Assembly: GCA_038897215.1 (NCBI GenBank)
Contig: JAWAWX010000001.1
Span: forward strand, 288,001 to 352,000
Source: Acidilobaceae archaeon
GTDB taxonomy: Archaea > Thermoproteota > Thermoprotei_A > Sulfolobales > Acidilobaceae
DNA length: 64,000 nucleotides
Direction of reading: 5' to 3'
Under the pieces are notes generated by a model. That model ran no database searches. It was given only the letters and a program-made list of their open reading frames with translations, and was not told the DNA's origin. The translations under genes were made by a program, and so were the position numbers. This document shows, one piece after another, positions 1-64,000 of this stretch (positions are counted from its first letter, which is position 1; each line of letters begins with the position of its first letter).

Positions 1-74
1 GCCAGCAGGATAGCCCAGAGTGCGGCGAGAGCTAGAGCGAGCACAGCGAGCCGCGAGAGGCTCTCTAAGACCAA
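1..74 (-). CDS. 5' end of a membrane or secreted protein (partial, continues beyond window)
   Basis: Manual translation from TTG at 74: MVLESLSRLAVLALALAALWAILL, a signal-peptide-like stretch. TATA-like AATATAAG lies at ~107-114 on the minus strand. Confidence 0.5.
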   Translation of the reverse strand, partial: MVLESLSRLAVLALALAALWAILL

Positions 75-213
75 GCCGGGCCCTCGCTCAAGCTGTGGAA
101 TCTGCTCTTATATTCAGAGATTACGGAGCGAGCAGAGCTCTCCTCTAGCCAGCTCTATTCGGTCGAGCGCTCTCCCCACAGCTCTCGTCGGCCCGCTCGT
201 GCCTCCACATCAG

Positions 214-273
214 CTGGTCAGCGAAGGACCACTTCTTCACAGAGCTCCGAGGTACTCTCCGCTCATCACTCCA
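214..273 (-). ncRNA. C/D box 2'-O-methylation guide sRNA (likely 16S rRNA targets)
   Basis: Layout: C GTGATGA (269-263), guide GCGGAGAGTACCT, D' CGGA, C' TGTGA(AGA), guide AGTGGTCCTTCG, D CTGA (221-218), short tgg/cca terminal stem. Guides are complementary to recalled crenarchaeal 16S segments GGUACUC and GGAGGACCAC. Confidence 0.85.
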
Positions 274-324
274 CTCAGCTTTCCCCCCGGAGGACTATTA
301 AGTGCTACGAGGAGCCGGGAGGGC

Positions 325-1686
325 TTATGCTATGAATAGGTCTTTGTACGCTTCGGCTATCTCCGTGCTCTTCTTGAGGTCCGCGAAGAGCCTGGCTGCT
401 TCGAGCACGTCCTGCTCCTCTACTCTACTCGAGCCTCTCCTCTGAGCTATCACCTTCGCTGGCTCGAGTAGCTGGACAGCGTACCTCAGGCTTCTCTCTC
501 TGCCTATCTTCGTGAGAGCTCTGACAGCTTCCTCTGATAGTATCACGTCCTCCTCGTCTGCTCTCAGCAGTATGATCTCTCTTATCTCGTCCTCTGTGTA
601 GGGCCTCGTGGTTATTATGAGTAGCCTGTCTAGCAGGTCTCTCGGCATCCCGTGGGGAGACTCGACATCAGTCCCTCTGATCTTAGTTATGCCTCTGTTA
701 GTCGCCATGACTATGAGTGGAGCGAACTCGCTCTCCATGGCTCTGGTTAGGAAGGAGTAGCACTCGAGGTCTAGCATGTGAGCATCGTCTATGAAGAGGA
801 CTCCGGGCAAGACCTCGGCTTTCCCCTCGTCTACCAGCTTCTTGGCTAGCTCGTCTGCTCTCTTCCTGTCCTCCTCGCTTATCTCTCTCTCGGACTCGAA
901 TAGAGCGAATATCCCCCCGAAGACTACTCTGCGAGCGGCCATCGAGACGTCTAGGTCGTGGAGCGTGAAGACTCTCACGAACTCCTTGGTCTTCCTGACG
1001 GGGCCGCTCGGGATCTCTGCTTCTCTCTCTAGCTCGATATCGTAGCGCTTCTCAGCCTTCTCTCTAACCTTCCCCAGCTTCCTCACGACGCCGGTCTCCG
1101 TGTCTATAGCTATGACGTCCCCCTTCCTCACGTTGAGAGAGAGGAGTTGCTCGGCTATCTCGGGGCCTACGCTGAACGACATTGAGTCGTCTCTAGTCTC
1201 TAGCGTTATTCTGGCTCCCGCTAGCGATACAGCGAAGGGGGCTAGGCTGCTCCGCCTTCGAGTATAGCTTATCTCCGTCACGACGCCCTCTACTACCGGC
1301 CTGACCTCTCTGACCCTCAAGCCCATAGCCTTCCTGATGGACTGAAGCAAGACCTCTATCTTGTTCCTGCTCCCCACTATCTCGCTAGCGTTCACAGCGA
1401 CGAAGGGAGTGTCCTCTCCCAGCTCTCTAGCCATGGCTATGGCTATCGCAGTCTTGCCCGTACCGGGCGGGCCGACTATGAGGACACCCCTGCCTCCAAG
1501 CCTCCCCTCTCTAGCCAGCTGGACTATGACGCCCGCGGCCTCTCTAGCCTCCTCCTGGCCTACGAGGCCCTCTCCCACCTTCTTAGCCTTCCCGTTCTTG
1601 TCGAGACCGAGGCCTCTGATGTGGCTGTGGATAGACCTCTTGAGAGCTACTCTGGGGATCGGTCTGATCTTGACCTCTCCGCTCAT
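325..1686 (-). CDS. TIP49/RuvB-like AAA+ ATPase (TBP-interacting protein)
   Basis: HSHIRGLGLD N-terminus, Walker A GPPGTGKT, LFIDDAHMLD, SPHGMPRDLLDRLLI, SLRYAVQLL. Confidence 0.95.
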   Translation of the reverse strand: MSGEVKIRPIPRVALKRSIHSHIRGLGLDKNGKAKKVGEGLVGQEEAREAAGVIVQLAREGRLGGRGVLIVGPPGTGKTAIAIAMARELGEDTPFVAVNASEIVGSRNKIEVLLQSIRKAMGLRVREVRPVVEGVVTEISYTRRRSSLAPFAVSLAGARITLETRDDSMSFSVGPEIAEQLLSLNVRKGDVIAIDTETGVVRKLGKVREKAEKRYDIELEREAEIPSGPVRKTKEFVRVFTLHDLDVSMAARRVVFGGIFALFESEREISEEDRKRADELAKKLVDEGKAEVLPGVLFIDDAHMLDLECYSFLTRAMESEFAPLIVMATNRGITKIRGTDVESPHGMPRDLLDRLLIITTRPYTEDEIREIILLRADEEDVILSEEAVRALTKIGRERSLRYAVQLLEPAKVIAQRRGSSRVEEQDVLEAARLFADLKKSTEIAEAYKDLFIA

Positions 1687-1851
1687 TGGGTCCCGCCTTG
1701 AACCACGAGTCTCTCTCCTCGGAGCTAATAAGCCTGGGGATTGAGTCGAGCACTCTCCCCTCTTCCCGAGCGCTAGGGGAGCCGCTCTAGCTCGCTCTAG
1801 TGCACTACTGCTATATTACTCTCCCCTCGCTGTAATGATGGATGGGGGAGC

Positions 1852-3699
1852 GTGAGAGTGGAGGTCTTCGACGTCTACGAGTCGTACGTGGAGAGAGCGG
1901 AGTGGCTGACTAGAGATAACGCGAACATACCGGAGTCCATAGGGGGTCTTCTGAACGCTATGCTAGGAGAGGCTCTCTACCAGCTCGCTCTAAGAATCGT
2001 CCCGAGGAGGGCTCTAGAGCTCCACGAGGAGGGCTGGGTCTACGTGTATAAGCTGAGAGACGGGAGTGCTGTCAAGCCCTACTGTGGAGGCATAGACGCT
2101 AGGCTCTTGGTCGAGAAGGGGCTCAAGACGCCCACCGTGGTCTCAAGCCCTCCTAGGCATCTAGACTCCGCTGTAGACCAGATGGTTAACGCCATGTACT
2201 CGTTCAGCTTCGAGAGGACGGGAGCGATAGGCTTGTACGGAGTAGACCTCAACCTCGCTCCATTCGTTGAGAAAGACGGGCTGAGCTATGCTGGCGTCAA
2301 GCAGAACATCCAGAGGCTCGTCTACAACCTGAACTACCCCCTGAAGACGGGGCAGAGCCCCTTCACCAACGTGATCCTAGCGTTCTCGAACAGGATGTAT
2401 AGAGCTCAGCCTCTCCCAGGGCTCAGGCTCGGAGAGCTCTACGAGAGCTATGTGGGCAGAGCGCTAGAGGTAGTCAAGGCGCTTGCTGAGGTGTTCAGCG
2501 AGGGAGACTCTCTCCGCCAGCCCTTCACCTTCCCCATAACCACGAGTCTCGTGAACAGAGACTTCGAGAAGCTCCTCGAGTCAGATGGGCCTCTCTGGGA
2601 GAAGTACTGGGGGATGGTCTCCGAGGTGGGGCAGATGTATTTCCTCAACGGCTTCAACCACAGAGCAGAGGACCTCTTCTCCTTCTGCTGCCGCCTCATC
2701 TCCGACATGGATAGAGTCAGAGAGCACTTGAGGATAGCTAAGGGAGTCTGGGACATGCCTCCGAGCGTCGGCTCGGTCAACGTCGTGGTAGTGAACGCGC
2801 CCAGACTAGCCTTCACAGCACTCGCCTCAGACGAGAGCAGAGCATTCGAGAAGCTAGATGAGCTCCTGGAAGCCGCTAGAGAGGCTTTGAACGCTCTCCG
2901 CGCCCAGTACCTCAGGCTACACAGGCTAGGCTTCTACCCGATGACAGCCGAGTACATCGATAGAGAGAATCCATTCAAGTACTACTACAACACCATCGGG
3001 GTCATAGGCATGGCTGAGTACGCTGCGATAATGTCCGGCGACCCCGGCTTCTGGACCGACGGGGGGAGGCTGAGCGAGGCTCTATCGAGCTACGAGAAGC
3101 TCCTCAACTACATCCACGAGAGGCTCGCTGAACTCGAGGAGGAAGACGGAGTCCTCTACAACGTCGAGGAAGTGCCGGGAGAAACCCTGGGGGTCAAGCT
3201 CGCAGAGAAGGACCTGCGGTGGCTCAAGGCGAGAGGGAGGCAGGACTTGGCGCTATTCATCCCAGTAGGAGAGCTCCCCGAGGGGAAGAAGCCATTCTAC
3301 ACGAACCAGCTCACGCCACCCTACTCTACAGCACACCTACGCGACCAGCTCTGGCTCGAGTCCAGAGCTCAGCCTATGTTCACGGGCGGAGTCATGAAGC
3401 ACGTCTTCGTAGACAGGAGGCTACCTCCTGACGTAGTCGCTAGATTCGTGCTGAGAGTAATGAGGGAAACTAGCGTCGTCTACATGAGCATAACTCCAAC
3501 AATAGCAGTATGCCCCAGATGCAGGCTAAGACAGGTAGGCAGGATGGAGAGATGCCCCAGGTGCGGAGAGCCCCTAGACGTCTGGAGCAGGATCGTGGGC
3601 TACTACAGGCCCATCAGGATGTGGAATAGCGGGAGGAGAGCAGAGTTCGCCATCAGGAGAGACTACTCGGAGGAAGTCTTAGAGATAGCGGGCGACTAG
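1852..3699 (+). CDS. nrdD: Anaerobic (class III) ribonucleoside-triphosphate reductase, no ATP cone
   Basis: PYC, QPFTFP, FCCRL, YNVEEVPGE, YTN, C-terminal CPRC..CPRC zinc site and glycyl-radical motif SRIVGYY. Confidence 0.93.
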   Translation: MRVEVFDVYESYVERAEWLTRDNANIPESIGGLLNAMLGEALYQLALRIVPRRALELHEEGWVYVYKLRDGSAVKPYCGGIDARLLVEKGLKTPTVVSSPPRHLDSAVDQMVNAMYSFSFERTGAIGLYGVDLNLAPFVEKDGLSYAGVKQNIQRLVYNLNYPLKTGQSPFTNVILAFSNRMYRAQPLPGLRLGELYESYVGRALEVVKALAEVFSEGDSLRQPFTFPITTSLVNRDFEKLLESDGPLWEKYWGMVSEVGQMYFLNGFNHRAEDLFSFCCRLISDMDRVREHLRIAKGVWDMPPSVGSVNVVVVNAPRLAFTALASDESRAFEKLDELLEAAREALNALRAQYLRLHRLGFYPMTAEYIDRENPFKYYYNTIGVIGMAEYAAIMSGDPGFWTDGGRLSEALSSYEKLLNYIHERLAELEEEDGVLYNVEEVPGETLGVKLAEKDLRWLKARGRQDLALFIPVGELPEGKKPFYTNQLTPPYSTAHLRDQLWLESRAQPMFTGGVMKHVFVDRRLPPDVVARFVLRVMRETSVVYMSITPTIAVCPRCRLRQVGRMERCPRCGEPLDVWSRIVGYYRPIRMWNSGRRAEFAIRRDYSEEVLEIAGD

Positions 3700-4616
3700 A
3701 GCCCCCTCACTCTAGAGCAGAGGTGTCTCAGAGCGCACTCCTCGCACCTGCCTAGCCGGCAGTAGTTCCCCATGTGGTAGTAGGCAGCGTTCTGGAACCA
3801 GCCCAGTAGCTCTCCCAGCCTGTCTCTCAGAATGCTCTCGATGCAGACGCCTCTCAGGGGGCACGAGTCGCAGGAGTGTTTGGCGCAGTACCTCTTCTCG
3901 GGCTTTCTCAGAGCTCCCTCTAGAGCGTTGAAGCTTTCGAGGAATCTGACTAAGTTGACGTCTACGGGGGCTACGTCTCTGCGAGCGAGGACGTGGAGTA
4001 GGTAGGAGTGGTAGACTTTCGGGCCTACGTTGCCGCACTTGAGGAGCTCTCTGTGCTCTCCTCTGAGCACTCGCTCTCTGACGCTAGAGTAGCATCTTAG
4101 AGCCGCGGGGAGCTGCCTCAGCTGGTAGCTCGAGCCCGCTAGCCTAACGATCCTCCTCCCGTCTAGCTCAGCCGCTCTCGAGACGTCCCCCAGGCTGTAG
4201 AGGAGCTCTCTCACCCACCTCACAGTATTCCTGTCGTAGTCTGTGTTACGTGAGAGGAATATGCTGGCGAAGACAGCGTAGTCGTCTCTAGGGGATACGG
4301 AGACGCCGAGAGAGCCGTAGACCTCTAGGAGGAGGCCCGCCAGCTCTCCCAGAGCTCCTCCTCGAGGAGGCTCGAGAGACTGCACGTCGACCCAGGAGCC
4401 CGCCAGGTACGCTCCGTAGTCTACGCACTCTCTGCTCTCGTGCCTCACAGTTATTCTGCCCCCCTCGCTCTCCATGACCGCTCCGGAGCAGAAACCCCAC
4501 CTCTTGACAGCTTTCCTGCCGTCTTCAGAGATGTCGAAGAGCGGTCTGGCGAAAGAGGGGTAGAGTACGTCGGATACCTTGAACGACCCGCTCGCTGTCA
4601 CGGAGAGCTCTCTCAA
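3696..4616 (-). CDS. HhH-GPD superfamily DNA glycosylase/lyase-like protein with two Cys4 clusters
   Basis: FLSRNT, HhH motif NVGPKV, PVDVN, and two Cx4Cx2Cx5C motifs. Start moved from 4679 to in-frame TTG 4616 because a TTTTTAAG box lies at ~4656-4663. Confidence 0.7.
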   Translation of the reverse strand: MRELSVTASGSFKVSDVLYPSFARPLFDISEDGRKAVKRWGFCSGAVMESEGGRITVRHESRECVDYGAYLAGSWVDVQSLEPPRGGALGELAGLLLEVYGSLGVSVSPRDDYAVFASIFLSRNTDYDRNTVRWVRELLYSLGDVSRAAELDGRRIVRLAGSSYQLRQLPAALRCYSSVRERVLRGEHRELLKCGNVGPKVYHSYLLHVLARRDVAPVDVNLVRFLESFNALEGALRKPEKRYCAKHSCDSCPLRGVCIESILRDRLGELLGWFQNAAYYHMGNYCRLGRCEECALRHLCSRVRGL

Positions 4617-4724
4617 GGAGGGGCATCCCGTGGATCTCGCATAGCGACGATAAGAGCTTAAAAACAGTATAGTCAGCAACGCTAGCCGGCTTTCCCCGAG
4701 CCTCCTCGGGCTCCTCGCTCGCGT

Positions 4725-7700
4725 CTACCTAATCCACCGCTTGAAAGCCACTGCTACTCTCTTGTAGACGTGGTGAAGGCTCTCTCTAGCCTTGCTCTCG
4801 TCCACGCTAGGGTCTATGGATTTGATGAAGCTCAAGTCTATTCTGAGCCTAACGGGATCTACTCGAGCAGGGTCTTCTGAGTACTGCTCGACCACTCTCC
4901 TAGGCTTAGCTGACGCGAGCTCATCGAAAGCGCTAGCCAGCCTTCTGAGAGCGTCTTCGCTCAGCTTCCCGACATCGAGCACTGGTAGCGTCCTCCACTG
5001 AGCTATCTTCAGGCTTATCCACGGCCCTTCAGTCTCCTCTCTACTCATGAGGACGGAGAGTATCCCCCAGGTTGTGTTAAGCCAGAGCACTAGAGCCTTC
5101 TCGGCCTCCGCTACCGGCTTCTTCAGCTTGACAGCGTAGAACATGTTGGATAGAATGGGTGTCTCCGAGTACATGGCTATCGCGTGAGCCGTGCTTAACC
5201 GTATTCTATCGGGGACTAGCACTCTACCGGAGAACCTCTCGAAGATCTCTCGAGCTTTACCAGTCTTGCAGATAGCGTGAGCGTTAGGCTTAACGAGCAT
5301 CGATACTCTAACCTCTTCTCCGCCCCCGTAGATTATCGGGTAGGGGGTTTTCGAGCTAGAGTAGCTGAAGTGGTCGTGGAACTGGTGTCTGTCTATGCCT
5401 ATGCTCTCAGCGAGCTCCACTAGTCTCGCCACGGGGACCTTCAAGCCGAGAATGCTCAAGTCTCCCTCTAGGACTCTCAAGCCTATCTCTACTACTTCAC
5501 GCTCGGGCAGGAAGACGAACCTGTTCCAGTTGTCTAGACTCTCGAGCAGAGACTTTCTGCTAGCCCTGGTGATTATGCAAGATGCTCCACTAGCTAGCTC
5601 TACCAGGCCGTCCCGCTGGAGCACTGACCCGGAGATCTTCTCGGATAGCATTATGGCCTCTAGAGCAGACCTCGGCTTTTTGAGCATGTTGACGAATAGT
5701 GTCTCCTCGTCTGGAGAGTGGCTATCGACTCTCCTAGCTACGATCAGGCACTCGCTCAAGCTCGTCCCCTCTGAGAAGTTGTAGCCGTTCTCCGGGTCGC
5801 TACTCACGATCACGTACCTCACGTGAAACTTCTCTGCTAACAGTGCTCTAGCCAGGAACCACGAGACTCCAGAGAGAGTGTTTCTCGGCAGGACGAAGGC
5901 TATCACTCCGCCTGGTCTAACGTACTTGTAGGCTAGGTAGAGGAAGAGGAGCCCCTCGCCAGCCTGGCCTATGCCGAGATACTGAGCTAGAGAGAGCTCT
6001 CCTCTCCCGCTCTCTTCGAGTAGAACTCTGTACTCGCGGGAAACATGCTCTTTCTCCGCGAGGCTTCTGGCTATCTTTCTGAGCTCTTCTCTCACTCTCT
6101 CCCGGACTTCATCGTACCTCCTTAAGATAGCCTCTCTGCTCCTCTCATCGCCTATGAAGCCGAAGAGTCCTCTACGCTTTTCTCCAAACTCTCTACTAAC
6201 TCTCCCAGTAGCTCTAGTGAATGGGGGGTTCATCACGATCAAGTCGTAGCTATCTAGGACCTCTACTTTGCCGCTGACTACTCTAGTTGTGGATACTGCT
6301 TCTACTGCTCCTCTCAGCCCGCCCTCGATCCATCTCAGCATCCCCCCGAAGGACTTAGCGCCGTTTAGGAGCTCTAGCGAGCCGAGCCACGCTCTATTGT
6401 TAGAGGTGACGCCTAGGTATACCGAGGCCACGTTCTCTCTACTGATAGCCTCCGGGACCATGAGCGCTAGGTTTAGCGCTGTTATCTGAGCAGCGTATCT
6501 GAGCGCGTCGAAGCCGTATATGCCGTCCTCTACCAGCTTCTTCTCCACGCTCACAGCCCTCTCCCCGTCTCCGCATAGACACTCGAGGTCGTGCAGGAAC
6601 GAGACGACCCTAGCTATCCTCGATGCGTTGTAGAGTGTGGATGTTAGTAGGGTCCCGCTACCGCAAGCGAAGTCTGCTATCTTTAGCTCGCATATCCTGC
6701 CGATGACTTCGCCTGCTCTGTTTTTATCGAGCTTTCCGATGTCGTCTACTCCTAGGAGCTCTTTGAGAGCGAGATTTGTCAGCATGTACGCAGCGGGGAT
6801 CTCGGTGTAGAACGTAGCGAAGCCCTTCCTGACAGCAATATCGCCGGCTATCTCGTGGTAGACTCTGCCAGCAAAGTCTCTAGCTAGGAGACCACTCATC
6901 TGAGATACACGTATAGCCGTATCGACTAATCTCTGAACCTGGCTTCCGAGATGTGGTGGGAGAACTCTGAGGACGTCGACAGCTGGCGCTAGCGCTGGCT
7001 CGTAGTCTACTTTCATCAAGTCCTCGATAGCCTCTCTGAGCCCATCTATGGGACCACGGGACTTGACGTAATCTCGTAAAGGCTTGAGCTCGTGGAGATG
7101 CCTTACCCGCTCGTAGAGCACAGATGATAAGAGCACTGCTAGCGCCGCTTGCCCGAACACTACCTCAGCGTCTCTAGCCTCAGATACCTCGAAGCCGTAG
7201 AGCTTGTAGAGCACGCTTGCAACACTCTCTCTGAGCTCTCTACCCTCGGAGAGCGCGCTAGCTACCTTGACGAAATCTCCGATGACCTGCTTCACGCTAT
7301 CTACTTCTCGCTGAACCTCAGTCTCGCTCACAAGGTATGCTACAGCGAGCTTGATGATGTCTGCTAAGTCTCCTAGCTTAATGCCCTCTAGCCACCCCTC
7401 AGCAGGCTTAGCGATGCGAGTCTTCTCAGCTAGATACCTCTCGAGGCCTCTAGCTTCTACCGGAGCGAGGACCATGGCGTTGAGAGGCGTCTCTCTAAGC
7501 TTTCTCGCCAGCTCCTCTTCTGGAATATCGCGGTATCTCTCCGCGTAGTGGAGAGCTATAGCTATATCGGCTAGACCCTCCTCAACTCTCCTTCTGGCAT
7601 CGCTCTCAGCATCGCTCCTATTGTACGAGCCCTCGATAGCGACCCTAAACCCCTCGTAGAAGCACCTGATATCAGGCCGGGCTCTGCGCAGAGCTCTCTC

Positions 7701-7805
7701 AGCTCTACAGTCGAGCCCGAAGCTCTCGCTGAGAATGCTGGCTACTCTAACGTTCAGCTCGCTCTCGTGAACAACCCCCACTGTCATCACGGCCAGCCTC
7801 TGCAA
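4725..7805 (-). CDS. Type IIG-like fused restriction endonuclease / amino-methyltransferase
   Basis: N-terminal RPDI..AIEG nuclease-like motif, ATFYT, motif I DFACGSG, motif IV NPPF, C-terminal target-recognition-like region. Real start may be ATG 7787. Confidence 0.85.
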   Translation of the reverse strand: MQRLAVMTVGVVHESELNVRVASILSESFGLDCRAERALRRARPDIRCFYEGFRVAIEGSYNRSDAESDARRRVEEGLADIAIALHYAERYRDIPEEELARKLRETPLNAMVLAPVEARGLERYLAEKTRIAKPAEGWLEGIKLGDLADIIKLAVAYLVSETEVQREVDSVKQVIGDFVKVASALSEGRELRESVASVLYKLYGFEVSEARDAEVVFGQAALAVLLSSVLYERVRHLHELKPLRDYVKSRGPIDGLREAIEDLMKVDYEPALAPAVDVLRVLPPHLGSQVQRLVDTAIRVSQMSGLLARDFAGRVYHEIAGDIAVRKGFATFYTEIPAAYMLTNLALKELLGVDDIGKLDKNRAGEVIGRICELKIADFACGSGTLLTSTLYNASRIARVVSFLHDLECLCGDGERAVSVEKKLVEDGIYGFDALRYAAQITALNLALMVPEAISRENVASVYLGVTSNNRAWLGSLELLNGAKSFGGMLRWIEGGLRGAVEAVSTTRVVSGKVEVLDSYDLIVMNPPFTRATGRVSREFGEKRRGLFGFIGDERSREAILRRYDEVRERVREELRKIARSLAEKEHVSREYRVLLEESGRGELSLAQYLGIGQAGEGLLFLYLAYKYVRPGGVIAFVLPRNTLSGVSWFLARALLAEKFHVRYVIVSSDPENGYNFSEGTSLSECLIVARRVDSHSPDEETLFVNMLKKPRSALEAIMLSEKISGSVLQRDGLVELASGASCIITRASRKSLLESLDNWNRFVFLPEREVVEIGLRVLEGDLSILGLKVPVARLVELAESIGIDRHQFHDHFSYSSSKTPYPIIYGGGEEVRVSMLVKPNAHAICKTGKAREIFERFSGRVLVPDRIRLSTAHAIAMYSETPILSNMFYAVKLKKPVAEAEKALVLWLNTTWGILSVLMSREETEGPWISLKIAQWRTLPVLDVGKLSEDALRRLASAFDELASAKPRRVVEQYSEDPARVDPVRLRIDLSFIKSIDPSVDESKARESLHHVYKRVAVAFKRWIR

Positions 7806-7918
7806 TCAACCTCATCGTGAAGAGCTGTCTTCGATAACGCTGGAGTACGCGCGAGCTTATAGAGAGTCAGAGTCGGCGCTGAGCGGCCTGAAGACTGAGA
7901 GCTCAGAGAGAGCCGCGG

Positions 7919-8527
7919 CTAGACTCCCAGCTTCCCCGCTTCCTCGTCTAGTCTAGCTATGCTCGGTAGCGCTCCAAAGCTCTTAGCAGAGGCTCTCATA
8001 ACTACCGCGTGCTCGTCTGGCTCGTAGTGCCACTCGTAGGCTGTCTCGACGGGCTTCTGCGGTGCCGGTCTGTCTTCGAGATAGTAGTGAGCCTCCACCA
8101 CGCTCTCTCCGGGAGCCCACTTGACTACAACCACGTCTGCTCGGAGCTCACAGCGCTCTAGCGCTACGAACTCTAGCTCTAGGTACGGCTCGAGGGGCTC
8201 GAACTCCAGGTCGTTCAGCTCGTAGCAGCCACTGGCTCCGAGAGCTCCTAGAATCTTCTCGGAGAGCTCCTCCCAGGCTACCAGACCGTAGAACACTAGC
8301 TCCTCGACGACGCTCTCCGCTCTCACGCTATCCGCGACCTTGAGCTTCGAGCCAAGAGCCGGGAGTCTATCGGAGTAGTCTGAGAGAACGTCGGCTAGAG
8401 TGCTCAGCAACCTCTCAGGGCTAGTGCTCAGCCTCTCGGCTAGCTTGGAGAGCTTCTCTAGAGCGCTCCGCTTGATCTCGACGCTTAGCACGACAGCCTC
8501 CTCTCTAGCCTCGCTCACATCCAGCAC
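7919..8527 (-). CDS. Hypothetical acidic protein, possible N-terminal ribbon-helix-helix
   Basis: 202 aa ORF with host-like codon usage. LSVEIKRSALEKLSKLAERLSTSPERLL resembles an RHH. TATA-like GATATATAG lies upstream. Confidence 0.6.
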   Translation of the reverse strand: MLDVSEAREEAVVLSVEIKRSALEKLSKLAERLSTSPERLLSTLADVLSDYSDRLPALGSKLKVADSVRAESVVEELVFYGLVAWEELSEKILGALGASGCYELNDLEFEPLEPYLELEFVALERCELRADVVVVKWAPGESVVEAHYYLEDRPAPQKPVETAYEWHYEPDEHAVVMRASAKSFGALPSIARLDEEAGKLGV

Positions 8528-8574
8528 CGAGAGAACTACTCGAGAACAGGGAGCAGAGCTATATATCGAGAATC

Positions 8575-8640
8575 GATTGGGGGCTAGGGAGTCCTCATCG
8601 GAGGACTCCCTCAGGGCCGGCCCGGTTATCTCATCCAGTA
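8575..8640 (-). ncRNA. Atypical C/D box guide sRNA (16S targets) with internal 11-bp hairpin
   Basis: Layout: C TGGATGA, guide AACCGGGCCGGCC, D' CTGA, spacer, C' ATGAGGA, guide CTCCCTAGCCC, degenerate D CCAA. Guides match recalled 16S GCCGGCCCGGU and GGGCUAGGGGG. Has its own TATA-like GATAAAAG at ~8662-8669. Confidence 0.7.
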
Positions 8641-8680
8641 GCCTCTATCTCTAGCCCAGAGCTTTTATCGAGAGCCGCTC

Positions 8681-9370
8681 CTAGAGGCTCATGACCTTCC
8701 TCCTGAAGAAGGGGTTCTTCTCCACGAGCTCTCTCACAGCCTCCTCTATGGGCGTAGACGCGTCTAGCTCCTTCTTCAGGAAGACTCCCGTCCTCCCGTG
8801 CTCTCTCCTGCGGGTCAGGACTCTCACTCTCTCGAGAACAGTCTCTAGAGAGACCCCGAGGACTCTCGCTACGTGAGCCTCTCTCCCCACAACCGGCGAC
8901 TCTCTATGCCCCAAGGGCGTGGGCTCTATGAGCATGAGCCTCTTGTCCACGCCGGGGAGCCTTCTGCCTCTCTCCAGGTCTTCGAGCGTAGCCTCTCCTC
9001 CCCACTTGTAGAACTCTCTCTCTGTCTTCGAGAGAGCTCCTAGAGGGAGGCTGACCACTACTAGCCCCCTATCGTCTAGGTATATGTAGGCCTTGGGAGT
9101 GCTCGAGGGAGTAGCCTGGATCACCTCCTTCCACCTAGCCTTGTAGCCTGCTCTCTCTAAAGCCAACTCTACTAGGAGCGGTGGGGTCGGGTTGACAACG
9201 AACACGTCTACATCGCTATCCTCGTCTACATCTCCTCGAGCCACACTACCGTGGACTATAGAGTACACAGCAGACGACGCTAGAGCCCTCATGATGCTAG
9301 CCGCCAGCCTCCTCTTCTCCTCGAGTAGCTTCCAGCGCTCGCGCGAGTAGACTACCTCCACCTCGCTCAC
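8681..9370 (-). CDS. Pol-beta superfamily nucleotidyltransferase (conserved archaeal family)
   Basis: HGSVARGDVDEDSDVD motif, QATP..TPKAY, GVDKRL, R..GRTGVF. Confidence 0.88.
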   Translation of the reverse strand: MSEVEVVYSRERWKLLEEKRRLAASIMRALASSAVYSIVHGSVARGDVDEDSDVDVFVVNPTPPLLVELALERAGYKARWKEVIQATPSSTPKAYIYLDDRGLVVVSLPLGALSKTEREFYKWGGEATLEDLERGRRLPGVDKRLMLIEPTPLGHRESPVVGREAHVARVLGVSLETVLERVRVLTRRREHGRTGVFLKKELDASTPIEEAVRELVEKNPFFRRKVMSL

Positions 9371-9496
9371 TAGAGCCGAGCCCTCCTAGTAGAGCGTCTG
9401 GTTGATTTCCTGAGGATTAAGCTTAAATGTTTCATGAGAGATTCGAGAACAGCGACCTAGTTGGAGAACGTGATTGCTCAAGGACCGTCCAGCAAG

Positions 9497-9556
9497 GGGG
9501 TCGGAGGAGAGTCTTGACCGCTCACAGTATCGCTACAGTCCCGCCTCGTCATCCCT
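9497..9556 (-). ncRNA. C/D box guide sRNA (target unassigned)
   Basis: ggg-ATGACGA (C, 9552-9546), guide GGCGGGACTGTA, D' GCGA, tac, C' TGTGA, guide GCGGTCAAGACTCTCCT, D CCGA (9504-9501), ccc. Confidence 0.7.
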
Positions 9557-9583
9557 CATGCTAGGAGGCGCTTCTAGAGGGTA

Positions 9584-10159
9584 TTAGTCTGATACCTCGA
9601 CTCCTCTGCTCTTGAGGGAGTCTACTAGAGCCTCCGACCTAGCGAAGACTCTGACCATGGAGTCGACTGCTACAGCCACGTAGAGCCTCCATCCCTCAAG
9701 CCCTCTAGCTCTGAGAGATGTGTATGTGTCTGCTGTCTCTCTTACCACCTCGTCGATGATGAGGAGAGCTACGTATAGAGGCGGGTGGCTCCTGAAGACT
9801 CCTGGCTTCGTCGTGGCTAGCACGATTAGAGCGGCTGAGAGGCTGGAGCCTGCTGAGAGCCCGAATCTCACTGCTCTCGAGGGGTCTCCGTCGAGGACCA
9901 GCGATAGCAGGAGCCCTGAGGCTGTCACGAAGAGCGTTGATGAAGCCACGTACGCTAGAGACGCTCTCAAGCCCATGAGTGCGAGAACCGTAGCGAGAGC
10001 CAGGAAGACTGCTAGAGCTAGAAGCAGGGGGGCTACGAGAGGCGCGACCGCGGCGGCGAGCAGTAGCAGAGCCTTAGCCGCTAACACTGCTCTGCTCGCG
10101 TGAATGGGCCCTGCTCTGCTTCTACGCTCTAGGACCTCATCTGCGACTCTCGAGACCAC
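9584..10159 (-). CDS. ECF transporter transmembrane (T) component-like protein
   Basis: Hydrophobic, with two X-Arg-Gly coupling motifs (RARG, KSRG). Overlaps the ECF ATPase gene. Confidence 0.7.
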   Translation of the reverse strand: MVSRVADEVLERRSRAGPIHASRAVLAAKALLLLAAAVAPLVAPLLLALAVFLALATVLALMGLRASLAYVASSTLFVTASGLLLSLVLDGDPSRAVRFGLSAGSSLSAALIVLATTKPGVFRSHPPLYVALLIIDEVVRETADTYTSLRARGLEGWRLYVAVAVDSMVRVFARSEALVDSLKSRGVEVSD

Positions 10160-10856
10160 ACAGCTCCACCCAGGTTGCGACTCCGGCTGATGCTAGCACC
10201 TCGTCTGAGAGCTCTCTCCAGCCCCCTCTAGCGACAAACCGCCCGTTGGCGAGTAGCGTGAACGAGTCTGGGTTCAGGAGGCTCGAGTAGGCTGTATCGT
10301 GGAGAGCGACGAGTATAGTCTTGCCTCTCCTCCTCCCGTACTCGACTAGCTCCGCTACCGCGCTAACCCCGTCTCTATCGAGGTAGGAGAAGGGCTCGTC
10401 GAGAAGCCAGACGGGCTGGTCTGCTACGAGGACCGAGGCCATCGAGACCCTCTTAGCCTCGCCCCCGCTGAGAGTGTAGGGGTTTCTATCCATCAGCTCC
10501 CGTGGCACCAGTATCTCCACCACTCTCGCGTCCCCGGGGGCTCCCGTGGCCTCCAGTATGAGGCGGAGCTCCTCCTCCACGGTCTGCTCTATGAAGCCAT
10601 AGTAGGGGTTCTGCCAGCAGTAGCCCACTGTTCTAGCCACCTCCCTCCTGCTCATCCTCCTCAAGCTCCTGCCGTCAACGTAGACTTCTCCCTCGAAGTC
10701 AACGAGCCCCGCTATGGCTCTGAAGAGCGTGCTCTTACCGGCACCGTTCCTCCCCAGAACTACGTGGACGCCGGGCCCGAACTCCCCGCTGACAGAGCTC
10801 AGGACCTCTCTCCCCTTGAACCTCACCGAGACCTCTTCGAGTCTCAGCACGGTCAC
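10137..10856 (-). CDS. ECF-type ABC ATPase (CbiO/EcfA-like)
   Basis: GRNGAGKST, QNP..TVEEE, LSGGE, LLDEP, H-loop. Confidence 0.9.
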   Translation of the reverse strand: MTVLRLEEVSVRFKGREVLSSVSGEFGPGVHVVLGRNGAGKSTLFRAIAGLVDFEGEVYVDGRSLRRMSRREVARTVGYCWQNPYYGFIEQTVEEELRLILEATGAPGDARVVEILVPRELMDRNPYTLSGGEAKRVSMASVLVADQPVWLLDEPFSYLDRDGVSAVAELVEYGRRRGKTILVALHDTAYSSLLNPDSFTLLANGRFVARGGWRELSDEVLASAGVATWVELCGLESRR

Positions 10857-10937
10857 TACGATGCCCGGGGCTCGAGAGTCTCCATGGAAAGCTTTTTAGC
10901 TATCTCAGAGCTCGAGCTCAAGGCTGAGAGAGTGCAC

Positions 10938-11444
10938 ATGAGGGGAGTGACGAGAGAGTTAGTGATATTCGGAGTCCTGGCCGCAACCTACTTCGCTCTA
11001 ACAGTCGGGCTGCACCCGATAAGCTACGGCCCCCTCCAGATCAGAGTCTCAGACATCCTCTCCCCTCTGAGCTACGTGCTGGGGCCAGCGGGAGTAGCTG
11101 GACTCACTCTGGGGACGTTTCTAGCTAACTGGTTCTCTCCCTACGGTCTCTGGGACGTGGTTATAGGCACTGCGTGTACGTTCACGTACTCTAGCATAAA
11201 CTACGCTCTATTCAGGGTATTCGGCTACAGGAAGACCCTGTTGCCCGTAGTAGCGGTAGTAGACTCTCTCGTAGTCGGGGCATTCATCGGGTTCCTCCTA
11301 CTAGGGCTGATAGCCGGCTACGGGAACCCTCTAGTGCTAGCCGCTCTCCTGACTCTCGAGGCTCTGATACCCATGAGCGTGGGAGCACTAATCCTAACCC
11401 CCAGGGTCGCTAGAGCCCTAGGAATAGAGGAGGCAACACGCTGA
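10938..11444 (+). CDS. queT: QueT family ECF S-component (7-deazaguanine precursor transporter)
   Basis: PISYGPLQIRVSD, GLTLG.FLAN.FSPYG..D signature. Start reassigned to in-frame ATG 10938. Confidence 0.85.
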   Translation: MRGVTRELVIFGVLAATYFALTVGLHPISYGPLQIRVSDILSPLSYVLGPAGVAGLTLGTFLANWFSPYGLWDVVIGTACTFTYSSINYALFRVFGYRKTLLPVVAVVDSLVVGAFIGFLLLGLIAGYGNPLVLAALLTLEALIPMSVGALILTPRVARALGIEEATR

Positions 11445-11459
11445 CAGCCCTCCCCTGAG

Positions 11460-11518
11460 GATTCAGCTCTAATACGGGTTGTTGTCACAGCCTCACCTCT
11501 TCTCCACTACATCACGCT
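11460..11518 (-). ncRNA. Probable C/D box guide sRNA
   Basis: C GTGATGT (11515-11509), guide AGTGGAGAAGAG, D' GTGA, ggc, C' TGTGA, guide CAACAACCCGTATTAGAG, D CTGA (11466-11463). Same D'-3nt-TGTGA layout as the other sRNAs. Confidence 0.65.
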
Positions 11519-11693
11519 AGAGGTCTCATGGAGCTCGCTCCGGCACTCCTATCTCGTGCTACTCTCGGGGAGAGAGCTTTCTGGGGACTCTCGACCAGCC
11601 ACTCTGGGCTTTCCAGCTGAGTGCTTGCTTCCCACCGACTATAACGCTTAAAAAACACTCCTAGCAGAAACAAGCTCTAAGTGGAAGAGGGGG

Positions 11694-12236
11694 TTGAGGA
11701 GAGCCAGGAGAGCTACAACGCTACTAGTGATACTACTGCTATTACCGATCATAGCGGCGACGGCGAACGCTCTAGCGTTCGCGTACAGGGTAGAGGTGTA
11801 TATAGACGTCCCCTCGCAGGAGCTCGCCGGGAGGACGTGCATAGGCCTAGTACCGCCTCCTTCTCAGGAGACCGTTAGAGTAGAGGTGTTACCTGGGAGG
11901 GAGCTAGAGTGCGGACACGTTGTAGTCTACGAGAGCCTTAGGCTGAGAGTATCCGCAACTCCCGGCTCCTACGTGTTCAGCGTTGGGCGGCTCTACGTCA
12001 GAACAGAGCAACCGCTCACAGTAGTCCTCTACGTTGAGAGCGGGCTAGCGGGCCAGGAGGCCGTCCTCATAGCCGAGAGCCCACGGGGTAGCATAGCGCT
12101 CCCCCTGATAGCCGGTAACTCCGCGCTACTCTCGTTCGACACAGGGGAGTCCACGGTAGACCTCTATCTAAAGTTGCGGGCAGTAAGCCCGGGCGTTGAC
12201 TACTTCAGAGTAGGGTTCTACACCTCCTCCAGGTGA
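11694..12236 (+). CDS. Hypothetical secreted or membrane-anchored beta-rich protein
   Basis: Basic N-terminus plus hydrophobic signal (MRRARRATTLLVILLLLPIIAATANALA). Confidence 0.6.
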   Translation: MRRARRATTLLVILLLLPIIAATANALAFAYRVEVYIDVPSQELAGRTCIGLVPPPSQETVRVEVLPGRELECGHVVVYESLRLRVSATPGSYVFSVGRLYVRTEQPLTVVLYVESGLAGQEAVLIAESPRGSIALPLIAGNSALLSFDTGESTVDLYLKLRAVSPGVDYFRVGFYTSSR

Positions 12237-12347
12237 CTCTAGAGTCTATGAGCTGGTAGAATGCTCTCTTAGAGGATAGTAATTTTTAAGCTCTATTATA
12301 AGAGAAAAGCTTATCTACTAGAAAGCATTTTACTATTTCAAGAAGTC

Positions 12348-13973
12348 TTGCCGGTGATGTGTTTGGCTGCAGAAGTAGAGCCTCTTTTGAAGCTCTCAGC
12401 TCTAGGGATCTACGCTCACGGGTTCTTCGTCAGCATAACGCTCGGCTTCCCTCTCGTCATCTTCTTCCTGCTATACAAGTACTCTAAGACCGGAGACGAG
12501 ACCTACATGAAGGCCGTCAAGATAGCTACCGCAGTGCTGGCTGTAAACTTCGCTCTAGGAGCCGTCACCGGGACTCTCGTCGAGTTCGGCCTAGTCCAGA
12601 TATGGCCTGGCACGATTGTAGCTATTGCTACGAGCGCTCTAGCTCCTCTAGCGCTGGAACTCATAGCCTTCGCTATGGAGATAGCTCTGCTGGTCCTCTT
12701 TATCGTGACTCTGGGCAGAGTCTCGGTGTCTAAGAGCATGGCCATCATACTAGCGTACTGGGGCTTCGCTCTATTCTCTGGAATGCTGATAACAGGCGTC
12801 AACTCCTGGCTCATGGCCCCGTGGGGGACTGGAGGGCTGGCTAGCGCTCTGTACCCCTTCATGCCGGAGTACGGCCCGGAGGCTATGGACCCGGCTAAGC
12901 TCTTCATAGTCAAGGCTCTCCTACTAGCCTCCGGAGCTCCACTTCAGGAGATCATACAGAGGCCTGAGGTGGCTGAGAAGGTAGGGCTCTTGATAGAAGA
13001 CCCCTACGTGGCCTTCAAGAGCCCCTACGCTTGGGCCTCGATAGTGCACAACCTCCTGGCAGCAGTCATAATGGGCTCCTCGATAGCTCTCGCCGCCTGG
13101 GCCTACAGGTACTATAAGACTGGGGAGAAGAGAGTGCTCAAGATAATAGCTGCTATCCTAGCCCCGATAGTGATACTCCTCCTGATCCAGGCGACGATCT
13201 CAGGGCACTTCATGGGCTCGGTTGTTGTCGAGTACAATCCGACGAAGTTCGCTATGATGGAGAGAGCTAGGGAAACATACCACAACCCGCTGATAGGCCT
13301 CCTAGCCTACCACGACCCGAGCCACCCGATCATAGGCTTCGACGAGCTGAAGAAGAGGTGCGAGGCGCTAGGCGACGCCACTCTAGGAGACCTCGCTGGA
13401 GCCCTCGGAGTGACGAGAGGAGACCTGGAGGAGGCGGCTAGAGCTCTAGGAGTAGCTCTCGATGGAGGCAGGCTGGACGCTACTCTGAGGATAAAGGCTA
13501 GAGACGTGTGCCTAGCCGACTTGGAGAAAGCCGAGGCCCTAGTCGACATCATATTCGTCTCCTACTACGCTAAGCTAGCGGGAGCGGGGGTAGCTGTAGT
13601 CTCAGCGCTACTCTTGAGCGGCATGCTCTACAACGTGCCCGTGATAACCAGCGTGTCTAGAGCTGTCTCGAGCACGCTGGGCGAGAGGAGAGCAGTGCTG
13701 GTGTTCGGAATCCTCCTCGCTCTAGGCGTCATAGCAGCCTCGAGCCTAGGCTGGTATGTGAGAGAAGTCGGTAGGAAGCCCTGGACTGTCTACGGGCTCA
13801 TATACCCGGAGGAGGTGGTAACAGTAGTCGACTACGCCTCGTCGCCACTATTCCTCCTCTACGCCTCCGCCGTCATACTAGCCGTTACTCTAGGAGGGAT
13901 GGCCGCCATGGCTCTAGTAGCCGCTAAGTACGACGAGATAACAGAGACTCTGAGGAGAGCTCTGAAGATGTAG
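12348..13973 (+). CDS. cydA: Cytochrome bd-family quinol oxidase subunit I (CydA)
   Basis: H..FV, NFALGAVTG, PLALE, VHN, PTKFAMME, GWYVREVGRKPW. Confidence 0.92.
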   Translation: MPVMCLAAEVEPLLKLSALGIYAHGFFVSITLGFPLVIFFLLYKYSKTGDETYMKAVKIATAVLAVNFALGAVTGTLVEFGLVQIWPGTIVAIATSALAPLALELIAFAMEIALLVLFIVTLGRVSVSKSMAIILAYWGFALFSGMLITGVNSWLMAPWGTGGLASALYPFMPEYGPEAMDPAKLFIVKALLLASGAPLQEIIQRPEVAEKVGLLIEDPYVAFKSPYAWASIVHNLLAAVIMGSSIALAAWAYRYYKTGEKRVLKIIAAILAPIVILLLIQATISGHFMGSVVVEYNPTKFAMMERARETYHNPLIGLLAYHDPSHPIIGFDELKKRCEALGDATLGDLAGALGVTRGDLEEAARALGVALDGGRLDATLRIKARDVCLADLEKAEALVDIIFVSYYAKLAGAGVAVVSALLLSGMLYNVPVITSVSRAVSSTLGERRAVLVFGILLALGVIAASSLGWYVREVGRKPWTVYGLIYPEEVVTVVDYASSPLFLLYASAVILAVTLGGMAAMALVAAKYDEITETLRRALKM

Positions 13974-13987
13974 GGGGGTGCTCTCCA

Positions 13988-15079
13988 GTGCTCTACGAGA
14001 ACCTCGCCTTCGTCCTGCTCGGTGTGGCTACGCTCGTCCACGTAGCTTTCGTGACCGTCACTCTAGGAGTCGGTCTGATAACAGCTATCTACAGGTACCT
14101 GGCCTATGTGAGGAACGACCTGGAGCTAGAGCTGTTCAGCAGGAGAGCGTTCAGGCTCCTAGCAGTCTCGGAGCTATTCTCCGGAGTCTGGGGCACGATA
14201 ATAACCGTGATCATGGCCGGGTTCTTCCCAACTCTAGTAGCTCTAGCGACCAACGTCTTGTTCCTCCCGATAGCCATAGCCATAACCGGGATAATGATCA
14301 GGATACCGTCTATAGCAGCGTTCTGGTACACCTGGGGCAGGATAAACCCCAAGTATCATGTAGCGCTAGGCTTCGTCATGGCTCTCTCAGGCTTCCTAAT
14401 CCCCTTCGGCTTTAGAGCGATATTCGCTGAGATAACTGCTCCAGAAGCTGTCGGAGCCTTCATAGCTGGAGAGACCCCGTCTCCTCTACAGGCCTACACT
14501 AGCCCGCTCTTCTGGGCTCTCTACGCTCACACAGTCTTCGCTGCCATATCAGTCGGGGGCTTCGTGGTAGTCTCCGTCTCGGCTCTCGACGGAGACGTGG
14601 CTGGAGCTAGGAGAGCTCTCCCGTACGCTCTAGTATTCCTGCTACTCCAGCCCGTGGCGGGTCTAGCCTACTACCTGACGCTAGCCGAGAACGCTAGCTA
14701 CATAGCCGACAGAGTCACTCTAGGGCTTACCGCCCCCCTCTTCTACCTCAAGCTAGTGCTCGTAGCGGCTCTCATCTACCTCTCTCTAGGCCTGAGGGGA
14801 GCTCTCGCCTCGAACAGCCTCCCAGAGACAGCAAAGTACTTGGGCCCGCTTGCTATAGCTATAGCTCTGCTAGGAGAGTTCGTCAACGACGCCTCAAGAC
14901 ACCCCTACATGGTGGTCACGGGCGAGAACGGAGTTGGGATCAGCGCTTTCTTCAACTACTACCTGAGCTTCGGCCAGGTGCTCCCAGCAGTGCTGGTAAT
15001 ACTGCTGTTCTTGATAGCGTCGCTAGTAGTGTTCACGTTCGCGCTGTACTACGCTCTAATCAAGAAGTTCGTAGTCTAG
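13988..15079 (+). CDS. Cytochrome bd-family second subunit, CydA' type (CydA paralog)
   Basis: CydA-like rather than CydB-like: H19-equivalent LVHVAFVTVTLG, ELFSGVWG, YAHT, GEFVNDASRHPY. Confidence 0.8.
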   Translation: MLYENLAFVLLGVATLVHVAFVTVTLGVGLITAIYRYLAYVRNDLELELFSRRAFRLLAVSELFSGVWGTIITVIMAGFFPTLVALATNVLFLPIAIAITGIMIRIPSIAAFWYTWGRINPKYHVALGFVMALSGFLIPFGFRAIFAEITAPEAVGAFIAGETPSPLQAYTSPLFWALYAHTVFAAISVGGFVVVSVSALDGDVAGARRALPYALVFLLLQPVAGLAYYLTLAENASYIADRVTLGLTAPLFYLKLVLVAALIYLSLGLRGALASNSLPETAKYLGPLAIAIALLGEFVNDASRHPYMVVTGENGVGISAFFNYYLSFGQVLPAVLVILLFLIASLVVFTFALYYALIKKFVV

Positions 15080-15170
15080 AATCGAGAGCCCCCTCCTCTT
15101 TCTCCTCTCCGTCTTTCTCCAGCAACCTTAATACTGTACTCGCTAGACTCTCTAGTGGGAGTCTTGGGGA

Positions 15171-15977
15171 TTGGCGTCGGCGAGAGCGCTAGCACTAGTT
15201 GCCCTAGCCGCTGTCTTGGCCGTAGCGCTGGCTGTCTACAAGCTCGGCGGAGTAGCGGGTGCCGCGAGCCCGCTCCTGCTAATCCCTCTAGACTCGTGTA
15301 GCTTCGAGGTCTCGCGAGAACTCGTCGAGAGAGGCTTAGTCGAGGGGCTCGTCGTGCACCCGGCTTCCCTAACGCCAGAGGGGTTGAGCGATGCTAGAGT
15401 AGTCCTCTTGGCAGCATACCAGCCTGAGCGAGAGATGCTGGAGTGGGTTCTAGGCCGTCTTGAGGAGAGCCAAGCTAGAGTCTATGCTTCCTCGAATATT
15501 CTGAGTGTGACGTCGAAGAGGCTGGTCCACTCATCCGACCTGAGAGCTTGGTGTGAGGAGGGTAGCGAGGAGGCTCTCGTGAGAGTTAGCGAGGCTCTCA
15601 GAGATGATGGCGTGAACCCAGCTACTTTCGCGATACCTCTAGCCCTCGTTGCAATCGTCGCGGTCACTGTAGCCGCCTCTGGTGCTGCTAGCTCTCTCTG
15701 GGAAAGGTTGCGTGAAGCCCCTTTAGTCATAGCCATTCTGGCTCTGAAGCTGAGGAAGAGAGGGAGGCTCGATGAGAGCGAAGTGCTAGCACACCCTCTC
15801 CGCGCCTCGATAATAGGGATTCTCAGAGAGTCCCCGGCCTCCTTCGCTGAGCTTCAGAGCAAGCTGGGGGTTAGCAGAGCTGTCCTCGAGTGGCACCTGG
15901 GAGTCCTCAGAGCCTATGGTGTCGTAGTCGAGGAGAGAAACGGGAGGTCGAGAGTCTACAGGCTGAGCAACGAGTAA
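15171..15977 (+). CDS. Membrane-anchored ArsR-like winged-helix transcriptional regulator
   Basis: N-terminal TM, soluble domain, second TM, then HPLRASII..LRESP..FAEL..LGVSRAVLEWHL..L...G. Confidence 0.75.
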   Translation: MASARALALVALAAVLAVALAVYKLGGVAGAASPLLLIPLDSCSFEVSRELVERGLVEGLVVHPASLTPEGLSDARVVLLAAYQPEREMLEWVLGRLEESQARVYASSNILSVTSKRLVHSSDLRAWCEEGSEEALVRVSEALRDDGVNPATFAIPLALVAIVAVTVAASGAASSLWERLREAPLVIAILALKLRKRGRLDESEVLAHPLRASIIGILRESPASFAELQSKLGVSRAVLEWHLGVLRAYGVVVEERNGRSRVYRLSNE

Positions 15978-16071
15978 GCTGTATCGCTCCCAAGTCTTCT
16001 CGGTTTGAGTATCGAGCCTTCTAGCGCTTATTTTAGGTCTCTAGCTCTCCTCGGCTCTCGAGTGGTCGAGC

Positions 16072-17514
16072 TTGATAGTAGTCAAGTCGAGGAGCGGGAG
16101 CTCTCTGAAGGTTGAGGGCTTCAGAGTCAGAGTGGTCGAGAAGATCTCCCTGCCCCCCGTCGGCAAGAGGCTCGAGGCGATCAGGAGGGCTGGCTGGAAC
16201 ACGTTCTTGCTGAGAGCCGACGAGGTCTTCCTAGACATGCTCACAGACAGCGGAGTCAACGCTATGAGCTTGAAGCAGGTAGCGTCTATGATTGAAGCGC
16301 AGGACGCCTACGCTGGTAGCCGCTCTTTCTACGAGCTCGCTGAGGCAGTAGAGGAGGTGCTGGGGTTCAGTCTAGTCCTCCCAGTACATCAAGGTAGAGC
16401 CGCGGAGCACCTGCTAGCCAGGGTTTTCGTGAAGCCGGGTAGCTACGTGGTGACAAACTATCACTTCACGACGACCAAGGCGCACGTGGAGCTCGCCGGA
16501 GGGGAGATGATAGAGATCCCCGTGAGAGAAGCTCTAGACCCTAGGAGCAGACACCCGTTCAAAGGGGATATAGACGTAGCCAGGCTCGAGGAGATACTCA
16601 GGAAGGAGAGAGACCGCGTAGCCTTCGTCAGACTGGAGGCCGTAGCGAACCTGCTGGGAGGGCAGCCTGTCTCTATGAGGAACGTTAGAGAAGCGCGAGA
16701 GCTCTGCGAGAGATACGGAGTCCCCCTGGTCATAGACGGGAGCATGATAGATTGGAACTCGTACTTCATAAAGGAGAGAGAGCCGGGCTACGGCTCTAAG
16801 ACTCTGAGAGAGATAACTAGAGAGTTCGCTAGCTACGCTGACGTATTCTACATGAGCGCCAGAAAGGCTCCCTCCGTGCGGGGAGGTTTCATAGCCACGA
16901 ACGACAAGAAGGTCTACGAGAAGCTCTACACTCTAGTCCCTGTCTACGAGGGGTTCCCGACCTATGGGGGGATGTCGATCAAGGAGGTTGCAGCCATGGC
17001 TGTAGGGTTGAGGGAGATGGTCGAGGAGGAGCTCGTGGGCTCAGAGGTGGAGCTGATAAGGTACGTGGTGGAGGAGCTAGACAAGAGCGGAGTCCCCGTC
17101 GTGCTCCCACCGGGAGGGCTCGGGGTCCACTTAGACGCCGCGTCCTTCCTAGACCATCTCCCCAGAGAGCGGTACCCTGCTGGTAGCCTCGCCGCTGCTC
17201 TCTACATAGCCTCGGGCGTTAGAGCGATGGAGAGAGGCACGCTATCGCTAGACAGGGCTAGAGACGGCAGAGAGATATACGCTGACCTAGAGCTGGTGAG
17301 GATAGCGTTCCCCAGGAGGACATACCTCAGGTCTCACGCAGACTACCTGATAGACAGAGTGCTCTGGCTCTACGAGCACAGAGACCTAGTCAAGGGGCTG
17401 AGGTGGGTCTACGAGCCCCCCGTTCTCAGATTCTTCCTAGGCAGGCTAGAGGACGTGGACGAGTGGGGCTCGGAGCTCGCCAGAGCCTACGAGAGAGAGC
17501 TCGGAGAATACTGA
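16072..17514 (+). CDS. tnaA: Tryptophanase / tyrosine phenol-lyase family PLP beta-eliminating lyase (TPL-type specificity residues)
   Basis: DMLTDSG, YAGS, HQGRAAE, FKGDID, GGQPVS, MSARK (PLP lysine), YEGFPTYGG, PRRTY. The symbol follows family convention; see findings. Confidence 0.88.
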   Translation: MIVVKSRSGSSLKVEGFRVRVVEKISLPPVGKRLEAIRRAGWNTFLLRADEVFLDMLTDSGVNAMSLKQVASMIEAQDAYAGSRSFYELAEAVEEVLGFSLVLPVHQGRAAEHLLARVFVKPGSYVVTNYHFTTTKAHVELAGGEMIEIPVREALDPRSRHPFKGDIDVARLEEILRKERDRVAFVRLEAVANLLGGQPVSMRNVREARELCERYGVPLVIDGSMIDWNSYFIKEREPGYGSKTLREITREFASYADVFYMSARKAPSVRGGFIATNDKKVYEKLYTLVPVYEGFPTYGGMSIKEVAAMAVGLREMVEEELVGSEVELIRYVVEELDKSGVPVVLPPGGLGVHLDAASFLDHLPRERYPAGSLAAALYIASGVRAMERGTLSLDRARDGREIYADLELVRIAFPRRTYLRSHADYLIDRVLWLYEHRDLVKGLRWVYEPPVLRFFLGRLEDVDEWGSELARAYERELGEY

Positions 17515-17597
17515 GCCGGCGACCGAGGCGAGTCTCCCAGCCGGCTTAGAGGTGGCTCTCTCTGAGGAGAGTCAAGCTCGGGAAGAGCGGCCCTACC

Positions 17598-18551
17598 GTG
17601 AGCGCTATAGGGCTCGGCTTCTGGCAAGCTGGCTCGAGGCTGTGGTCTTCGAGCATGACTATCGGAGACCTGGTGAGAGCTCTGGAGGTAGCGCTCGAGA
17701 CCGGCTTGAGCCTCCTAGACACCGCTGAGGTCTACGGGCTCGGCAGGTCTGAAGAGATGCTGGGCGAGGCTCTGAGAGCCGTGGGCAGAGAGGGCTTCGT
17801 GGTAGCGAGCAAGGTGGCGGGCTTTAGAGTCGGGGAGAGAGACGTGGTTAGAGCAGTGGAGGCTATCAACAAGCGGCTGGGCTCGGTCGTCGACGTGATC
17901 CAGCTCCACTGGCCTCCTCCAGTCTGGAGCGACTTCTGCGAGCCCGTGAGAGGGCTGGAGAGAGCAGTAGCGGAGGGCCTAGCGCACTACTATGGGCTCT
18001 CGAACTTCGACGCGGAGGAGGTGGAGAGAGCTCTAGAATGCTCTAAGCGCATAGAGCCTGTCAGCGACCAGGTGCAGTACAGTCTAGCCTTCAGAGCCCC
18101 CGAGGCTAGACTGAAGCCTCTCCTAGACTCGAGAGGGCTGAGCCTCATAGCCTGGAGTCCTCTAGCCAAGGGGGCTCTAGCTGGAGCAAAGCCCACATCG
18201 CTGGCTCAGAGACTAGACCCCGTCTTCGGAGAAGCGTCGAGAGACGAGAAGCTCCAGAGAGCTCTGGAGTCGGCGGCCTCCAGGCTGGGAGCCACAAAAG
18301 CTCAGGTAGCGTTAGCCTGGCTCGTAGCCAAAGGCTCCATACCGATACCGGGCTTCAGGCGCTCGGAGAGAGTGAGAGAGATAGCTGGAGCAGCCCTCCT
18401 AGACCTCTCCGAGAGCGTTGTGAGAGAGCTCGACGAAGCATCCAGGAGGTATCTGGAGAGGTGGGGCTCTAGAGTCTGGAGTTCTAGAGCCACCAGGCTG
18501 GCTCCCGCACTCCTACAGAGGGTCGCTATAGCGCTCCTGGGAGGCATTTAG
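17598..18551 (+). CDS. Aldo/keto reductase
   Basis: IGLGFWQ, DTAEVYG.G.SE, QLHWP, GLSNF, AWSPLAKG, PIPG. Confidence 0.92.
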   Translation: MSAIGLGFWQAGSRLWSSSMTIGDLVRALEVALETGLSLLDTAEVYGLGRSEEMLGEALRAVGREGFVVASKVAGFRVGERDVVRAVEAINKRLGSVVDVIQLHWPPPVWSDFCEPVRGLERAVAEGLAHYYGLSNFDAEEVERALECSKRIEPVSDQVQYSLAFRAPEARLKPLLDSRGLSLIAWSPLAKGALAGAKPTSLAQRLDPVFGEASRDEKLQRALESAASRLGATKAQVALAWLVAKGSIPIPGFRRSERVREIAGAALLDLSESVVRELDEASRRYLERWGSRVWSSRATRLAPALLQRVAIALLGGI

Positions 18552-18600
18552 GTCTATTGAGTCTATTAGGCTTCGTTGAGATAAGCCGATTTGGATAAAT

Positions 18601-19518
18601 ATGAGCTTGAAGACTTCTCGCGCTACGCTCGTTGCATCTGCCTTGCTGTCTGCTCTGCTTACAGTCACACTCTTCTACCTGACTTTCGAGATACCGCTAC
18701 TCCTGGACGAAGCTCTCCGCCAATACCTCCCCGAAGCCTTCTTCAGTGTGCTGAGACCCCTCGGATACATATCGCTAACGCTAACGCTCGTTGCGATAAT
18801 CGCAGGCTTCCTGGCTAAGAGCAGGTTTCTAGCGTTTCTAGGCTCTTTGACCATGTATCTCCCGACATTCGCCTACTTTGCTTACGCTATGTTTCTTCTC
18901 CCCGGGCTGGGGGCTCTGGGAGTCCTCTGGCTACCCATACTGGAGAGCTATCCGCTAGTCTTGAAGCTGGGACACGCCGTCTTCCTACCGTTCTTGTTCA
19001 CTCCAGCTCCCTACGCTTCTCTCGCTGGAGCCGCTATCATCGCAACTGGGCTCCTCATCTTCTCTCTTGCTACGACCACGTGGCTCTACGGGAGGTTTAG
19101 AGGCTACGAGCTGGTAGACTTCTGGGTCTACAAGTATAGCAGACACCCCCAGTACCTAGGGTTCCTTCTCTGGAGCTACGGGCTAGTAGTATTCGCTATC
19201 CAAGGACCGTACCCTAAGGGAGCGCTCTCTATCCCTCCCACGTTTATCTGGCTTGTGGTAGCCGCGACCGTGGGGGGGATAGCGTTGCTAGAAGAGCTAG
19301 AGATGGTCGAGAAGCACGGAGAGAAGTATAGAGAGTACCGTGAGAAAACCCCATTCATGGTACCACTCCCCAAGCCTCTAGTTGCAATCATAATGCTACC
19401 CGCGAGGGTCGTGGGAGGGTATCCGAAGAGAGTGAGAGACGTGGTGGTAATAGTGGCTCTCTACACGGCTATACTAGCACTACTCTCCTACGTTCTCGTA
19501 ACGATTCTAGAGCTCTAG
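18601..19518 (+). CDS. ICMT/DUF1295 (isoprenylcysteine methyltransferase-like) membrane protein
   Basis: Multi-TM, with YKYSRHPQYLG and EE..M..KHG..YREY..KTPF motifs. Confidence 0.75.
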   Translation: MSLKTSRATLVASALLSALLTVTLFYLTFEIPLLLDEALRQYLPEAFFSVLRPLGYISLTLTLVAIIAGFLAKSRFLAFLGSLTMYLPTFAYFAYAMFLLPGLGALGVLWLPILESYPLVLKLGHAVFLPFLFTPAPYASLAGAAIIATGLLIFSLATTTWLYGRFRGYELVDFWVYKYSRHPQYLGFLLWSYGLVVFAIQGPYPKGALSIPPTFIWLVVAATVGGIALLEELEMVEKHGEKYREYREKTPFMVPLPKPLVAIIMLPARVVGGYPKRVRDVVVIVALYTAILALLSYVLVTILEL

Positions 19519-19695
19519 AGTAGCCGGGGTCCAGGCGCTAGCACAGACAGCGCTCATGCTCGGAGGAGTGTTCCCCTGTTTTCGTGATAGAAAGTCTACG
19601 TTGAGAAGACCGAGGAGGTGTTAGAGAACCTCCCCGGTCGAAAGCTGTGGTTGAAAGATAGCCGTTGACTGTAAGGAGGGGGCTTGGTGTAGAGT

Positions 19696-20520
19696 TTGAG
19701 GAGGAATGTGATAGCGGTGATCCACCTGCCTCCTCTCCCTAGGTCTTCTGCTAGAGTAGAGTGGAGCCTGGAGGCTGTGGTCGAGAGAGCGGTGAGAGAG
19801 GCTAGAGTCTTAGAGGAGCTGGGCTACGATGCTGTGATCGTCGAGAACTTTGGGGACAAGCCGTACCAGAAGAGAGTCTCGGATCCCCTCAGCTTAGCGA
19901 GCTTCACTGTCGTGGCCAGAGAGGTCGCTAGAGCAGTGAGCATCCCAGTTGGGCTAAGCCTCCTCAGGAACTCCGGTAGAGAAGCCTACGCTGTAGCTGT
20001 GGCCACGGGGGCTAGATTCATCAGAGTAAACGCTCTAGCCGATGTCGTGTTCTCAGACTCTGGAGTCCTCGAGCCCGAGGCTCCCAGGCTTAGAGACCTT
20101 AGAGTGAACTATCCCGGAGTCGAGGTCTACGCTGACGTGCTCGTCAAGCACGCAGCAAGCTCTAGGCTAGCGCTCTCTCTAATCGAGGCAGGCCACGCCA
20201 TTATCGCTAAAGGCTCTGTGGAGGATTACGTGAAAGAATTAATCTTAGACCACGTAGAGAGATGCGGAGCCAGTGCACTGATCGTGACTGGGCTCAGAAC
20301 AGGAGAAGCTCCGCCATTAGAGCTGGTAGCCGTCATCAGGAAGCTCTCCCCGACCCCAGTCCTCGTAGGCAGCGGGGTCACAGCGGAGAACGTGAGAGAA
20401 TACCTTAGAGTCAGCGATGGGGTAATAGTGGGGTCCTATATCAGAGATGGGGGCAGAGCTGGAGCCATGCTAGACGCGGAGAGAGCTAGGAGGCTCCTCG
20501 AGGAGGCTAGAGCGGTATAG
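19696..20520 (+). CDS. btpA: BtpA/SgcQ family TIM-barrel protein
   Basis: IHLPPLP, ENFGD.PY, FIRVN, ADV.VKHA, VTG..TG, GSGVT. Confidence 0.9.
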   Translation: MRRNVIAVIHLPPLPRSSARVEWSLEAVVERAVREARVLEELGYDAVIVENFGDKPYQKRVSDPLSLASFTVVAREVARAVSIPVGLSLLRNSGREAYAVAVATGARFIRVNALADVVFSDSGVLEPEAPRLRDLRVNYPGVEVYADVLVKHAASSRLALSLIEAGHAIIAKGSVEDYVKELILDHVERCGASALIVTGLRTGEAPPLELVAVIRKLSPTPVLVGSGVTAENVREYLRVSDGVIVGSYIRDGGRAGAMLDAERARRLLEEARAV

Positions 20521-20561
20521 CGTTAAGCTCTCGAGCTTCACCACTACGCGAGGGGCTCTGA

Positions 20562-21206
20562 GTGAGGTTAGAGGAGGCTCTCAAGCTGATAGTGATCACG
20601 GATAAGAGGCTGAAGCCTAACGTGGTCGAGTCTGTGAGAGAGGCTCTCGAGGGCGGAGCCCCGTCTATCCAGCTGAGGCTCAAGGAGTCCTCGACCAGAG
20701 AGATGGTCGAGATCGGGAGAGAGGTCAGGAGGCTCACTAGAGACTACGGTGCTCTCTACTTCGTGAACGATAGAGTAGACGTGGCTCTAGCTACTGACGC
20801 TGATGGAGTCCAGCTAGGAGCAGAAGACATGCCGGTCTGGCTGGTCAGAGAGAAGATAGCGCCCAACCTCATAGTGGGGGCCTCGGTTCACAGCGTGGAG
20901 GAGGCTGAGAGAGCTCAAGCTGAGGGAGCGCACTTCATGGGAGCTGGCTCAGTCTACCCGACGTCATCCAAGAAGGGGGCAGTTGTGATAGGGCTGAGAG
21001 GCCTCAGAGAGATAGTGGAAGCATCCAGGATACCCGTGGTAGCCATAGGGGGGATCAACGCTAGCAACGTCCGCGAGGTCATGGAGACAGGAGTGGTCGG
21101 AGTAGCCGTCATATCAGCAGTCATGGCCTCCCCGGACGTGAGGAGAGCCACGAGAGAGCTCCTGGAGGCAGTGGAGAGAGCTCTAGCCGAGAGGAGGAGG
21201 CTCTAG
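20562..21206 (+). CDS. thiE: Thiamine-phosphate synthase
   Basis: QLRLK, VNDRVDVA, ASVH, PTSSK, AIGGI, AVISA. Confidence 0.95.
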   Translation: MRLEEALKLIVITDKRLKPNVVESVREALEGGAPSIQLRLKESSTREMVEIGREVRRLTRDYGALYFVNDRVDVALATDADGVQLGAEDMPVWLVREKIAPNLIVGASVHSVEEAERAQAEGAHFMGAGSVYPTSSKKGAVVIGLRGLREIVEASRIPVVAIGGINASNVREVMETGVVGVAVISAVMASPDVRRATRELLEAVERALAERRRL

Positions 21207-21277
21207 AAGGGTCGGTTGATGCGAGCTCTCTCACCACTCGAGTAAGCCCGCCTCTCCCCATCCCCTGCTCTCTTGCG

Positions 21278-21337
21278 AGCGTCGGCGACGTGCAATAACC
21301 TCACAGACTCGGCTCTGGTGGAGGCTCCTCATCCGCA
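21278..21337 (-). ncRNA. C/D box guide sRNA (likely 23S rRNA domain II targets)
   Basis: gcg-G-ATGAGGA (C, 21332-21326), guide GCCTCCACCAGAG, D' CCGA, gtc, C' TGTGA, guide TATTGCACGTCG, D CCGA (21285-21282), cgc. Guides are complementary to the recalled conserved LSU segment UGGUGGAGGC...UGACGUGCAA. Confidence 0.88.
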
Positions 21338-21339
21338 GC

Positions 21340-22122
21340 TCAGACCATCTCCTCGGGTATCCTCCCAGGCTCCACTGCTCTTATCGGTTTGAGGCCAGCG
21401 CTCTCAAGCCTCCTCTTGACGTGAGGGTAGAGGATCACGTACTCCCAGTCCACGTCGCTGAGCCTCGGGTCTATGCTCTCGAGGCGAGCCACGAGGCTCC
21501 TCACAGCCTCCTCTCTGCTGAACCCTATCATTGCCGCAGCGTACACCTCCTCGCCCGGCTTGAACCCCGCGTTCACCAGGTTCTCTATGGCTCTAAGCTG
21601 GAGCTCGAACGCTCCCGGGTCTGCCCCCGTCAGCCTAGAGAACTCCTCTGGCTCAGCTCCCTTTATCGAGACTCTCACCACCACGTTCTGGAATCTCGCT
21701 AGGTCTCTCGCGTAGCTCTCATCGTGACCTATAAGTATGCCGTTAGTCTCGAGCACGAACACTGTGTCCCCCGTCTCGGAGAAAGCTGAGAGAAGCTCTA
21801 GGAGGTGCCTTCTGCCTATAGTCGGCTCTCCTCCGCTGAGCCTGACCCGGGGGACTCCTCCTCGAGACTGGAGCTCTCTAAGCCTCGCGAATGCCCCCCT
21901 AGGGGATAGGAAGAAGCCTATATCGTAGGAGCTCTTGAACCTAGCACTCCAGCAGAAGACACATGCTAGATTGCAACCTATGACATCCCCCGTGGCTATC
22001 CCGCCGTACCACCTGTCAAGCCTAAACCTGTAGTAGAGCCTTAGCTCTGAGCCTCCGCTGGCTCTAGTCACCTTCTCGGCTACTACTCTGGCTAGAGCTA
22101 CGGGGTCGTAGCCTCTCCTCGC
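21340..22122 (-). CDS. Radical SAM Fe-S protein (archaeal MoaA/activase-like family), start uncertain
   Basis: CNLACVFC, LSGGEP, LETNG, RVSIKG. The frame stays open upstream of GTG 22071 with a plausible N-terminus (GYDPVALARVVAEKV) but no canonical start. Confidence 0.85.
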   Translation of the reverse strand, partial: ARRGYDPVALARVVAEKVTRASGGSELRLYYRFRLDRWYGGIATGDVIGCNLACVFCWSARFKSSYDIGFFLSPRGAFARLRELQSRGGVPRVRLSGGEPTIGRRHLLELLSAFSETGDTVFVLETNGILIGHDESYARDLARFQNVVVRVSIKGAEPEEFSRLTGADPGAFELQLRAIENLVNAGFKPGEEVYAAAMIGFSREEAVRSLVARLESIDPRLSDVDWEYVILYPHVKRRLESAGLKPIRAVEPGRIPEEMV

Positions 22123-22186
22123 CCCGCTCCACCTCCAGAGCTGTGGAGGAGAGAGAGAGGGAATCTCGCTTCCAGCGCGCAGGACG

Positions 22187-23188
22187 CTAGCTCAGGTTCT
22201 CTCTGATCACTCTCAGAGCGTTCTCGTAGGCCACCTTGGCTACCTCTCTGTCGGTAAACCCTCTCTCAGCCAGCTTTGCTAGGAGCGCCGCGACTCTATC
22301 TATGGACTCGAAGCCTCTCGGGGGCTTTCTCCCAAGGAAGCCGAAGAAGTCCGTGCCTATGGCTAGAACGTCTGCTCCGTAGACCTCCCTAACGTATGCG
22401 AAGTGCTCCACGATGTCTTCTAGAGAAGGGTCGGCTCTCTGAGTCAGCAGGTGTGGTAGAGCAGTGATGCCGAGCACTCCCCTCTTAGAGGCTAGAGCTT
22501 CTAGCACCTCATCGTCGACGTTCCTAGGAGTGTCGACCAGCCTCCTCGGGTTAGCGTGGCTTATCACAGGCGGCTTCGAGGAAGCCTCGATCGCCTCTAT
22601 AGCCGTTCTCTTGCTCGCGTGAGCCAGGTCTAGTATGACGCCCAGCTTGTTCGCTAGTTTCACGAGCTCCTCCCCCTCGTCGCTCAGCCCCCTATCTCTC
22701 CTAGCCCAGCAGCCGGAACCGTACTTGTTGCTCGTGCTCCACGTCAGCCCGAGGCTCCTCAGCCCGAGCCTCTTGAAGAGGTAGAGGTCGCTGGGCTCCT
22801 CTAGAGCATCCGCTCCCTCTAGGTGGAGGAGGAGGCAGAGCCTCCACTCTCCCCAGAGGCACTTCTCGATATCACTCAAGCTCTCAACTATAGAGACCTC
22901 TGGGTGGGCTTCCGCCAGCCTGTAGTAGATCGAGAGCTGCTCCATGGCGACCGCTTGGGGAGCTCTGAAAGACACTCCCGGGACGGCTCTCCGGCCCTTG
23001 TAGGTCTCCACGCCGGGGAATATGGCCGCGAAGACGACCCTAACATTGCCTCTCCTGTACTTAGGCAGGTCTGCGTCTCTCCCCTCGACGTCCTCGTCTA
23101 AGTCTGCGAGAGGGCGACCGCCTCCGTGTGACATGAAGTAAGTCGATATGTCCTCGTGGAGGTCTACGACGGGGACCTTGCTCGCCAC
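22187..23188 (-). CDS. Membrane (renal) dipeptidase family, peptidase M19
   Basis: DLHED, HLEGA, GLTW, DLAH, SHAN, RNVDD, IGTDF. Confidence 0.92.
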   Translation of the reverse strand: MASKVPVVDLHEDISTYFMSHGGGRPLADLDEDVEGRDADLPKYRRGNVRVVFAAIFPGVETYKGRRAVPGVSFRAPQAVAMEQLSIYYRLAEAHPEVSIVESLSDIEKCLWGEWRLCLLLHLEGADALEEPSDLYLFKRLGLRSLGLTWSTSNKYGSGCWARRDRGLSDEGEELVKLANKLGVILDLAHASKRTAIEAIEASSKPPVISHANPRRLVDTPRNVDDEVLEALASKRGVLGITALPHLLTQRADPSLEDIVEHFAYVREVYGADVLAIGTDFFGFLGRKPPRGFESIDRVAALLAKLAERGFTDREVAKVAYENALRVIRENLS

Positions 23189-23268
23189 AATCTGGCACCT
23201 GCTCCACGCTCGGGAGGAGTCGCGGCTCTTAAGTTCTAGCCGCTCTAGCCTCGAGCAGGCGGTGGGTC

Positions 23269-23991
23269 TTGACGCTCCACCTGAGAGTACAGAGAGGTAG
23301 CGTGGCTCGAGACGTCCTGGTTTGCGGCGACCCAGCTAGAGTAGACGTCTTGTCGGAGCTCTTGGAGGAAGCGAGAGTAGTGAGTACTCACAGAGGCTTC
23401 AAGGTAGTCTCCGGGCTTTACAGAGGGCGCTCTGTAAGCGTGGCGAGTCACGGGATAGGGGGGCCTAGCGCAGCCATAGTCTTCGAGGAGCTAAGGCAAG
23501 CCGGAGCGGAGAGAATCGTGAGGCTAGGGACAGCTGGGGGTCTGAGGCCTGGAGTGAGCGTAGGCAGCGTCGTCGTAGCAACTGGAGCAGGCTATCTTCA
23601 CGGAGGCTGTGCTCTAGGCCAGTACGCGCCCGGCTTCTGCCTCCCAGCGTCTCCCGACGTGGCTCTAACAGCTAGGATCATGGAGTCTCTGAAAAGGCAC
23701 GAAGTGGGGTTCGTTGAGGGAGCAGTGTTCACCAGTGACGCGTTCTACACTGAGAGCAGAGAGCTGGCGGAGAAGCTCTCCAGCCTCGGCTTCGTGGCTA
23801 TCGAGATGGAGACAGCCACGCTCTTCGCTCTAGGCAGGCTCAGAGGATTCAAGACAGCATCCGTGCTCGTAGTCTGCAACGTGCTCTACGGAGAAGAGGC
23901 GGGCAAAGTGTTCCTAACGACGGAGGAGCTAGCTGGGGTATTCATGAGGGTAGGAAGAGCAGTACTTGACGCTCTAGCTGAGAGCGAGTAG
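23269..23991 (+). CDS. deoD: Purine nucleoside phosphorylase (PNP/UDP family, hexameric type)
   Basis: CGDPARV, HGIGGPS..I..EEL, RLGTAG, SDAFY, IEME. Confidence 0.88.
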   Translation: MTLHLRVQRGSVARDVLVCGDPARVDVLSELLEEARVVSTHRGFKVVSGLYRGRSVSVASHGIGGPSAAIVFEELRQAGAERIVRLGTAGGLRPGVSVGSVVVATGAGYLHGGCALGQYAPGFCLPASPDVALTARIMESLKRHEVGFVEGAVFTSDAFYTESRELAEKLSSLGFVAIEMETATLFALGRLRGFKTASVLVVCNVLYGEEAGKVFLTTEELAGVFMRVGRAVLDALAESE

Positions 23992-24037
23992 CTCTCAGAC
24001 TTCACGCTTTTATACCTGGAGCCTGCTCAGCCGCCTG

Positions 24038-24844
24038 GTGCCAGGCTTGGGGAGCGGTGGGTTGAGAGAGTCCAGCATAAGCAGAGCTATCATCAAGTAC
24101 GCTTCCAGAGACTTAGAGGAGTTCTCTGAGGTCGATGTAGCCATAGTGGGTGCGGGGCCATCGGGTCTCACAGCCTCATACTATCTAGCCAAGAGAGGCT
24201 TCAAGGTGCTCGTCTTCGAGCGAAGACTCTCCTTCGGGGGAGGCACAGGCCCCGGAGGCAACATGCTGCCTAGGATAGCAGTGCAGGAGGAGGCAGTCCC
24301 TGTGCTCGAGGAATTCCAGGTGAGATACATCGAGACAGAGTACGGAGTCTACTTGGTGGACCCCGTAGAGCTCATAGCCAAGCTGGCGCGCGCAGCTATA
24401 GACGCTGGAGCCCGGATACTCCTGGGGGCTCACGTAGAGGACGTGATATACAGGAGCGAGCCTCTCAGAATATCCGGAGTCCTCTGGGTCTGGAGCCCCA
24501 TAAAAGAGAGCGGTATGCATGTAGACCCTCTCTACACTGAAGCTAGAGCAGTAGTCGACGCCACGGGGCACGATGCAGAGGTAGTCTCGATAGCAGCTAG
24601 GAAGCTACCTGAGCTCGGGCTAAAGGTGGCTGGGGAGAAGTCGAACTACACGGAGGTCTCAGAGAGGCTCGTAGTAGAGAACACTGGCAGAGTAGCTCCC
24701 GGGCTCTACGTGACCGGGGTAGCAGTATGCACTGTCCACGGGTTGCCTAGAATGGGCCCGATATTCGGCGGGATGCTACTAAGCGGTAGGAGAGTAGCCG
24801 AGATAATAGCGGAAGACCTTGGAGGAGGCAGGAGCCCCGCCTAG
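24038..24844 (+). CDS. thi4: Sulfide-dependent thiazole synthase Thi4
   Basis: GAGPSGL, HVDP (His, not Cys), DATGHDA, PRMGPIFGGMLLSG. Confidence 0.95.
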   Translation: MPGLGSGGLRESSISRAIIKYASRDLEEFSEVDVAIVGAGPSGLTASYYLAKRGFKVLVFERRLSFGGGTGPGGNMLPRIAVQEEAVPVLEEFQVRYIETEYGVYLVDPVELIAKLARAAIDAGARILLGAHVEDVIYRSEPLRISGVLWVWSPIKESGMHVDPLYTEARAVVDATGHDAEVVSIAARKLPELGLKVAGEKSNYTEVSERLVVENTGRVAPGLYVTGVAVCTVHGLPRMGPIFGGMLLSGRRVAEIIAEDLGGGRSPA

Positions 24845-24971
24845 ACTAGTCTCGCTCAGGCTCGTAACCCGCTAGCTCAGACATCTACGCGTCTTAGCGC
24901 GAGCTAGCTCGGCTGAAGAACGAGAGTATGTGAGACAGAGATAAAGAGTCTAGAGAGGATCTCCTAAGGCG

Positions 24972-25229
24972 GTGAGCGGCGTGACGAGCATCCTAGAGGT
25001 AGACATGAGGCCTGGCGGGTCCTGTGGAGATAGCCCCTCAGCTGCTCTCAGCAGGCTAGCTAGTAGAGTCGAGGCGGAGAAGCCGGACACGGTCAGAGTG
25101 AGGCTCGACCCTAGTCTCGTCTCTCCGGGAGCGCTGAAAGTGATACTATCTCAGAGAGGCTACGAGGCGATAGAGACAATCAAGAACAATGATAGAGACG
25201 TTGTGATCGTCTTCTCTAGGAGGAAGTAG
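24972..25229 (+). CDS. Small SirA/TusA-like protein
   Basis: 85 aa. EVDMRPGGSC resembles the TusA LD.RG..CP motif, with a GYE....I.F C-terminus. Confidence 0.5.
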   Translation: MSGVTSILEVDMRPGGSCGDSPSAALSRLASRVEAEKPDTVRVRLDPSLVSPGALKVILSQRGYEAIETIKNNDRDVVIVFSRRK

Positions 25230-25428
25230 GAGGCTTACTCGAGCTACCGCATACCGGCAGAAGCCTACTCTAGAGCTTTCCTAGCTACTCTCGACTACTC
25301 CGATGATGGCGTAGAGAATCTCCGAGAAAGCTTTTTACTCCAACACCTCAACGTCTCGCATGCAGAGTGAGCAAGCTACTAGATTTAAGCTGAATCCACT
25401 TTCATCACGTCGACTCGGCTGAAAAGAG

Positions 25429-25902
25429 ATGCCTAGAGTAGCTGTGCTGATGGGTAGTAAGAGCGACTGGGAGGTCATGAAGCCAGCTGTCGAGACTCTT
25501 CGAGAGTTCGGAGTAGACGTCGAGGTCAGAGTCCTGTCTGCTCACAGAACTCCAGAGGAGCTGAGAGAGTACGTCATGACAGCTGCCGAGAGAGGAATCG
25601 AGGTCATAATCGCTGGAGCAGGCGGAGCAGCCCACCTACCCGGGGTCGTAGCCTCTCTGACTCACCTACCAGTCATCGGGGTTCCCGTCCCATCCCAGTA
25701 TCTGAATGGCCTCGACTCGCTATTCTCAATCGTCCAGATGCCTTCAGGAGTCCCCGTAGCCACTGTAGGCATAGGTTCTGCTAGAAACGCTGCACTCCTA
25801 GCTGTCAGGATACTGGGCCTCAAGTACCCCGAGCTAGTCGAGAAGCTACGCGAGCACAGAGAGAAGATGAGGAGAGAGACTTTATCCGCTAAGCTAGAAT
25901 AA
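25429..25902 (+). CDS. purE: N5-CAIR mutase / AIR carboxylase
   Basis: [33 protein letters not shown]. Confidence 0.97.
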
Positions 25903-25904
25903 GC

Positions 25905-26996
25905 TTATGTAAGAACCTTCTCCAAGACCCCTCTTCGAGCGGCTTCCTTAATCTCTCTAGCTATCCTCCTCCCCATAGACATAGGCTCGCTCCAGTAGAG
26001 GTATGAGTAGGGGCTTCCAGCCACGTAGAGATTAGTTCCAGCCACGATGCGCCCAGAGAACTCGAACACTTTGATATTCATGTCTCTATCGATAACAGAC
26101 TCTAGACAGAAAGGTCCGATGATGCCTGGAGGGCTCAGCCTCCGGGTAGCTTCAACGAATCTCACACCATACTCCATGTACTTTACTAAAATACTCTCTC
26201 TAAGAACTAGAGGGATGTTGCCCACTACTGTGAAAGTAGGGTCTACGAGAGTGCCGCTAGCGAGCCAAGAGGGGATTCTGGATATTCCATCGATATCGCT
26301 CTCGTACCTGATATCGGCTCCCAGTATCTCGACTCTATCGAAGAGAGGGCTGTAGAAGTAGTGCACGTAAGCCGTTACCCCTAAGACGTACTCTTGCACT
26401 ATGACCTCTCTAGGCGAGGATATAGCGCCGGAGGCTACGAGACTCTCTACTCTCCTCCTCACAGCTTCGGGGTCTTTCTCGATGAAGTAGCCTCTACCTC
26501 CTTTAGCTCCAGGAAGCTTGACTATAACCAGCCCATGGAAAGGCTCTCCTACCTCGTAGGTTCTAGGCGTGGGGATCCCGGCTTCTCTCAGAAGCCTCAT
26601 CTTCTCATGCTGGTTAGCTTCAACTCTGAATATTGACCGCAAGCCGAAGATAGGTAGCTCTACTCCTTCAGCACAATCCATGCCCACGTACTCGACGAAG
26701 CTACCGTGCGGTATCAGGATACTGTTCTCTTCTCGCAGAGTCTCCACGACCTCGGGCTTGCAGAGCTCTCTCCACTCGTCAACCACCACGAATCTATCAG
26801 ATAGATGCTTGAACTGCTCGTAGAACCACAGTCTCCTCTTCTCGACAACCAGCAGTGTTCTAAAGCCCTCTGTCTTAGCGCCGTGGAGTATTTGGAGAGC
26901 AGAGTGGCTGGCTAGAGTAGCGATAGAGAGATTGTCGAGGTCGTAGTGGGGAAGAACGCTCTCAACTATGCCTCCACGCGCTCTAAGAGACTCCAT
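25905..26996 (-). CDS. purP: PurP-family ATP-grasp formate ligase (FAICAR synthetase-like), paralog 1
   Basis: SHSALQI..GAK.EG, PHGSFVEY, GAKGGRGYF, RYES, FEFSGRIVAGTN. Confidence 0.92.
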   Translation of the reverse strand: MESLRARGGIVESVLPHYDLDNLSIATLASHSALQILHGAKTEGFRTLLVVEKRRLWFYEQFKHLSDRFVVVDEWRELCKPEVVETLREENSILIPHGSFVEYVGMDCAEGVELPIFGLRSIFRVEANQHEKMRLLREAGIPTPRTYEVGEPFHGLVIVKLPGAKGGRGYFIEKDPEAVRRRVESLVASGAISSPREVIVQEYVLGVTAYVHYFYSPLFDRVEILGADIRYESDIDGISRIPSWLASGTLVDPTFTVVGNIPLVLRESILVKYMEYGVRFVEATRRLSPPGIIGPFCLESVIDRDMNIKVFEFSGRIVAGTNLYVAGSPYSYLYWSEPMSMGRRIAREIKEAARRGVLEKVLT

Positions 26997-27084
26997 AGCC
27001 TATTCCTCGCTTCTCGAAGGAGACCTCTGAGACTATATCAGCTATGCTGTGATCGCTTGCTTAAATGTCCATGAGGTTCAGTCA

Positions 27085-27104
27085 ATTCAATGACGTGATT
27101 GAAT
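27085..27104. promoter_or_regulatory. Near-perfect 20-bp palindrome in the divergent purP/purC promoter (candidate operator)
   Basis: ATTCAATGACGTGATTGAAT, 9 of 10 pairs symmetric, between divergent purine genes. Confidence 0.55.
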
Positions 27105-27191
27105 AGGTCAAACTAACGATTATGTTGAGTAGTTCTAGAACGTAGTAGATAAATACGATCTCGTTAGGTATCTGAGAATCGGTCGGATGTA

Positions 27192-27959
27192 ATGACATTG
27201 AAGCTCATATACGAGGGTAAGAGTAAGCTTGTCTACGAGCTAGACTCAGATAGGTTAATCATAGAGTTCAAGGACGACGTGACGGCAGGAGATGGAGCGA
27301 TAAGAGCCAAGGCTCCCGGCAAGGACGTTCTATGCGCTAGAACCTCTGCACACCTATTCTCTCTGCTATCCAGCTCGGGGATAGACACGCACATGCTAGA
27401 GTTCGATGGCAATAAGAGGATGACTGTGAAGAGGCTCAACATGATACCTCTAGAGGTGATCGTGAGAAACGCTGCCTACGGGTCTCTCCTAAAGCGAATG
27501 CCCAAGTTCAAGAGCCTTCAGCTCTTCACCACCCCCCTCGTCGAGTTCCACTATAAAGACGACTCTCTCCACGACCCGCTAGTGCTACCCGAGGACGTGC
27601 TATACGCTGGCGTATTGGACGAGGAGCAGCTCGAACTCGTTAAGGAAGTCTCGCTCAAGGCTAACAGAGTTCTGTACGACTACCTCTCGAGCAAGGGGTT
27701 GCTACTAGTCGATATCAAGTTCGAGTTTGGCTTCGCGAAAGACGGGAGCATAGTGCTAGCCGACGAGATATCGGGAGACACCTTCAGAGTCATAGATGAG
27801 AAAGGGAGACACCTAGACAAGGAGATTTTCAGGAAGACGAGAGACACGAGAGCCCTGATCGAGGCCTACCTAGAGCTAGCTAGAAGGCTTGATATAAGAG
27901 TAGACGACGTTCAAGCTCTAGCTCAGCAAAATCTGAGGGGACTCTATGACGCTGAGTAG
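27192..27959 (+). CDS. purC: SAICAR synthetase
   Basis: YEGKSK, FKDDVTA, IPLEVIVRN, YKDD..HDP, VDIKFEFG, LADEI, LDK. Confidence 0.96.
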   Translation: MTLKLIYEGKSKLVYELDSDRLIIEFKDDVTAGDGAIRAKAPGKDVLCARTSAHLFSLLSSSGIDTHMLEFDGNKRMTVKRLNMIPLEVIVRNAAYGSLLKRMPKFKSLQLFTTPLVEFHYKDDSLHDPLVLPEDVLYAGVLDEEQLELVKEVSLKANRVLYDYLSSKGLLLVDIKFEFGFAKDGSIVLADEISGDTFRVIDEKGRHLDKEIFRKTRDTRALIEAYLELARRLDIRVDDVQALAQQNLRGLYDAE

Positions 27960-30129
27960 CGCTGAGATAGACGAGATCAAGAGGATCCTGGGGAGAGAGC
28001 CGACGCTCGAAGAGCTGGCCATGTTTGAAGCTCAGTGGAGCGAGCACTGCTCCTACAAGAGTAGCAGACTCCTCCTTAGACTACTGCCGACTGAGGGCAA
28101 GCACGTAGTGATAGGGCCTGGTAGAGACGCTCCAGCCGTCGAGGTGTTCCCCGGGATTCTGGTCGCTTTCAAGATAGAGAGTCACAACCACCCGTCCGCT
28201 GTAGACCCGTACAATGGAGCCGCTACTGGTGTTGGAGGCGTTGTCAGAGACATACTCACACTCGGAGCAGAGCCGGTAGCTATACTCGACCTCCTATACC
28301 TAGGAGACCCGAGAGACGAACACGCTTCTCGATTAATTAAGGGCATAGTGAGAGGTGCGAGCGACTACGGTAGAGGAATAGGTGTCCCCACGGTTGCGGG
28401 AGACTCCTTCTTCGACCCAATCTTCAATAAGCAACCTCTCGTGAACGTGGGCTGTGTTGGAGTCCTCCCGAAGAGCAGACTCCTTACTGGAGCTCCGAGA
28501 GCTGGGGACGCGATAATGGTGATAGGTAGACCTACTGGGAGAGATGGAGTGCTAGGCAGTAGCTTCGCATCCAAGCCTCTCGAGGAGGAGGCTGGAGAGC
28601 AGTCTAGCGTCGTGCCTACAGGCGACCCTCGAGTAGAGAAGCTTCTCATAGAGGCTGTTCTTCAACTAAGTAGCCGCGGGCTAGTGCGCTACGTGAAAGA
28701 CCTTGGTGGAGGAGGGCTCACGACAGCTGTCTCTGAGACAGCTGCTGAGCACTCGCTCGGGGCAACGATATACCTCGATAGGCTTCATGCAGTAAAAGGG
28801 ATGACCCCCCTCGAGCTTCTAGTATCGGAGACTCAGGAGCGGATGATGCTAGTAGTAGAGCCCTCTAAGATAGCCGAGGTCTCGAAGACTCTTGAATCGC
28901 TAGGTCTAAGCTATAGCGTGATAGGGTATTTCGACGACTCGGGTAGAGTGAGAGCCTACTATGAGGGCAGGCTCGTAGCAGACGTGCCGGCCAGAGAGCT
29001 AGCCAAGCCTAGAGCAATCAAGAGAGAGTCCCGCCCGCCTCTCGAGGCGCTCAAAGGGCTCACTCCCCCGAGGCTACCCGAAGAGCCGAGAGACCTGTCT
29101 GAAGCATTACTAAAGGTGCTCTCATCGCCTAATGTAGCGTCCAAGAGGTGGATATTCGAACTATACGATAGCGATGTAGGAGGCAGAACGGTCCTCAAGC
29201 CGGGCTATGGCGATGCTGCTGTTATAAGGCTACCGTACGATGGAGGTAGAGGCTTAGCCGTTAAGGGCGACGCTAACCCGCGCTACACCTCTCTAGACCC
29301 ATTCAGTGGAGCAGCTAACTCTGTGGGAGAGTGCTTCAGAAACCTGTCGGCTGTGGGCTCAAAGCCTCTAGCTATAGTAGACCAGCTCAATGCAGGCAAC
29401 CCAGAGGTGCCGGAGCAGTTCTGGTACTTTGAGATGATGGTCAAAGGAGTAGCGTGGATGAGCAAAGAGCTAGGCGTGCCGGTCGTCGGCGGCAAGGTCA
29501 GCCTATACAATACAGACCAGACCGGCAGGCAGATCAAGCCGACTACAGCCATAATCGGGATAGGTCGAGTCGATAATGTTGAAAACGTGATGAGCATGAG
29601 CTTCAAGGAGGAGGGAAGCTACATAGTCGCAGTAGGTACAACGTATCCAGAGCTCGGAGCCACTGAGTATCTATACGTGGTGCACGGGATCGAGGAGGGA
29701 GAGGTTCCAAAGCCTAGACCCGCCTCCGAGTTAAGACACTCACTCTTCGTTAGAAGCGCTATAAGGAAAGGATTAGTCTTAGCGGCGCACGATGTGAGCT
29801 CAGGCGGTATAGCTGCCGCTCTCTCAGAGATGGCGATAACCGGGGGTCTAGCGTTCGAGATCGAATTGAACACTGTGCCGTCTCGAGGCATAACGAGACT
29901 AGACGAGCTCCTCTTCTCGGAGACTCAAGCGAGATACCTGCTCGAAGTCCGTAGAGACAGACTGGAGAGACTGCTGAGGCTCGCTAGAAGGCTGGGAGTA
30001 GACGCTAGCGTGATAGGGAGAACTACTAGAGGCAAGAGGGCAGTGTTCAGATTCGAGAATAGGGAAGTCTTCAGTATAGACATGGAGGAAGCTAGATCTG
30101 CTTACGAGAATCCCTCGAAGGTCATGTAG
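27946..30129 (+). CDS. purL: FGAM synthase, small-type PurL (synthetase subunit)
   Basis: WSEHCSYKSS, ESHNHPS, GAATGVGG, DLGGGG, SETQERM, AHDVSSGG. Confidence 0.97.
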   Translation: MTLSSAEIDEIKRILGREPTLEELAMFEAQWSEHCSYKSSRLLLRLLPTEGKHVVIGPGRDAPAVEVFPGILVAFKIESHNHPSAVDPYNGAATGVGGVVRDILTLGAEPVAILDLLYLGDPRDEHASRLIKGIVRGASDYGRGIGVPTVAGDSFFDPIFNKQPLVNVGCVGVLPKSRLLTGAPRAGDAIMVIGRPTGRDGVLGSSFASKPLEEEAGEQSSVVPTGDPRVEKLLIEAVLQLSSRGLVRYVKDLGGGGLTTAVSETAAEHSLGATIYLDRLHAVKGMTPLELLVSETQERMMLVVEPSKIAEVSKTLESLGLSYSVIGYFDDSGRVRAYYEGRLVADVPARELAKPRAIKRESRPPLEALKGLTPPRLPEEPRDLSEALLKVLSSPNVASKRWIFELYDSDVGGRTVLKPGYGDAAVIRLPYDGGRGLAVKGDANPRYTSLDPFSGAANSVGECFRNLSAVGSKPLAIVDQLNAGNPEVPEQFWYFEMMVKGVAWMSKELGVPVVGGKVSLYNTDQTGRQIKPTTAIIGIGRVDNVENVMSMSFKEEGSYIVAVGTTYPELGATEYLYVVHGIEEGEVPKPRPASELRHSLFVRSAIRKGLVLAAHDVSSGGIAAALSEMAITGGLAFEIELNTVPSRGITRLDELLFSETQARYLLEVRRDRLERLLRLARRLGVDASVIGRTTRGKRAVFRFENREVFSIDMEEARSAYENPSKVM

Positions 30130-30144
30130 GAGAAGTGAAGCCTC

Positions 30145-31509
30145 TTGGGAGGGCTCGCGGGATACCTGGGTGGAGACAGCCCTCTCACATATCTATCGCT
30201 ATTGTTACTCGAGGTTATGCATAGAGGCTGGGGTTCCGTAGGGCTATCCGTACTCTTCTCTAGGCAAAACAGGAGAGCGATAGCCTCCAGATACTATAAC
30301 GAAGGGTGGTGGCACAGCCTCCTACTCGCGTCGATAAGGAGAGCTGATGGAGGTACCGGGAGCCAGAGAGAGGTCTTGGGAGGAGTGGGGTACGTTGGAG
30401 AGAGCTTCAACATAGCTCAGCCTGCTACATACAAGCTGAATGGCTTCGAGATAGCTGTAGCCATAGACGGCAAGATACTCAATCTGAGCGAGATAGCCTC
30501 CTCGCTGGGGCTAGCTGAGACCGAGGATAAGCCAGATACTCTGGCTCGAGTGCTCTCCGTTCTCTCCCGCGAGCATGGAGGGGACGTGGTCGAAGCTGTG
30601 AAGACCTTGGTTAAGACAGCTGTGGGAGGCTTCAGCCTCATAGCTATCACCTCAGAGCCTAGGCTGGTCGCAGCGAAAGACGCTCAGGGATTCAAGCCTC
30701 TCTCCTACGCTACCTCAGACTCCTACATTGCTGTAGCTTCTGAGACCTCTGCTCTCCAGAGCTTGGGCTTCGAGTGGAGAGAGCTAGACGCTGGCTCTGT
30801 CCTCTCCTTCGATGGAAGGAGCCTAGAGGTGTCTCGAGCTGAGGCTACTACAGCTACCCCCTGTGCTTTCGAGTACGTGTATCTATCTAGACCGGACTCT
30901 GTCTTCAACAACGTCTCCGTCTACTCAGCTAAATTCAATATGGGGAGAGAGGTTGCTAGAAGGTCGTTCGTGAAGGCAGACATAGTCGTGCCATTACCTG
31001 AGAGCGGTCGCGTAGCTGCTCTAGGCTACAGTAGAGAGAGCGGTATACCTCTAGAGGAGGCCGTCTACACTGTCAGGTATACTGGCAGAAGCTTCCTAGC
31101 TCCCAAAGAGGTTAGAGATATCGTTGCTGACGCTAAGTATGGAATCGTGAAGAGCGTTGTGAAAGACAAGTCTATAATCATCGTGGACGACTCTATAGTC
31201 AGAGGGACGACTGTACGCAGGCTCTCCCTGAAGCTGAGGTCTGTGGGAGCTCGAGAAATCCACTTGAGGATCGCGAGCCCCAGGCTGGCACACCCCTGCC
31301 CGATAAGTAGCGAGATGAAACTACAGGACCTAGCTGCTCGCAACGAGTCTTTGCGAGAAGCGCTAGCCGGCATTGCTAGCTTGCACCACAACACAATCGA
31401 GGGCCTGAGGAACGCCATAGGCTTAGACTCGCTCTGCACAGCCTGCTTCTCGGGAGAGTGCCCTCTCACTCGAGGACGCGACTTGTGGAACCGGGGTGGA
31501 GGGCTCTGA
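30145..31509 (+). CDS. purF: Amidophosphoribosyltransferase homolog 1: PRTase domain intact, glutaminase domain degenerate
   Basis: CAFEYVY.SRPDS, PESG, VDDSIVRGTT, PC, LCTACF. N-terminus MGGLAG has no Cys, and an in-frame stop lies just upstream (30136). Confidence 0.9.
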   Translation: MGGLAGYLGGDSPLTYLSLLLLEVMHRGWGSVGLSVLFSRQNRRAIASRYYNEGWWHSLLLASIRRADGGTGSQREVLGGVGYVGESFNIAQPATYKLNGFEIAVAIDGKILNLSEIASSLGLAETEDKPDTLARVLSVLSREHGGDVVEAVKTLVKTAVGGFSLIAITSEPRLVAAKDAQGFKPLSYATSDSYIAVASETSALQSLGFEWRELDAGSVLSFDGRSLEVSRAEATTATPCAFEYVYLSRPDSVFNNVSVYSAKFNMGREVARRSFVKADIVVPLPESGRVAALGYSRESGIPLEEAVYTVRYTGRSFLAPKEVRDIVADAKYGIVKSVVKDKSIIIVDDSIVRGTTVRRLSLKLRSVGAREIHLRIASPRLAHPCPISSEMKLQDLAARNESLREALAGIASLHHNTIEGLRNAIGLDSLCTACFSGECPLTRGRDLWNRGGGL

Positions 31510-32768
31510 CAGCGCTTCTCGGCGTTCTCGCGTTCGACGATATCTGGAACGTCTCGCCCATGGTTAGATACGGCTTGCTATCGTTAAGACACAGAGGTGA
31601 CAGCATCTACCTCTTATGCTATAGCGATGGAGCTGAGGTATCGTGCGAGGAGTTCAAGTCTTTGAGTAAGATGTCTTCGCGAAGCTACTCTGTAGCCGTA
31701 GCCGGTGTGCTCCGCTCTAGGCAAGCGAGCTCTGTATACGCAATGGGGGAAGCGTCGGGGCGCAGAGTCGCGGTGATAGCCTCCAGAGAGTATGAAGCTT
31801 TAGAGGAGGTCGCTTCCGCGATAGCTTCAGCTATGGCTAGTGATAGACTCGAGAAGTGGCTAGACCTCTTTGAGAAGCCAGAGCTCGCCGACGATCTCCC
31901 ATCGTTTATAGCATTGACGGATAGAGGAGATGTAATCGCTTACCGAGACTCTCTAGGGCTCACTCCTCTAGCTCTCGGAGGCTACGGCTTCGACTTAGCG
32001 ATAGTAGCTTCCGAGTCTTCGGCTATAGACGTTCTTGATGGAGACGTAAAGCGCCACCTAGAGCCTGGCGAGAGCATTCTGGTCTCGAGGAGGCTCGTCA
32101 AGAGCTGGAGGACGAGAGCTAGACCAGTCGGGCTATGCCTCTTCGAGCTACTATACATGGCTAGACACGACTCTATAGTCGACGGAGTCAGCGTCTACGA
32201 GTTCAGGAAGGCTCTAGGAGCTCGGCTAGCTGATAGAATGCAACAACGTGAGAGAGTAGACGTTGTGGTAGGAGTTCCCGAAAGCGCTACACCCTACGCG
32301 ATAGGCTTGGCTAACGCGTTAAGAAAACCCTACGATATCGCGTTCGTTCCCACTAAGCGAGTCAGGTCGATGCTGAAGTCGAGCCCTCTACACAAGCTGA
32401 TCGCGATCCACTTGAAGATGAACCCTATCAGGAGCTCTATCGAGGGGAAGCGAGTAGCCATAGTGGATGACAGCATGGTCACGGGAGCGACAGCAAAGAC
32501 TGTCTCTCAGTTGCTGAGACTGAGGATTGGAGCAGAGGAGGTCCACTTCCTCGTAGCGAGCCCGCCGATAGTGGAGAAGTGCCCCTACTCGCTGATGAAG
32601 TTCGATAAGGATAGCTTAGTCGCGGCAAACCTCACGAGCTCCGACATAGAGGATTATCTGGAAGTCGACTCGCTCACATGGCTCTCCCTAGAGGACGTGA
32701 GGCGAGAAGCTGAAGCGAGAGGCATACGAGTCTGCGATAAGTGCTTTGGGAGCGTGAGAGAGAGATGA
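31506..32768 (+). CDS. purF: Amidophosphoribosyltransferase homolog 2 (crenarchaeal purF-2 type)
   Basis: LLGVLAFDDIWNV..YGL..L.HRG, CLFELLY.AR.DS, VDDSMVTG, CPY, CDKC. Probable CTG start in a CTGA overlap with the purF1 stop (ORF-track GTG 31458 is the alternative). Confidence 0.85.
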   Translation: MTALLGVLAFDDIWNVSPMVRYGLLSLRHRGDSIYLLCYSDGAEVSCEEFKSLSKMSSRSYSVAVAGVLRSRQASSVYAMGEASGRRVAVIASREYEALEEVASAIASAMASDRLEKWLDLFEKPELADDLPSFIALTDRGDVIAYRDSLGLTPLALGGYGFDLAIVASESSAIDVLDGDVKRHLEPGESILVSRRLVKSWRTRARPVGLCLFELLYMARHDSIVDGVSVYEFRKALGARLADRMQQRERVDVVVGVPESATPYAIGLANALRKPYDIAFVPTKRVRSMLKSSPLHKLIAIHLKMNPIRSSIEGKRVAIVDDSMVTGATAKTVSQLLRLRIGAEEVHFLVASPPIVEKCPYSLMKFDKDSLVAANLTSSDIEDYLEVDSLTWLSLEDVRREAEARGIRVCDKCFGSVRER

Positions 32769-34282
32769 AGGTGCTGGTAGTAGGGTCAGGGGGCAGAGAG
32801 CACGCTCTCGTGAAGCTTATTAGAGCGAGTTCTATCGAGCCCAGAGTCTACGTGGTGATGGATTACGCAAACCCCGGGCTGAAGAGAGAAGCTGAGGAGT
32901 CTAGAGGCTCTTGGTTCGTAGCGTCTACAACCAAGCCTGGTAATGTGGTCGGAATAGCGGAGCTCGTAAACCCAGACCTCATCGTAGTAGGACCCGAGGA
33001 GCCTCAGTTCGCTGGAGTAACCGATGCTCTGAGAGAGAAGGGGTTCACTGTTTTCGGAGCTGATTCTGATTGCGCTGAGATAGAGAAGAGTAAGGTTTTC
33101 GCTAGAAGCCTAATGTGGAAGTATAACATTCCTGGAAGGCTCTTCTTCAAGGCATTCAAGAGTCTCGATGAGGCCTCTAAATTCATCGAGTTCGCTGGAG
33201 ACGTGGTAGTCAAGCCTGCTAGACAAGCTGGAGGCAAGGGCGTCAAGGTGTTGAGAGACACTAAAGCGTATCTCAGCGTAGACAAGAGCAGAGTTAAGAG
33301 AACGTACATAGACAAGCTCTACGACATGATGCGCTCCTACTCAGACATAGAGTACAAGATCCTCGTAGAGCAGAGAGTAGAGGGAGTGGAGTACACAGCT
33401 CAGGTAATCACAGACGGCGAGACACTACTGCCTCTACCTCTAGCTCAAGACAATCCCCACGCGTACGAGTTCGACATAGGCCCGGAGACTGGAGGCATGG
33501 GTAGCATAATGGGTCCAGGCTATCTGCTACCTATGATAACAGAGAGCGAGTTTAAGAAGACCATAGAGATCGTGGAGAGTAGCCTCAAGGCTCTACAGGC
33601 TGAGAAGAAGAAGCCGTATGTCGGAGCGATCGCGGGTCAGATGATGCTAACAGGGCTCTGGGGGCCTACAGTGATAGAGTTCTATAGCAGATTCGGAGAC
33701 CCCGAGATAGCCAACCTAGTGCCCCTACTGGACTCAGACTTCCTCGAAGTCTTGGAGAGAGCAGCTACGAGGAGACTCGCTGGAGCCAAGATTAGAGTGA
33801 AGGATGGGCTAGTCAGCGTGGTCAAAGCCGTAGCTCCCTCAGGTTACCCTGATGACAGAGAAGCTGCGACAGGCCACGCGGTAGTAGTCGATGAGAGGAG
33901 GATCTCGGAGCTAGGATGCATCACTCTATACGCTAGCGTCGAGGAGATAGATGGGAGAGTCTACACGAAAGGGTCTAGAGTAGTCGAGATCGTGTGTAGT
34001 GGCGAGAGCTATAGAGAAGCGTACACGAAATCGGAGAAAGCGGTGCTCAACGTATCTAGTCTCGATGGGTGGCCGCTATTCCATAGGAGCGACGTAGGGT
34101 CGCCTCGAGTGATAGAAGAGAGAGCTAGGCTAGCAGAGAGAGTCAGGAGAGTCTATCTCTCTCGAGCAGCCCGCGGGCTACTAGGCAGGCAGCTCGTATG
34201 GCTCCCCGGGGAGGGCGTGATAGAGAACCCCCTAGTTACGGGGGTCAAGAGAGATAGAGGAGGTGGAGTCTTTGCGCCGTAG
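32765..34282 (+). CDS. purD: Phosphoribosylamine-glycine ligase
   Basis: MKVLVVGSGGREHA, GPEEP, AGGKGV, GPETGGMG, RFGDPE. ATGA overlap at 32765. Confidence 0.96.
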   Translation: MKVLVVGSGGREHALVKLIRASSIEPRVYVVMDYANPGLKREAEESRGSWFVASTTKPGNVVGIAELVNPDLIVVGPEEPQFAGVTDALREKGFTVFGADSDCAEIEKSKVFARSLMWKYNIPGRLFFKAFKSLDEASKFIEFAGDVVVKPARQAGGKGVKVLRDTKAYLSVDKSRVKRTYIDKLYDMMRSYSDIEYKILVEQRVEGVEYTAQVITDGETLLPLPLAQDNPHAYEFDIGPETGGMGSIMGPGYLLPMITESEFKKTIEIVESSLKALQAEKKKPYVGAIAGQMMLTGLWGPTVIEFYSRFGDPEIANLVPLLDSDFLEVLERAATRRLAGAKIRVKDGLVSVVKAVAPSGYPDDREAATGHAVVVDERRISELGCITLYASVEEIDGRVYTKGSRVVEIVCSGESYREAYTKSEKAVLNVSSLDGWPLFHRSDVGSPRVIEERARLAERVRRVYLSRAARGLLGRQLVWLPGEGVIENPLVTGVKRDRGGGVFAP

Positions 34283-35492
34283 AGAGTTCCTCACGACCCC
34301 CCTCTTCGGAGACTCTTTGAAGATACTGATGTTGGGGGGCGGAGAGCTCGGCAAGGAGGTCGCTATAGAGGCTCAGAGACTTGGAGTCGAGGTAGTGGTC
34401 GTCGATAGATACGATTGGGCGCCAGCTATGCATGTAGCTCATAGGAGATACGTTGTCGACATGATGAACCCCAATGCCGTCAAGGCGATAGTAGAGAGAG
34501 AAAAGCCTGACCTGATAGTCCCAGAGATAGAGGCTATAGCGACAGATGCTCTCCAAGAGCTAGAAGAGAGAGGCTACACGATTGTGCCTAACGCTAGAGC
34601 CGTCGGGATAGCAATGAATAGAATAGAGCTGAGAAGATTCGCCGCTGAGACTCTCCAGCTTCCTACAGCGAGGTACGCTATAGCGGCTAACGAGGAGGAG
34701 GCCTACGAGGCCTGCGAGAAGGTAGGGTACCCGTGTCTCCTGAAGCCGGAGATGAGTAGTAGCGGTTTGGGTCACGTTAAGGTCAGCGAGTCTAGTAGAG
34801 AGAGTGTAGCGAAAGCGTACCAGTACGCGATAGCGCACGCTAGAGGCAAGAGTAGGAGAGTCATAGTCGAGGAGTTCCTAAACCTAGCCACGGAATTCAC
34901 TATACTCACCTACAGATACGTCTCCGAAGACGGAGGCGTAGCCACAGAGACCTGCGAGCCCGTAGAGCACTGGAGATACGGGCAGTACCACTACATCGAG
35001 TCATGGCAACCCTCAGAGAGAGAGCCTAGAGTCTTGGAGGCCGCTAGATCCATCGGCTTGAGGATCGCGGAGAGCCTAGGCGGGCTAGGCATATACGGAG
35101 TCGAGGTCTTCCTGACAGCAGACGGTAGAGTGCTTTTCAGCGAAGTTGCTCCACGACCGCACGATACAGGGATGGTCACCATGGCTAGCCAGGAGCTCAG
35201 CGAGTTCGCTATACACGTGAGAGCAGCTCTAGGACTCCCAGTCCCTAAGCCTAGAGTAGTGTCTCCAGCAGCCAGCATAGCAGTCTACGCTGACAGAGGA
35301 GACGTCTGGGCTCCGAGAATCAGCGGAGTATACGAGGCTCTAAGCATACCGGGAGTCGACCTGAGAGTCTTCGGGAAACCCTACACCTACCCTGGTAGGA
35401 GGGTCGCAGTCGTTCTAGCTAGAGGGTCTAGCGTAGCAGAGGCTCTAGAGAAGGCTAGAAGAGCAGCCTCGAAGCTGAGGGTTGCACAGTGA
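34263..35492 (+). CDS. purT: Formate-dependent GAR transformylase
   Basis: GGGELGKEVAIEAQRLG, APAMHVA, MSSSG.G, PRPHDTG. Confidence 0.96.
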   Translation: MESLRRREFLTTPLFGDSLKILMLGGGELGKEVAIEAQRLGVEVVVVDRYDWAPAMHVAHRRYVVDMMNPNAVKAIVEREKPDLIVPEIEAIATDALQELEERGYTIVPNARAVGIAMNRIELRRFAAETLQLPTARYAIAANEEEAYEACEKVGYPCLLKPEMSSSGLGHVKVSESSRESVAKAYQYAIAHARGKSRRVIVEEFLNLATEFTILTYRYVSEDGGVATETCEPVEHWRYGQYHYIESWQPSEREPRVLEAARSIGLRIAESLGGLGIYGVEVFLTADGRVLFSEVAPRPHDTGMVTMASQELSEFAIHVRAALGLPVPKPRVVSPAASIAVYADRGDVWAPRISGVYEALSIPGVDLRVFGKPYTYPGRRVAVVLARGSSVAEALEKARRAASKLRVAQ

Positions 35493-36508
35493 GAGAAAAA
35501 GCCTGGACCTACGAGCGCGCAGGAGTCAGCATACCGAAGCAGAGGAGTCTCCACGAGATAGCTCTAGCGGCAGCTAGAGCTGTCAGCGAGCAGCTCAAGG
35601 TAGAAGTCGAGGGCCTAGGAGGCTATGGTGCATCGATGAAGCTAAATGGGTTAAAGCTAATGCTTCACGTAGACGGAGTTGGGACGAAGACCATAGTGCT
35701 GAGAGAGCTCAACAAGCTATGGGTTGCTGGATGGGATTGCATAGCCATGAATGTGAACGATGTTGCTTGCGATAGAGGCAGACCACTAGCCGTAGTCGAC
35801 TACATATCGATGCCTGAAGCAGACAACGAGGCTTTCGCGCAGATAATGGAGGGTATAGCGAGAGCAGCCTTAGAGTCAAAAATAGTCATCCTCGGAGGAG
35901 AGACAGCCATACTCCCAGATTTAGCGTCAGGAGTAGACGTAGTCTGCTCCGTGCTAGCCCTCAAGGAGGGAGAGGTAGAGTCTCTCGAAGAGGGGGACGT
36001 TCTTGTCGGAGTCGAGAGCCTAGGGCTTCACGCAAACGGCTACACTCTAGTGAGGAGACTCCTTAAGCATAAAGGTCTATCCTTCAGCTCTCGCGTAGAC
36101 GACCTGGATCTAAGCGTGGAGCTCTCGAAGCCTACAGCTATCTACTCGAATCTACTCCTCCAAGCCTACCAGCTAGGGCTAGCTAAGAGAGCGGCTCACA
36201 TAACGGGCGGAGGCTTCACCAAGATAAAGAGGATACTGGGGCCTGCTCTAGATGCTCGCATAGCCGCTCCCAAGCCCCCCAGAGTCTTCGAGGTGATCCA
36301 GGAGCTCGGAAGCGTCTCCTCAGAGGAGATGTATAGAGTCTTCAACATGGGGGTAGGGCTAGTAGTCGCCGCTAAGCCTGAGAACGCTGACGACTTGATC
36401 GAGCTAGCAGAGAGACACGGGTTTAGAGCTAGCGTTATCGGCACCATAGCTAGAGGCTCTGGTAGAGTACTCATCGAGACCTGGAGAGGCGAGAAGCTTG
36501 AGCTATGA
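35489..36508 (+). CDS. purM: AIR synthetase
   Basis: YERAGV, DGVGTK, AMNVND, GGETA, GLHANGY, AHITGGG, VFNMGVG. Confidence 0.96.
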
Positions 36509-37619
36509 GAGGAGAGCACGAATAGACCCCTCTAGTCTACTCGATGGATACGACCTGAGAGCTCTCTCCATAGCCTCTATAGCCAGCCACTCCGCTCTAG
36601 ACGTCTTCGACGGAGCTAAAGACGAGGGCTTCAAGACAGTAGCTGTCTGCCAGAAGGGGAGGGAGAAACCATACCTCAGATTCAGGAGGGTAGTCGATGT
36701 AGCGATCGTGCTAGACAAGTTCGCTGATATCGTGAAACCAGAGAACGTAAGCAAGCTGAGGTCATACAACGCGATACTCGTCCCCAATAGGAGCTTCGCT
36801 GTATACGTGGGCTACGATGCGATAGAGGAGAACCTCCCTCTACCCATATTCGGTAATAGATGGCTTCTGAGATACGAAGAGAGGGTAGGTTTCAAAAACT
36901 ATTACACCATATTGGACAAAGCTGGGATAAGGAGACCTAAGACCTTCACGTCTATAGACGAAGTGGATAGACCAGTCATAGTCAAGGTTCCTCATGCAGT
37001 GAAGAGAGTAGAACGAGGCTTCTTCGTAGCAGTAGATAGAGACGACTTAAGCAAGAAGGCTAGAAGACTAGCGGAGAGGGGAGTCATTAGAGAAGAGGAC
37101 CTCAAACACGCCTCCATAGAGGAGCTCGTGCTCGGAGCTCACTTCAACGTGAACTACTTCGTGAGCATAGCTAGAGGAGACGTGGAGATTCTGAGCGTAG
37201 ATAGAAGGATACAGACTGACATAGACGGGTTTCTGAGACTACCCGCGCCCATCCAGCTAGAGCTCTCCGAGCACGCTGACGTCGAGATGATAGAGGTGGG
37301 TCACGAGCCTGTGACGATTAGAGAGAGCTTGTTGGAGAAGCTGTTCGAGATAGGCGATAGATTTGTTGAAGCCGCTCGAGAGATCGAGCCTCCGGGCGTC
37401 ATAGGCCCCTTCACGCTCCAACTCATGGTGACAAAGGATTTGGACGTAGTGGTCTTCGATGTAGCGTTGAGGATAGGCGGTGGGACGAACGCCTATATGG
37501 GGGTCGGGAGCCAGTACAGCAAGCTCTACTTCGGAAAGCCTATCAGCTTAGGGAGGAGGATCGCTATCGAGATCCGAGAGTGCATCGAGCAGGAGTGCTT
37601 AGAGAAGCTGGTGACATAG
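36498..37619 (+). CDS. purP: PurP-family ATP-grasp protein, paralog 2
   Basis: SHSALDV.DGAKDEG, PNRSF, ERGFF, DRRIQ, RIGGGT. Confidence 0.9.
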
Positions 37620-37620
37620 C

Positions 37621-38988
37621 GTGGACGAGCTTAGGTTCTCATGTGTGTTCGAGTGGAGGTATGGCTCTCGGGAGATGAGAGAGCTCTTCACCGCAGAGTC
37701 TATGGTTAAGAAGCTCTTAGACGTCGAGATAGCCCTTCTGAGAGGGCTAGAGGAGGCTGGCTTCGCAGAGAGAGGTTGCGCTGAGGCTATTAAATCGTGC
37801 GTCGAAGAGATCACTGCTAGAGAGGTCTACGAGCTAGAAGCCAAGATAGGGCACGATATAGCGGCTTTAGCGCAGATAGCTGGAGATAGGTGCGGGCCCT
37901 GCGGTAGATTCTTCCATCTGGGAGCCACGAGCTACGATATAGTCGACACTGCTTGGGCTCTCATACTGAGAGATGCTTTAGCTATAGTTAAAAACAGGTT
38001 GGCGAGAGTCATAGACGTCCTCTCCGAGCTAGCGTTGAGGGAAGCTGAGACCCTGATGGCGGGTAGAACACATGGGCAGCACGCTGTCCCCATAACTCTC
38101 GGCTTCAAGCTAGCGAACTTCGCTTACGAACTCTCCCGCGGTCTAGAGAGGATTCTCGACGCAGAGAGGAGGCTTGTGAGATGCAAGATCTCTGGCGCAG
38201 TGGGGACTATGGCCGCGTGGAAAGATAGGGGGCTAGTGGTAGAGGAGACTGCCTGCTCGAGTCTAGGTCTAGAGCCTCACGCTATAACGACGCAGGTGGC
38301 TCCTCGCGATGGATTTGCTGAGATAGCTACAGCTCTAGCTATACTAGCCAGTCAGCTCGATAGGCTTGCTCTAGAGGTGAGAGAGCTCTCGAGAACAGAG
38401 ATCGGCGAGCTCTCCGAGGGAGAGGAGAGAGTCGGGAGTAGCACTATGCCGCAGAAGAGGAATCCGGTGACAGCAGAGAGGGTATCGGGGCTCGCTAGGA
38501 TAGCCAGGTCTCTCTCTATAGCTGCTCTCGAGAACATAGTCTTGATGCACGAAAGAGACCTAACGAATAGCAGTGCTGAGAGAGTACTCATCCCCCACCT
38601 CTTGCTCACAGTAGACCAGATGCTGATAGACACTGAGAGAATGCTGAAATCTCTCGTGGTCGATAGAGAGGCTATGGCTAGAAACTTGGAGCTCACGAGA
38701 GGAGCGATCATGGCCGAGTCTGTCATGATGAAACTCGTCGAGAAAGGAGTCCCCAGACATAGAGCACACGCGATTATCAGAGAGGTATTGAGGAAGACTG
38801 GGGGAGACGAAAGCTTTGCTAACGCTCTACAGAAAGACCCTGTGATATCATCGCTTCTCACACCAGATGAGATCAGAGAGAGTCTAGATTACAAGTCATA
38901 TCTAGGCTCCTACAGACAGCTCGTAGCTAGAGCTTTAGAGTATGCCAGGAGAGTCGCTGACTTAGCGAAAGCTAGCAGTCATCGCTGA
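37621..38988 (+). CDS. purB: Adenylosuccinate lyase
   Basis: [38 protein letters not shown]. Confidence 0.96.
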
Positions 38989-39338
38989 GACCGAATCCGG
39001 AGACCTCGGAAGAAGCACGTTTTGTTTCCCGTATGGCAGGCTGGACCTGTAGCTTCTACTAGGTAGAGTATCGCGTCGTTATCGCAGTCAATTCTTATCT
39101 CTACGACTTTCATGATATTCCCTGAAGTCTCTCCCTTCAGCCACAGCCTCTTCCTACTCCTGCTCCAGAAGTGAGCCAAGCCTGTCGCCACTGTTCTCTC
39201 GATGGCTTCGCGATTAGCGTAAGCTAGCATCAATACATCCTTGGTTCTATAGTCTTGAACCACGACGGGCACTATTCCGCCTGCTTTCTCGAAATCTATG
39301 AGGTCTAGTAGCTGATTAATCTCCAAGGGCTCCGTCAT
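38979..39338 (-). CDS. hisI: Phosphoribosyl-AMP cyclohydrolase (stand-alone, no HisE domain)
   Basis: WSRSR..LW.KGETSGN, DCDND, ACHTG..TCF. Confidence 0.96.
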
Positions 39339-40090
39339 AGTCTCACAGCTATCCCGTTTTCTCTCATGTATTTCTTCACGTCTCTCACAGTGTAGACTCT
39401 GTAGTGGAATACCGAGGCTGCGAGAACAGCTGAAGCTCCTGCTCTCACAGCGTTCACGAAGTCTTTGAGACTACCTGCTCCCCCGCTAGCTATCACTGGA
39501 GAGTCTACAGCTCTGCTTACGCGAGCTATCAGCTCTAAGTCGTAGCCAGCTCTACGTCCATCAGCATCTATTGATGTCAGCAGGATCTCTCCAGCTCCCA
39601 GCTCGACTCCCCTGATAGCCCACTCTACGGGGTCGAGATTGGTCTCGACTTTGCCGCCGTGAGTGAAGACTCTATACCCTCTCTCCGTCATCTTAGCGTC
39701 TATAGCTAGCACTACTGAGCTCGAGCCTAGCTCTCGCGCTAGCTCTCTAATCAGGAGAGGGTTTTGGACTGCTGCAGTGCTGACTGAGACCTTGGACGCT
39801 CCGGCTTTAACTAGGCTTAGAGCGTCATCGAGTCTCCTGATGCCTCCTCCGGCTGTTACCGGTATCGAGACCTCCGCTGAGATCCTGGCAACGAGTTCTC
39901 TGAGAAAGCTCCTCCCCTCTGGAGTAGCTCCTATATCGAGCACCACGATCTCATCGGCACCCTCACTCTCATAGGTTTTAGCGTACTCCACCGGGTCTCC
40001 GATCGCTGCTATGTTCTCGAATCCAACGCCTTTCACTAAAACCCCTCTGTATGTGTCGAGACACGGGATTACTCTAACGTATCTCAACAC
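39335..40090 (-). CDS. hisF: Imidazole glycerol phosphate synthase, cyclase subunit
   Basis: [36 protein letters not shown]. Confidence 0.96.
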
Positions 40091-40802
40091 TCTCCACCTC
40101 GAGGAGCCCTCTTGGGTCTACGAGCTTCTCGTAGAAAGCTCTACCTAAGACAACGCCCCCGAAGCCTTCTCTAGCGAGCAACCTTATGTCGCTAAGAGAT
40201 CTAACGCCTCCAGCGTAGATAACACGCTCTCTATAGCTACGAGGGACCCAGGATAGCTCTTCTTCGCTGAGACCCGACATCGTGCCATCTCTGGTAGTGC
40301 TAGTCATTAGGAAGCGCTGAAACCCTATTCTAGAATAATGTTCTATCGCTTCTGCCACAGTGAGAGAGAGCTCTTCTCTCCAGCCGCTTATAACGACTCT
40401 GCCGTCTCTAGCGTCGACAGCCAGGACTACTCTAGAGCCTCCCATCTCTACGACCTCCTCTCCTCTGAGAACGCCCTTGTACACGCTTGACCCCACGACG
40501 GCTCTATCAGCTACCTCTAGAGCTTTCTCCAAGTCTCTCCTAGTCTTGACTCCTCCCGCTATCGTTACGAATGCCCCTAAGCTCTTGAGGTCTGCAGCGA
40601 GTTTGAGCACGTTCTCGCTCACACTCTTAGCCTCTATAGCGGCCTCTAGGTCTACCAGATGGATTCTTCTAAGCCCTGTGTCGAGGATCCTAGTTGCGAA
40701 GCCTAGAGGGTCGCGTGAGTACACTATGAGGTTCTCCACTCTGCCTCTCACCATTCTAACCACGCTCTCTCTGTAGATGTCTAGAGCTACGTGTATCTCC
40801 AC
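40074..40802 (-). CDS. hisA: ProFAR isomerase
   Basis: ALDI....VVRM..G, HLVDL, GGV, SGW, RDGTMSG, YAGGV. Confidence 0.92.
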   Translation of the reverse strand: MEIHVALDIYRESVVRMVRGRVENLIVYSRDPLGFATRILDTGLRRIHLVDLEAAIEAKSVSENVLKLAADLKSLGAFVTIAGGVKTRRDLEKALEVADRAVVGSSVYKGVLRGEEVVEMGGSRVVLAVDARDGRVVISGWREELSLTVAEAIEHYSRIGFQRFLMTSTTRDGTMSGLSEEELSWVPRSYRERVIYAGGVRSLSDIRLLAREGFGGVVLGRAFYEKLVDPRGLLEVESVEIR

Positions 40803-41383
40803 TACATCTCACCCTTGACGCTAGAAACGCTCTCACCGACTAGGCGGGAGGCTTCTCTGAGAGCTATCCCGAGTCCCTTGAAAGCTGCTTCAGCGACATG
40901 GTGAGGGTCTCTGCCGCTCAGCTTGACTACGTGTAGCGTGAATCTACCCCATAGCGCTAGAGTCTCCAAGAAGTGCTCTACTAGAGTTCCCTCGAGACCC
41001 TCTATTGTGTACCCTCTCAGCTCGAGCTTCACCACGCTATACGGTCTCTTAACGAGGTCTACGGCTACCAGGACTAGAGCGTCATCCATGGGGATGACCG
41101 CGTGCCCGAATCTCCTAATGCCAGCTCTGTCTGTCAGAGCTCTGTCTAGAGCTTCGCCTAGAGCTCTCCCAGTATCCTCCACCACGTGGTGAGCCATGTT
41201 TCCGGAGGCTCTAACTCTCAGCTCTAGACCCCCGTGGTGAGCCATAGTCTCGAGAAGATGGGTTAGGAAGACGCTGGGCGTCTCTACGCTGTAGCCTGCT
41301 CTATCTAGGTCTATCTCGACGACTATATCGACTTCTCTCGTCTTTCTCTCAATACGAGCTCTTCGCTGCCTCAACTCCATCAC
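40802..41383 (-). CDS. hisB: Imidazoleglycerol-phosphate dehydratase
   Basis: HHVVED, IRRFG..IPMDD, HH.AEA.FK. Confidence 0.95.
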   Translation of the reverse strand: MMELRQRRARIERKTREVDIVVEIDLDRAGYSVETPSVFLTHLLETMAHHGGLELRVRASGNMAHHVVEDTGRALGEALDRALTDRAGIRRFGHAVIPMDDALVLVAVDLVKRPYSVVKLELRGYTIEGLEGTLVEHFLETLALWGRFTLHVVKLSGRDPHHVAEAAFKGLGIALREASRLVGESVSSVKGEM

Positions 41384-42440
41384 GTATCACGCTCTCAACA
41401 TAGCCTAGTAGATTCTCGGGGGGCAGAGAGATCCTGATGTACGAGTCCCCCCTCCTAAACAGCCCCTCGTATGCTCTGATACACACTCCTCTCATAGAGG
41501 TCTCCTCGCTCAAGCGCTTAGCCGAGACTGCCGCTTTGGCTAGGATGAAGTTAGTCTGAGTGTCGTAGACTCTGAGCTCCGGGACCTCGCTTAAGCGAGC
41601 GACTAGAGCCCTCCTAATCCTTCGAGCTCTCTCCACACACTCCTCGAAGTACTTGGAGAGCGTGAGAGCAAGCAGTCCGGCTCGTAGAGCGATAGAGTTC
41701 ACCTGGTAGGGGAGTCTGAGAGTCTTCAGGAGTCCGGCTAGATGAGGCTCTGCTATGACGTAACCCAGCCTTAAGCCAGCTAGCCCAAACGTCTTAGAGA
41801 ACGACCCGACTACCGCTAGGTTCTCACTGCTGCCAGCAATGCTTCTCGAGTCGTCCGCGAACATGAGGTATGTTTCATCGACAACCACTAAGCCTCCCGC
41901 GTTCTCTACAGCGCTCCTCACGACTTCACTACCCAGCCTGTTGCCTGTAGGATTGTTGGGGTCACACAGTAGAACTACATCAGCTCTAGACGCTTTCTCA
42001 GCCAAGTCTTCTGCCTCGATTCTGAACGTCTCCTCCTCGATATCGACAAACTCTACCCTGAAGCCCTTCACTCTGCTTAGCGATACGTAGACGCTATAGC
42101 TAGGCTTTAGAGATACCGAGAGAGGGCTAGGATTCCGAGAGGCTAGTTTAACAGCGTCTAGCAGAAGGCTTATAGCCTCGTCGGCTCCACTAGTCACTAC
42201 GACCATATCCGGGTCTACCGAGCGCCTCTTAGCTAGAGCCTCCTCTAGCTCAGCCTCCAGCTCTGGAGCCGGGTAGAGTCTAGGGTCGGCTTCAGACACG
42301 GCTCTCGAGACTAGCTCCTCGATGAACTCCTTGGGTACTAGTAGATTCTCGTTCTTGTCTAGAGGGAGAGCGCATCGACCAGAAGGCTTCTCGTACTTCA
42401 GCTCGCTCAATCGAGAGCAAAGCTCTCTCCACAACTGCAC
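41349..42440 (-). CDS. hisC: Histidinol-phosphate aminotransferase
   Basis: LDKNEN, GADEAI, PNNPTG, DETY, SFSKTFGLAGLRLGY; located in the his operon. Confidence 0.92.
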   Translation of the reverse strand: MQLWRELCSRLSELKYEKPSGRCALPLDKNENLLVPKEFIEELVSRAVSEADPRLYPAPELEAELEEALAKRRSVDPDMVVVTSGADEAISLLLDAVKLASRNPSPLSVSLKPSYSVYVSLSRVKGFRVEFVDIEEETFRIEAEDLAEKASRADVVLLCDPNNPTGNRLGSEVVRSAVENAGGLVVVDETYLMFADDSRSIAGSSENLAVVGSFSKTFGLAGLRLGYVIAEPHLAGLLKTLRLPYQVNSIALRAGLLALTLSKYFEECVERARRIRRALVARLSEVPELRVYDTQTNFILAKAAVSAKRLSEETSMRGVCIRAYEGLFRRGDSYIRISLPPENLLGYVESVIRDGVEAAKSSY

Positions 42441-43724
42441 TCAGTACCCACCCTTTATCGATAGCAGATGGAGGGGGAAGCCTTCCTCCTCGGCTATCGG
42501 CTCTACTTCTCTAGCTATCTTCTCTAAATCGCTCCTCCCTCCTTTGAATTTAACTCTCCTCCTCACGACTAGGAAATCGAGGACAGAGAGTCCTCCTCTC
42601 CATCTAGCCCATCCCGATGTAGGGAGGATGTGGTTGACTCCTGAGTAGTAGTCGTTTATAGCTGTTGAGACACAGCCGTCTATGAGTACTCCATAGTTTT
42701 CAATCATGTCGACTATCTCGCCTGAATCGCTACAAATCTCGACGTGCTCGGGACTCATGTAGTTGATGAACTCCGCGACTAGAGAGAGGCTGTCTGCCAC
42801 CACGATCTTTGGGGTTGCGAGCTTACCGCGTGTGTAAGCGTAGAGCTTCTCGCTGATATCCTCGTAGACTCTCAAGAGATTAGCTGCCACTTCTCTGTCT
42901 CTGGTTACAGCCACTATAGTCGAGGATTCGCCGTGCTCTGCTTGAGCTGCTAGGTGGAGAGCTATCTCTCGCTCTAGTCCTCTTTTATCCACGTAGACTA
43001 CGAGCTCTGTGGGCCCAGCGAGCATGTCTATCCCGACGTCGCGCGATACCAGGATCTTGGCTGCCGTATAGTACGGCCCGCCGGGCCCCGCTATCTTGGA
43101 GACTCTCTCAACACTCTGAGTCCCGTACGCTAGAGCCGCTACTCCATAGGCTCCACCAGCTAGGTATAGCTTATCGAACCCGGTTATCGCTAGAGCTGCT
43201 AGAAGACTCTTGGATAGAGACCTGGGGGGCGTGAAAGCCACTACTCTCCTGACTCCAGCTATTCTAGCCGTAGCTCCGCACATGACCGCTGTCGATATGT
43301 ATGGCGCCATGGCTCCCGGCACGTAGCAGGCAACGCTATCGATTGGCTTGACCTCCTCTTCAACCACTATGCTCTCATCTACTCTAATAGTCCACGAGGC
43401 TCCAGCGATGCTCGATAGAGGCCGCTCTACGCTCCTCACTCTATCCGCTAGCTTCCTCAAAGAGTCTACGAGAGCCGGCTTCTCGGCTTCCACCTCGCTT
43501 AGAGCAATCTCTAGCTCGTTTTTCTCAACGCTAAGCTTATCTCTAGTGAGCTTCACTCCATCGAGTCTCTCAGCGTAATCTATGAGAGCATCATCGCCCC
43601 GCTTTCTGACATCCGCGACTATAGGCTTAACCGCCTCAATGTATCTATCGTAGTCTAGCTCTAGCCTGATGGCTCTCGCTAGCGTCTCCGCGCTTTCTCT
43701 AGAAGACACCTCGAAGACTCTCAT
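42441..43724 (-). CDS. hisD: Histidinol dehydrogenase
   Basis: YVPG, KIAGPG, DMLAGPTE, QAEH, PEH, DY.SG.NHILPT. Confidence 0.95.
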   Translation of the reverse strand: MRVFEVSSRESAETLARAIRLELDYDRYIEAVKPIVADVRKRGDDALIDYAERLDGVKLTRDKLSVEKNELEIALSEVEAEKPALVDSLRKLADRVRSVERPLSSIAGASWTIRVDESIVVEEEVKPIDSVACYVPGAMAPYISTAVMCGATARIAGVRRVVAFTPPRSLSKSLLAALAITGFDKLYLAGGAYGVAALAYGTQSVERVSKIAGPGGPYYTAAKILVSRDVGIDMLAGPTELVVYVDKRGLEREIALHLAAQAEHGESSTIVAVTRDREVAANLLRVYEDISEKLYAYTRGKLATPKIVVADSLSLVAEFINYMSPEHVEICSDSGEIVDMIENYGVLIDGCVSTAINDYYSGVNHILPTSGWARWRGGLSVLDFLVVRRRVKFKGGRSDLEKIAREVEPIAEEEGFPLHLLSIKGGY

Positions 43725-44701
43725 CCGACACCACCCTGAGCTAGCTCCTCTAGAGGGATGACGAGCTTAGGCTCGTAGACTACCAGGCCTTGAGCGAGAG
43801 ACCTGAGTGTAGGCATGAGCTTGATGAGGTCGCTCTTATCTATGACTGTGTTTACAGCGACCCAGTCGGGGTCTGCGAGAGGGCTCACAGTTGGGCTCTT
43901 GAGTGCCGGCAAGACTCTGAGTAGCTTCTCTAGATTCTCCTTCCTCACGTTCAGGAATATGTGGTACTTGGCTCTAGCATCAACAGCTCCTCTCATCACA
44001 GCCAGCAGGTCCAGTATCTTCTCTCTCTTCCTTTCACACCTCAAGCTCTCCTTGCTAGCAATTAGCACAGCCTGAGACTCCATCACTACATCTACTATCT
44101 TCAATCCGTTGCTCTCAAGAGTAGTCCCGGTTTCTGAGACGTCTATTATCGCGTCAGCCTCCTCCGGAGGCTTGGCTTCAGTTGCTCCAAAAGACAGCAC
44201 TATCTTAACCATCTCGTTATCACCCCATCTAGCCCACGGAGTGACAATGAGGGGTTTCGATGAGCCGTAGTGCCTCCTATAGCTCTCTCTGCTAGCTATG
44301 TATGTTGACGATATGACTAGGTACTCTGACGAGATTCTCAGAGCTCTCTGCTCTCTTGCAAACCTATCCACTAACTCTTCAGCACTCTCTATAGGCCACT
44401 CTTTCGGAATCGCTACCACGAGCTTGACTTTACCCACGTTTAGCTTCAACAGCTCTTCAACCTTATCCTGGAGCCCGTGCTCTATAACCCAGTCTAAGCC
44501 CGTGACCCCTATGTCGTAGAAGCCCTCGTAGACGTATAGCGGTATCTCTTGAGGTCTAAGTATCTTAACGCAGACCTCGGGGTCTCCTGCTAAGATAGGC
44601 TTGTAGCTTCTCTCGCGACCCACGAGCTGAAGTCCCGCTCTATCGAAGAACTCGAAGACAGACCTCTCGAGAGACCCCTTGGGTATAGCGAGCTTAACCA
44701 A
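43721..44701 (-). CDS. hisG: ATP phosphoribosyltransferase, long form
   Basis: AIPKGSL, RPQEIP, GVTGLD, GATEAKPP, D..ETGTTL..NGL, C-terminal regulatory domain (PTVSPL). Confidence 0.96.
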   Translation of the reverse strand: MVKLAIPKGSLERSVFEFFDRAGLQLVGRERSYKPILAGDPEVCVKILRPQEIPLYVYEGFYDIGVTGLDWVIEHGLQDKVEELLKLNVGKVKLVVAIPKEWPIESAEELVDRFAREQRALRISSEYLVISSTYIASRESYRRHYGSSKPLIVTPWARWGDNEMVKIVLSFGATEAKPPEEADAIIDVSETGTTLESNGLKIVDVVMESQAVLIASKESLRCERKREKILDLLAVMRGAVDARAKYHIFLNVRKENLEKLLRVLPALKSPTVSPLADPDWVAVNTVIDKSDLIKLMPTLRSLAQGLVVYEPKLVIPLEELAQGGVG

Positions 44702-44857
44702 GCATGCAATAAGCCCTCGCCCCCAAGACTTCTCTCGCTTGGACCTCGTCTAGTCGAGAGTCTACTCCTAGAGGAGAGGAGCGTGTCTCGAGCCCGTCTG
44801 GAGAGCTATTAGTGAATACACATCATCTCAGCCGAACCCGCTATAAACCCTCTACAG

Positions 44858-44872
44858 TTTAAATTCTTTTCG
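44858..44872 (-). promoter_or_regulatory. BRE-TATA promoter of the his operon
   Basis: Minus strand reads CGAAAAGAATTTAAA, ~160 nt upstream of hisG, implying a long leader. Confidence 0.55.
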
Positions 44873-44937
44873 CTCTTGACCTGTAGCCCGCCTCTAGCTA
44901 CTCGAGACCCACCATTACTCCCTACTGCGAGCTCGAG

Positions 44938-45606
44938 CTAGCGCTCTAGATGCTGCTGTAGTGATAGGGTTTCCTCGATGTTTCTCCATATCTTCAAAAA
45001 GTCGTCGTATCTAAGCTGGCCTGGAGCCGTGGGCTCCTCGATATAAGTGTAGACTAGCATAGAGCCGAGTAGAGCGAATGCTAGTCTCTCACGGGGGTCT
45101 GAGCTTAGAGGCATGACTGCCACGTTGTCGTACCCTAGGTCTAGAGCGCTCGAGAGTAGCCTTCTGTAGCCTGGAGCTGGCTGGATAGCTATCTTGACGC
45201 AGAACGCTCTATCAGCGTACCTCTCTATGAGCGATTGTAGCTCGCTCTCTGTAGGGAGTCTTCTCAAGTAGTGTGCTGACACTATCTTCCCCTCGTAGGG
45301 CACGCTATTAGATTCTATGAATGACGCTTCTACATCGTAGAGTACTCCTAGCTCGTGGAGTCTCAGCAGGTAACGCGCTTTAGCTCTAGACTCTACGGGC
45401 TTGACTCCCCCCTCGGACTGCTCTCTTATCGTGACTATGACTGAGCGGTCTAGAGTAGCTACGCGCTCGACCGGTATCTCAGCCAAGCTCTCAGCGTAGT
45501 CTAGCCTTAGCTCGACTAGGTCCGGCCCCACCACTCTCCTAGCTTTCTCTATATCGCTTAGAGACCTGACGGGTAGAGATGCGACTATGAGGGGTCTTCT
45601 ATTCAA
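44938..45606 (-). CDS. aroD: Type I 3-dehydroquinate dehydratase
   Basis: DLVELRLD, TIRE..EGG, VSAH, VKIA, PTAPGQ. Confidence 0.92.
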   Translation of the reverse strand: MNRRPLIVASLPVRSLSDIEKARRVVGPDLVELRLDYAESLAEIPVERVATLDRSVIVTIREQSEGGVKPVESRAKARYLLRLHELGVLYDVEASFIESNSVPYEGKIVSAHYLRRLPTESELQSLIERYADRAFCVKIAIQPAPGYRRLLSSALDLGYDNVAVMPLSSDPRERLAFALLGSMLVYTYIEEPTAPGQLRYDDFLKIWRNIEETLSLQQHLER

Positions 45607-46852
45607 GCCTTATTCTGCCCCCGACGCTAGCTAAGTCGCTCCAGAATCTAGGGTTGCTCTTGTTAACGCTATCAGCCTCCTCCACGACCCCTCCTACTCG
45701 AAGAGCTAGAGCTGCTGCCATCATAGCCACTCTATGGTCTTTGAAGCTCTGCACGCTAACCTGTTGCTTTAGCTTCTCCGCGCTCCCGCAAATCCTCAAG
45801 GCTCCCCCAGTGTACTCTACATCGACTCCGAACGACCGAAGCACGTGGGCTACAGCTCTTACTCTATCGCTCTCCTTGATTGCTAGTCTCGAGACGCCTG
45901 AGAGCTCACTGCACCCCCGCGCTAGAGCCGCTAGAGGAGCCACGGAGAGAGGCAGGTCTGGAGCGTCTTCGAAGTCTTCTGCTACAGCCTCATACTCGCT
46001 TCTAGACTCTACTCTCCAGCTTCCACTACTGTACTCGCTCACAGCCCCCATTCTCTCATATATCTTCACGATGGAGTGGTCTCCGAAATAGCTTCTAGGC
46101 TCTGGGAGGTCTAGAATAGTCAGACTCCCTCCTGTCGTGAGCGCTGACACTGCGTAGAACGATGCGAGAGCGTAGTCTCCCCAGACTCTCTCCTTCACTA
46201 TTCTCGGAGAGAAAGTCCTAGCTACCTCGACCTTTGTCTCACTGATTCTAGTCGAGCACCCGAAGAGGCTCAGCACCTCGCTCGTCATGTAGACGTAGCT
46301 TTTCGAGACGAGAGGAGGCACTACGGAGATCTCTCCGTTCCCCAGCATGCAGAAAGCTATCATGAACCCCGTTATGTACTGGCTGCTCTCAGAGCCCCTA
46401 ATCTCTACTCTGCTATCCGCTAGCCTGCCTTCTACTCGCAGAGGGAGCCTCGAGTTGCTGAAGCGCACGCCAGTATCCGCTAGAGCCTCTCGAAGAGCGT
46501 CGAGAGGCCTCCTTCTGAGAGTCTCATCGCCGTCGACTTCAAAGCTTACACCTAGAGTTGCTGCTATCGCTAGAGCGATTCTCAGAGTAGTCGCTGAGCC
46601 CCCCACGTGTACTCTGACTTCTCTCGGTATGCTTTGAGGTGGAGTAACTCTAGCTCTATCGCCGACAAGCTCAACTCTCGCTCCAAAAGCCTCAACTACT
46701 CTCAAAGCTGCCTCCACGTCGCCCGACAGCTGGATACCCTCGATCTCCGTGGGAGCTATGAGGGACGCCATAATCAGCCTTATGGCGTGACTCTTAGACC
46801 TAGGAGCTGTGAGAACACCGCGGACCACCGAGGGCTCTATGAATGCTCTCAA
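45599..46852 (-). CDS. aroA: EPSP synthase
   Basis: SKSH..R, SATTLR, RRP, SSQY, KESDR, DHRVAM, KSNP.F. Confidence 0.95.
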   Translation of the reverse strand: MRAFIEPSVVRGVLTAPRSKSHAIRLIMASLIAPTEIEGIQLSGDVEAALRVVEAFGARVELVGDRARVTPPQSIPREVRVHVGGSATTLRIALAIAATLGVSFEVDGDETLRRRPLDALREALADTGVRFSNSRLPLRVEGRLADSRVEIRGSESSQYITGFMIAFCMLGNGEISVVPPLVSKSYVYMTSEVLSLFGCSTRISETKVEVARTFSPRIVKERVWGDYALASFYAVSALTTGGSLTILDLPEPRSYFGDHSIVKIYERMGAVSEYSSGSWRVESRSEYEAVAEDFEDAPDLPLSVAPLAALARGCSELSGVSRLAIKESDRVRAVAHVLRSFGVDVEYTGGALRICGSAEKLKQQVSVQSFKDHRVAMMAAALALRVGGVVEEADSVNKSNPRFWSDLASVGGRIRLE

Positions 46853-47643
46853 AGTCTCTGCCTCACGACTTCAGCCGGGCGGGTTACGATTACTTCGCCC
46901 TCTCCTTTGGCTATAAACAAATCGAGTAGGGGGCCCTCGTCTCCCTCTCTTGTGATAGCGAAGAGCGAGGGGCCGTTCCCACTCACTCCTGCTGCTAGCG
47001 CTCCTAGAGAGAGAGCTCTCCTAACAGTCTCTATATCGTAGCCCAACGTCTTCGCTATCATCATCCCATTGAGAGTCATGGCTTTAAGTAAGTCGCCTCT
47101 CAAAGCTATAGAGAACACTTCTCCGAAGAACTCTGAGTGCCTTCTGAGAGCGTCGATGTCGAGTGCTCTCCTCCCCCCTATAGCGTTTATGACGACAACT
47201 AGGTCTAGTGGGGGGTCTCGTAGAGCTATTATCTCACGCTTGAGGTTATTTGTGAACGATACTCCTCCATGGTAAGCTGCGACCGCGTCGTCGAAGGCTC
47301 CGGTTACAGAGACTCCAGCTATGAGAGACGTTTCTGCTGAAAGAGCTGGCGGGTAGACTCCCCCTATGCCGAATTTCTCGGCAATAGCCTCTATTAGAGC
47401 CACGGATACAGCGCTACTGCTCTTAAGACCGCCTCCTGGAGGGATAGGGGAGTGTACTCGGATAGCTAGCTCCGGCACTCCGTAGCTCTTCCTGAAGTAA
47501 TCGAGGATAGCTCTCGTTAGCTGAGTGTGTTCCCCGCTCTCTCCCGGTAGGACCTCTACTCTAACCTTGAGGTCTACTGCCATCGTCGAGCCTAAGCCTG
47601 AGGGTATAGCGTTAACTACCGAGATGCCGGCATAGGCCCACAC
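46849..47643 (-). CDS. aroK: Archaeal (GHMP-family) shikimate kinase
   Basis: [28 protein letters not shown]. Confidence 0.93.
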
Positions 47644-48788
47644 GCTTCTCTATACCTCCTCCAGTTCTCCTCGACGACCTCCGCTTCTCTCTCGTTGAGC
47701 CTAACGGGGTTTATGACTCCCGCTCTTAGAGCATGGTCTGCGAGAGTTATCGCTACCATAGCCTCTACTACCGCTACCCCTCTCACCGCTATGGCTGGGT
47801 CGTGCCTCCCCTCTACGACTAACTCTGTCTCCTTCATGGTCCTCAAGTCTATAGTCTTCTGCTTTATCCCGATAGAACTCGTAGGCTTGAAAGCACATCT
47901 TAGAACTATATCCTCGCCTGTCGTGAGCCCCCCTAGAATGCCTCCACTGACGTTGCGCCTCCATCTAGGTCTGCCTTCCTCCACGATGATCTCGTCTGCT
48001 GCCTCGCTACCCCACATTCTCGCTAGCTTGAAGCCGAGCCCGTACTCGAACCCCACTACTCCGGGTATTGATAACACTGCTTTAGCGAGGTCTGCCTTCA
48101 CCTTATCGAAGACCGGTTCTCCGAGACCTCTTGGAGGGTTTCTAGCTATGACTTCAACGACTCCACCTAGGCTATCGCGTCTCCTCAAGGCGTCCTCGAT
48201 TAGCTTCAAGAAAGCCTCCTCAACACTCTTCCTGCAGGCTCTGAGAGGGCTTAGTCTAGAGCATAGAATCTCCTCGAATGGAGCCTCGAAGTCGATCTCG
48301 TAAGGGCCTAGAGCTCGCAGATGACCGGCTACGATTGTAGAGGTTAGCATTAGCAGCTTCTTGGCTATCGCTCCCGCGGCTACTCGAGCAACAGTCTCTC
48401 TAGCGCTCGCTCTCCCCCCTCCTCTATAGTCCCAGTTTTCGAGCCCATACTTCATGATGTAGGGGAGGTCGGCGTGCCCTGGTCTAGGCTTGAATCTTAT
48501 CTCCTCGTAGGCGCTCGAGTCAACATCCTTATTGTAAACCAGTATCGTTACCGGAGACCCGGTAGTCCTGCCGTTGAAGACTCCGGAGACTATGTGGGGC
48601 TCGTCCTCCTCCCTACGGGGAGACGTGTAGGGGCCTCCTGGCTTCCTGAAGGAGAGCTCGAAGGCCACATCGCTCTCATCGAGAGGCAGGCCTGCAGGTA
48701 CTCCGTCGACTACCACGCCTACAGCTTTCCCGTGGCTCTCCCCGAATGTGGTTACTCTAAGCACTCTCCCGAAAGTATTTCCAGGCAT
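47616..48788 (-). CDS. aroC: Chorismate synthase
   Basis: [33 protein letters not shown]. Confidence 0.97.
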
Positions 48789-49570
48789 AGATAGTCTCTC
48801 ACCTCTTCCTCGAGATACCCGAGGTCTCTACTCTGCCATATGCTCTGCGCTAAGAGAGCCTGCCTGATCAGGACGTGGAGACCGGTGACTACTCTAGCTC
48901 CTCGCTCTAAAGCACGCGCAATCAGCTTAGTTACAACAGGCCTGTACACTAGGTCTAGTGCGAGCTCTCTCGCTTCACACCCCTGCCTTAAGACCCACTC
49001 GGGGTCTGGAGTAGCGTTCACGAGGACATCGTATACTCGTTCACATCTATCCTCGACAGTAGCGTTGAGAGCGAGAGTGTTGAGTCTAGCCACGAGCTCC
49101 TCTGCTCTCGCTCTCGTCCTATTGAGTACTCTGACTGTGCAGCCTAGCTCTGCTAGAGCGAGAGCCGACGCTTTAGCCGCTCCCCCAGCTCCGGCTACTA
49201 GACACTCTCCTCCAGCTAGTCGGCCGACTGCTTCCCACACGAGCTGCTTTACAGCCATGTAGTCTGTGTTGTAGCCTACGCCTCTATGCACAGTGTTCAC
49301 TGCTCCGACCTTCTCCGCTGATACATCGAGACCTCTGAGATACAGCACGACTTGCTCTTTATAGGGGGTTGTGACGTTGAAGCCTTCTGCTAGAGCCAGT
49401 AGCCCCTCTATCGCTTGCTGAAACCTATCTCTCGGCACGTCGAAGACTAGGTATACAGCGTTGAAGCCCGTCTTGCTGAACACGAGGTTGTGAATAGCTG
49501 GAGATAGAGTGTAGCTTATCCTATCGCCGAGAATGCCGAAAAGCTTGGTTTGAGCGTCTATCTTAAGCAT
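48752..49570 (-). CDS. aroE: Shikimate dehydrogenase
   Basis: LSPAIHN, NVTTPYK, GAVNT, NTD, GAGGAA, NRT, NATP. Confidence 0.95.
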
Positions 49571-50616
49571 CTCTCTACATGCACCTCTAGCTCTCTCAAG
49601 GAGACCTGCACGCGTTTCCAGCTACCTATATCGGTTGGTAGAGGCATATCTATCGAGTCACCGCGTCTCTTCTTGTCTCTGCCTAGAGCTAAGACGGCTT
49701 TCTCGATATCGAGAAGCACTCCAAGCTCTCTAGCCGAGGAGGGTAGCTTGTAGAGATTGAGCAATCCTTTCACGAAATCAGCCAAACCAGGCTTAGAGAC
49801 TCCCAGCTCTTCGGCTAGCAAGCTCTCGCAGACCATCCCTACCGCTACAGCTCTCCCATGGGGTACTCTGAAATCGCTCCCGGCCTCTATCGCGTGCCCT
49901 ACAGTATGTCCGAAGTTCAAGACGGTCCTTACCCGCTTCTCTTCTCTCTCGTCTTGAGCTACCACTCGCATCTTATTCATAGCCGATCTATATATGACCT
50001 CCTCTAAGACTTCGTGGTCTCTGCTTAGAACTTCTTCGCGCTTCTCAGCGATAAGGTCGCAGAGGTCTCTGTCTAGAGTAACGCAGTACTTGACCACCTC
50101 AGCCATCCCGTTGGAGACCTCGGGCTCGGGTAGAGTCTCCAGGAATCTCGTATCAGACACAACTAGCCTTGGGTGGTAGAAGGTGCCCAGAATGTTCTTG
50201 GCTCCAGCGAAGTTAACACCATTCTTCCCGCCTAGTGCCGCGTCGACCATAGCTAGGAGAGTAGTGGGGACGTTCGCTAGCTTAACCCCCCTCTTGTATA
50301 TCGATGCCGCGAAGCCGACTACGTCTAGAACCGTGCCTCCCCCTACTGCGACTATCCACTGCAGAGCTGGGGGAGCTTTGACCGCTATCTCTCGCAGGAG
50401 CTCGAGAACATTAGATAAGTCTTTCGCCTCCTCGCCATCGCGAATCCTTAGAATCAGAGATGGGTTCTTCAGGTTTTCGAGAACAAGCTCTGGCTCGATG
50501 CTAGCACTGTGCACGACAACCGCTCCCTCCTCTAAGCTCTTCAGCACGCCTAGAGCCCCAAGCCCTACGACTAGCTGTGTCCGCGTGTTACATAAGTCGA
50601 ACTCCGCTGATCTCAA
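49558..50616 (-). CDS. aroB: 3-dehydroquinate synthase (bacterial-type)
   Basis: GGGTVLD, PTTLLAMVDA..GGKNG, LNFGHT.GHAIE, HG.AV, DKK. Confidence 0.96.
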   Translation of the reverse strand: MRSAEFDLCNTRTQLVVGLGALGVLKSLEEGAVVVHSASIEPELVLENLKNPSLILRIRDGEEAKDLSNVLELLREIAVKAPPALQWIVAVGGGTVLDVVGFAASIYKRGVKLANVPTTLLAMVDAALGGKNGVNFAGAKNILGTFYHPRLVVSDTRFLETLPEPEVSNGMAEVVKYCVTLDRDLCDLIAEKREEVLSRDHEVLEEVIYRSAMNKMRVVAQDEREEKRVRTVLNFGHTVGHAIEAGSDFRVPHGRAVAVGMVCESLLAEELGVSKPGLADFVKGLLNLYKLPSSARELGVLLDIEKAVLALGRDKKRRGDSIDMPLPTDIGSWKRVQVSLRELEVHVERCLR

Positions 50617-51608
50617 AGCTCTCTACCCAAGGCTTCAGCAACACGCTTGAGCTTCTCGACAAGCTCCGAGAACTCTCGTAGAGTCAATTGCTGAGCCGCA
50701 TCGCTCAGAGCTTTCTCGGGGCTTGGGTGAACCTCTATTAGCAACATGTCTGCTCCAGCTGCTAGAGCTGCTAGAGCTAGAGGCGGCACTAGCTCCCGTC
50801 TTCCAGCAGGGTGGCTTGGGTCAGCGCAAACGGGCAGATGTGAGAGCTTCTTGGCTGCAGGGATGCTACTCACGTCTAGAGTAAAGCGAGTCTCTTTCTC
50901 GAAGCTCCTCACGCCTCTCTCGCAGAGAACCACTGAGCCGTTGCCCTGTAAGAGGATGTACTCTGCTGAGAGTAGCCACTCCTCGATTGTATTCCCGAAG
51001 CCTCTCTTGAGGAGAACGGGCTTCCTGAGCTTGCCTGCCTCGATGAGGAGAGGGAAGTTTTGCGCGTTTCTAGCCCCTATCTGAATCATATCCACATATC
51101 TGCTCACGAGTTCTAAGTGGCGAGGGTCTACGGCTTCGCTAACCACTGGTAGCCCCGTGGTCTCAGACGCTTTCTTGAGGATCTTGAGCCCCTCCTCTCC
51201 GAGACCTTGGAAAGCGTAGGGGCTTGTTCTCGGCTTGAACGCTCCGCCTCTCAGCATAGACGCTCCAGCCTTCTTCAGCTCTCTAGCAACCTCTAGCATC
51301 TGGTCCTCGCTCTCTACAGCACAGGGGCCCGCCGCGACCACTACTTTCTTACCGCCGATCTTGACGCCGCCTACCTCCACGACTGTTCTCTCACTCTTCC
51401 ACTCGCTACTCGCTAGAGGGTATTGCCTCGAGGTTCTGGCTATCAGCTTTAAGGGGAGGCTTCTGATGCCGTCTAGGACATCGTCGGGCCATATGACTAC
51501 AACTGTCTCTCCATAGAGGTCGACTGTTACGTAGCGAGCTCCTCTAGCTCTAACAGCTTCGAGGAGGAGAGAGAGCTCATCTCTGCTCCTAGCGACAGCC
51601 ACGATCAC
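50613..51608 (-). CDS. aroF: DAHP synthase, type I-beta
   Basis: AGPCAVES, RGGAFKPRTSPY.FQG, QIGARN, LKRG, CERG, DPSH. Confidence 0.95.
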   Translation of the reverse strand: MIVAVARSRDELSLLLEAVRARGARYVTVDLYGETVVVIWPDDVLDGIRSLPLKLIARTSRQYPLASSEWKSERTVVEVGGVKIGGKKVVVAAGPCAVESEDQMLEVARELKKAGASMLRGGAFKPRTSPYAFQGLGEEGLKILKKASETTGLPVVSEAVDPRHLELVSRYVDMIQIGARNAQNFPLLIEAGKLRKPVLLKRGFGNTIEEWLLSAEYILLQGNGSVVLCERGVRSFEKETRFTLDVSSIPAAKKLSHLPVCADPSHPAGRRELVPPLALAALAAGADMLLIEVHPSPEKALSDAAQQLTLREFSELVEKLKRVAEALGREL

Positions 51609-52654
51609 TCCAGAGTCTCACCCCCAATCCTCTCGATCAAGCCTATCAGAGACTTGACTGCCTCCTCTCTAGCTAGGCTAGCGTGGGGGTTGTGCTTCTG
51701 GATCTCCATGATTGTCTTCAAGTTGGCCGTAACCATCTCTAGACTCTCTCTGAGTCTCCTCATGTTTCTCGTCTCGAACCTCTCTATACTCTGCACTTCG
51801 AGCTTCTCAGCTATTCTCGATTGCGTCTCGATAAGCGCTAGCATGAAGAGATGGGGTATGACTTGCATTACAGTCATGGCTTTCTCGTGCTCATCTAGAG
51901 AAGCTATCACCACCTCTAAGCCTAGAGACTCCCAGAAAGCTACCACTTCCGGGAGCGCGTTCAGCCCGCTTGGCGATGGGATCAACACTATCTTCTCACC
52001 GTAGGGGAGCTCGATAGGGTAGAATAGGGGGTGCGTTGATATGTAGCTGAAGCCGTGCTCGAGCGATAGCCTAGAGAGTCTCTCAAAAACGCCGCTCTTC
52101 GCTGAGAGAACATCCATGACGACAGCGTTGCTCACGTGCTCTAGGATAGAGTCGACAAACCCGCTCTCAAAAGCGCTTCTCGAGAGAGCTAGGATTACGT
52201 AGTCGGATTGCTCTACAGACTCTCTCAGCCCCGCGGAGTTGCAGCCCAGCTCTCTAGCCAAGCTTTCCGCCTTGTCTGAGTCTCTGCCGCTAATCGTGAC
52301 TACGTGACCAGCTTCAACCATCAGTCTTCCGAGAGACCTGGCTACACCCCCGTAGCCTATTATCGCGACTCTCCTGGTCTCATGGTATGCCGGTCTTTGA
52401 GCGAGCCTAGAGTATTTGATGAGGAGCTCCGCCACGCTTCTAGCTAGGTCCTCCGGTACGCCTCTAGCTCTAGCTCTCTCCACCCACGCGTCTAGAACCG
52501 CTCGCTCTCTTGCTGGATCGCGGATCTCCAAGCCGAGACTGGCTTTGACTCTGGCTAGCTTCTTGACTATCTCCATCCTCTTCCTGATAAGCTCTAGGAT
52601 CTCGCTATCTACCTTCTCTATCTCGGCTCTAAAATCCTCGACCTCGCTTAGCAC
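51605..52654 (-). CDS. tyrA: Chorismate mutase (AroQ) - prephenate dehydrogenase fusion
   Basis: R.EI..VD..I..L...R..K..IRDP.RE (AroQ), then IIGYGG, DVLSAK, STHPLF, EHEK....Q..PH. Confidence 0.88.
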   Translation of the reverse strand: MLSEVEDFRAEIEKVDSEILELIRKRMEIVKKLARVKASLGLEIRDPARERAVLDAWVERARARGVPEDLARSVAELLIKYSRLAQRPAYHETRRVAIIGYGGVARSLGRLMVEAGHVVTISGRDSDKAESLARELGCNSAGLRESVEQSDYVILALSRSAFESGFVDSILEHVSNAVVMDVLSAKSGVFERLSRLSLEHGFSYISTHPLFYPIELPYGEKIVLIPSPSGLNALPEVVAFWESLGLEVVIASLDEHEKAMTVMQVIPHLFMLALIETQSRIAEKLEVQSIERFETRNMRRLRESLEMVTANLKTIMEIQKHNPHASLAREEAVKSLIGLIERIGGETLE

Positions 52655-53594
52655 GCTCCACCACTCTCTCTATAGCTTGAACCAGGCTCCTGACCCCTAG
52701 CCCGTAGTGCTCCAGCAAGTCCTCGGGAGACCTGGCAGACCTCCCGAGAGACCGTGTGCCCACGATCTCCACGGGTGCAGGGTATCTTTCAGCTAGAGTC
52801 TCCGCTATCGCTGAGCCTAGCCCTCCGTGAACACTGTGCTCTTCTACGGTTACAACGGCTCCAGTCTTTCTAGCTAATTTGAGCAAGAGTTCTTCATCGA
52901 GAGGCTTCACTGTATGCATGTTTACTACCGCTACGCTAAGCCCCTTAACTCGCTTGAGCTCCTCTGCTGCTTTTAGCGCGTTCCACAACACTGTCCCGGC
53001 TCCTACTACGACTACGTCCTCTCCGTCTCTGAGAATCTCTGCTCTACCTACTACGAAGTCTTCGCTGTAGTCGCAGGTTATGGGGGGAGAGTAGTCTCTC
53101 CCGACTCTGTAGTACGCTGGCCCCTTAACGCTCTCAACTACCTTAGGCAAGCTTCTCGAGACCTGGCAGGCGTCAGCTGGAACGACTACAGTCATGCCCG
53201 GCAAGACTCTCATGAGAGCTATGTCTTCGAGAGCCTGATGGCTCGAGCCGTCGGTGCTATCACTGAACCCTGCGTGTGTTCCTACGAGTTTAACGCCTAG
53301 ATTCATGCGGACCACAGTGTTCCTGATCTGCTCCCAGGCTCTCATCAAGAACATGGCGAAAGCCACGACTACAGGCTTCATCCCCAGAGCTGCTAGACCT
53401 GCAGCAAAGCTTACTGCATGCTGCTCCGATATCCCTACATTGAAGTATCTCTCAGGGTATCTCTCGAAGAATCTCACTGCTCTCGTCGCCTCCCCCACGT
53501 CCGCCGTGACTACGACAACGTCTCCGTCTATCTCTCCCAAGTCTGCCAGAGCTCTCCCCAGAGCTTCACGCATTGAGTAAAGCCTCTCTGACAA
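52629..53594 (-). CDS. Transketolase C-terminal subunit
   Basis: NVGISEQ, RAWEQIR, DGSSHQ, TVKPLD, EEHS..GGLG. Confidence 0.93.
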   Translation of the reverse strand: MSERLYSMREALGRALADLGEIDGDVVVVTADVGEATRAVRFFERYPERYFNVGISEQHAVSFAAGLAALGMKPVVVAFAMFLMRAWEQIRNTVVRMNLGVKLVGTHAGFSDSTDGSSHQALEDIALMRVLPGMTVVVPADACQVSRSLPKVVESVKGPAYYRVGRDYSPPITCDYSEDFVVGRAEILRDGEDVVVVGAGTVLWNALKAAEELKRVKGLSVAVVNMHTVKPLDEELLLKLARKTGAVVTVEEHSVHGGLGSAIAETLAERYPAPVEIVGTRSLGRSARSPEDLLEHYGLGVRSLVQAIERVVERAKRGRGF

Positions 53595-54372
53595 CGTCTA
53601 CACCCGGTCTCTGGATACTCTTGCCTTCGAGAAGAGGGACTCCCTTCATTCTAGTCGTGTAAGCGAATATCACTGAAGGCGTTTCCGATTGTAGCGCTCT
53701 ACTCAAAGCTTTATCTATGCTCCTCACATCGTGACCATCGCAGACCAGAACGTTCCAGCCCACAGCTCTCCAGACTAGAGGCATGTAGTGCTTGGGTTTC
53801 ACGCCATCGGTAGGCCCGTCGAGCTGATAGCCGTTATTGTCTATGACTACCACCAGGTTGTCTAGTCTTCTGTAAGCAGCGTGACTCATAGCCTCCCACA
53901 CTTCTCCCTCGTCTTGCTCTCCGTCGCCCATGACCACGAAGACTCTACCTCTTCCACCCCTCATCTTTATGGCTGTTGCCAGACCTACAGCAAAGCTGAA
54001 TCCAGAAGCTAGGCTTCCCGTAGATGCATCAACACCAGGTATCGTGATCTCCGGGTGCCCTTGGAGTACGCCATTGATATCGTGCATCTTGTAGAGCTCT
54101 TCTCGAGGGATTAGCCCCTGCTCGGCTAGCGCTACGTAGAGAGCTGGAGCAGCGTGACCTTTACTGAGTACTAGCCTATCGCGGTCTAGGCTACCCCCGT
54201 CTCTCCTCATGTACTTGAAGATTATCACTGTGAGTATCTCGATAACGCTGAGAGAAGAGCCTAGATGAATCGCCTGGTCTCTAAGGTATAGCTCGAGAAG
54301 CCTTCTCCTGATTCTCTTAGCTACTAGCTCGAGAAGCTTGGGGTCCGCTAGAGAGCTAGATATTGGCGGAAT
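53566..54372 (-). CDS. Transketolase N-terminal (TPP-binding) subunit, non-canonical start
   Basis: LSKGH, QGHP, STGSL, GDGE..EG. The conserved IHLGSSLSVIEIL segment lies in frame upstream of the ORF-track GTG 54228. The only in-frame start candidates are ATA 54363, ATT 54372 and CTG 54384. Confidence 0.88.
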   Translation of the reverse strand: MPPISSSLADPKLLELVAKRIRRRLLELYLRDQAIHLGSSLSVIEILTVIIFKYMRRDGGSLDRDRLVLSKGHAAPALYVALAEQGLIPREELYKMHDINGVLQGHPEITIPGVDASTGSLASGFSFAVGLATAIKMRGGRGRVFVVMGDGEQDEGEVWEAMSHAAYRRLDNLVVVIDNNGYQLDGPTDGVKPKHYMPLVWRAVGWNVLVCDGHDVRSIDKALSRALQSETPSVIFAYTTRMKGVPLLEGKSIQRPGVDVVREALLNA

Positions 54373-54703
54373 TCCATCCCCCAGACCCTCTATAGTGGGA
54401 GCACTTCAGCCTGCAGGTTAAATACTTTAATGGTTTCAGCGGACGTGCCGACTCTCTGACTACTCGTTTTCGAGCTTTCCCGGTCTCTCCGAGAGGCTTT
54501 GCTGAAATCGTGATAGAGGAGGGTTTATAGTGCCCTCTGACTCTCGTACAGCTCGCTGGCACACAGTCTATCGTCTCTCATCAAAGCCCTCTTGGGCGAA
54601 GGCTTGCGCGTAGGTCGAGTTCTCGAGAAACCCGTTTGCCGTGAGCTCTTTGCAGAGAAGATGGTCACGCCTTCTCTGAAGCGCGAGCATACTCTTCGGT
54701 CTC

Positions 54704-56119
54704 TCAGCCAGGTGCCTCTACGCCTTCTCTCCTGAGTATGCTCCTAGCCGCTATGACTCCCGTTGCTGCCGCTATATTCATGCCTCTAGAGAGCCCTGTG
54801 CCGTCTCCGGCTGCGAAGACGTTCTCTAGCGTTGTCTCTAGCTCTCTCGTCACCTTTGCTCTGACGCTGTAGAACTTTATCTCGGGAGCGTAGAGCAGAG
54901 TCTGTGGCGAAGCGAGACCGGGGATGATCTCGTCTAGTCTCTCTATAGCCTCCACTATATTGGCGACTACTCTATAGGGGTAGCCCATAGCTATATCGCC
55001 TGGAGTAACGGACTTGAGTGTAGGCTCGACCACGCTCCTCTCTATCCTAGCCCACGTGCTCCTCCTGCCCGCCACCAGGTCGCCGAATCTCTGCACTATT
55101 GGCTTTCCGCCCCCAAGCTTAGTCATTAGTCTCGATAAGCTCTTACCGTAGGCTATAGTGTCTTCGAGGGGGTCCGTGAGCCTTACTGTGACTAGTAGAG
55201 CGAAGTTCGTGTTCCTCGACTTGAGCGTAGCGAACTCCTCTCCGTTCACTCCCACAGTATCGTCTGGATAGCGCTCCTCTACTACGAACCCGTTGGGGTT
55301 AGTGCAGAAAGTCCTGACCTTGTCGTCGTAAGACCTGGTGTAGAGAACTATCTTGGGGTCTCTGAAGATCTTGGTTATAGGCTCCATCACGTACGATGGA
55401 ACCTCTACTCTAACCCCTATGTCTAGAGGGCCCGGCTCGACAGCTATCCCTCTTCTCCTGGCCAGCTCGGAGAACCACTCTGCTCCCACACGTCCGGGAG
55501 CGAGTATAACGTACCTAGCCTGGACCTCTCCTCTACTCGTCTTGATTCTATATGCTCCATTAAGCTTCTCGATGTCGACTGCTTGAGTGTACTCGTAGAT
55601 AGTGACTCCTCTGGCTTTGACGAACTCGAGCATATTAGCTACTACCTTCGGCATGATGTCAGAGCCTATGTGTCTCTGAGGAGTGGGGATGAACTTAGCG
55701 CCCGCTTTTGCTGCTAGTCTCTCGAGCTCTAGAGAGGCCTCCTTGGAGGGCGATATTATGTTGTTTGGAGCTCCGAAGAATGCCAGGACTTCATCTACAT
55801 ACCTAACTAACCCCTCGGCCTCCTCCCAGCTACCGACTAGCTTGTCTAGGTCTCCGCCCACGTCGGGTCTTAGGTTTAGAGCCCCACTACTCAGAGTCGC
55901 CGCGCCGCCTACTCCAGCCATTATGTTGCACGGCTTGCAGTTAGCGCACTCTCTATCTCTCGATAGCTTTCTCGGATTAAACATAGGGCAGAATCTGAGA
56001 GGGTTACCGCTACCCATCTCTATGACTGCTACTCTAAGCCTCCCATTAGACCATCTCGCTATCTCGTAGGATGCGAAGAGTCCGGCTATGCCTCCCCCGA
56101 TTACTGCAACATCGTACAC
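54704..56119 (-). CDS. Uncharacterised FAD-dependent oxidoreductase (COG2509-like) with N-terminal Cys motif
   Basis: IGGGIAG, CP..C..C.PC, GVGGA, IGVRVE, VRTFC.NP.G, AGDG.G.SRG; directly downstream of purA. Confidence 0.85.
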   Translation of the reverse strand: MYDVAVIGGGIAGLFASYEIARWSNGRLRVAVIEMGSGNPLRFCPMFNPRKLSRDRECANCKPCNIMAGVGGAATLSSGALNLRPDVGGDLDKLVGSWEEAEGLVRYVDEVLAFFGAPNNIISPSKEASLELERLAAKAGAKFIPTPQRHIGSDIMPKVVANMLEFVKARGVTIYEYTQAVDIEKLNGAYRIKTSRGEVQARYVILAPGRVGAEWFSELARRRGIAVEPGPLDIGVRVEVPSYVMEPITKIFRDPKIVLYTRSYDDKVRTFCTNPNGFVVEERYPDDTVGVNGEEFATLKSRNTNFALLVTVRLTDPLEDTIAYGKSLSRLMTKLGGGKPIVQRFGDLVAGRRSTWARIERSVVEPTLKSVTPGDIAMGYPYRVVANIVEAIERLDEIIPGLASPQTLLYAPEIKFYSVRAKVTRELETTLENVFAAGDGTGLSRGMNIAAATGVIAARSILRREGVEAPG

Positions 56120-56125
56120 ATCGAG

Positions 56126-57145
56126 TCACCCGAGGAGCCCCGTGTCTCTCCTCCGGTCTACTACGCACTCCACACTCTCCCCAGTCCCTAGTAGAGTAAC
56201 GGGGGTCCTCAAGGCGTTCTCTATGCTCTCAACCCACTCTCTAGCTCCTCTAGGCAGAGACTCCCACCTCCTAGCGCATCTAGCATCGGGGAATAGCGCG
56301 TCCAGCTTGGTGATAGCGATCTGTGTGGGAGAGTTTAGCATTACTGCTCTCTGCGCTAGCTTCAGGTTGAATAAGGCGACTCTCCTCCTCCTTCCAGTCA
56401 CAGAGCCGTACTCTACTAGACCGAGCTTCTCCGCGTCTTCTGGAGAGAGCTCTCCCTCTAAAGGACCGCCTCCTACTCGAGTCACGTACGACTTGAATAC
56501 CAGAATGACGTCTGTGACTCTAGTAGGCCCTACCCCCACTTCTGATAGCACTGCTGAGGCAGTAGTGTCTCTGCTCGTGACGTACGGGTATGTTCCGTGA
56601 TATAGGCTCAGGAAAGCTCCCTGAGTCCCCTCGACTAGAACGAGTTCTCCACGGTCTAGAGCTTCGTTAACAAGTAGAGGCACATCGCTCACATATGGAG
56701 AGAGCTCTGGGAAGTCTTTAGCCAGTCTAAGCCTTCGCAGAACCCTATCAGACATAGCGTACCCTACTCCCTGAAGAGTCGACCCTATAGCTCCAGCTAG
56801 CTCAGAGTCTCTCTTCTCGAGCTCGACATGCTTCTCCTCTATAACGCCTGTATTCATATCAACAAACATCCTATCCCTAACGCCAGTCTCTTCGACCTCC
56901 TTCAAGAACACATCGAGCCTGATCAGAGCACCGGGGGCCACAGCTAGAACCACCTTCTTGTTGATGAAGCTCGAGGGAACTACACGAAGTCTCCAAGTCC
57001 TCCCCTCGAAGACGACAGTATGGCCGGCGTTAACGGCTCCTGTTCTCACAGCTATAGCCGGGTTGTCTACGAGCCCTAGATACGCTGCTATCTTACCCTT
57101 ACCTTCGTCTCCGAAAAAGCCCCCGACGACTACTACTAGAGCCGT
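56126..57145 (-). CDS. purA: Adenylosuccinate synthetase (short archaeal form)
   Basis: GDEGKGK, NAGHTV, EGTQG, YPYVTS, YVTRVG.GP, VTGRRR, TKLD. Probable start is ACG 57145 after a GGAGGTGA Shine-Dalgarno; GTG 57169 is the alternative. Confidence 0.95.
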   Translation of the reverse strand, partial: TALVVVVGGFFGDEGKGKIAAYLGLVDNPAIAVRTGAVNAGHTVVFEGRTWRLRVVPSSFINKKVVLAVAPGALIRLDVFLKEVEETGVRDRMFVDMNTGVIEEKHVELEKRDSELAGAIGSTLQGVGYAMSDRVLRRLRLAKDFPELSPYVSDVPLLVNEALDRGELVLVEGTQGAFLSLYHGTYPYVTSRDTTASAVLSEVGVGPTRVTDVILVFKSYVTRVGGGPLEGELSPEDAEKLGLVEYGSVTGRRRRVALFNLKLAQRAVMLNSPTQIAITKLDALFPDARCARRWESLPRGAREWVESIENALRTPVTLLGTGESVECVVDRRRDTGLLG

Positions 57146-57380
57146 GCCTCCATCACCTCCAGGAAGCACTGCGTTAGAGCGCTAGAGAGACCATGCTTCT
57201 CGAGAATACTCGGTGTCAAGTAGGTTCCTTGAGTTGACTATAGCGCTTCTAGAGTTAATATGTACTCGGCAGAGCCTAGTTATCGTGGTCAAGCAGAGAT
57301 AGCGTCTATACCCGTAGCACTCTTGCGGTAACTCCGAGATATCTCGAGGAGCTTTAGACTACTGTGTAAAGACGTTTTGC

Positions 57381-57516
57381 GCTAATTTTTTAAATTTCTT
57401 TATAACTATAAAGATTATCCGATAACGATATGGAGACACAACGACTATAGCATACTTGTAGTTATTGCCTGGCTCTCGGCAATAGTCTAAGCCTACATTC
57501 GGCTAGAATTTTTTAA
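57381..57516. promoter_or_regulatory. AT-rich regulatory region upstream of the nuo operon with several inverted repeats
   Basis: TCTTTATA-AC-TATAAAGA (57397-57414), TTATC-C-GATAA (57415-57425), TATTGCC-N8-GGCAATA (57463-57484), and two AATTTTTTAA boxes. Confidence 0.5.
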
Positions 57517-57527
57517 GTGGGTCTTTA

Positions 57528-57941
57528 GTGGTATCCCTTTCTCGGAGACTGCTTGTGACGAGTTTTCTAGAGTTGCTATCGAGAGACGTGGTCTCTCTCG
57601 TAGTAGCCCCCCTCATGCTCACAGCCTTCTTGGGAGCTCTCGTGCTCGCGTTAGCGCTCCTCTCGAGGAGGCCGGGGAGCTCTCTAGTCTCAGCTGAGAG
57701 GTACGAGGCAGGTAATCCTCCATGGGGCTCTGCTAGAAGGCCTCTCGAGATGCAGTACGTAGCCTACCTGGTGCTCTTCGCTACCATCGAGCCGGTCTTG
57801 GTCGTAACGGGCTTTCTAGCGCTTGCTGGACTCATTGCCGCTCCTCTCTTCATCGCCTTCCTACTCCTTCTCTCGATACCAGTCTTAGTGTATGGAGCCT
57901 ACGAGGCTAGAAGAGTCTCTGTGGAGGTTGCTCAGCAGTGA
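57528..57941 (+). CDS. nuoA: Complex I-like subunit A
   Basis: Three TM segments, RYEAGNPP, LVLFATIE. Confidence 0.88.
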   Translation: MVSLSRRLLVTSFLELLSRDVVSLVVAPLMLTAFLGALVLALALLSRRPGSSLVSAERYEAGNPPWGSARRPLEMQYVAYLVLFATIEPVLVVTGFLALAGLIAAPLFIAFLLLLSIPVLVYGAYEARRVSVEVAQQ

Positions 57942-58489
57942 TCTACGTTGGAGTTCTTGAAGCAGCTTATCGGAGAGCTCTCGAGATCCTCTCCGGCAAG
58001 CTGAGAATCGGCCAGGTAGCCGACTGGTTCACAGCCTACAGTCTCTGGCCAGTGCACCTGGTTACGGGCTGTTGTGGAGCCGAGTTCGCTGCAGCCTACG
58101 GCCCTCTGGTTGACTGCGAGCAGTACGGCTCCCTGCCCTGGGTGTCCCCCAGGCAGACTAACTTGATAGTGATAGAGGGGACTGTCACCAGGAAGATGGC
58201 GTGCGCACTCAAGATCACATACGAGCAGATGCCCCCGCCTAAGTACGTGATAGCCATGGGGGCGTGCGCTATAGACTACGGGGTCTTCAGAGGCAGCTAC
58301 AACATGGTGAAGCCCTGGGAGGTAGTCCCCGTAGACATCTTCGTGCCAGGATGCCCGCCTACGCCCGAAGCTCTCGCTAGAGCCATAGTGGAGCTACAGA
58401 GGAAGATAAAGAGGGGGGAGGTCGCGGCGAAGACGGGAGCGCTACTGAGTGAAGCTAAGGCAGACCCGTGCAGATGGTGGTCTCCCTGA
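57938..58489 (+). CDS. nuoB: Complex I-like subunit B (N2 cluster)
   Basis: GCCGAE, SPRQ, PKYVIAMGAC, PGCPP.PE. Confidence 0.95.
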   Translation: MIYVGVLEAAYRRALEILSGKLRIGQVADWFTAYSLWPVHLVTGCCGAEFAAAYGPLVDCEQYGSLPWVSPRQTNLIVIEGTVTRKMACALKITYEQMPPPKYVIAMGACAIDYGVFRGSYNMVKPWEVVPVDIFVPGCPPTPEALARAIVELQRKIKRGEVAAKTGALLSEAKADPCRWWSP

Positions 58490-58929
58490 GCGAGCGCGCG
58501 AGGATAGTCGAGGAAGCTCTGAAGAGAGCCGGGCTTAGAGTAGCGAGGCACGTAGGCGTGCTGGAGGTCGAGGTCGACAAGAGCAGGATCGTCGAGGCGG
58601 CTCTCGCGCTCAGAGAGCTAGGGTTCGACCACGTTAAGGCAGTAGTGGCTGTCGACGAGCCTGAGAACGAGAGGATCAGAGTCTCCTACGTGGTCTCCAG
58701 CTTCGACGAGAGCGAGACGCTCGTGGCTCTAACCGTAGACGTCTCTCGCAGCGACCCCCGCCTCGAGAGCCTTACTCGAGTCTGGCCGAGCACGGAGCTC
58801 CAGGAGAGAGAGGTTTACGAGCTCTTCGGAGTCGTCTTCGAGAACCACCCAGACCTCAGGCCTGTACTCCTAGACCCCGAGCTGGCTGAGAAGAAGGTGA
58901 TGAGGAGGGACTTCAGGATTGAGTGGTGA
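58474..58929 (+). CDS. nuoC: Complex I-like subunit C
   Basis: LGFDH, QEREVYELFGV.F..HPDLR; start set at ATG 58474. Confidence 0.92.
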   Translation: MVVSLSERARIVEEALKRAGLRVARHVGVLEVEVDKSRIVEAALALRELGFDHVKAVVAVDEPENERIRVSYVVSSFDESETLVALTVDVSRSDPRLESLTRVWPSTELQEREVYELFGVVFENHPDLRPVLLDPELAEKKVMRRDFRIEW

Positions 58930-60136
58930 GCAAGCAAGCGCTGGAGTGTTTAGAGCTAGGAGGGTTAGCGGAGACCTCTACGATATATTCGTGGGGCCCC
59001 AGCACCCCGGCTCTGGCCACATGAGGCTCAGAGTGAGGCTCGATGGAGACGTGATAGCTGAGGTAGACCCGGATGCTGGCTACGTCCACAGAGGGGTAGA
59101 GAAGCTAGCGGAGACCAGAGAGTGGCTGAAGAACATTCCTCTCTTCGAGCGCGTGAACATAATAGATGCTTGCAACATAACGCTACCCTACGTGAGAGCG
59201 ATAGAGGCTCTATCGGGGCTAACGGTGACCACTAAGGCTAGCGTTCTCAGAACAGCTCTCTGCGAGATAAACAGGATCGCTTCTCACCTCTACGGCTTCA
59301 GCATACTCGGAGTCTTCATAGGCCACTCGACCATGTACATGTGGTGCATGGCTGATAGAGAGGTCTTCGTCAAGCTAGCCGAGATCCTAACGGGCGCCAG
59401 GCTAACGCACACCTACGCTATCCCAGGAGGCGTTAGGAGAGACGCTCCGAGAAGCTTCTCCGAACTCCTGAGGAAGGCAGCGCGCTTCATGAGGAGGAGG
59501 CTTAGAGAGTACGACTCGTTCTTCTTGAAGAACCCCGTGGTTAGAAGCAGGCTTGAGAACGTTGGAGCAATATCGAGGAAGACCGCTGTAGAGCTAGGGC
59601 TCACAGGCCCCAATCTGAGAGGTAGCGGGGTAGCCTACGACGTCAGGCAACGCGAGCCCTACGAGGCGTACGGAGACCTAGACTTCGAGATCCCGGTGGC
59701 GAACGAGGGAGACGCTCTAGCCAGGACGTATGTGAGAGTGCACGAAATAGAGCAGAGTCTACTCATCCTCGAGCAGATAGCCTCAATGCTGGAGAAGCTC
59801 GACAAAGAGCCGGTGATCCCCGAGAAGACGCTGGAGAAGCTACCGAAGCTCTACAGAGAGGTCTACGAGCAGAAGGGCGTAGTCAAGCTTCTCCCGACGA
59901 TGGTCACCATGCGAGTCCCCCCGGGGAGAGCTGTGTCGAGAGCTGAGGCTGCTAGAGGAGAAGTCCTCTACTATGTGGAGAGCAGAGGCGGAGACAAGCC
60001 CTACAGGGTTAGGCTCGTGACCCCCTCCTTCAGGAACCTGGCCGCATTGAAGTATGCCGCGCCCGGGCACAAGCTGATGGACCTTCCAGCGATCTACGCG
60101 AGTCTAGACTACTTCCCGCCTGAGGCTGATAGGTGA
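58919..60136 (+). CDS. nuoD: Complex I-like subunit D
   Basis: GPQHP, GYVHRG.EKL, EINRIASH, PGGV, RGSG, E..RGE, C-terminal PEADR; no NiFe CxxC pairs. Confidence 0.94.
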   Translation: MSGEQASAGVFRARRVSGDLYDIFVGPQHPGSGHMRLRVRLDGDVIAEVDPDAGYVHRGVEKLAETREWLKNIPLFERVNIIDACNITLPYVRAIEALSGLTVTTKASVLRTALCEINRIASHLYGFSILGVFIGHSTMYMWCMADREVFVKLAEILTGARLTHTYAIPGGVRRDAPRSFSELLRKAARFMRRRLREYDSFFLKNPVVRSRLENVGAISRKTAVELGLTGPNLRGSGVAYDVRQREPYEAYGDLDFEIPVANEGDALARTYVRVHEIEQSLLILEQIASMLEKLDKEPVIPEKTLEKLPKLYREVYEQKGVVKLLPTMVTMRVPPGRAVSRAEAARGEVLYYVESRGGDKPYRVRLVTPSFRNLAALKYAAPGHKLMDLPAIYASLDYFPPEADR

Positions 60137-61152
60137 TGAGCGAGCTAGCTGGAGCTCTCTGGAACGTCGTCGTGGTGGGCTTGCTCGGCTCAGCCGTCTT
60201 CTCAGCTATAGCAGTGTGGTTCGAGAGGAAGGCGACTGCTAGAGTGCAGAGGAGGATAGGGCCTCTGTGGGTGAGCGCTCGAGCTGGAGGCATTCTCCAG
60301 CCGCTCGCCGACCTAATCAGGCTGGCTAGGCAGCCCCCCGTGCTCCCCCGGGAGGCTCACAAGCCGGTTCTCGTCATGCTCACTGTCCTGGCTTTCGTGG
60401 CTTCTCTAGCGCCCGTCTTCGTATTGCCTATGACGAGCGTTGAGAGGTACGCTCCTCTGAGTAGCACTAGCTACACTCTCTTCCTGGCTCTCGCGATAGC
60501 CGTTCTCGCCTCTCTACCGATAGTGTTCATGGGGTGGGCTAGCGGGAACAAGTTCGCTGTGATCGGTAGCCTGAGAGAGTCCTACATACTCATAACGTAC
60601 GAGGTCGTGATGCTAGCCTCTATAGTCTCCGCTGTAGTGCTAGCCGGTACTCTCGACGTAGTGGAGATCGTCGAGTTCCAGAAGCAGCATCTCTGGATAG
60701 CTCTAATGAATCCGCTGAGCCTAGCGGCTCTAGTGCTCGCCATGTTTTTAGCCTCGTCCTCTTTCCCCTTCGAGATCGCTGAATCCGAGACAGACGTGGT
60801 CGCAGGACCCTACACTGAGCTCAGCGGCGTCCTCTACGCTCTATCCATGGCTAGCGTCTACGTGAAGCGCTACGCTTACTCCGTGATAGCGTCGATAGTC
60901 TTTCTGGGAGGCTGGGACCCCATTGAGCCGAGCGGAGGTCTAGCCATGTCTCTAGCCGCTCCAACTCTAGTCGTTCTATTCAAGGCCCTTCTCGTGATGC
61001 TATTCGCTAGCACCACTAGAGCAGTATACGGGAGACTGAGGCTAGACCAGGCTCTAGACGTGGCTTGGAGAGTCGGAGTCCCTCTAGCGGTAGCCGCGAT
61101 AGCCTGGTCCGCTGTTCTCAGAGCTCTCTTGATGGTGACAGGCTATGGCTAG
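60133..61152 (+). CDS. nuoH: Complex I-like subunit H
   Basis: ERK..ARVQRRIGP, QPLAD, GWAS.NKF, YEV, PFEIAESE. Confidence 0.94.
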   Translation: MMSELAGALWNVVVVGLLGSAVFSAIAVWFERKATARVQRRIGPLWVSARAGGILQPLADLIRLARQPPVLPREAHKPVLVMLTVLAFVASLAPVFVLPMTSVERYAPLSSTSYTLFLALAIAVLASLPIVFMGWASGNKFAVIGSLRESYILITYEVVMLASIVSAVVLAGTLDVVEIVEFQKQHLWIALMNPLSLAALVLAMFLASSSFPFEIAESETDVVAGPYTELSGVLYALSMASVYVKRYAYSVIASIVFLGGWDPIEPSGGLAMSLAAPTLVVLFKALLVMLFASTTRAVYGRLRLDQALDVAWRVGVPLAVAAIAWSAVLRALLMVTGYG

Positions 61153-61651
61153 AACTAGATTGGTAGAAGCGGGTAGGCAGAGCTACTGGAGTAGCCTAGT
61201 CTACTCGCTGAGAGTCCTAGCTGAGGGAGTCAAGTACATGATCCGCCCCCGGAGGAGGTTCACGATCCTCTATCCCAGAGAGCGAGTCGCTCACGAAGAG
61301 GGTTTCAGAGGGTACATAGAGCTGAGCCTACCCAAATGCATCGGGTGCAGGAGCTGCGAGAGAGTGTGCCCGGCTAGAGCGATTGAGATGGTAGCAGTGG
61401 CTTCTCAAGAGGCTCGGTCTAAGCTAGCTCCTCGCTTCAACTATCAGAGGTGCATATTCTGCGGCTTCTGCGTCGACGTGTGTCCCACCAACGCTCTCTC
61501 CCACATAGAGAGCCTAGACCAGGTGTACGAGAGACTCGAAGACATGGCCGTCGAGCCGGGAGAGCCCCCGACCCGCTTGCCCGAGGAGGGAGAGCCCCGC
61601 GCTCACGTGATCGATGAGGAAGAGGGTCTGGTCAAGGTGAGGGAGAGATGA
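61145..61651 (+). CDS. nuoI: Complex I-like subunit I (2x[4Fe-4S])
   Basis: CIGCRSCERVCP, CIFCGFCVDVCP. Confidence 0.94.
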   Translation: MARTRLVEAGRQSYWSSLVYSLRVLAEGVKYMIRPRRRFTILYPRERVAHEEGFRGYIELSLPKCIGCRSCERVCPARAIEMVAVASQEARSKLAPRFNYQRCIFCGFCVDVCPTNALSHIESLDQVYERLEDMAVEPGEPPTRLPEEGEPRAHVIDEEEGLVKVRER

Positions 61652-62130
61652 GTCTGCTCTTGGTCGCTGTGATTGCCGCGATAGCTCTAGGGGTAGCTGC
61701 TGTAGCTCTGAGAGACCTAGTGTACTCGAGCCTCTCCCTAGCCGTCTTGGGGATAGCTACAGCCTCTCTTCTCGCTCTCTCGGGCTACTTGCTGCCAGCG
61801 ATCCTAGTCATCCTGGTCTACGTGGGGTCAGCAGTGATGCTCCTAGTGGTCTCAGTCTCCATGATCGGAGGGGTCGAGAGCGAGCCCAAGAGTAGCGCTC
61901 GGGGAGCTATAGCCGGCGTTGCAGCGTTCTCGCTCGCGCTACTACTCTACGTGGAGTCGAGAGGGTATATTGCTGAGAAAGCGCTCGAGCACCCATACGT
62001 CAGCATAGAGGCCGTGGCCAGCACTCTAGTCGAAGAATACCCTCTAGCGCTGGCCCTGATAGTGCTGTCTCTGCTAGCGACAGCCATCGAGGGCCTCTTG
62101 CTCCTGAGAGTCTGGGGTGCTAGAAGGTGA
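61648..62130 (+). CDS. nuoJ: Complex I-like subunit J
   Basis: DLVYS, LVYVGS; position in operon. Confidence 0.88.
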   Translation: MSLLLVAVIAAIALGVAAVALRDLVYSSLSLAVLGIATASLLALSGYLLPAILVILVYVGSAVMLLVVSVSMIGGVESEPKSSARGAIAGVAAFSLALLLYVESRGYIAEKALEHPYVSIEAVASTLVEEYPLALALIVLSLLATAIEGLLLLRVWGARR

Positions 62131-62414
62131 TCAGCGACGTCTTGGCGGTAGCGGGTTGCGCTCTACTAGGCTTAGGGGTATACGGTCTCGTGAGCTCGAG
62201 TAATCTAGTCAAGCAACTGATCTCCATCGAGGTAGCGTTCAACGGAGCCATAGTCATGGTCGCCGCTCTGCTAGTAGCTAGCCCCGAATTCGCCACACTA
62301 CTGTTAGTCTTGCTGGCGGCTATCGCTACTAACGAGACGATAATGCTCATAGTGTTGATCCTAGCCTACTACAGGAGAGAACGTAGTCTAGCTTCGAGGG
62401 GTGTGGAGGCGTGA
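62127..62414 (+). CDS. nuoK: Complex I-like subunit K
   Basis: GVYG....NLVK.LISIE..FN; three TM segments. Confidence 0.9.
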   Translation: MISDVLAVAGCALLGLGVYGLVSSSNLVKQLISIEVAFNGAIVMVAALLVASPEFATLLLVLLAAIATNETIMLIVLILAYYRRERSLASRGVEA

Positions 62415-63979
62415 GCGAGGAGGTAGTCCTGGGGGCTCCCATACTCTGGCTCTCTATACTAACGCCACCACTACTAGCCGCCTTAGCCGGAGCTCTGGGC
62501 TTCAGGAGCGTCTGGCACGTGAGGCTGGTAGCCTACGCGTCGGCCGCTCTCTTCTCTCTCCCAGCCGCCGCTACTCTCTGGTATCTCTACGTGAGCGGGC
62601 ACAGAGCTCTAAGAGACCCTCTCTACGTAGACCTGAGGAGCCAGGGCTTCGGAGCCCTCGGGCTCGCTGTAGACCACTTCTCTGCTCCCGTGGTCATAGG
62701 AGTCTCTCTAGTCACGTCTCTCGTCTCGATATACAGCATCAAGTACATGGAGCACAGGATCGCCGAGATGGAGAAAGAGGGCGTTCACGCTCCGTCGCTC
62801 ACCGCTTACTACATCATGTACCTGTTGTTCTCCTCATCCATGCTCGGTGTAGCGATGTCGACGAACATGATCGAACTCTACGTATTCCTAGAGCTCTCCC
62901 TGATCTCGTCTTTCCTGCTAATAGCCTTATACGGCTACGGCGACAGGTTCTTCGTAGCGCTACTCTACTTCGTCTGGACTCACGTGAGTAGCATGCTGAT
63001 ACTACTCGGGGTCCTCTACTTCGGCTTGAAGGCGGGCTCCTTCGATATACTTGATATCTCGAGTCTCTCCTACGTAGCCGCCTACTCCAGCGTAGAACTC
63101 AAGGGTCTATCTACTCTCATCCCAATCCTCATGACTCTCGGCTTGCTCATAAAGCTTGCCGCCTTCGGCGTCCACGTGTGGCTCCCCTACGCTCACGCAG
63201 AGGCCCCCACGCCCGTCTCAGCGCTACTCTCACCGAACATGGTCGGGCTCGCTGGCTATCTCATAGCTAGACTTGGCTTCGTTCTCTTCGGTAACATCAT
63301 GACTCTCTTGAGCACTCCTCTCATAGTCCTTGCTCTCGTCAGCATAGTCTTCGGCGGTCTCCTAGCCGTGAGAGAGAATGATATAAAGAGGCTTCTAGCC
63401 TACTCTAGCGTGAGCCAGATGGGCTACATACTCTTAGGCATAGCCGCGCTCTCTAGCTACGGCTTGGCTGGAGCGATGCTACACTATCTCGCTCACGCTG
63501 TGGGCAAAGCGATACTATTCATGGTAGCAGGAGTCTTCATAATGGAGCTAGAGGGGCTGAGGAGTGTAGAGAAAGCCGGAGGGCTAGCGAAAGTCTACCC
63601 AGTGACTTCGGGATTAGCTGTCTACGGGTTCATGCATCTCATGGGAATGCCTCCCGCTATGGGTCTTTGGAGCAAGATCTTGATATTCTTCGGTCTCGTC
63701 GAGACATACCTAGCTACTCCACTAGCGCTCGCAGCGATAGCCGTCGCAGCAACCTTCTGCTTCCTAGCCACAGTCTTTTACGTGACGACGGCGCTTTCGA
63801 AGATATTCTTCGGTGAGACTCGAGGGGAGTGGAGCGTTAAAGAGGAGTTCGACGAGCCTAAGGCTACTATACTCGTTCTAGGGGTGACGGGGCTACTGTT
63901 GTTCATGTTGACTGTAGCGATCGCAGGACCTCTTCTCGAAGCCTCTGCTGAGCTCCTAAAAGCCGGGGGTGCTCCGTGA
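62411..63979 (+). CDS. nuoM: Complex I-like antiporter-type subunit M
   Basis: FLEL, KLAAFGVHVWLP.AH.EAPTPVSALLS, DIKRLLAYSSVSQMGY. Confidence 0.85.
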   Translation: MSEEVVLGAPILWLSILTPPLLAALAGALGFRSVWHVRLVAYASAALFSLPAAATLWYLYVSGHRALRDPLYVDLRSQGFGALGLAVDHFSAPVVIGVSLVTSLVSIYSIKYMEHRIAEMEKEGVHAPSLTAYYIMYLLFSSSMLGVAMSTNMIELYVFLELSLISSFLLIALYGYGDRFFVALLYFVWTHVSSMLILLGVLYFGLKAGSFDILDISSLSYVAAYSSVELKGLSTLIPILMTLGLLIKLAAFGVHVWLPYAHAEAPTPVSALLSPNMVGLAGYLIARLGFVLFGNIMTLLSTPLIVLALVSIVFGGLLAVRENDIKRLLAYSSVSQMGYILLGIAALSSYGLAGAMLHYLAHAVGKAILFMVAGVFIMELEGLRSVEKAGGLAKVYPVTSGLAVYGFMHLMGMPPAMGLWSKILIFFGLVETYLATPLALAAIAVAATFCFLATVFYVTTALSKIFFGETRGEWSVKEEFDEPKATILVLGVTGLLLFMLTVAIAGPLLEASAELLKAGGAP

Positions 63980-64000
63980 TAGAGGCCGCGTTAGCAACAC
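63976..64000 (+). CDS. Start of next nuo subunit (probably NuoL), partial
   Basis: GTGA overlap with the nuoM stop after a GGGGGTG Shine-Dalgarno; identity inferred only from operon order. Confidence 0.45.

Follow-up and report, generated by a model that had tools for sequence, protein, structure and literature searches.

The window analysed here is a 64,000-nucleotide stretch from a closed 1.16 Mb genome of the Acidilobaceae, and it carries a purine gene cluster and a his operon (Table 1). The genome is metagenomic, with a completeness rating of 89.7%; the contig ends share a 127-nt overlap, and it is therefore a closed circle. An earlier note on this DNA had pointed out that purC overlaps purL and leaves no room for purS or purQ, and that hisB abuts hisA with no hisH between them. 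Both observations stand. In the sister species purS and purQ occupy the site of the purC/purL junction, which was reproduced here in independent assemblies from several runs, and base 40802 is common to the stop of hisB and the start of hisA (TAGTG), whereas the closest operons have the order G-D-C-B-H-A-F-I. The longest open reading frame of PurF' begins at 31458. No match was obtained in a promoter scan with a bacterial-type model, and cluster reads numbered zero in 3% of each of two metatranscriptomes from a single study.

Table 1. Features of the window, with positions counted from its first nucleotide
Feature	Position	Strand	Remarks
Tryptophanase/tyrosine phenol-lyase family enzyme	16072-17514	+	candidate internal ammonia source (putative role)
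purE	25429-25902	+	remainder of purine cluster
Second purP	25905-26996	-	remainder of purine cluster
purC	27192-27959	+	3' end overlaps purL by 14 nt
Small PurL, 727 aa, without PurS/PurQ	27946-30129	+	
PurF, Cys1 to Gly, eroded glutamine site	30145-31509	+	
PurF', known Cys-less crenarchaeal paralog	31506-32768	+	probable CTG start overlapping purF stop
purD-purT-purM-purP-purB	32741-38988	+	intact, purifying selection
his operon, G-D-C-B-A-F-I	38979-44701	-	all frames intact
HisF	39335-40090	-	catalytic Asp12/Asp131 kept; Asp99 to Ser, Gln124 to Ser
hisB abutting hisA, site of hisH deletion	40074-41383	-	

Searches of the closed genome with Pfam models and profiles built from relatives found neither PurQ nor PurS, and HisH was likewise absent genome-wide; no intact copy of these genes and no Cys1-bearing purF lies elsewhere. 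PurQ accompanies PurL in 45/45 high-quality genomes searched, a survey that left out 29 Sulfolobaceae with PurL and did not count six other PurQ-negative genomes in which purL lies at a contig edge. HisH accompanies HisF in all 50 genomes searched, four other HisH-negative but incomplete genomes not being counted. No clear match to HisE was detected, and operon relatives that keep hisH also lack it.

The synthase partners retain their catalytic motifs, as had been claimed: His34 and His80 in PurL, which passes its family cut-off, the PRPP-binding motif in PurF and the two aspartates in HisF. PurL is nonetheless altered, with substitutions at near-invariant columns (I138A, N143R, R144G, Q224P, S296T, Q406L, E410D and F520L), Gln224 being elsewhere invariant. 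Because we take Gln224 to be an FGAR-binding residue, its replacement by proline could impair catalysis. The PurQ-less enzymes have 17, 18 and 22 near-invariant columns changed, as against 3 in PurQ-bearing sisters, and I138A, R144G, Q224P and S296T pick out exactly the three PurQ-less proteins among 120 close PurL clusters; S296T and F520L are weak evidence alone because they are common in distant PurLs. I138A maps to the wall of the ammonia tunnel, R144G to the modelled PurQ face and Q224P to the tunnel gate. The E. coli residues aligned with positions 138/139 and 143 are A374/N378, which form the tunnel wall in Salmonella PurL (PMC7124931), and position 224 aligns to E. coli Q471, which would correspond by its numbering to human Q485 of gate 4 (PMC13013826).

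Interface residues for this textbook PurL-PurQ pair were drawn from a structural model used only for contact listing (score 0.90 versus 0.00 for the best control; contact agreement at least 95%; partner pLDDT at least 91), and the mark for such models is attained by 58/80 solved pairs and 2/110 mismatched pairs. The modelled PurL of the sister species superposes on 3VIU with a TM of 0.92. On the modelled PurQ face, 10 of the 14 conserved columns have changed in one or more of the PurQ-less PurLs (p ~ 2e-6), and consensus matches at 34 interface positions fall to 18-20 in PurQ-less from 26-31 in PurQ-bearing proteins. Two distant PurLs found through the same substitution signature have no purS or purQ adjoining purL; P0474 lies on a 2.8-kb contig and has no bearing on the signature. 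In the bacterium that carries L383, Cys1 of PurF is kept and the loss is therefore confined to purSQ in the operon.

The nucleophile of PurF has changed from Cys1 to Gly; the protein starts TTG-Gly-Gly, and an in-frame stop just upstream of this start leaves no propeptide in which a Cys could lie. Of the glutamine site, the glutamine-binding Arg, the oxyanion Asn and the Asp are also lost, and the protein scores below the TIGR01134 cut-off, while the PRPP-binding motif and four Fe-S cysteines are kept. The PRTase half of PurF, with 12 conserved columns changed, is more eroded than PurF', in which conserved columns are essentially intact (1/52 changed) and the PRPP motif is deviant. A review of purine-making Crenarchaeota found a Cys-bearing PurF in every one examined and PurF' to be Cys-less in all (PMC3261824). 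The earlier statement that both PurF homologs lack Cys1 is thus true of the sequences, but only one of the two represents a loss. In HisF, the Asp99 position, now Ser, is that of T. maritima D98, which contacts HisH (PMC8115485).

Further glutaminases have been altered. GuaA carries Gly in place of its nucleophilic Cys, a state confined to this genus (Cys in 83/85 homologs); the class I oxyanion strand is not kept either, and its N-terminal model score falls below the cut-off and its C-terminal score above. The PdxT nucleophile is Ser here and Gly in G212, with Cys in nine others. Nothing can be read from the absence of TrpG, since of the trp operon only a TrpB homolog remains, and NadE does not count as a loss because every relative searched has the short ammonia type. 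The earlier note went too far in proposing that all glutaminase modules were lost and that glutamine or glutamine synthetase may be dispensable. Since CarA, PyrG, GlmS, GatA and GatD are intact and a conserved glutamine synthetase is encoded (glnA scores above the TIGR00653 cut-off), the organism cannot dispense with glutamine.

Comparison with relatives places these changes in sequence. The sister species G001 has lost HisH, the PurF Cys and the GuaA Cys and keeps PurSQ and PdxT; loss was stepwise and G001 is an intermediate stage. Two genomes of another family, G212 and G213, have independently shed purSQ along with the Cys, Arg and oxyanion Asn of PurF, and purQ is kept in seven of their congeners. 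The AU test rejects a single origin of the PurQ-less PurLs (p=7e-23), and a purL transferred from one PurQ-less lineage to the other was likewise rejected, including by this test. A literature search found no paper on such losses in archaea.

All of the synthases remain under purifying selection. The 18 pur/his reading frames are open, pN/pS is 0.10-0.49 for all genes, and dN/dS of PurL is ~0.2 between the two PurQ-less species. Conserved columns are kept in PurD, PurT, PurM, PurC and PurF'; divergence is faster in PurF, HisA and HisC than in the remaining genes.

These patterns make it probable that five glutamine amidotransferases have been converted to free-ammonia synthases fed by internal catabolism. 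Free ammonia most likely drives these steps because the glutaminase halves are lost, the synthase halves are selected and a second lineage has matching changes. The earlier note's proposal of free-ammonia feeding thereby gains support from the GuaA and PdxT losses, the intermediate sister and the eroded partner surfaces. PurF/PurF', PurL, HisF, GuaA and PdxS would take NH3 from the cytoplasm. Where the glutaminase was a separable subunit (PurQ, together with its adaptor PurS, and HisH) it was deleted; where it was fused or scaffolding (the PurF and GuaA domains and PdxT) it was kept minus the catalytic Cys. Glutamine is still produced, and still consumed by the five intact glutaminases. The inner gate of PurL normally opens upon a signal from the glutaminase; in PurL the docking face for PurQ was subsequently lost, and the tunnel wall and inner-gate Gln were altered, changes that could open the ammonia tunnel. 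Use of ammonia in vivo is made plausible by its acceptance by Cys1-mutant PurF and by HisF alone (PMC3261824, PMC3896937). C. glutamicum remains able to grow after deletion of hisH (PMC3896937); enterobacterial hisH mutants are auxotrophs even with ammonia.

Amino-acid catabolism may supply the ammonia, with help from the pKa of ammonium, which is low at 80-90 C. The suggestion of an ammonium-rich hot spring fared poorly: one known habitat is alkaline as well as hot and contains little ammonium, and a single survey of Gumingquan, the one identified spring, put ammonium below the detection limit (PMC3812992). Into such water, cells would be expected to lose NH3. The genome has no gene for an ammonium transporter, and neither does the control genome G028.

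Low environmental ammonium would also suit a scheme in which glutamine, for which glnA is intact, is still the donor and the orphan synthases are docked to, or clustered with, another glutaminase, either one of the five intact enzymes or an amidase not recognised as such. We consider this improbable: the docking faces of PurL and HisF have decayed, the docking place in PurF and GuaA is filled by their own fused domains, and PdxT, the nearest class I candidate, lacks its own Cys. Unchannelled leakage from such an enzyme would be free ammonia, and hence falls within the preferred explanation. It is still harder to credit that the pathways are dying, with purines, histidine and B6 salvaged and the glutaminases merely first to go, even though the genome is small, the trp operon is already lost, purL is absent from most of the family (found in 4/66) and PurF, HisA and HisC diverge quickly. 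Besides the open frames, the PurF, GuaA and HisF glutaminase losses predate the split of two species, since when synonymous sites have become saturated, yet synthase halves are 65-81% identical. Decay is confined to glutaminases and their contact surfaces, and identical substitutions in two lineages are unexpected under neutral decay. An assembly or binning artefact, which a metagenomic and nominally incomplete genome might invite, is negligible given the closed circle, identical junctions in contigs from several runs and two studies, and point substitutions common to three species.

Within the free-ammonia reading, the first step could differ, with PurF' as the enzyme that uses ammonia and the Cys-less PurF as a structural partner. 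PurF' has been proposed to be ammonia-dependent (PMC3261824) and in both lineages its conservation exceeds that of PurF (77-79% versus 59-65%), but PurF has the canonical PRPP motif, Fe-S ligands and purifying selection while the PRPP motif of PurF' is deviant, and we regard this variant as rather unlikely. More tentatively still than the conversion itself, at somewhat less than even chances, glutaminase loss may be a repeatable route, joined to an adaptive PurL set (I138A, R144G, Q224P) that yields an efficient stand-alone ammonia ligase. Two archaeal lineages would then have shed the GuaA, PurF, PurL and PdxS glutaminases in similar order, and that of HisF in one lineage, with PyrG, GlmS and GatD kept; in PurL, the tunnel might be propped open and the Km for NH3 lowered.

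The usual view makes glutamine the obligatory donor of these enzymes in vivo and confines their use of ammonia to a test-tube side reaction. Small PurL with its catalytic histidines resembles that of the PurLQS complexes of T. maritima and B. subtilis (3D54) and T. thermophilus PurL (3VIU), from which it differs in the absence of PurQ/PurS and in changes to its docking face, to the wall of its tunnel and to the gate Gln. The tandem purF-purF', with PurF' lacking Cys1, matches the crenarchaeal pair (Brown et al. 2011, PMC3261824), except that here the true PurF is also Cys-less and its entire glutamine site eroded. HisF keeps the fold and catalytic aspartates of the HisF-HisH IGP synthase, but, unlike in that enzyme and the C. 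glutamicum deletion, hisH has been deleted naturally and the D98 contact lost; a 2013 review knew of no other IGP synthase working without its glutaminase in vivo (PMC3896937). Nitrogen-donor switches are also represented by short NadE, vertebrate CPS I, which derives from a glutamine-dependent enzyme, and the carbamate-kinase-type CPS of Pyrococcus (PMC3376133, PMC6022934). Those are single enzymes, whereas here five enzymes in three pathways are affected, stepwise and in parallel in a second lineage, and CPS has remained of the glutamine type. These natural enzymes come with sister-species controls and intermediate stages of a switch seemingly made twice. Several questions thereby become testable: the identity of the residues gating the ammonia tunnel of PurL, the function of PurF' (open since 2011) and the reason for the resistance of CTP synthase, CPS and GlmS to the switch. 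Scoring purQ- or hisH-less genomes as auxotrophs is unwarranted, and thermostable ammonia-using synthases may find use in cell-free nucleotide synthesis.

The glutaminase partners of PurL and HisF are missing from the source genome (G000). As the earlier note had read from the window, purC overlaps purL (14 nt shared) with no room for purS/purQ, and hisB abuts hisA without hisH, base 40802 being common to both genes; in the nearest his operons hisH sits precisely between these two. Both junctions are identical in independent assemblies, and the genome-wide profile search that the note had called for (Pfam, TIGRFAM and custom profiles) found no PurQ, PurS or HisH in G000. Within the same order, PurL was accompanied by PurQ in 45/45 high-quality genomes searched and HisF by HisH in 50/50 genomes searched. 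The two ends of the single G000 contig (1,159,524 nt) share 127 nt, which fall in an apparent rRNA gene, so the contig represents a closed chromosome. Its his operon is closer to that of another family (G041-G046; HisG 68-69%) than to its own family's (~30%), which suggests transfer; hisE is missing from these operons, with only weak PRA-PH matches elsewhere.

Other glutaminases are also damaged. GuaA has a broken oxyanion strand and Gly at the nucleophile, which is Cys in 83/85 homologs, the two exceptions being G000's genus, and PdxT has Ser in place of its nucleophile. In PurF, Cys1 is replaced by Gly, and the glutamine-binding Arg, the oxyanion Asn and the Asp are gone. Both PurF homologs do lack Cys1, but only PurF represents a loss; the second is the paralog PurF', which lacks the Cys across the Crenarchaeota and for which ammonia use had been suggested earlier (PMC3261824). 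As the PRTase half of PurF is more eroded than PurF', either paralog could catalyse step one. The claim that all glutaminase modules were lost was wrong, since the catalytic residues of CarA, PyrG, GlmS, GatA and GatD are all in place, and glutamine synthetase is not dispensable as had been supposed: glnA is present, above the family cut-off and 75% identical to the sister species' gene. Judging by these genes, glutamine is still made and used.

The sister species (G001; Acidilobaceae MAG GMQP_201705_bins_18, 1.10 Mb, 98% complete by CheckM) has no hisH, and its PurF and GuaA are both without their Cys; purS-purQ and PdxT are retained intact. In a third species, which still has purQ, PurF position 1 is Ala. 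These patterns place the PurF, GuaA and HisH losses in a common ancestor and those of PurSQ and PdxT later, in G000. MAG GMQP_202101_bins_10, from the same spring as the sister, has an identical PurF, and both MAGs are classed in genus DSZV01 (PMC11094006).

Among close homologs just one further full-length PurF without the Cys turned up (P0021), and it pointed to two uncultured Sulfolobales from a different family, G213 and G212. In each genome purE directly adjoins purL in the interior of a contig, and PurF carries Cys1 to Gly and Asn to Asp and has lost the Arg; purQ is kept in seven congeners. PdxT of G212 has Cys to Gly. The GMP synthase of this genus (372-400 aa) comprises the ATP-pyrophosphatase half only, with a ~60-aa insert, and no separate glutaminase subunit was found in the five genomes searched (four <90% complete); among six congeners searched, guaB turned up only in G212 and G213. 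In these two genomes PyrG and GlmS remain intact, as does GatD in G213. The PurL tree places G000 beside its sister and G212/G213 among their own congeners, and a single clade of PurQ-less PurLs was rejected (AU test, p=7e-23).

At 203 near-invariant PurL columns, G000 has 17 changes, G212 18 and G213 22 versus 3 in PurQ-bearing sisters, although high counts also occur in a handful of controls that are divergent or truncated. Seven changed columns are common to both lineages (p ~1e-6), and I138A, R144G, Q224P and S296T mark exactly the three PurQ-less proteins among the 120 closest PurL clusters. Modelling the sister's PurL together with PurQ, a step that served for listing contacts only (score 0.90, best control 0.00, though so textbook a pair may pass by memorisation), puts 14 conserved columns on the PurQ face; at 10/14, one or more of the PurQ-less PurLs differ. 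Positions 138/139 and 143 align with E. coli A374 and N378, whose counterparts form the tunnel wall in Salmonella PurL, and 224 aligns with Q471, which we take to correspond to human Q485 at the ammonia tunnel's inner gate. The catalytic histidines are kept; Q224P may have come at a cost to substrate binding. As a check on the prediction from this signature, the gate Gln was missing in 3 of ~146 distant PurL domains; purS/purQ lay beside purL in 0/2 with usable context, one of which adjoins a glutaminase-less GMP synthase. HisF of G000 and its sister has Ser for both D98, which touches HisH on activation, and Q123, residues invariant in 16 controls.

Purifying selection still acts on the synthases. 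All pur and his frames are open (18/18), and guaB and purA are present. Between G000 and its sister, synonymous sites are near saturation and pN/pS is 0.10-0.45; the GuaA synthase half (81% identity) and HisF (73%) are conserved despite glutaminase loss before the split. Between the PurQ-less PurLs of G212 and G213, dN is 0.12 and dS 0.59, similar to neighbouring genes. On sequence grounds, decay is limited to the glutaminases and the surfaces formerly meeting them.

To these losses, their order, convergence, selection and positions of change, which are observed, we add the prediction, which we consider probable, that free ammonia feeds these pathways through glutaminase-less synthases; PurF/PurF', PurL, HisF, GuaA and PdxS would take NH3 from the cytoplasm. 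In vitro, small PurL, GuaA and PdxS also accept ammonia. Cys1-mutant PurF (PMC3261824) and isolated HisF use it, and C. glutamicum grows without hisH (PMC3896937). At pH 7.0-7.5, the standard pKa formula gives an NH3 share of total ammonia of ~13-32% at 80 C versus 1-4% at 37 C, which would lower the barrier to its use; since all hyperthermophiles share this effect, it is insufficient as an explanation. The ammonia supply is the weak point of this reading. The proposed ammonium-rich hot spring conflicts with one survey of Gumingquan, where ammonium was below detection (PMC3812992); the pool of the GMQP MAGs is at 82-87 C and pH 9.3-9.6. No Amt transporter was found in the G000 genome. Likelier sources would be deamination inside the cell, by glutamate dehydrogenase or a tryptophanase-family enzyme, or sediment microsites.

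This is a real, repeated and probably ammonia-fed variant of known pathways. NadE, CPS I and Pyrococcus carbamate kinase are known ammonia users, but single enzymes, and in the open-access literature, to which our search was confined, we found neither the PurL signature nor any natural case of glutaminase loss across several archaeal enzymes described. The PurF homologs P0026 and P0127 retain Cys1, but their glutamine-site Arg and oxyanion motifs fail the pattern match, possibly an earlier stage of loss in a further lineage.

Coordinates and gene order of features in G000 and comparison loci
Feature	Location	Description
purine cluster		purE, purP, purC, purL, purF, purF', purD, purT, purM, purP, purB
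his cluster	window 38979-44701	hisG-D-C-B-A-F-I, convergent with purine cluster
purF' start	window 31506-31509	probable CTG overlapping purF stop (CTGA), GGAGG site ahead
thi4	window 24038-24844	upstream of purE; thiC there in sister
shikimate cluster	window 44938-54405	complete-looking, kept despite trp operon loss (TrpB homolog excepted)
GuaA	genome 645248-646768	
PdxT	genome 387418-388026	
glnA-nadE	G000:C1:473116-475362 (outside window)	glnA adjoins short ammonia-type nadE; same in G001 and G028
second glmS-like gene	G000:C1:49466-51320 (outside window)	Cys-less; frameshift near 50065, an apparent ~59-nt tandem duplication; sister's copy intact (630 aa); GlmS/GlmS' pair parallels PurF/PurF'
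G212/G213-genus GMP synthase	L378:541-1677	
G212/G213-genus GMP synthase	L376:1458-2579	
G212/G213-genus GMP synthase	L375:550-1677	
JGI metagenome cluster	L384:2750-7554	glutaminase-less GMP synthase (336 aa), purB, PurL without gate Gln
bacterial-type operon	L383:2966-5842	purE-purB-purC-purL-purF-purM-purN; purC abuts purL, no purS/purQ; PurL without gate Gln, yet PurF retains Cys1
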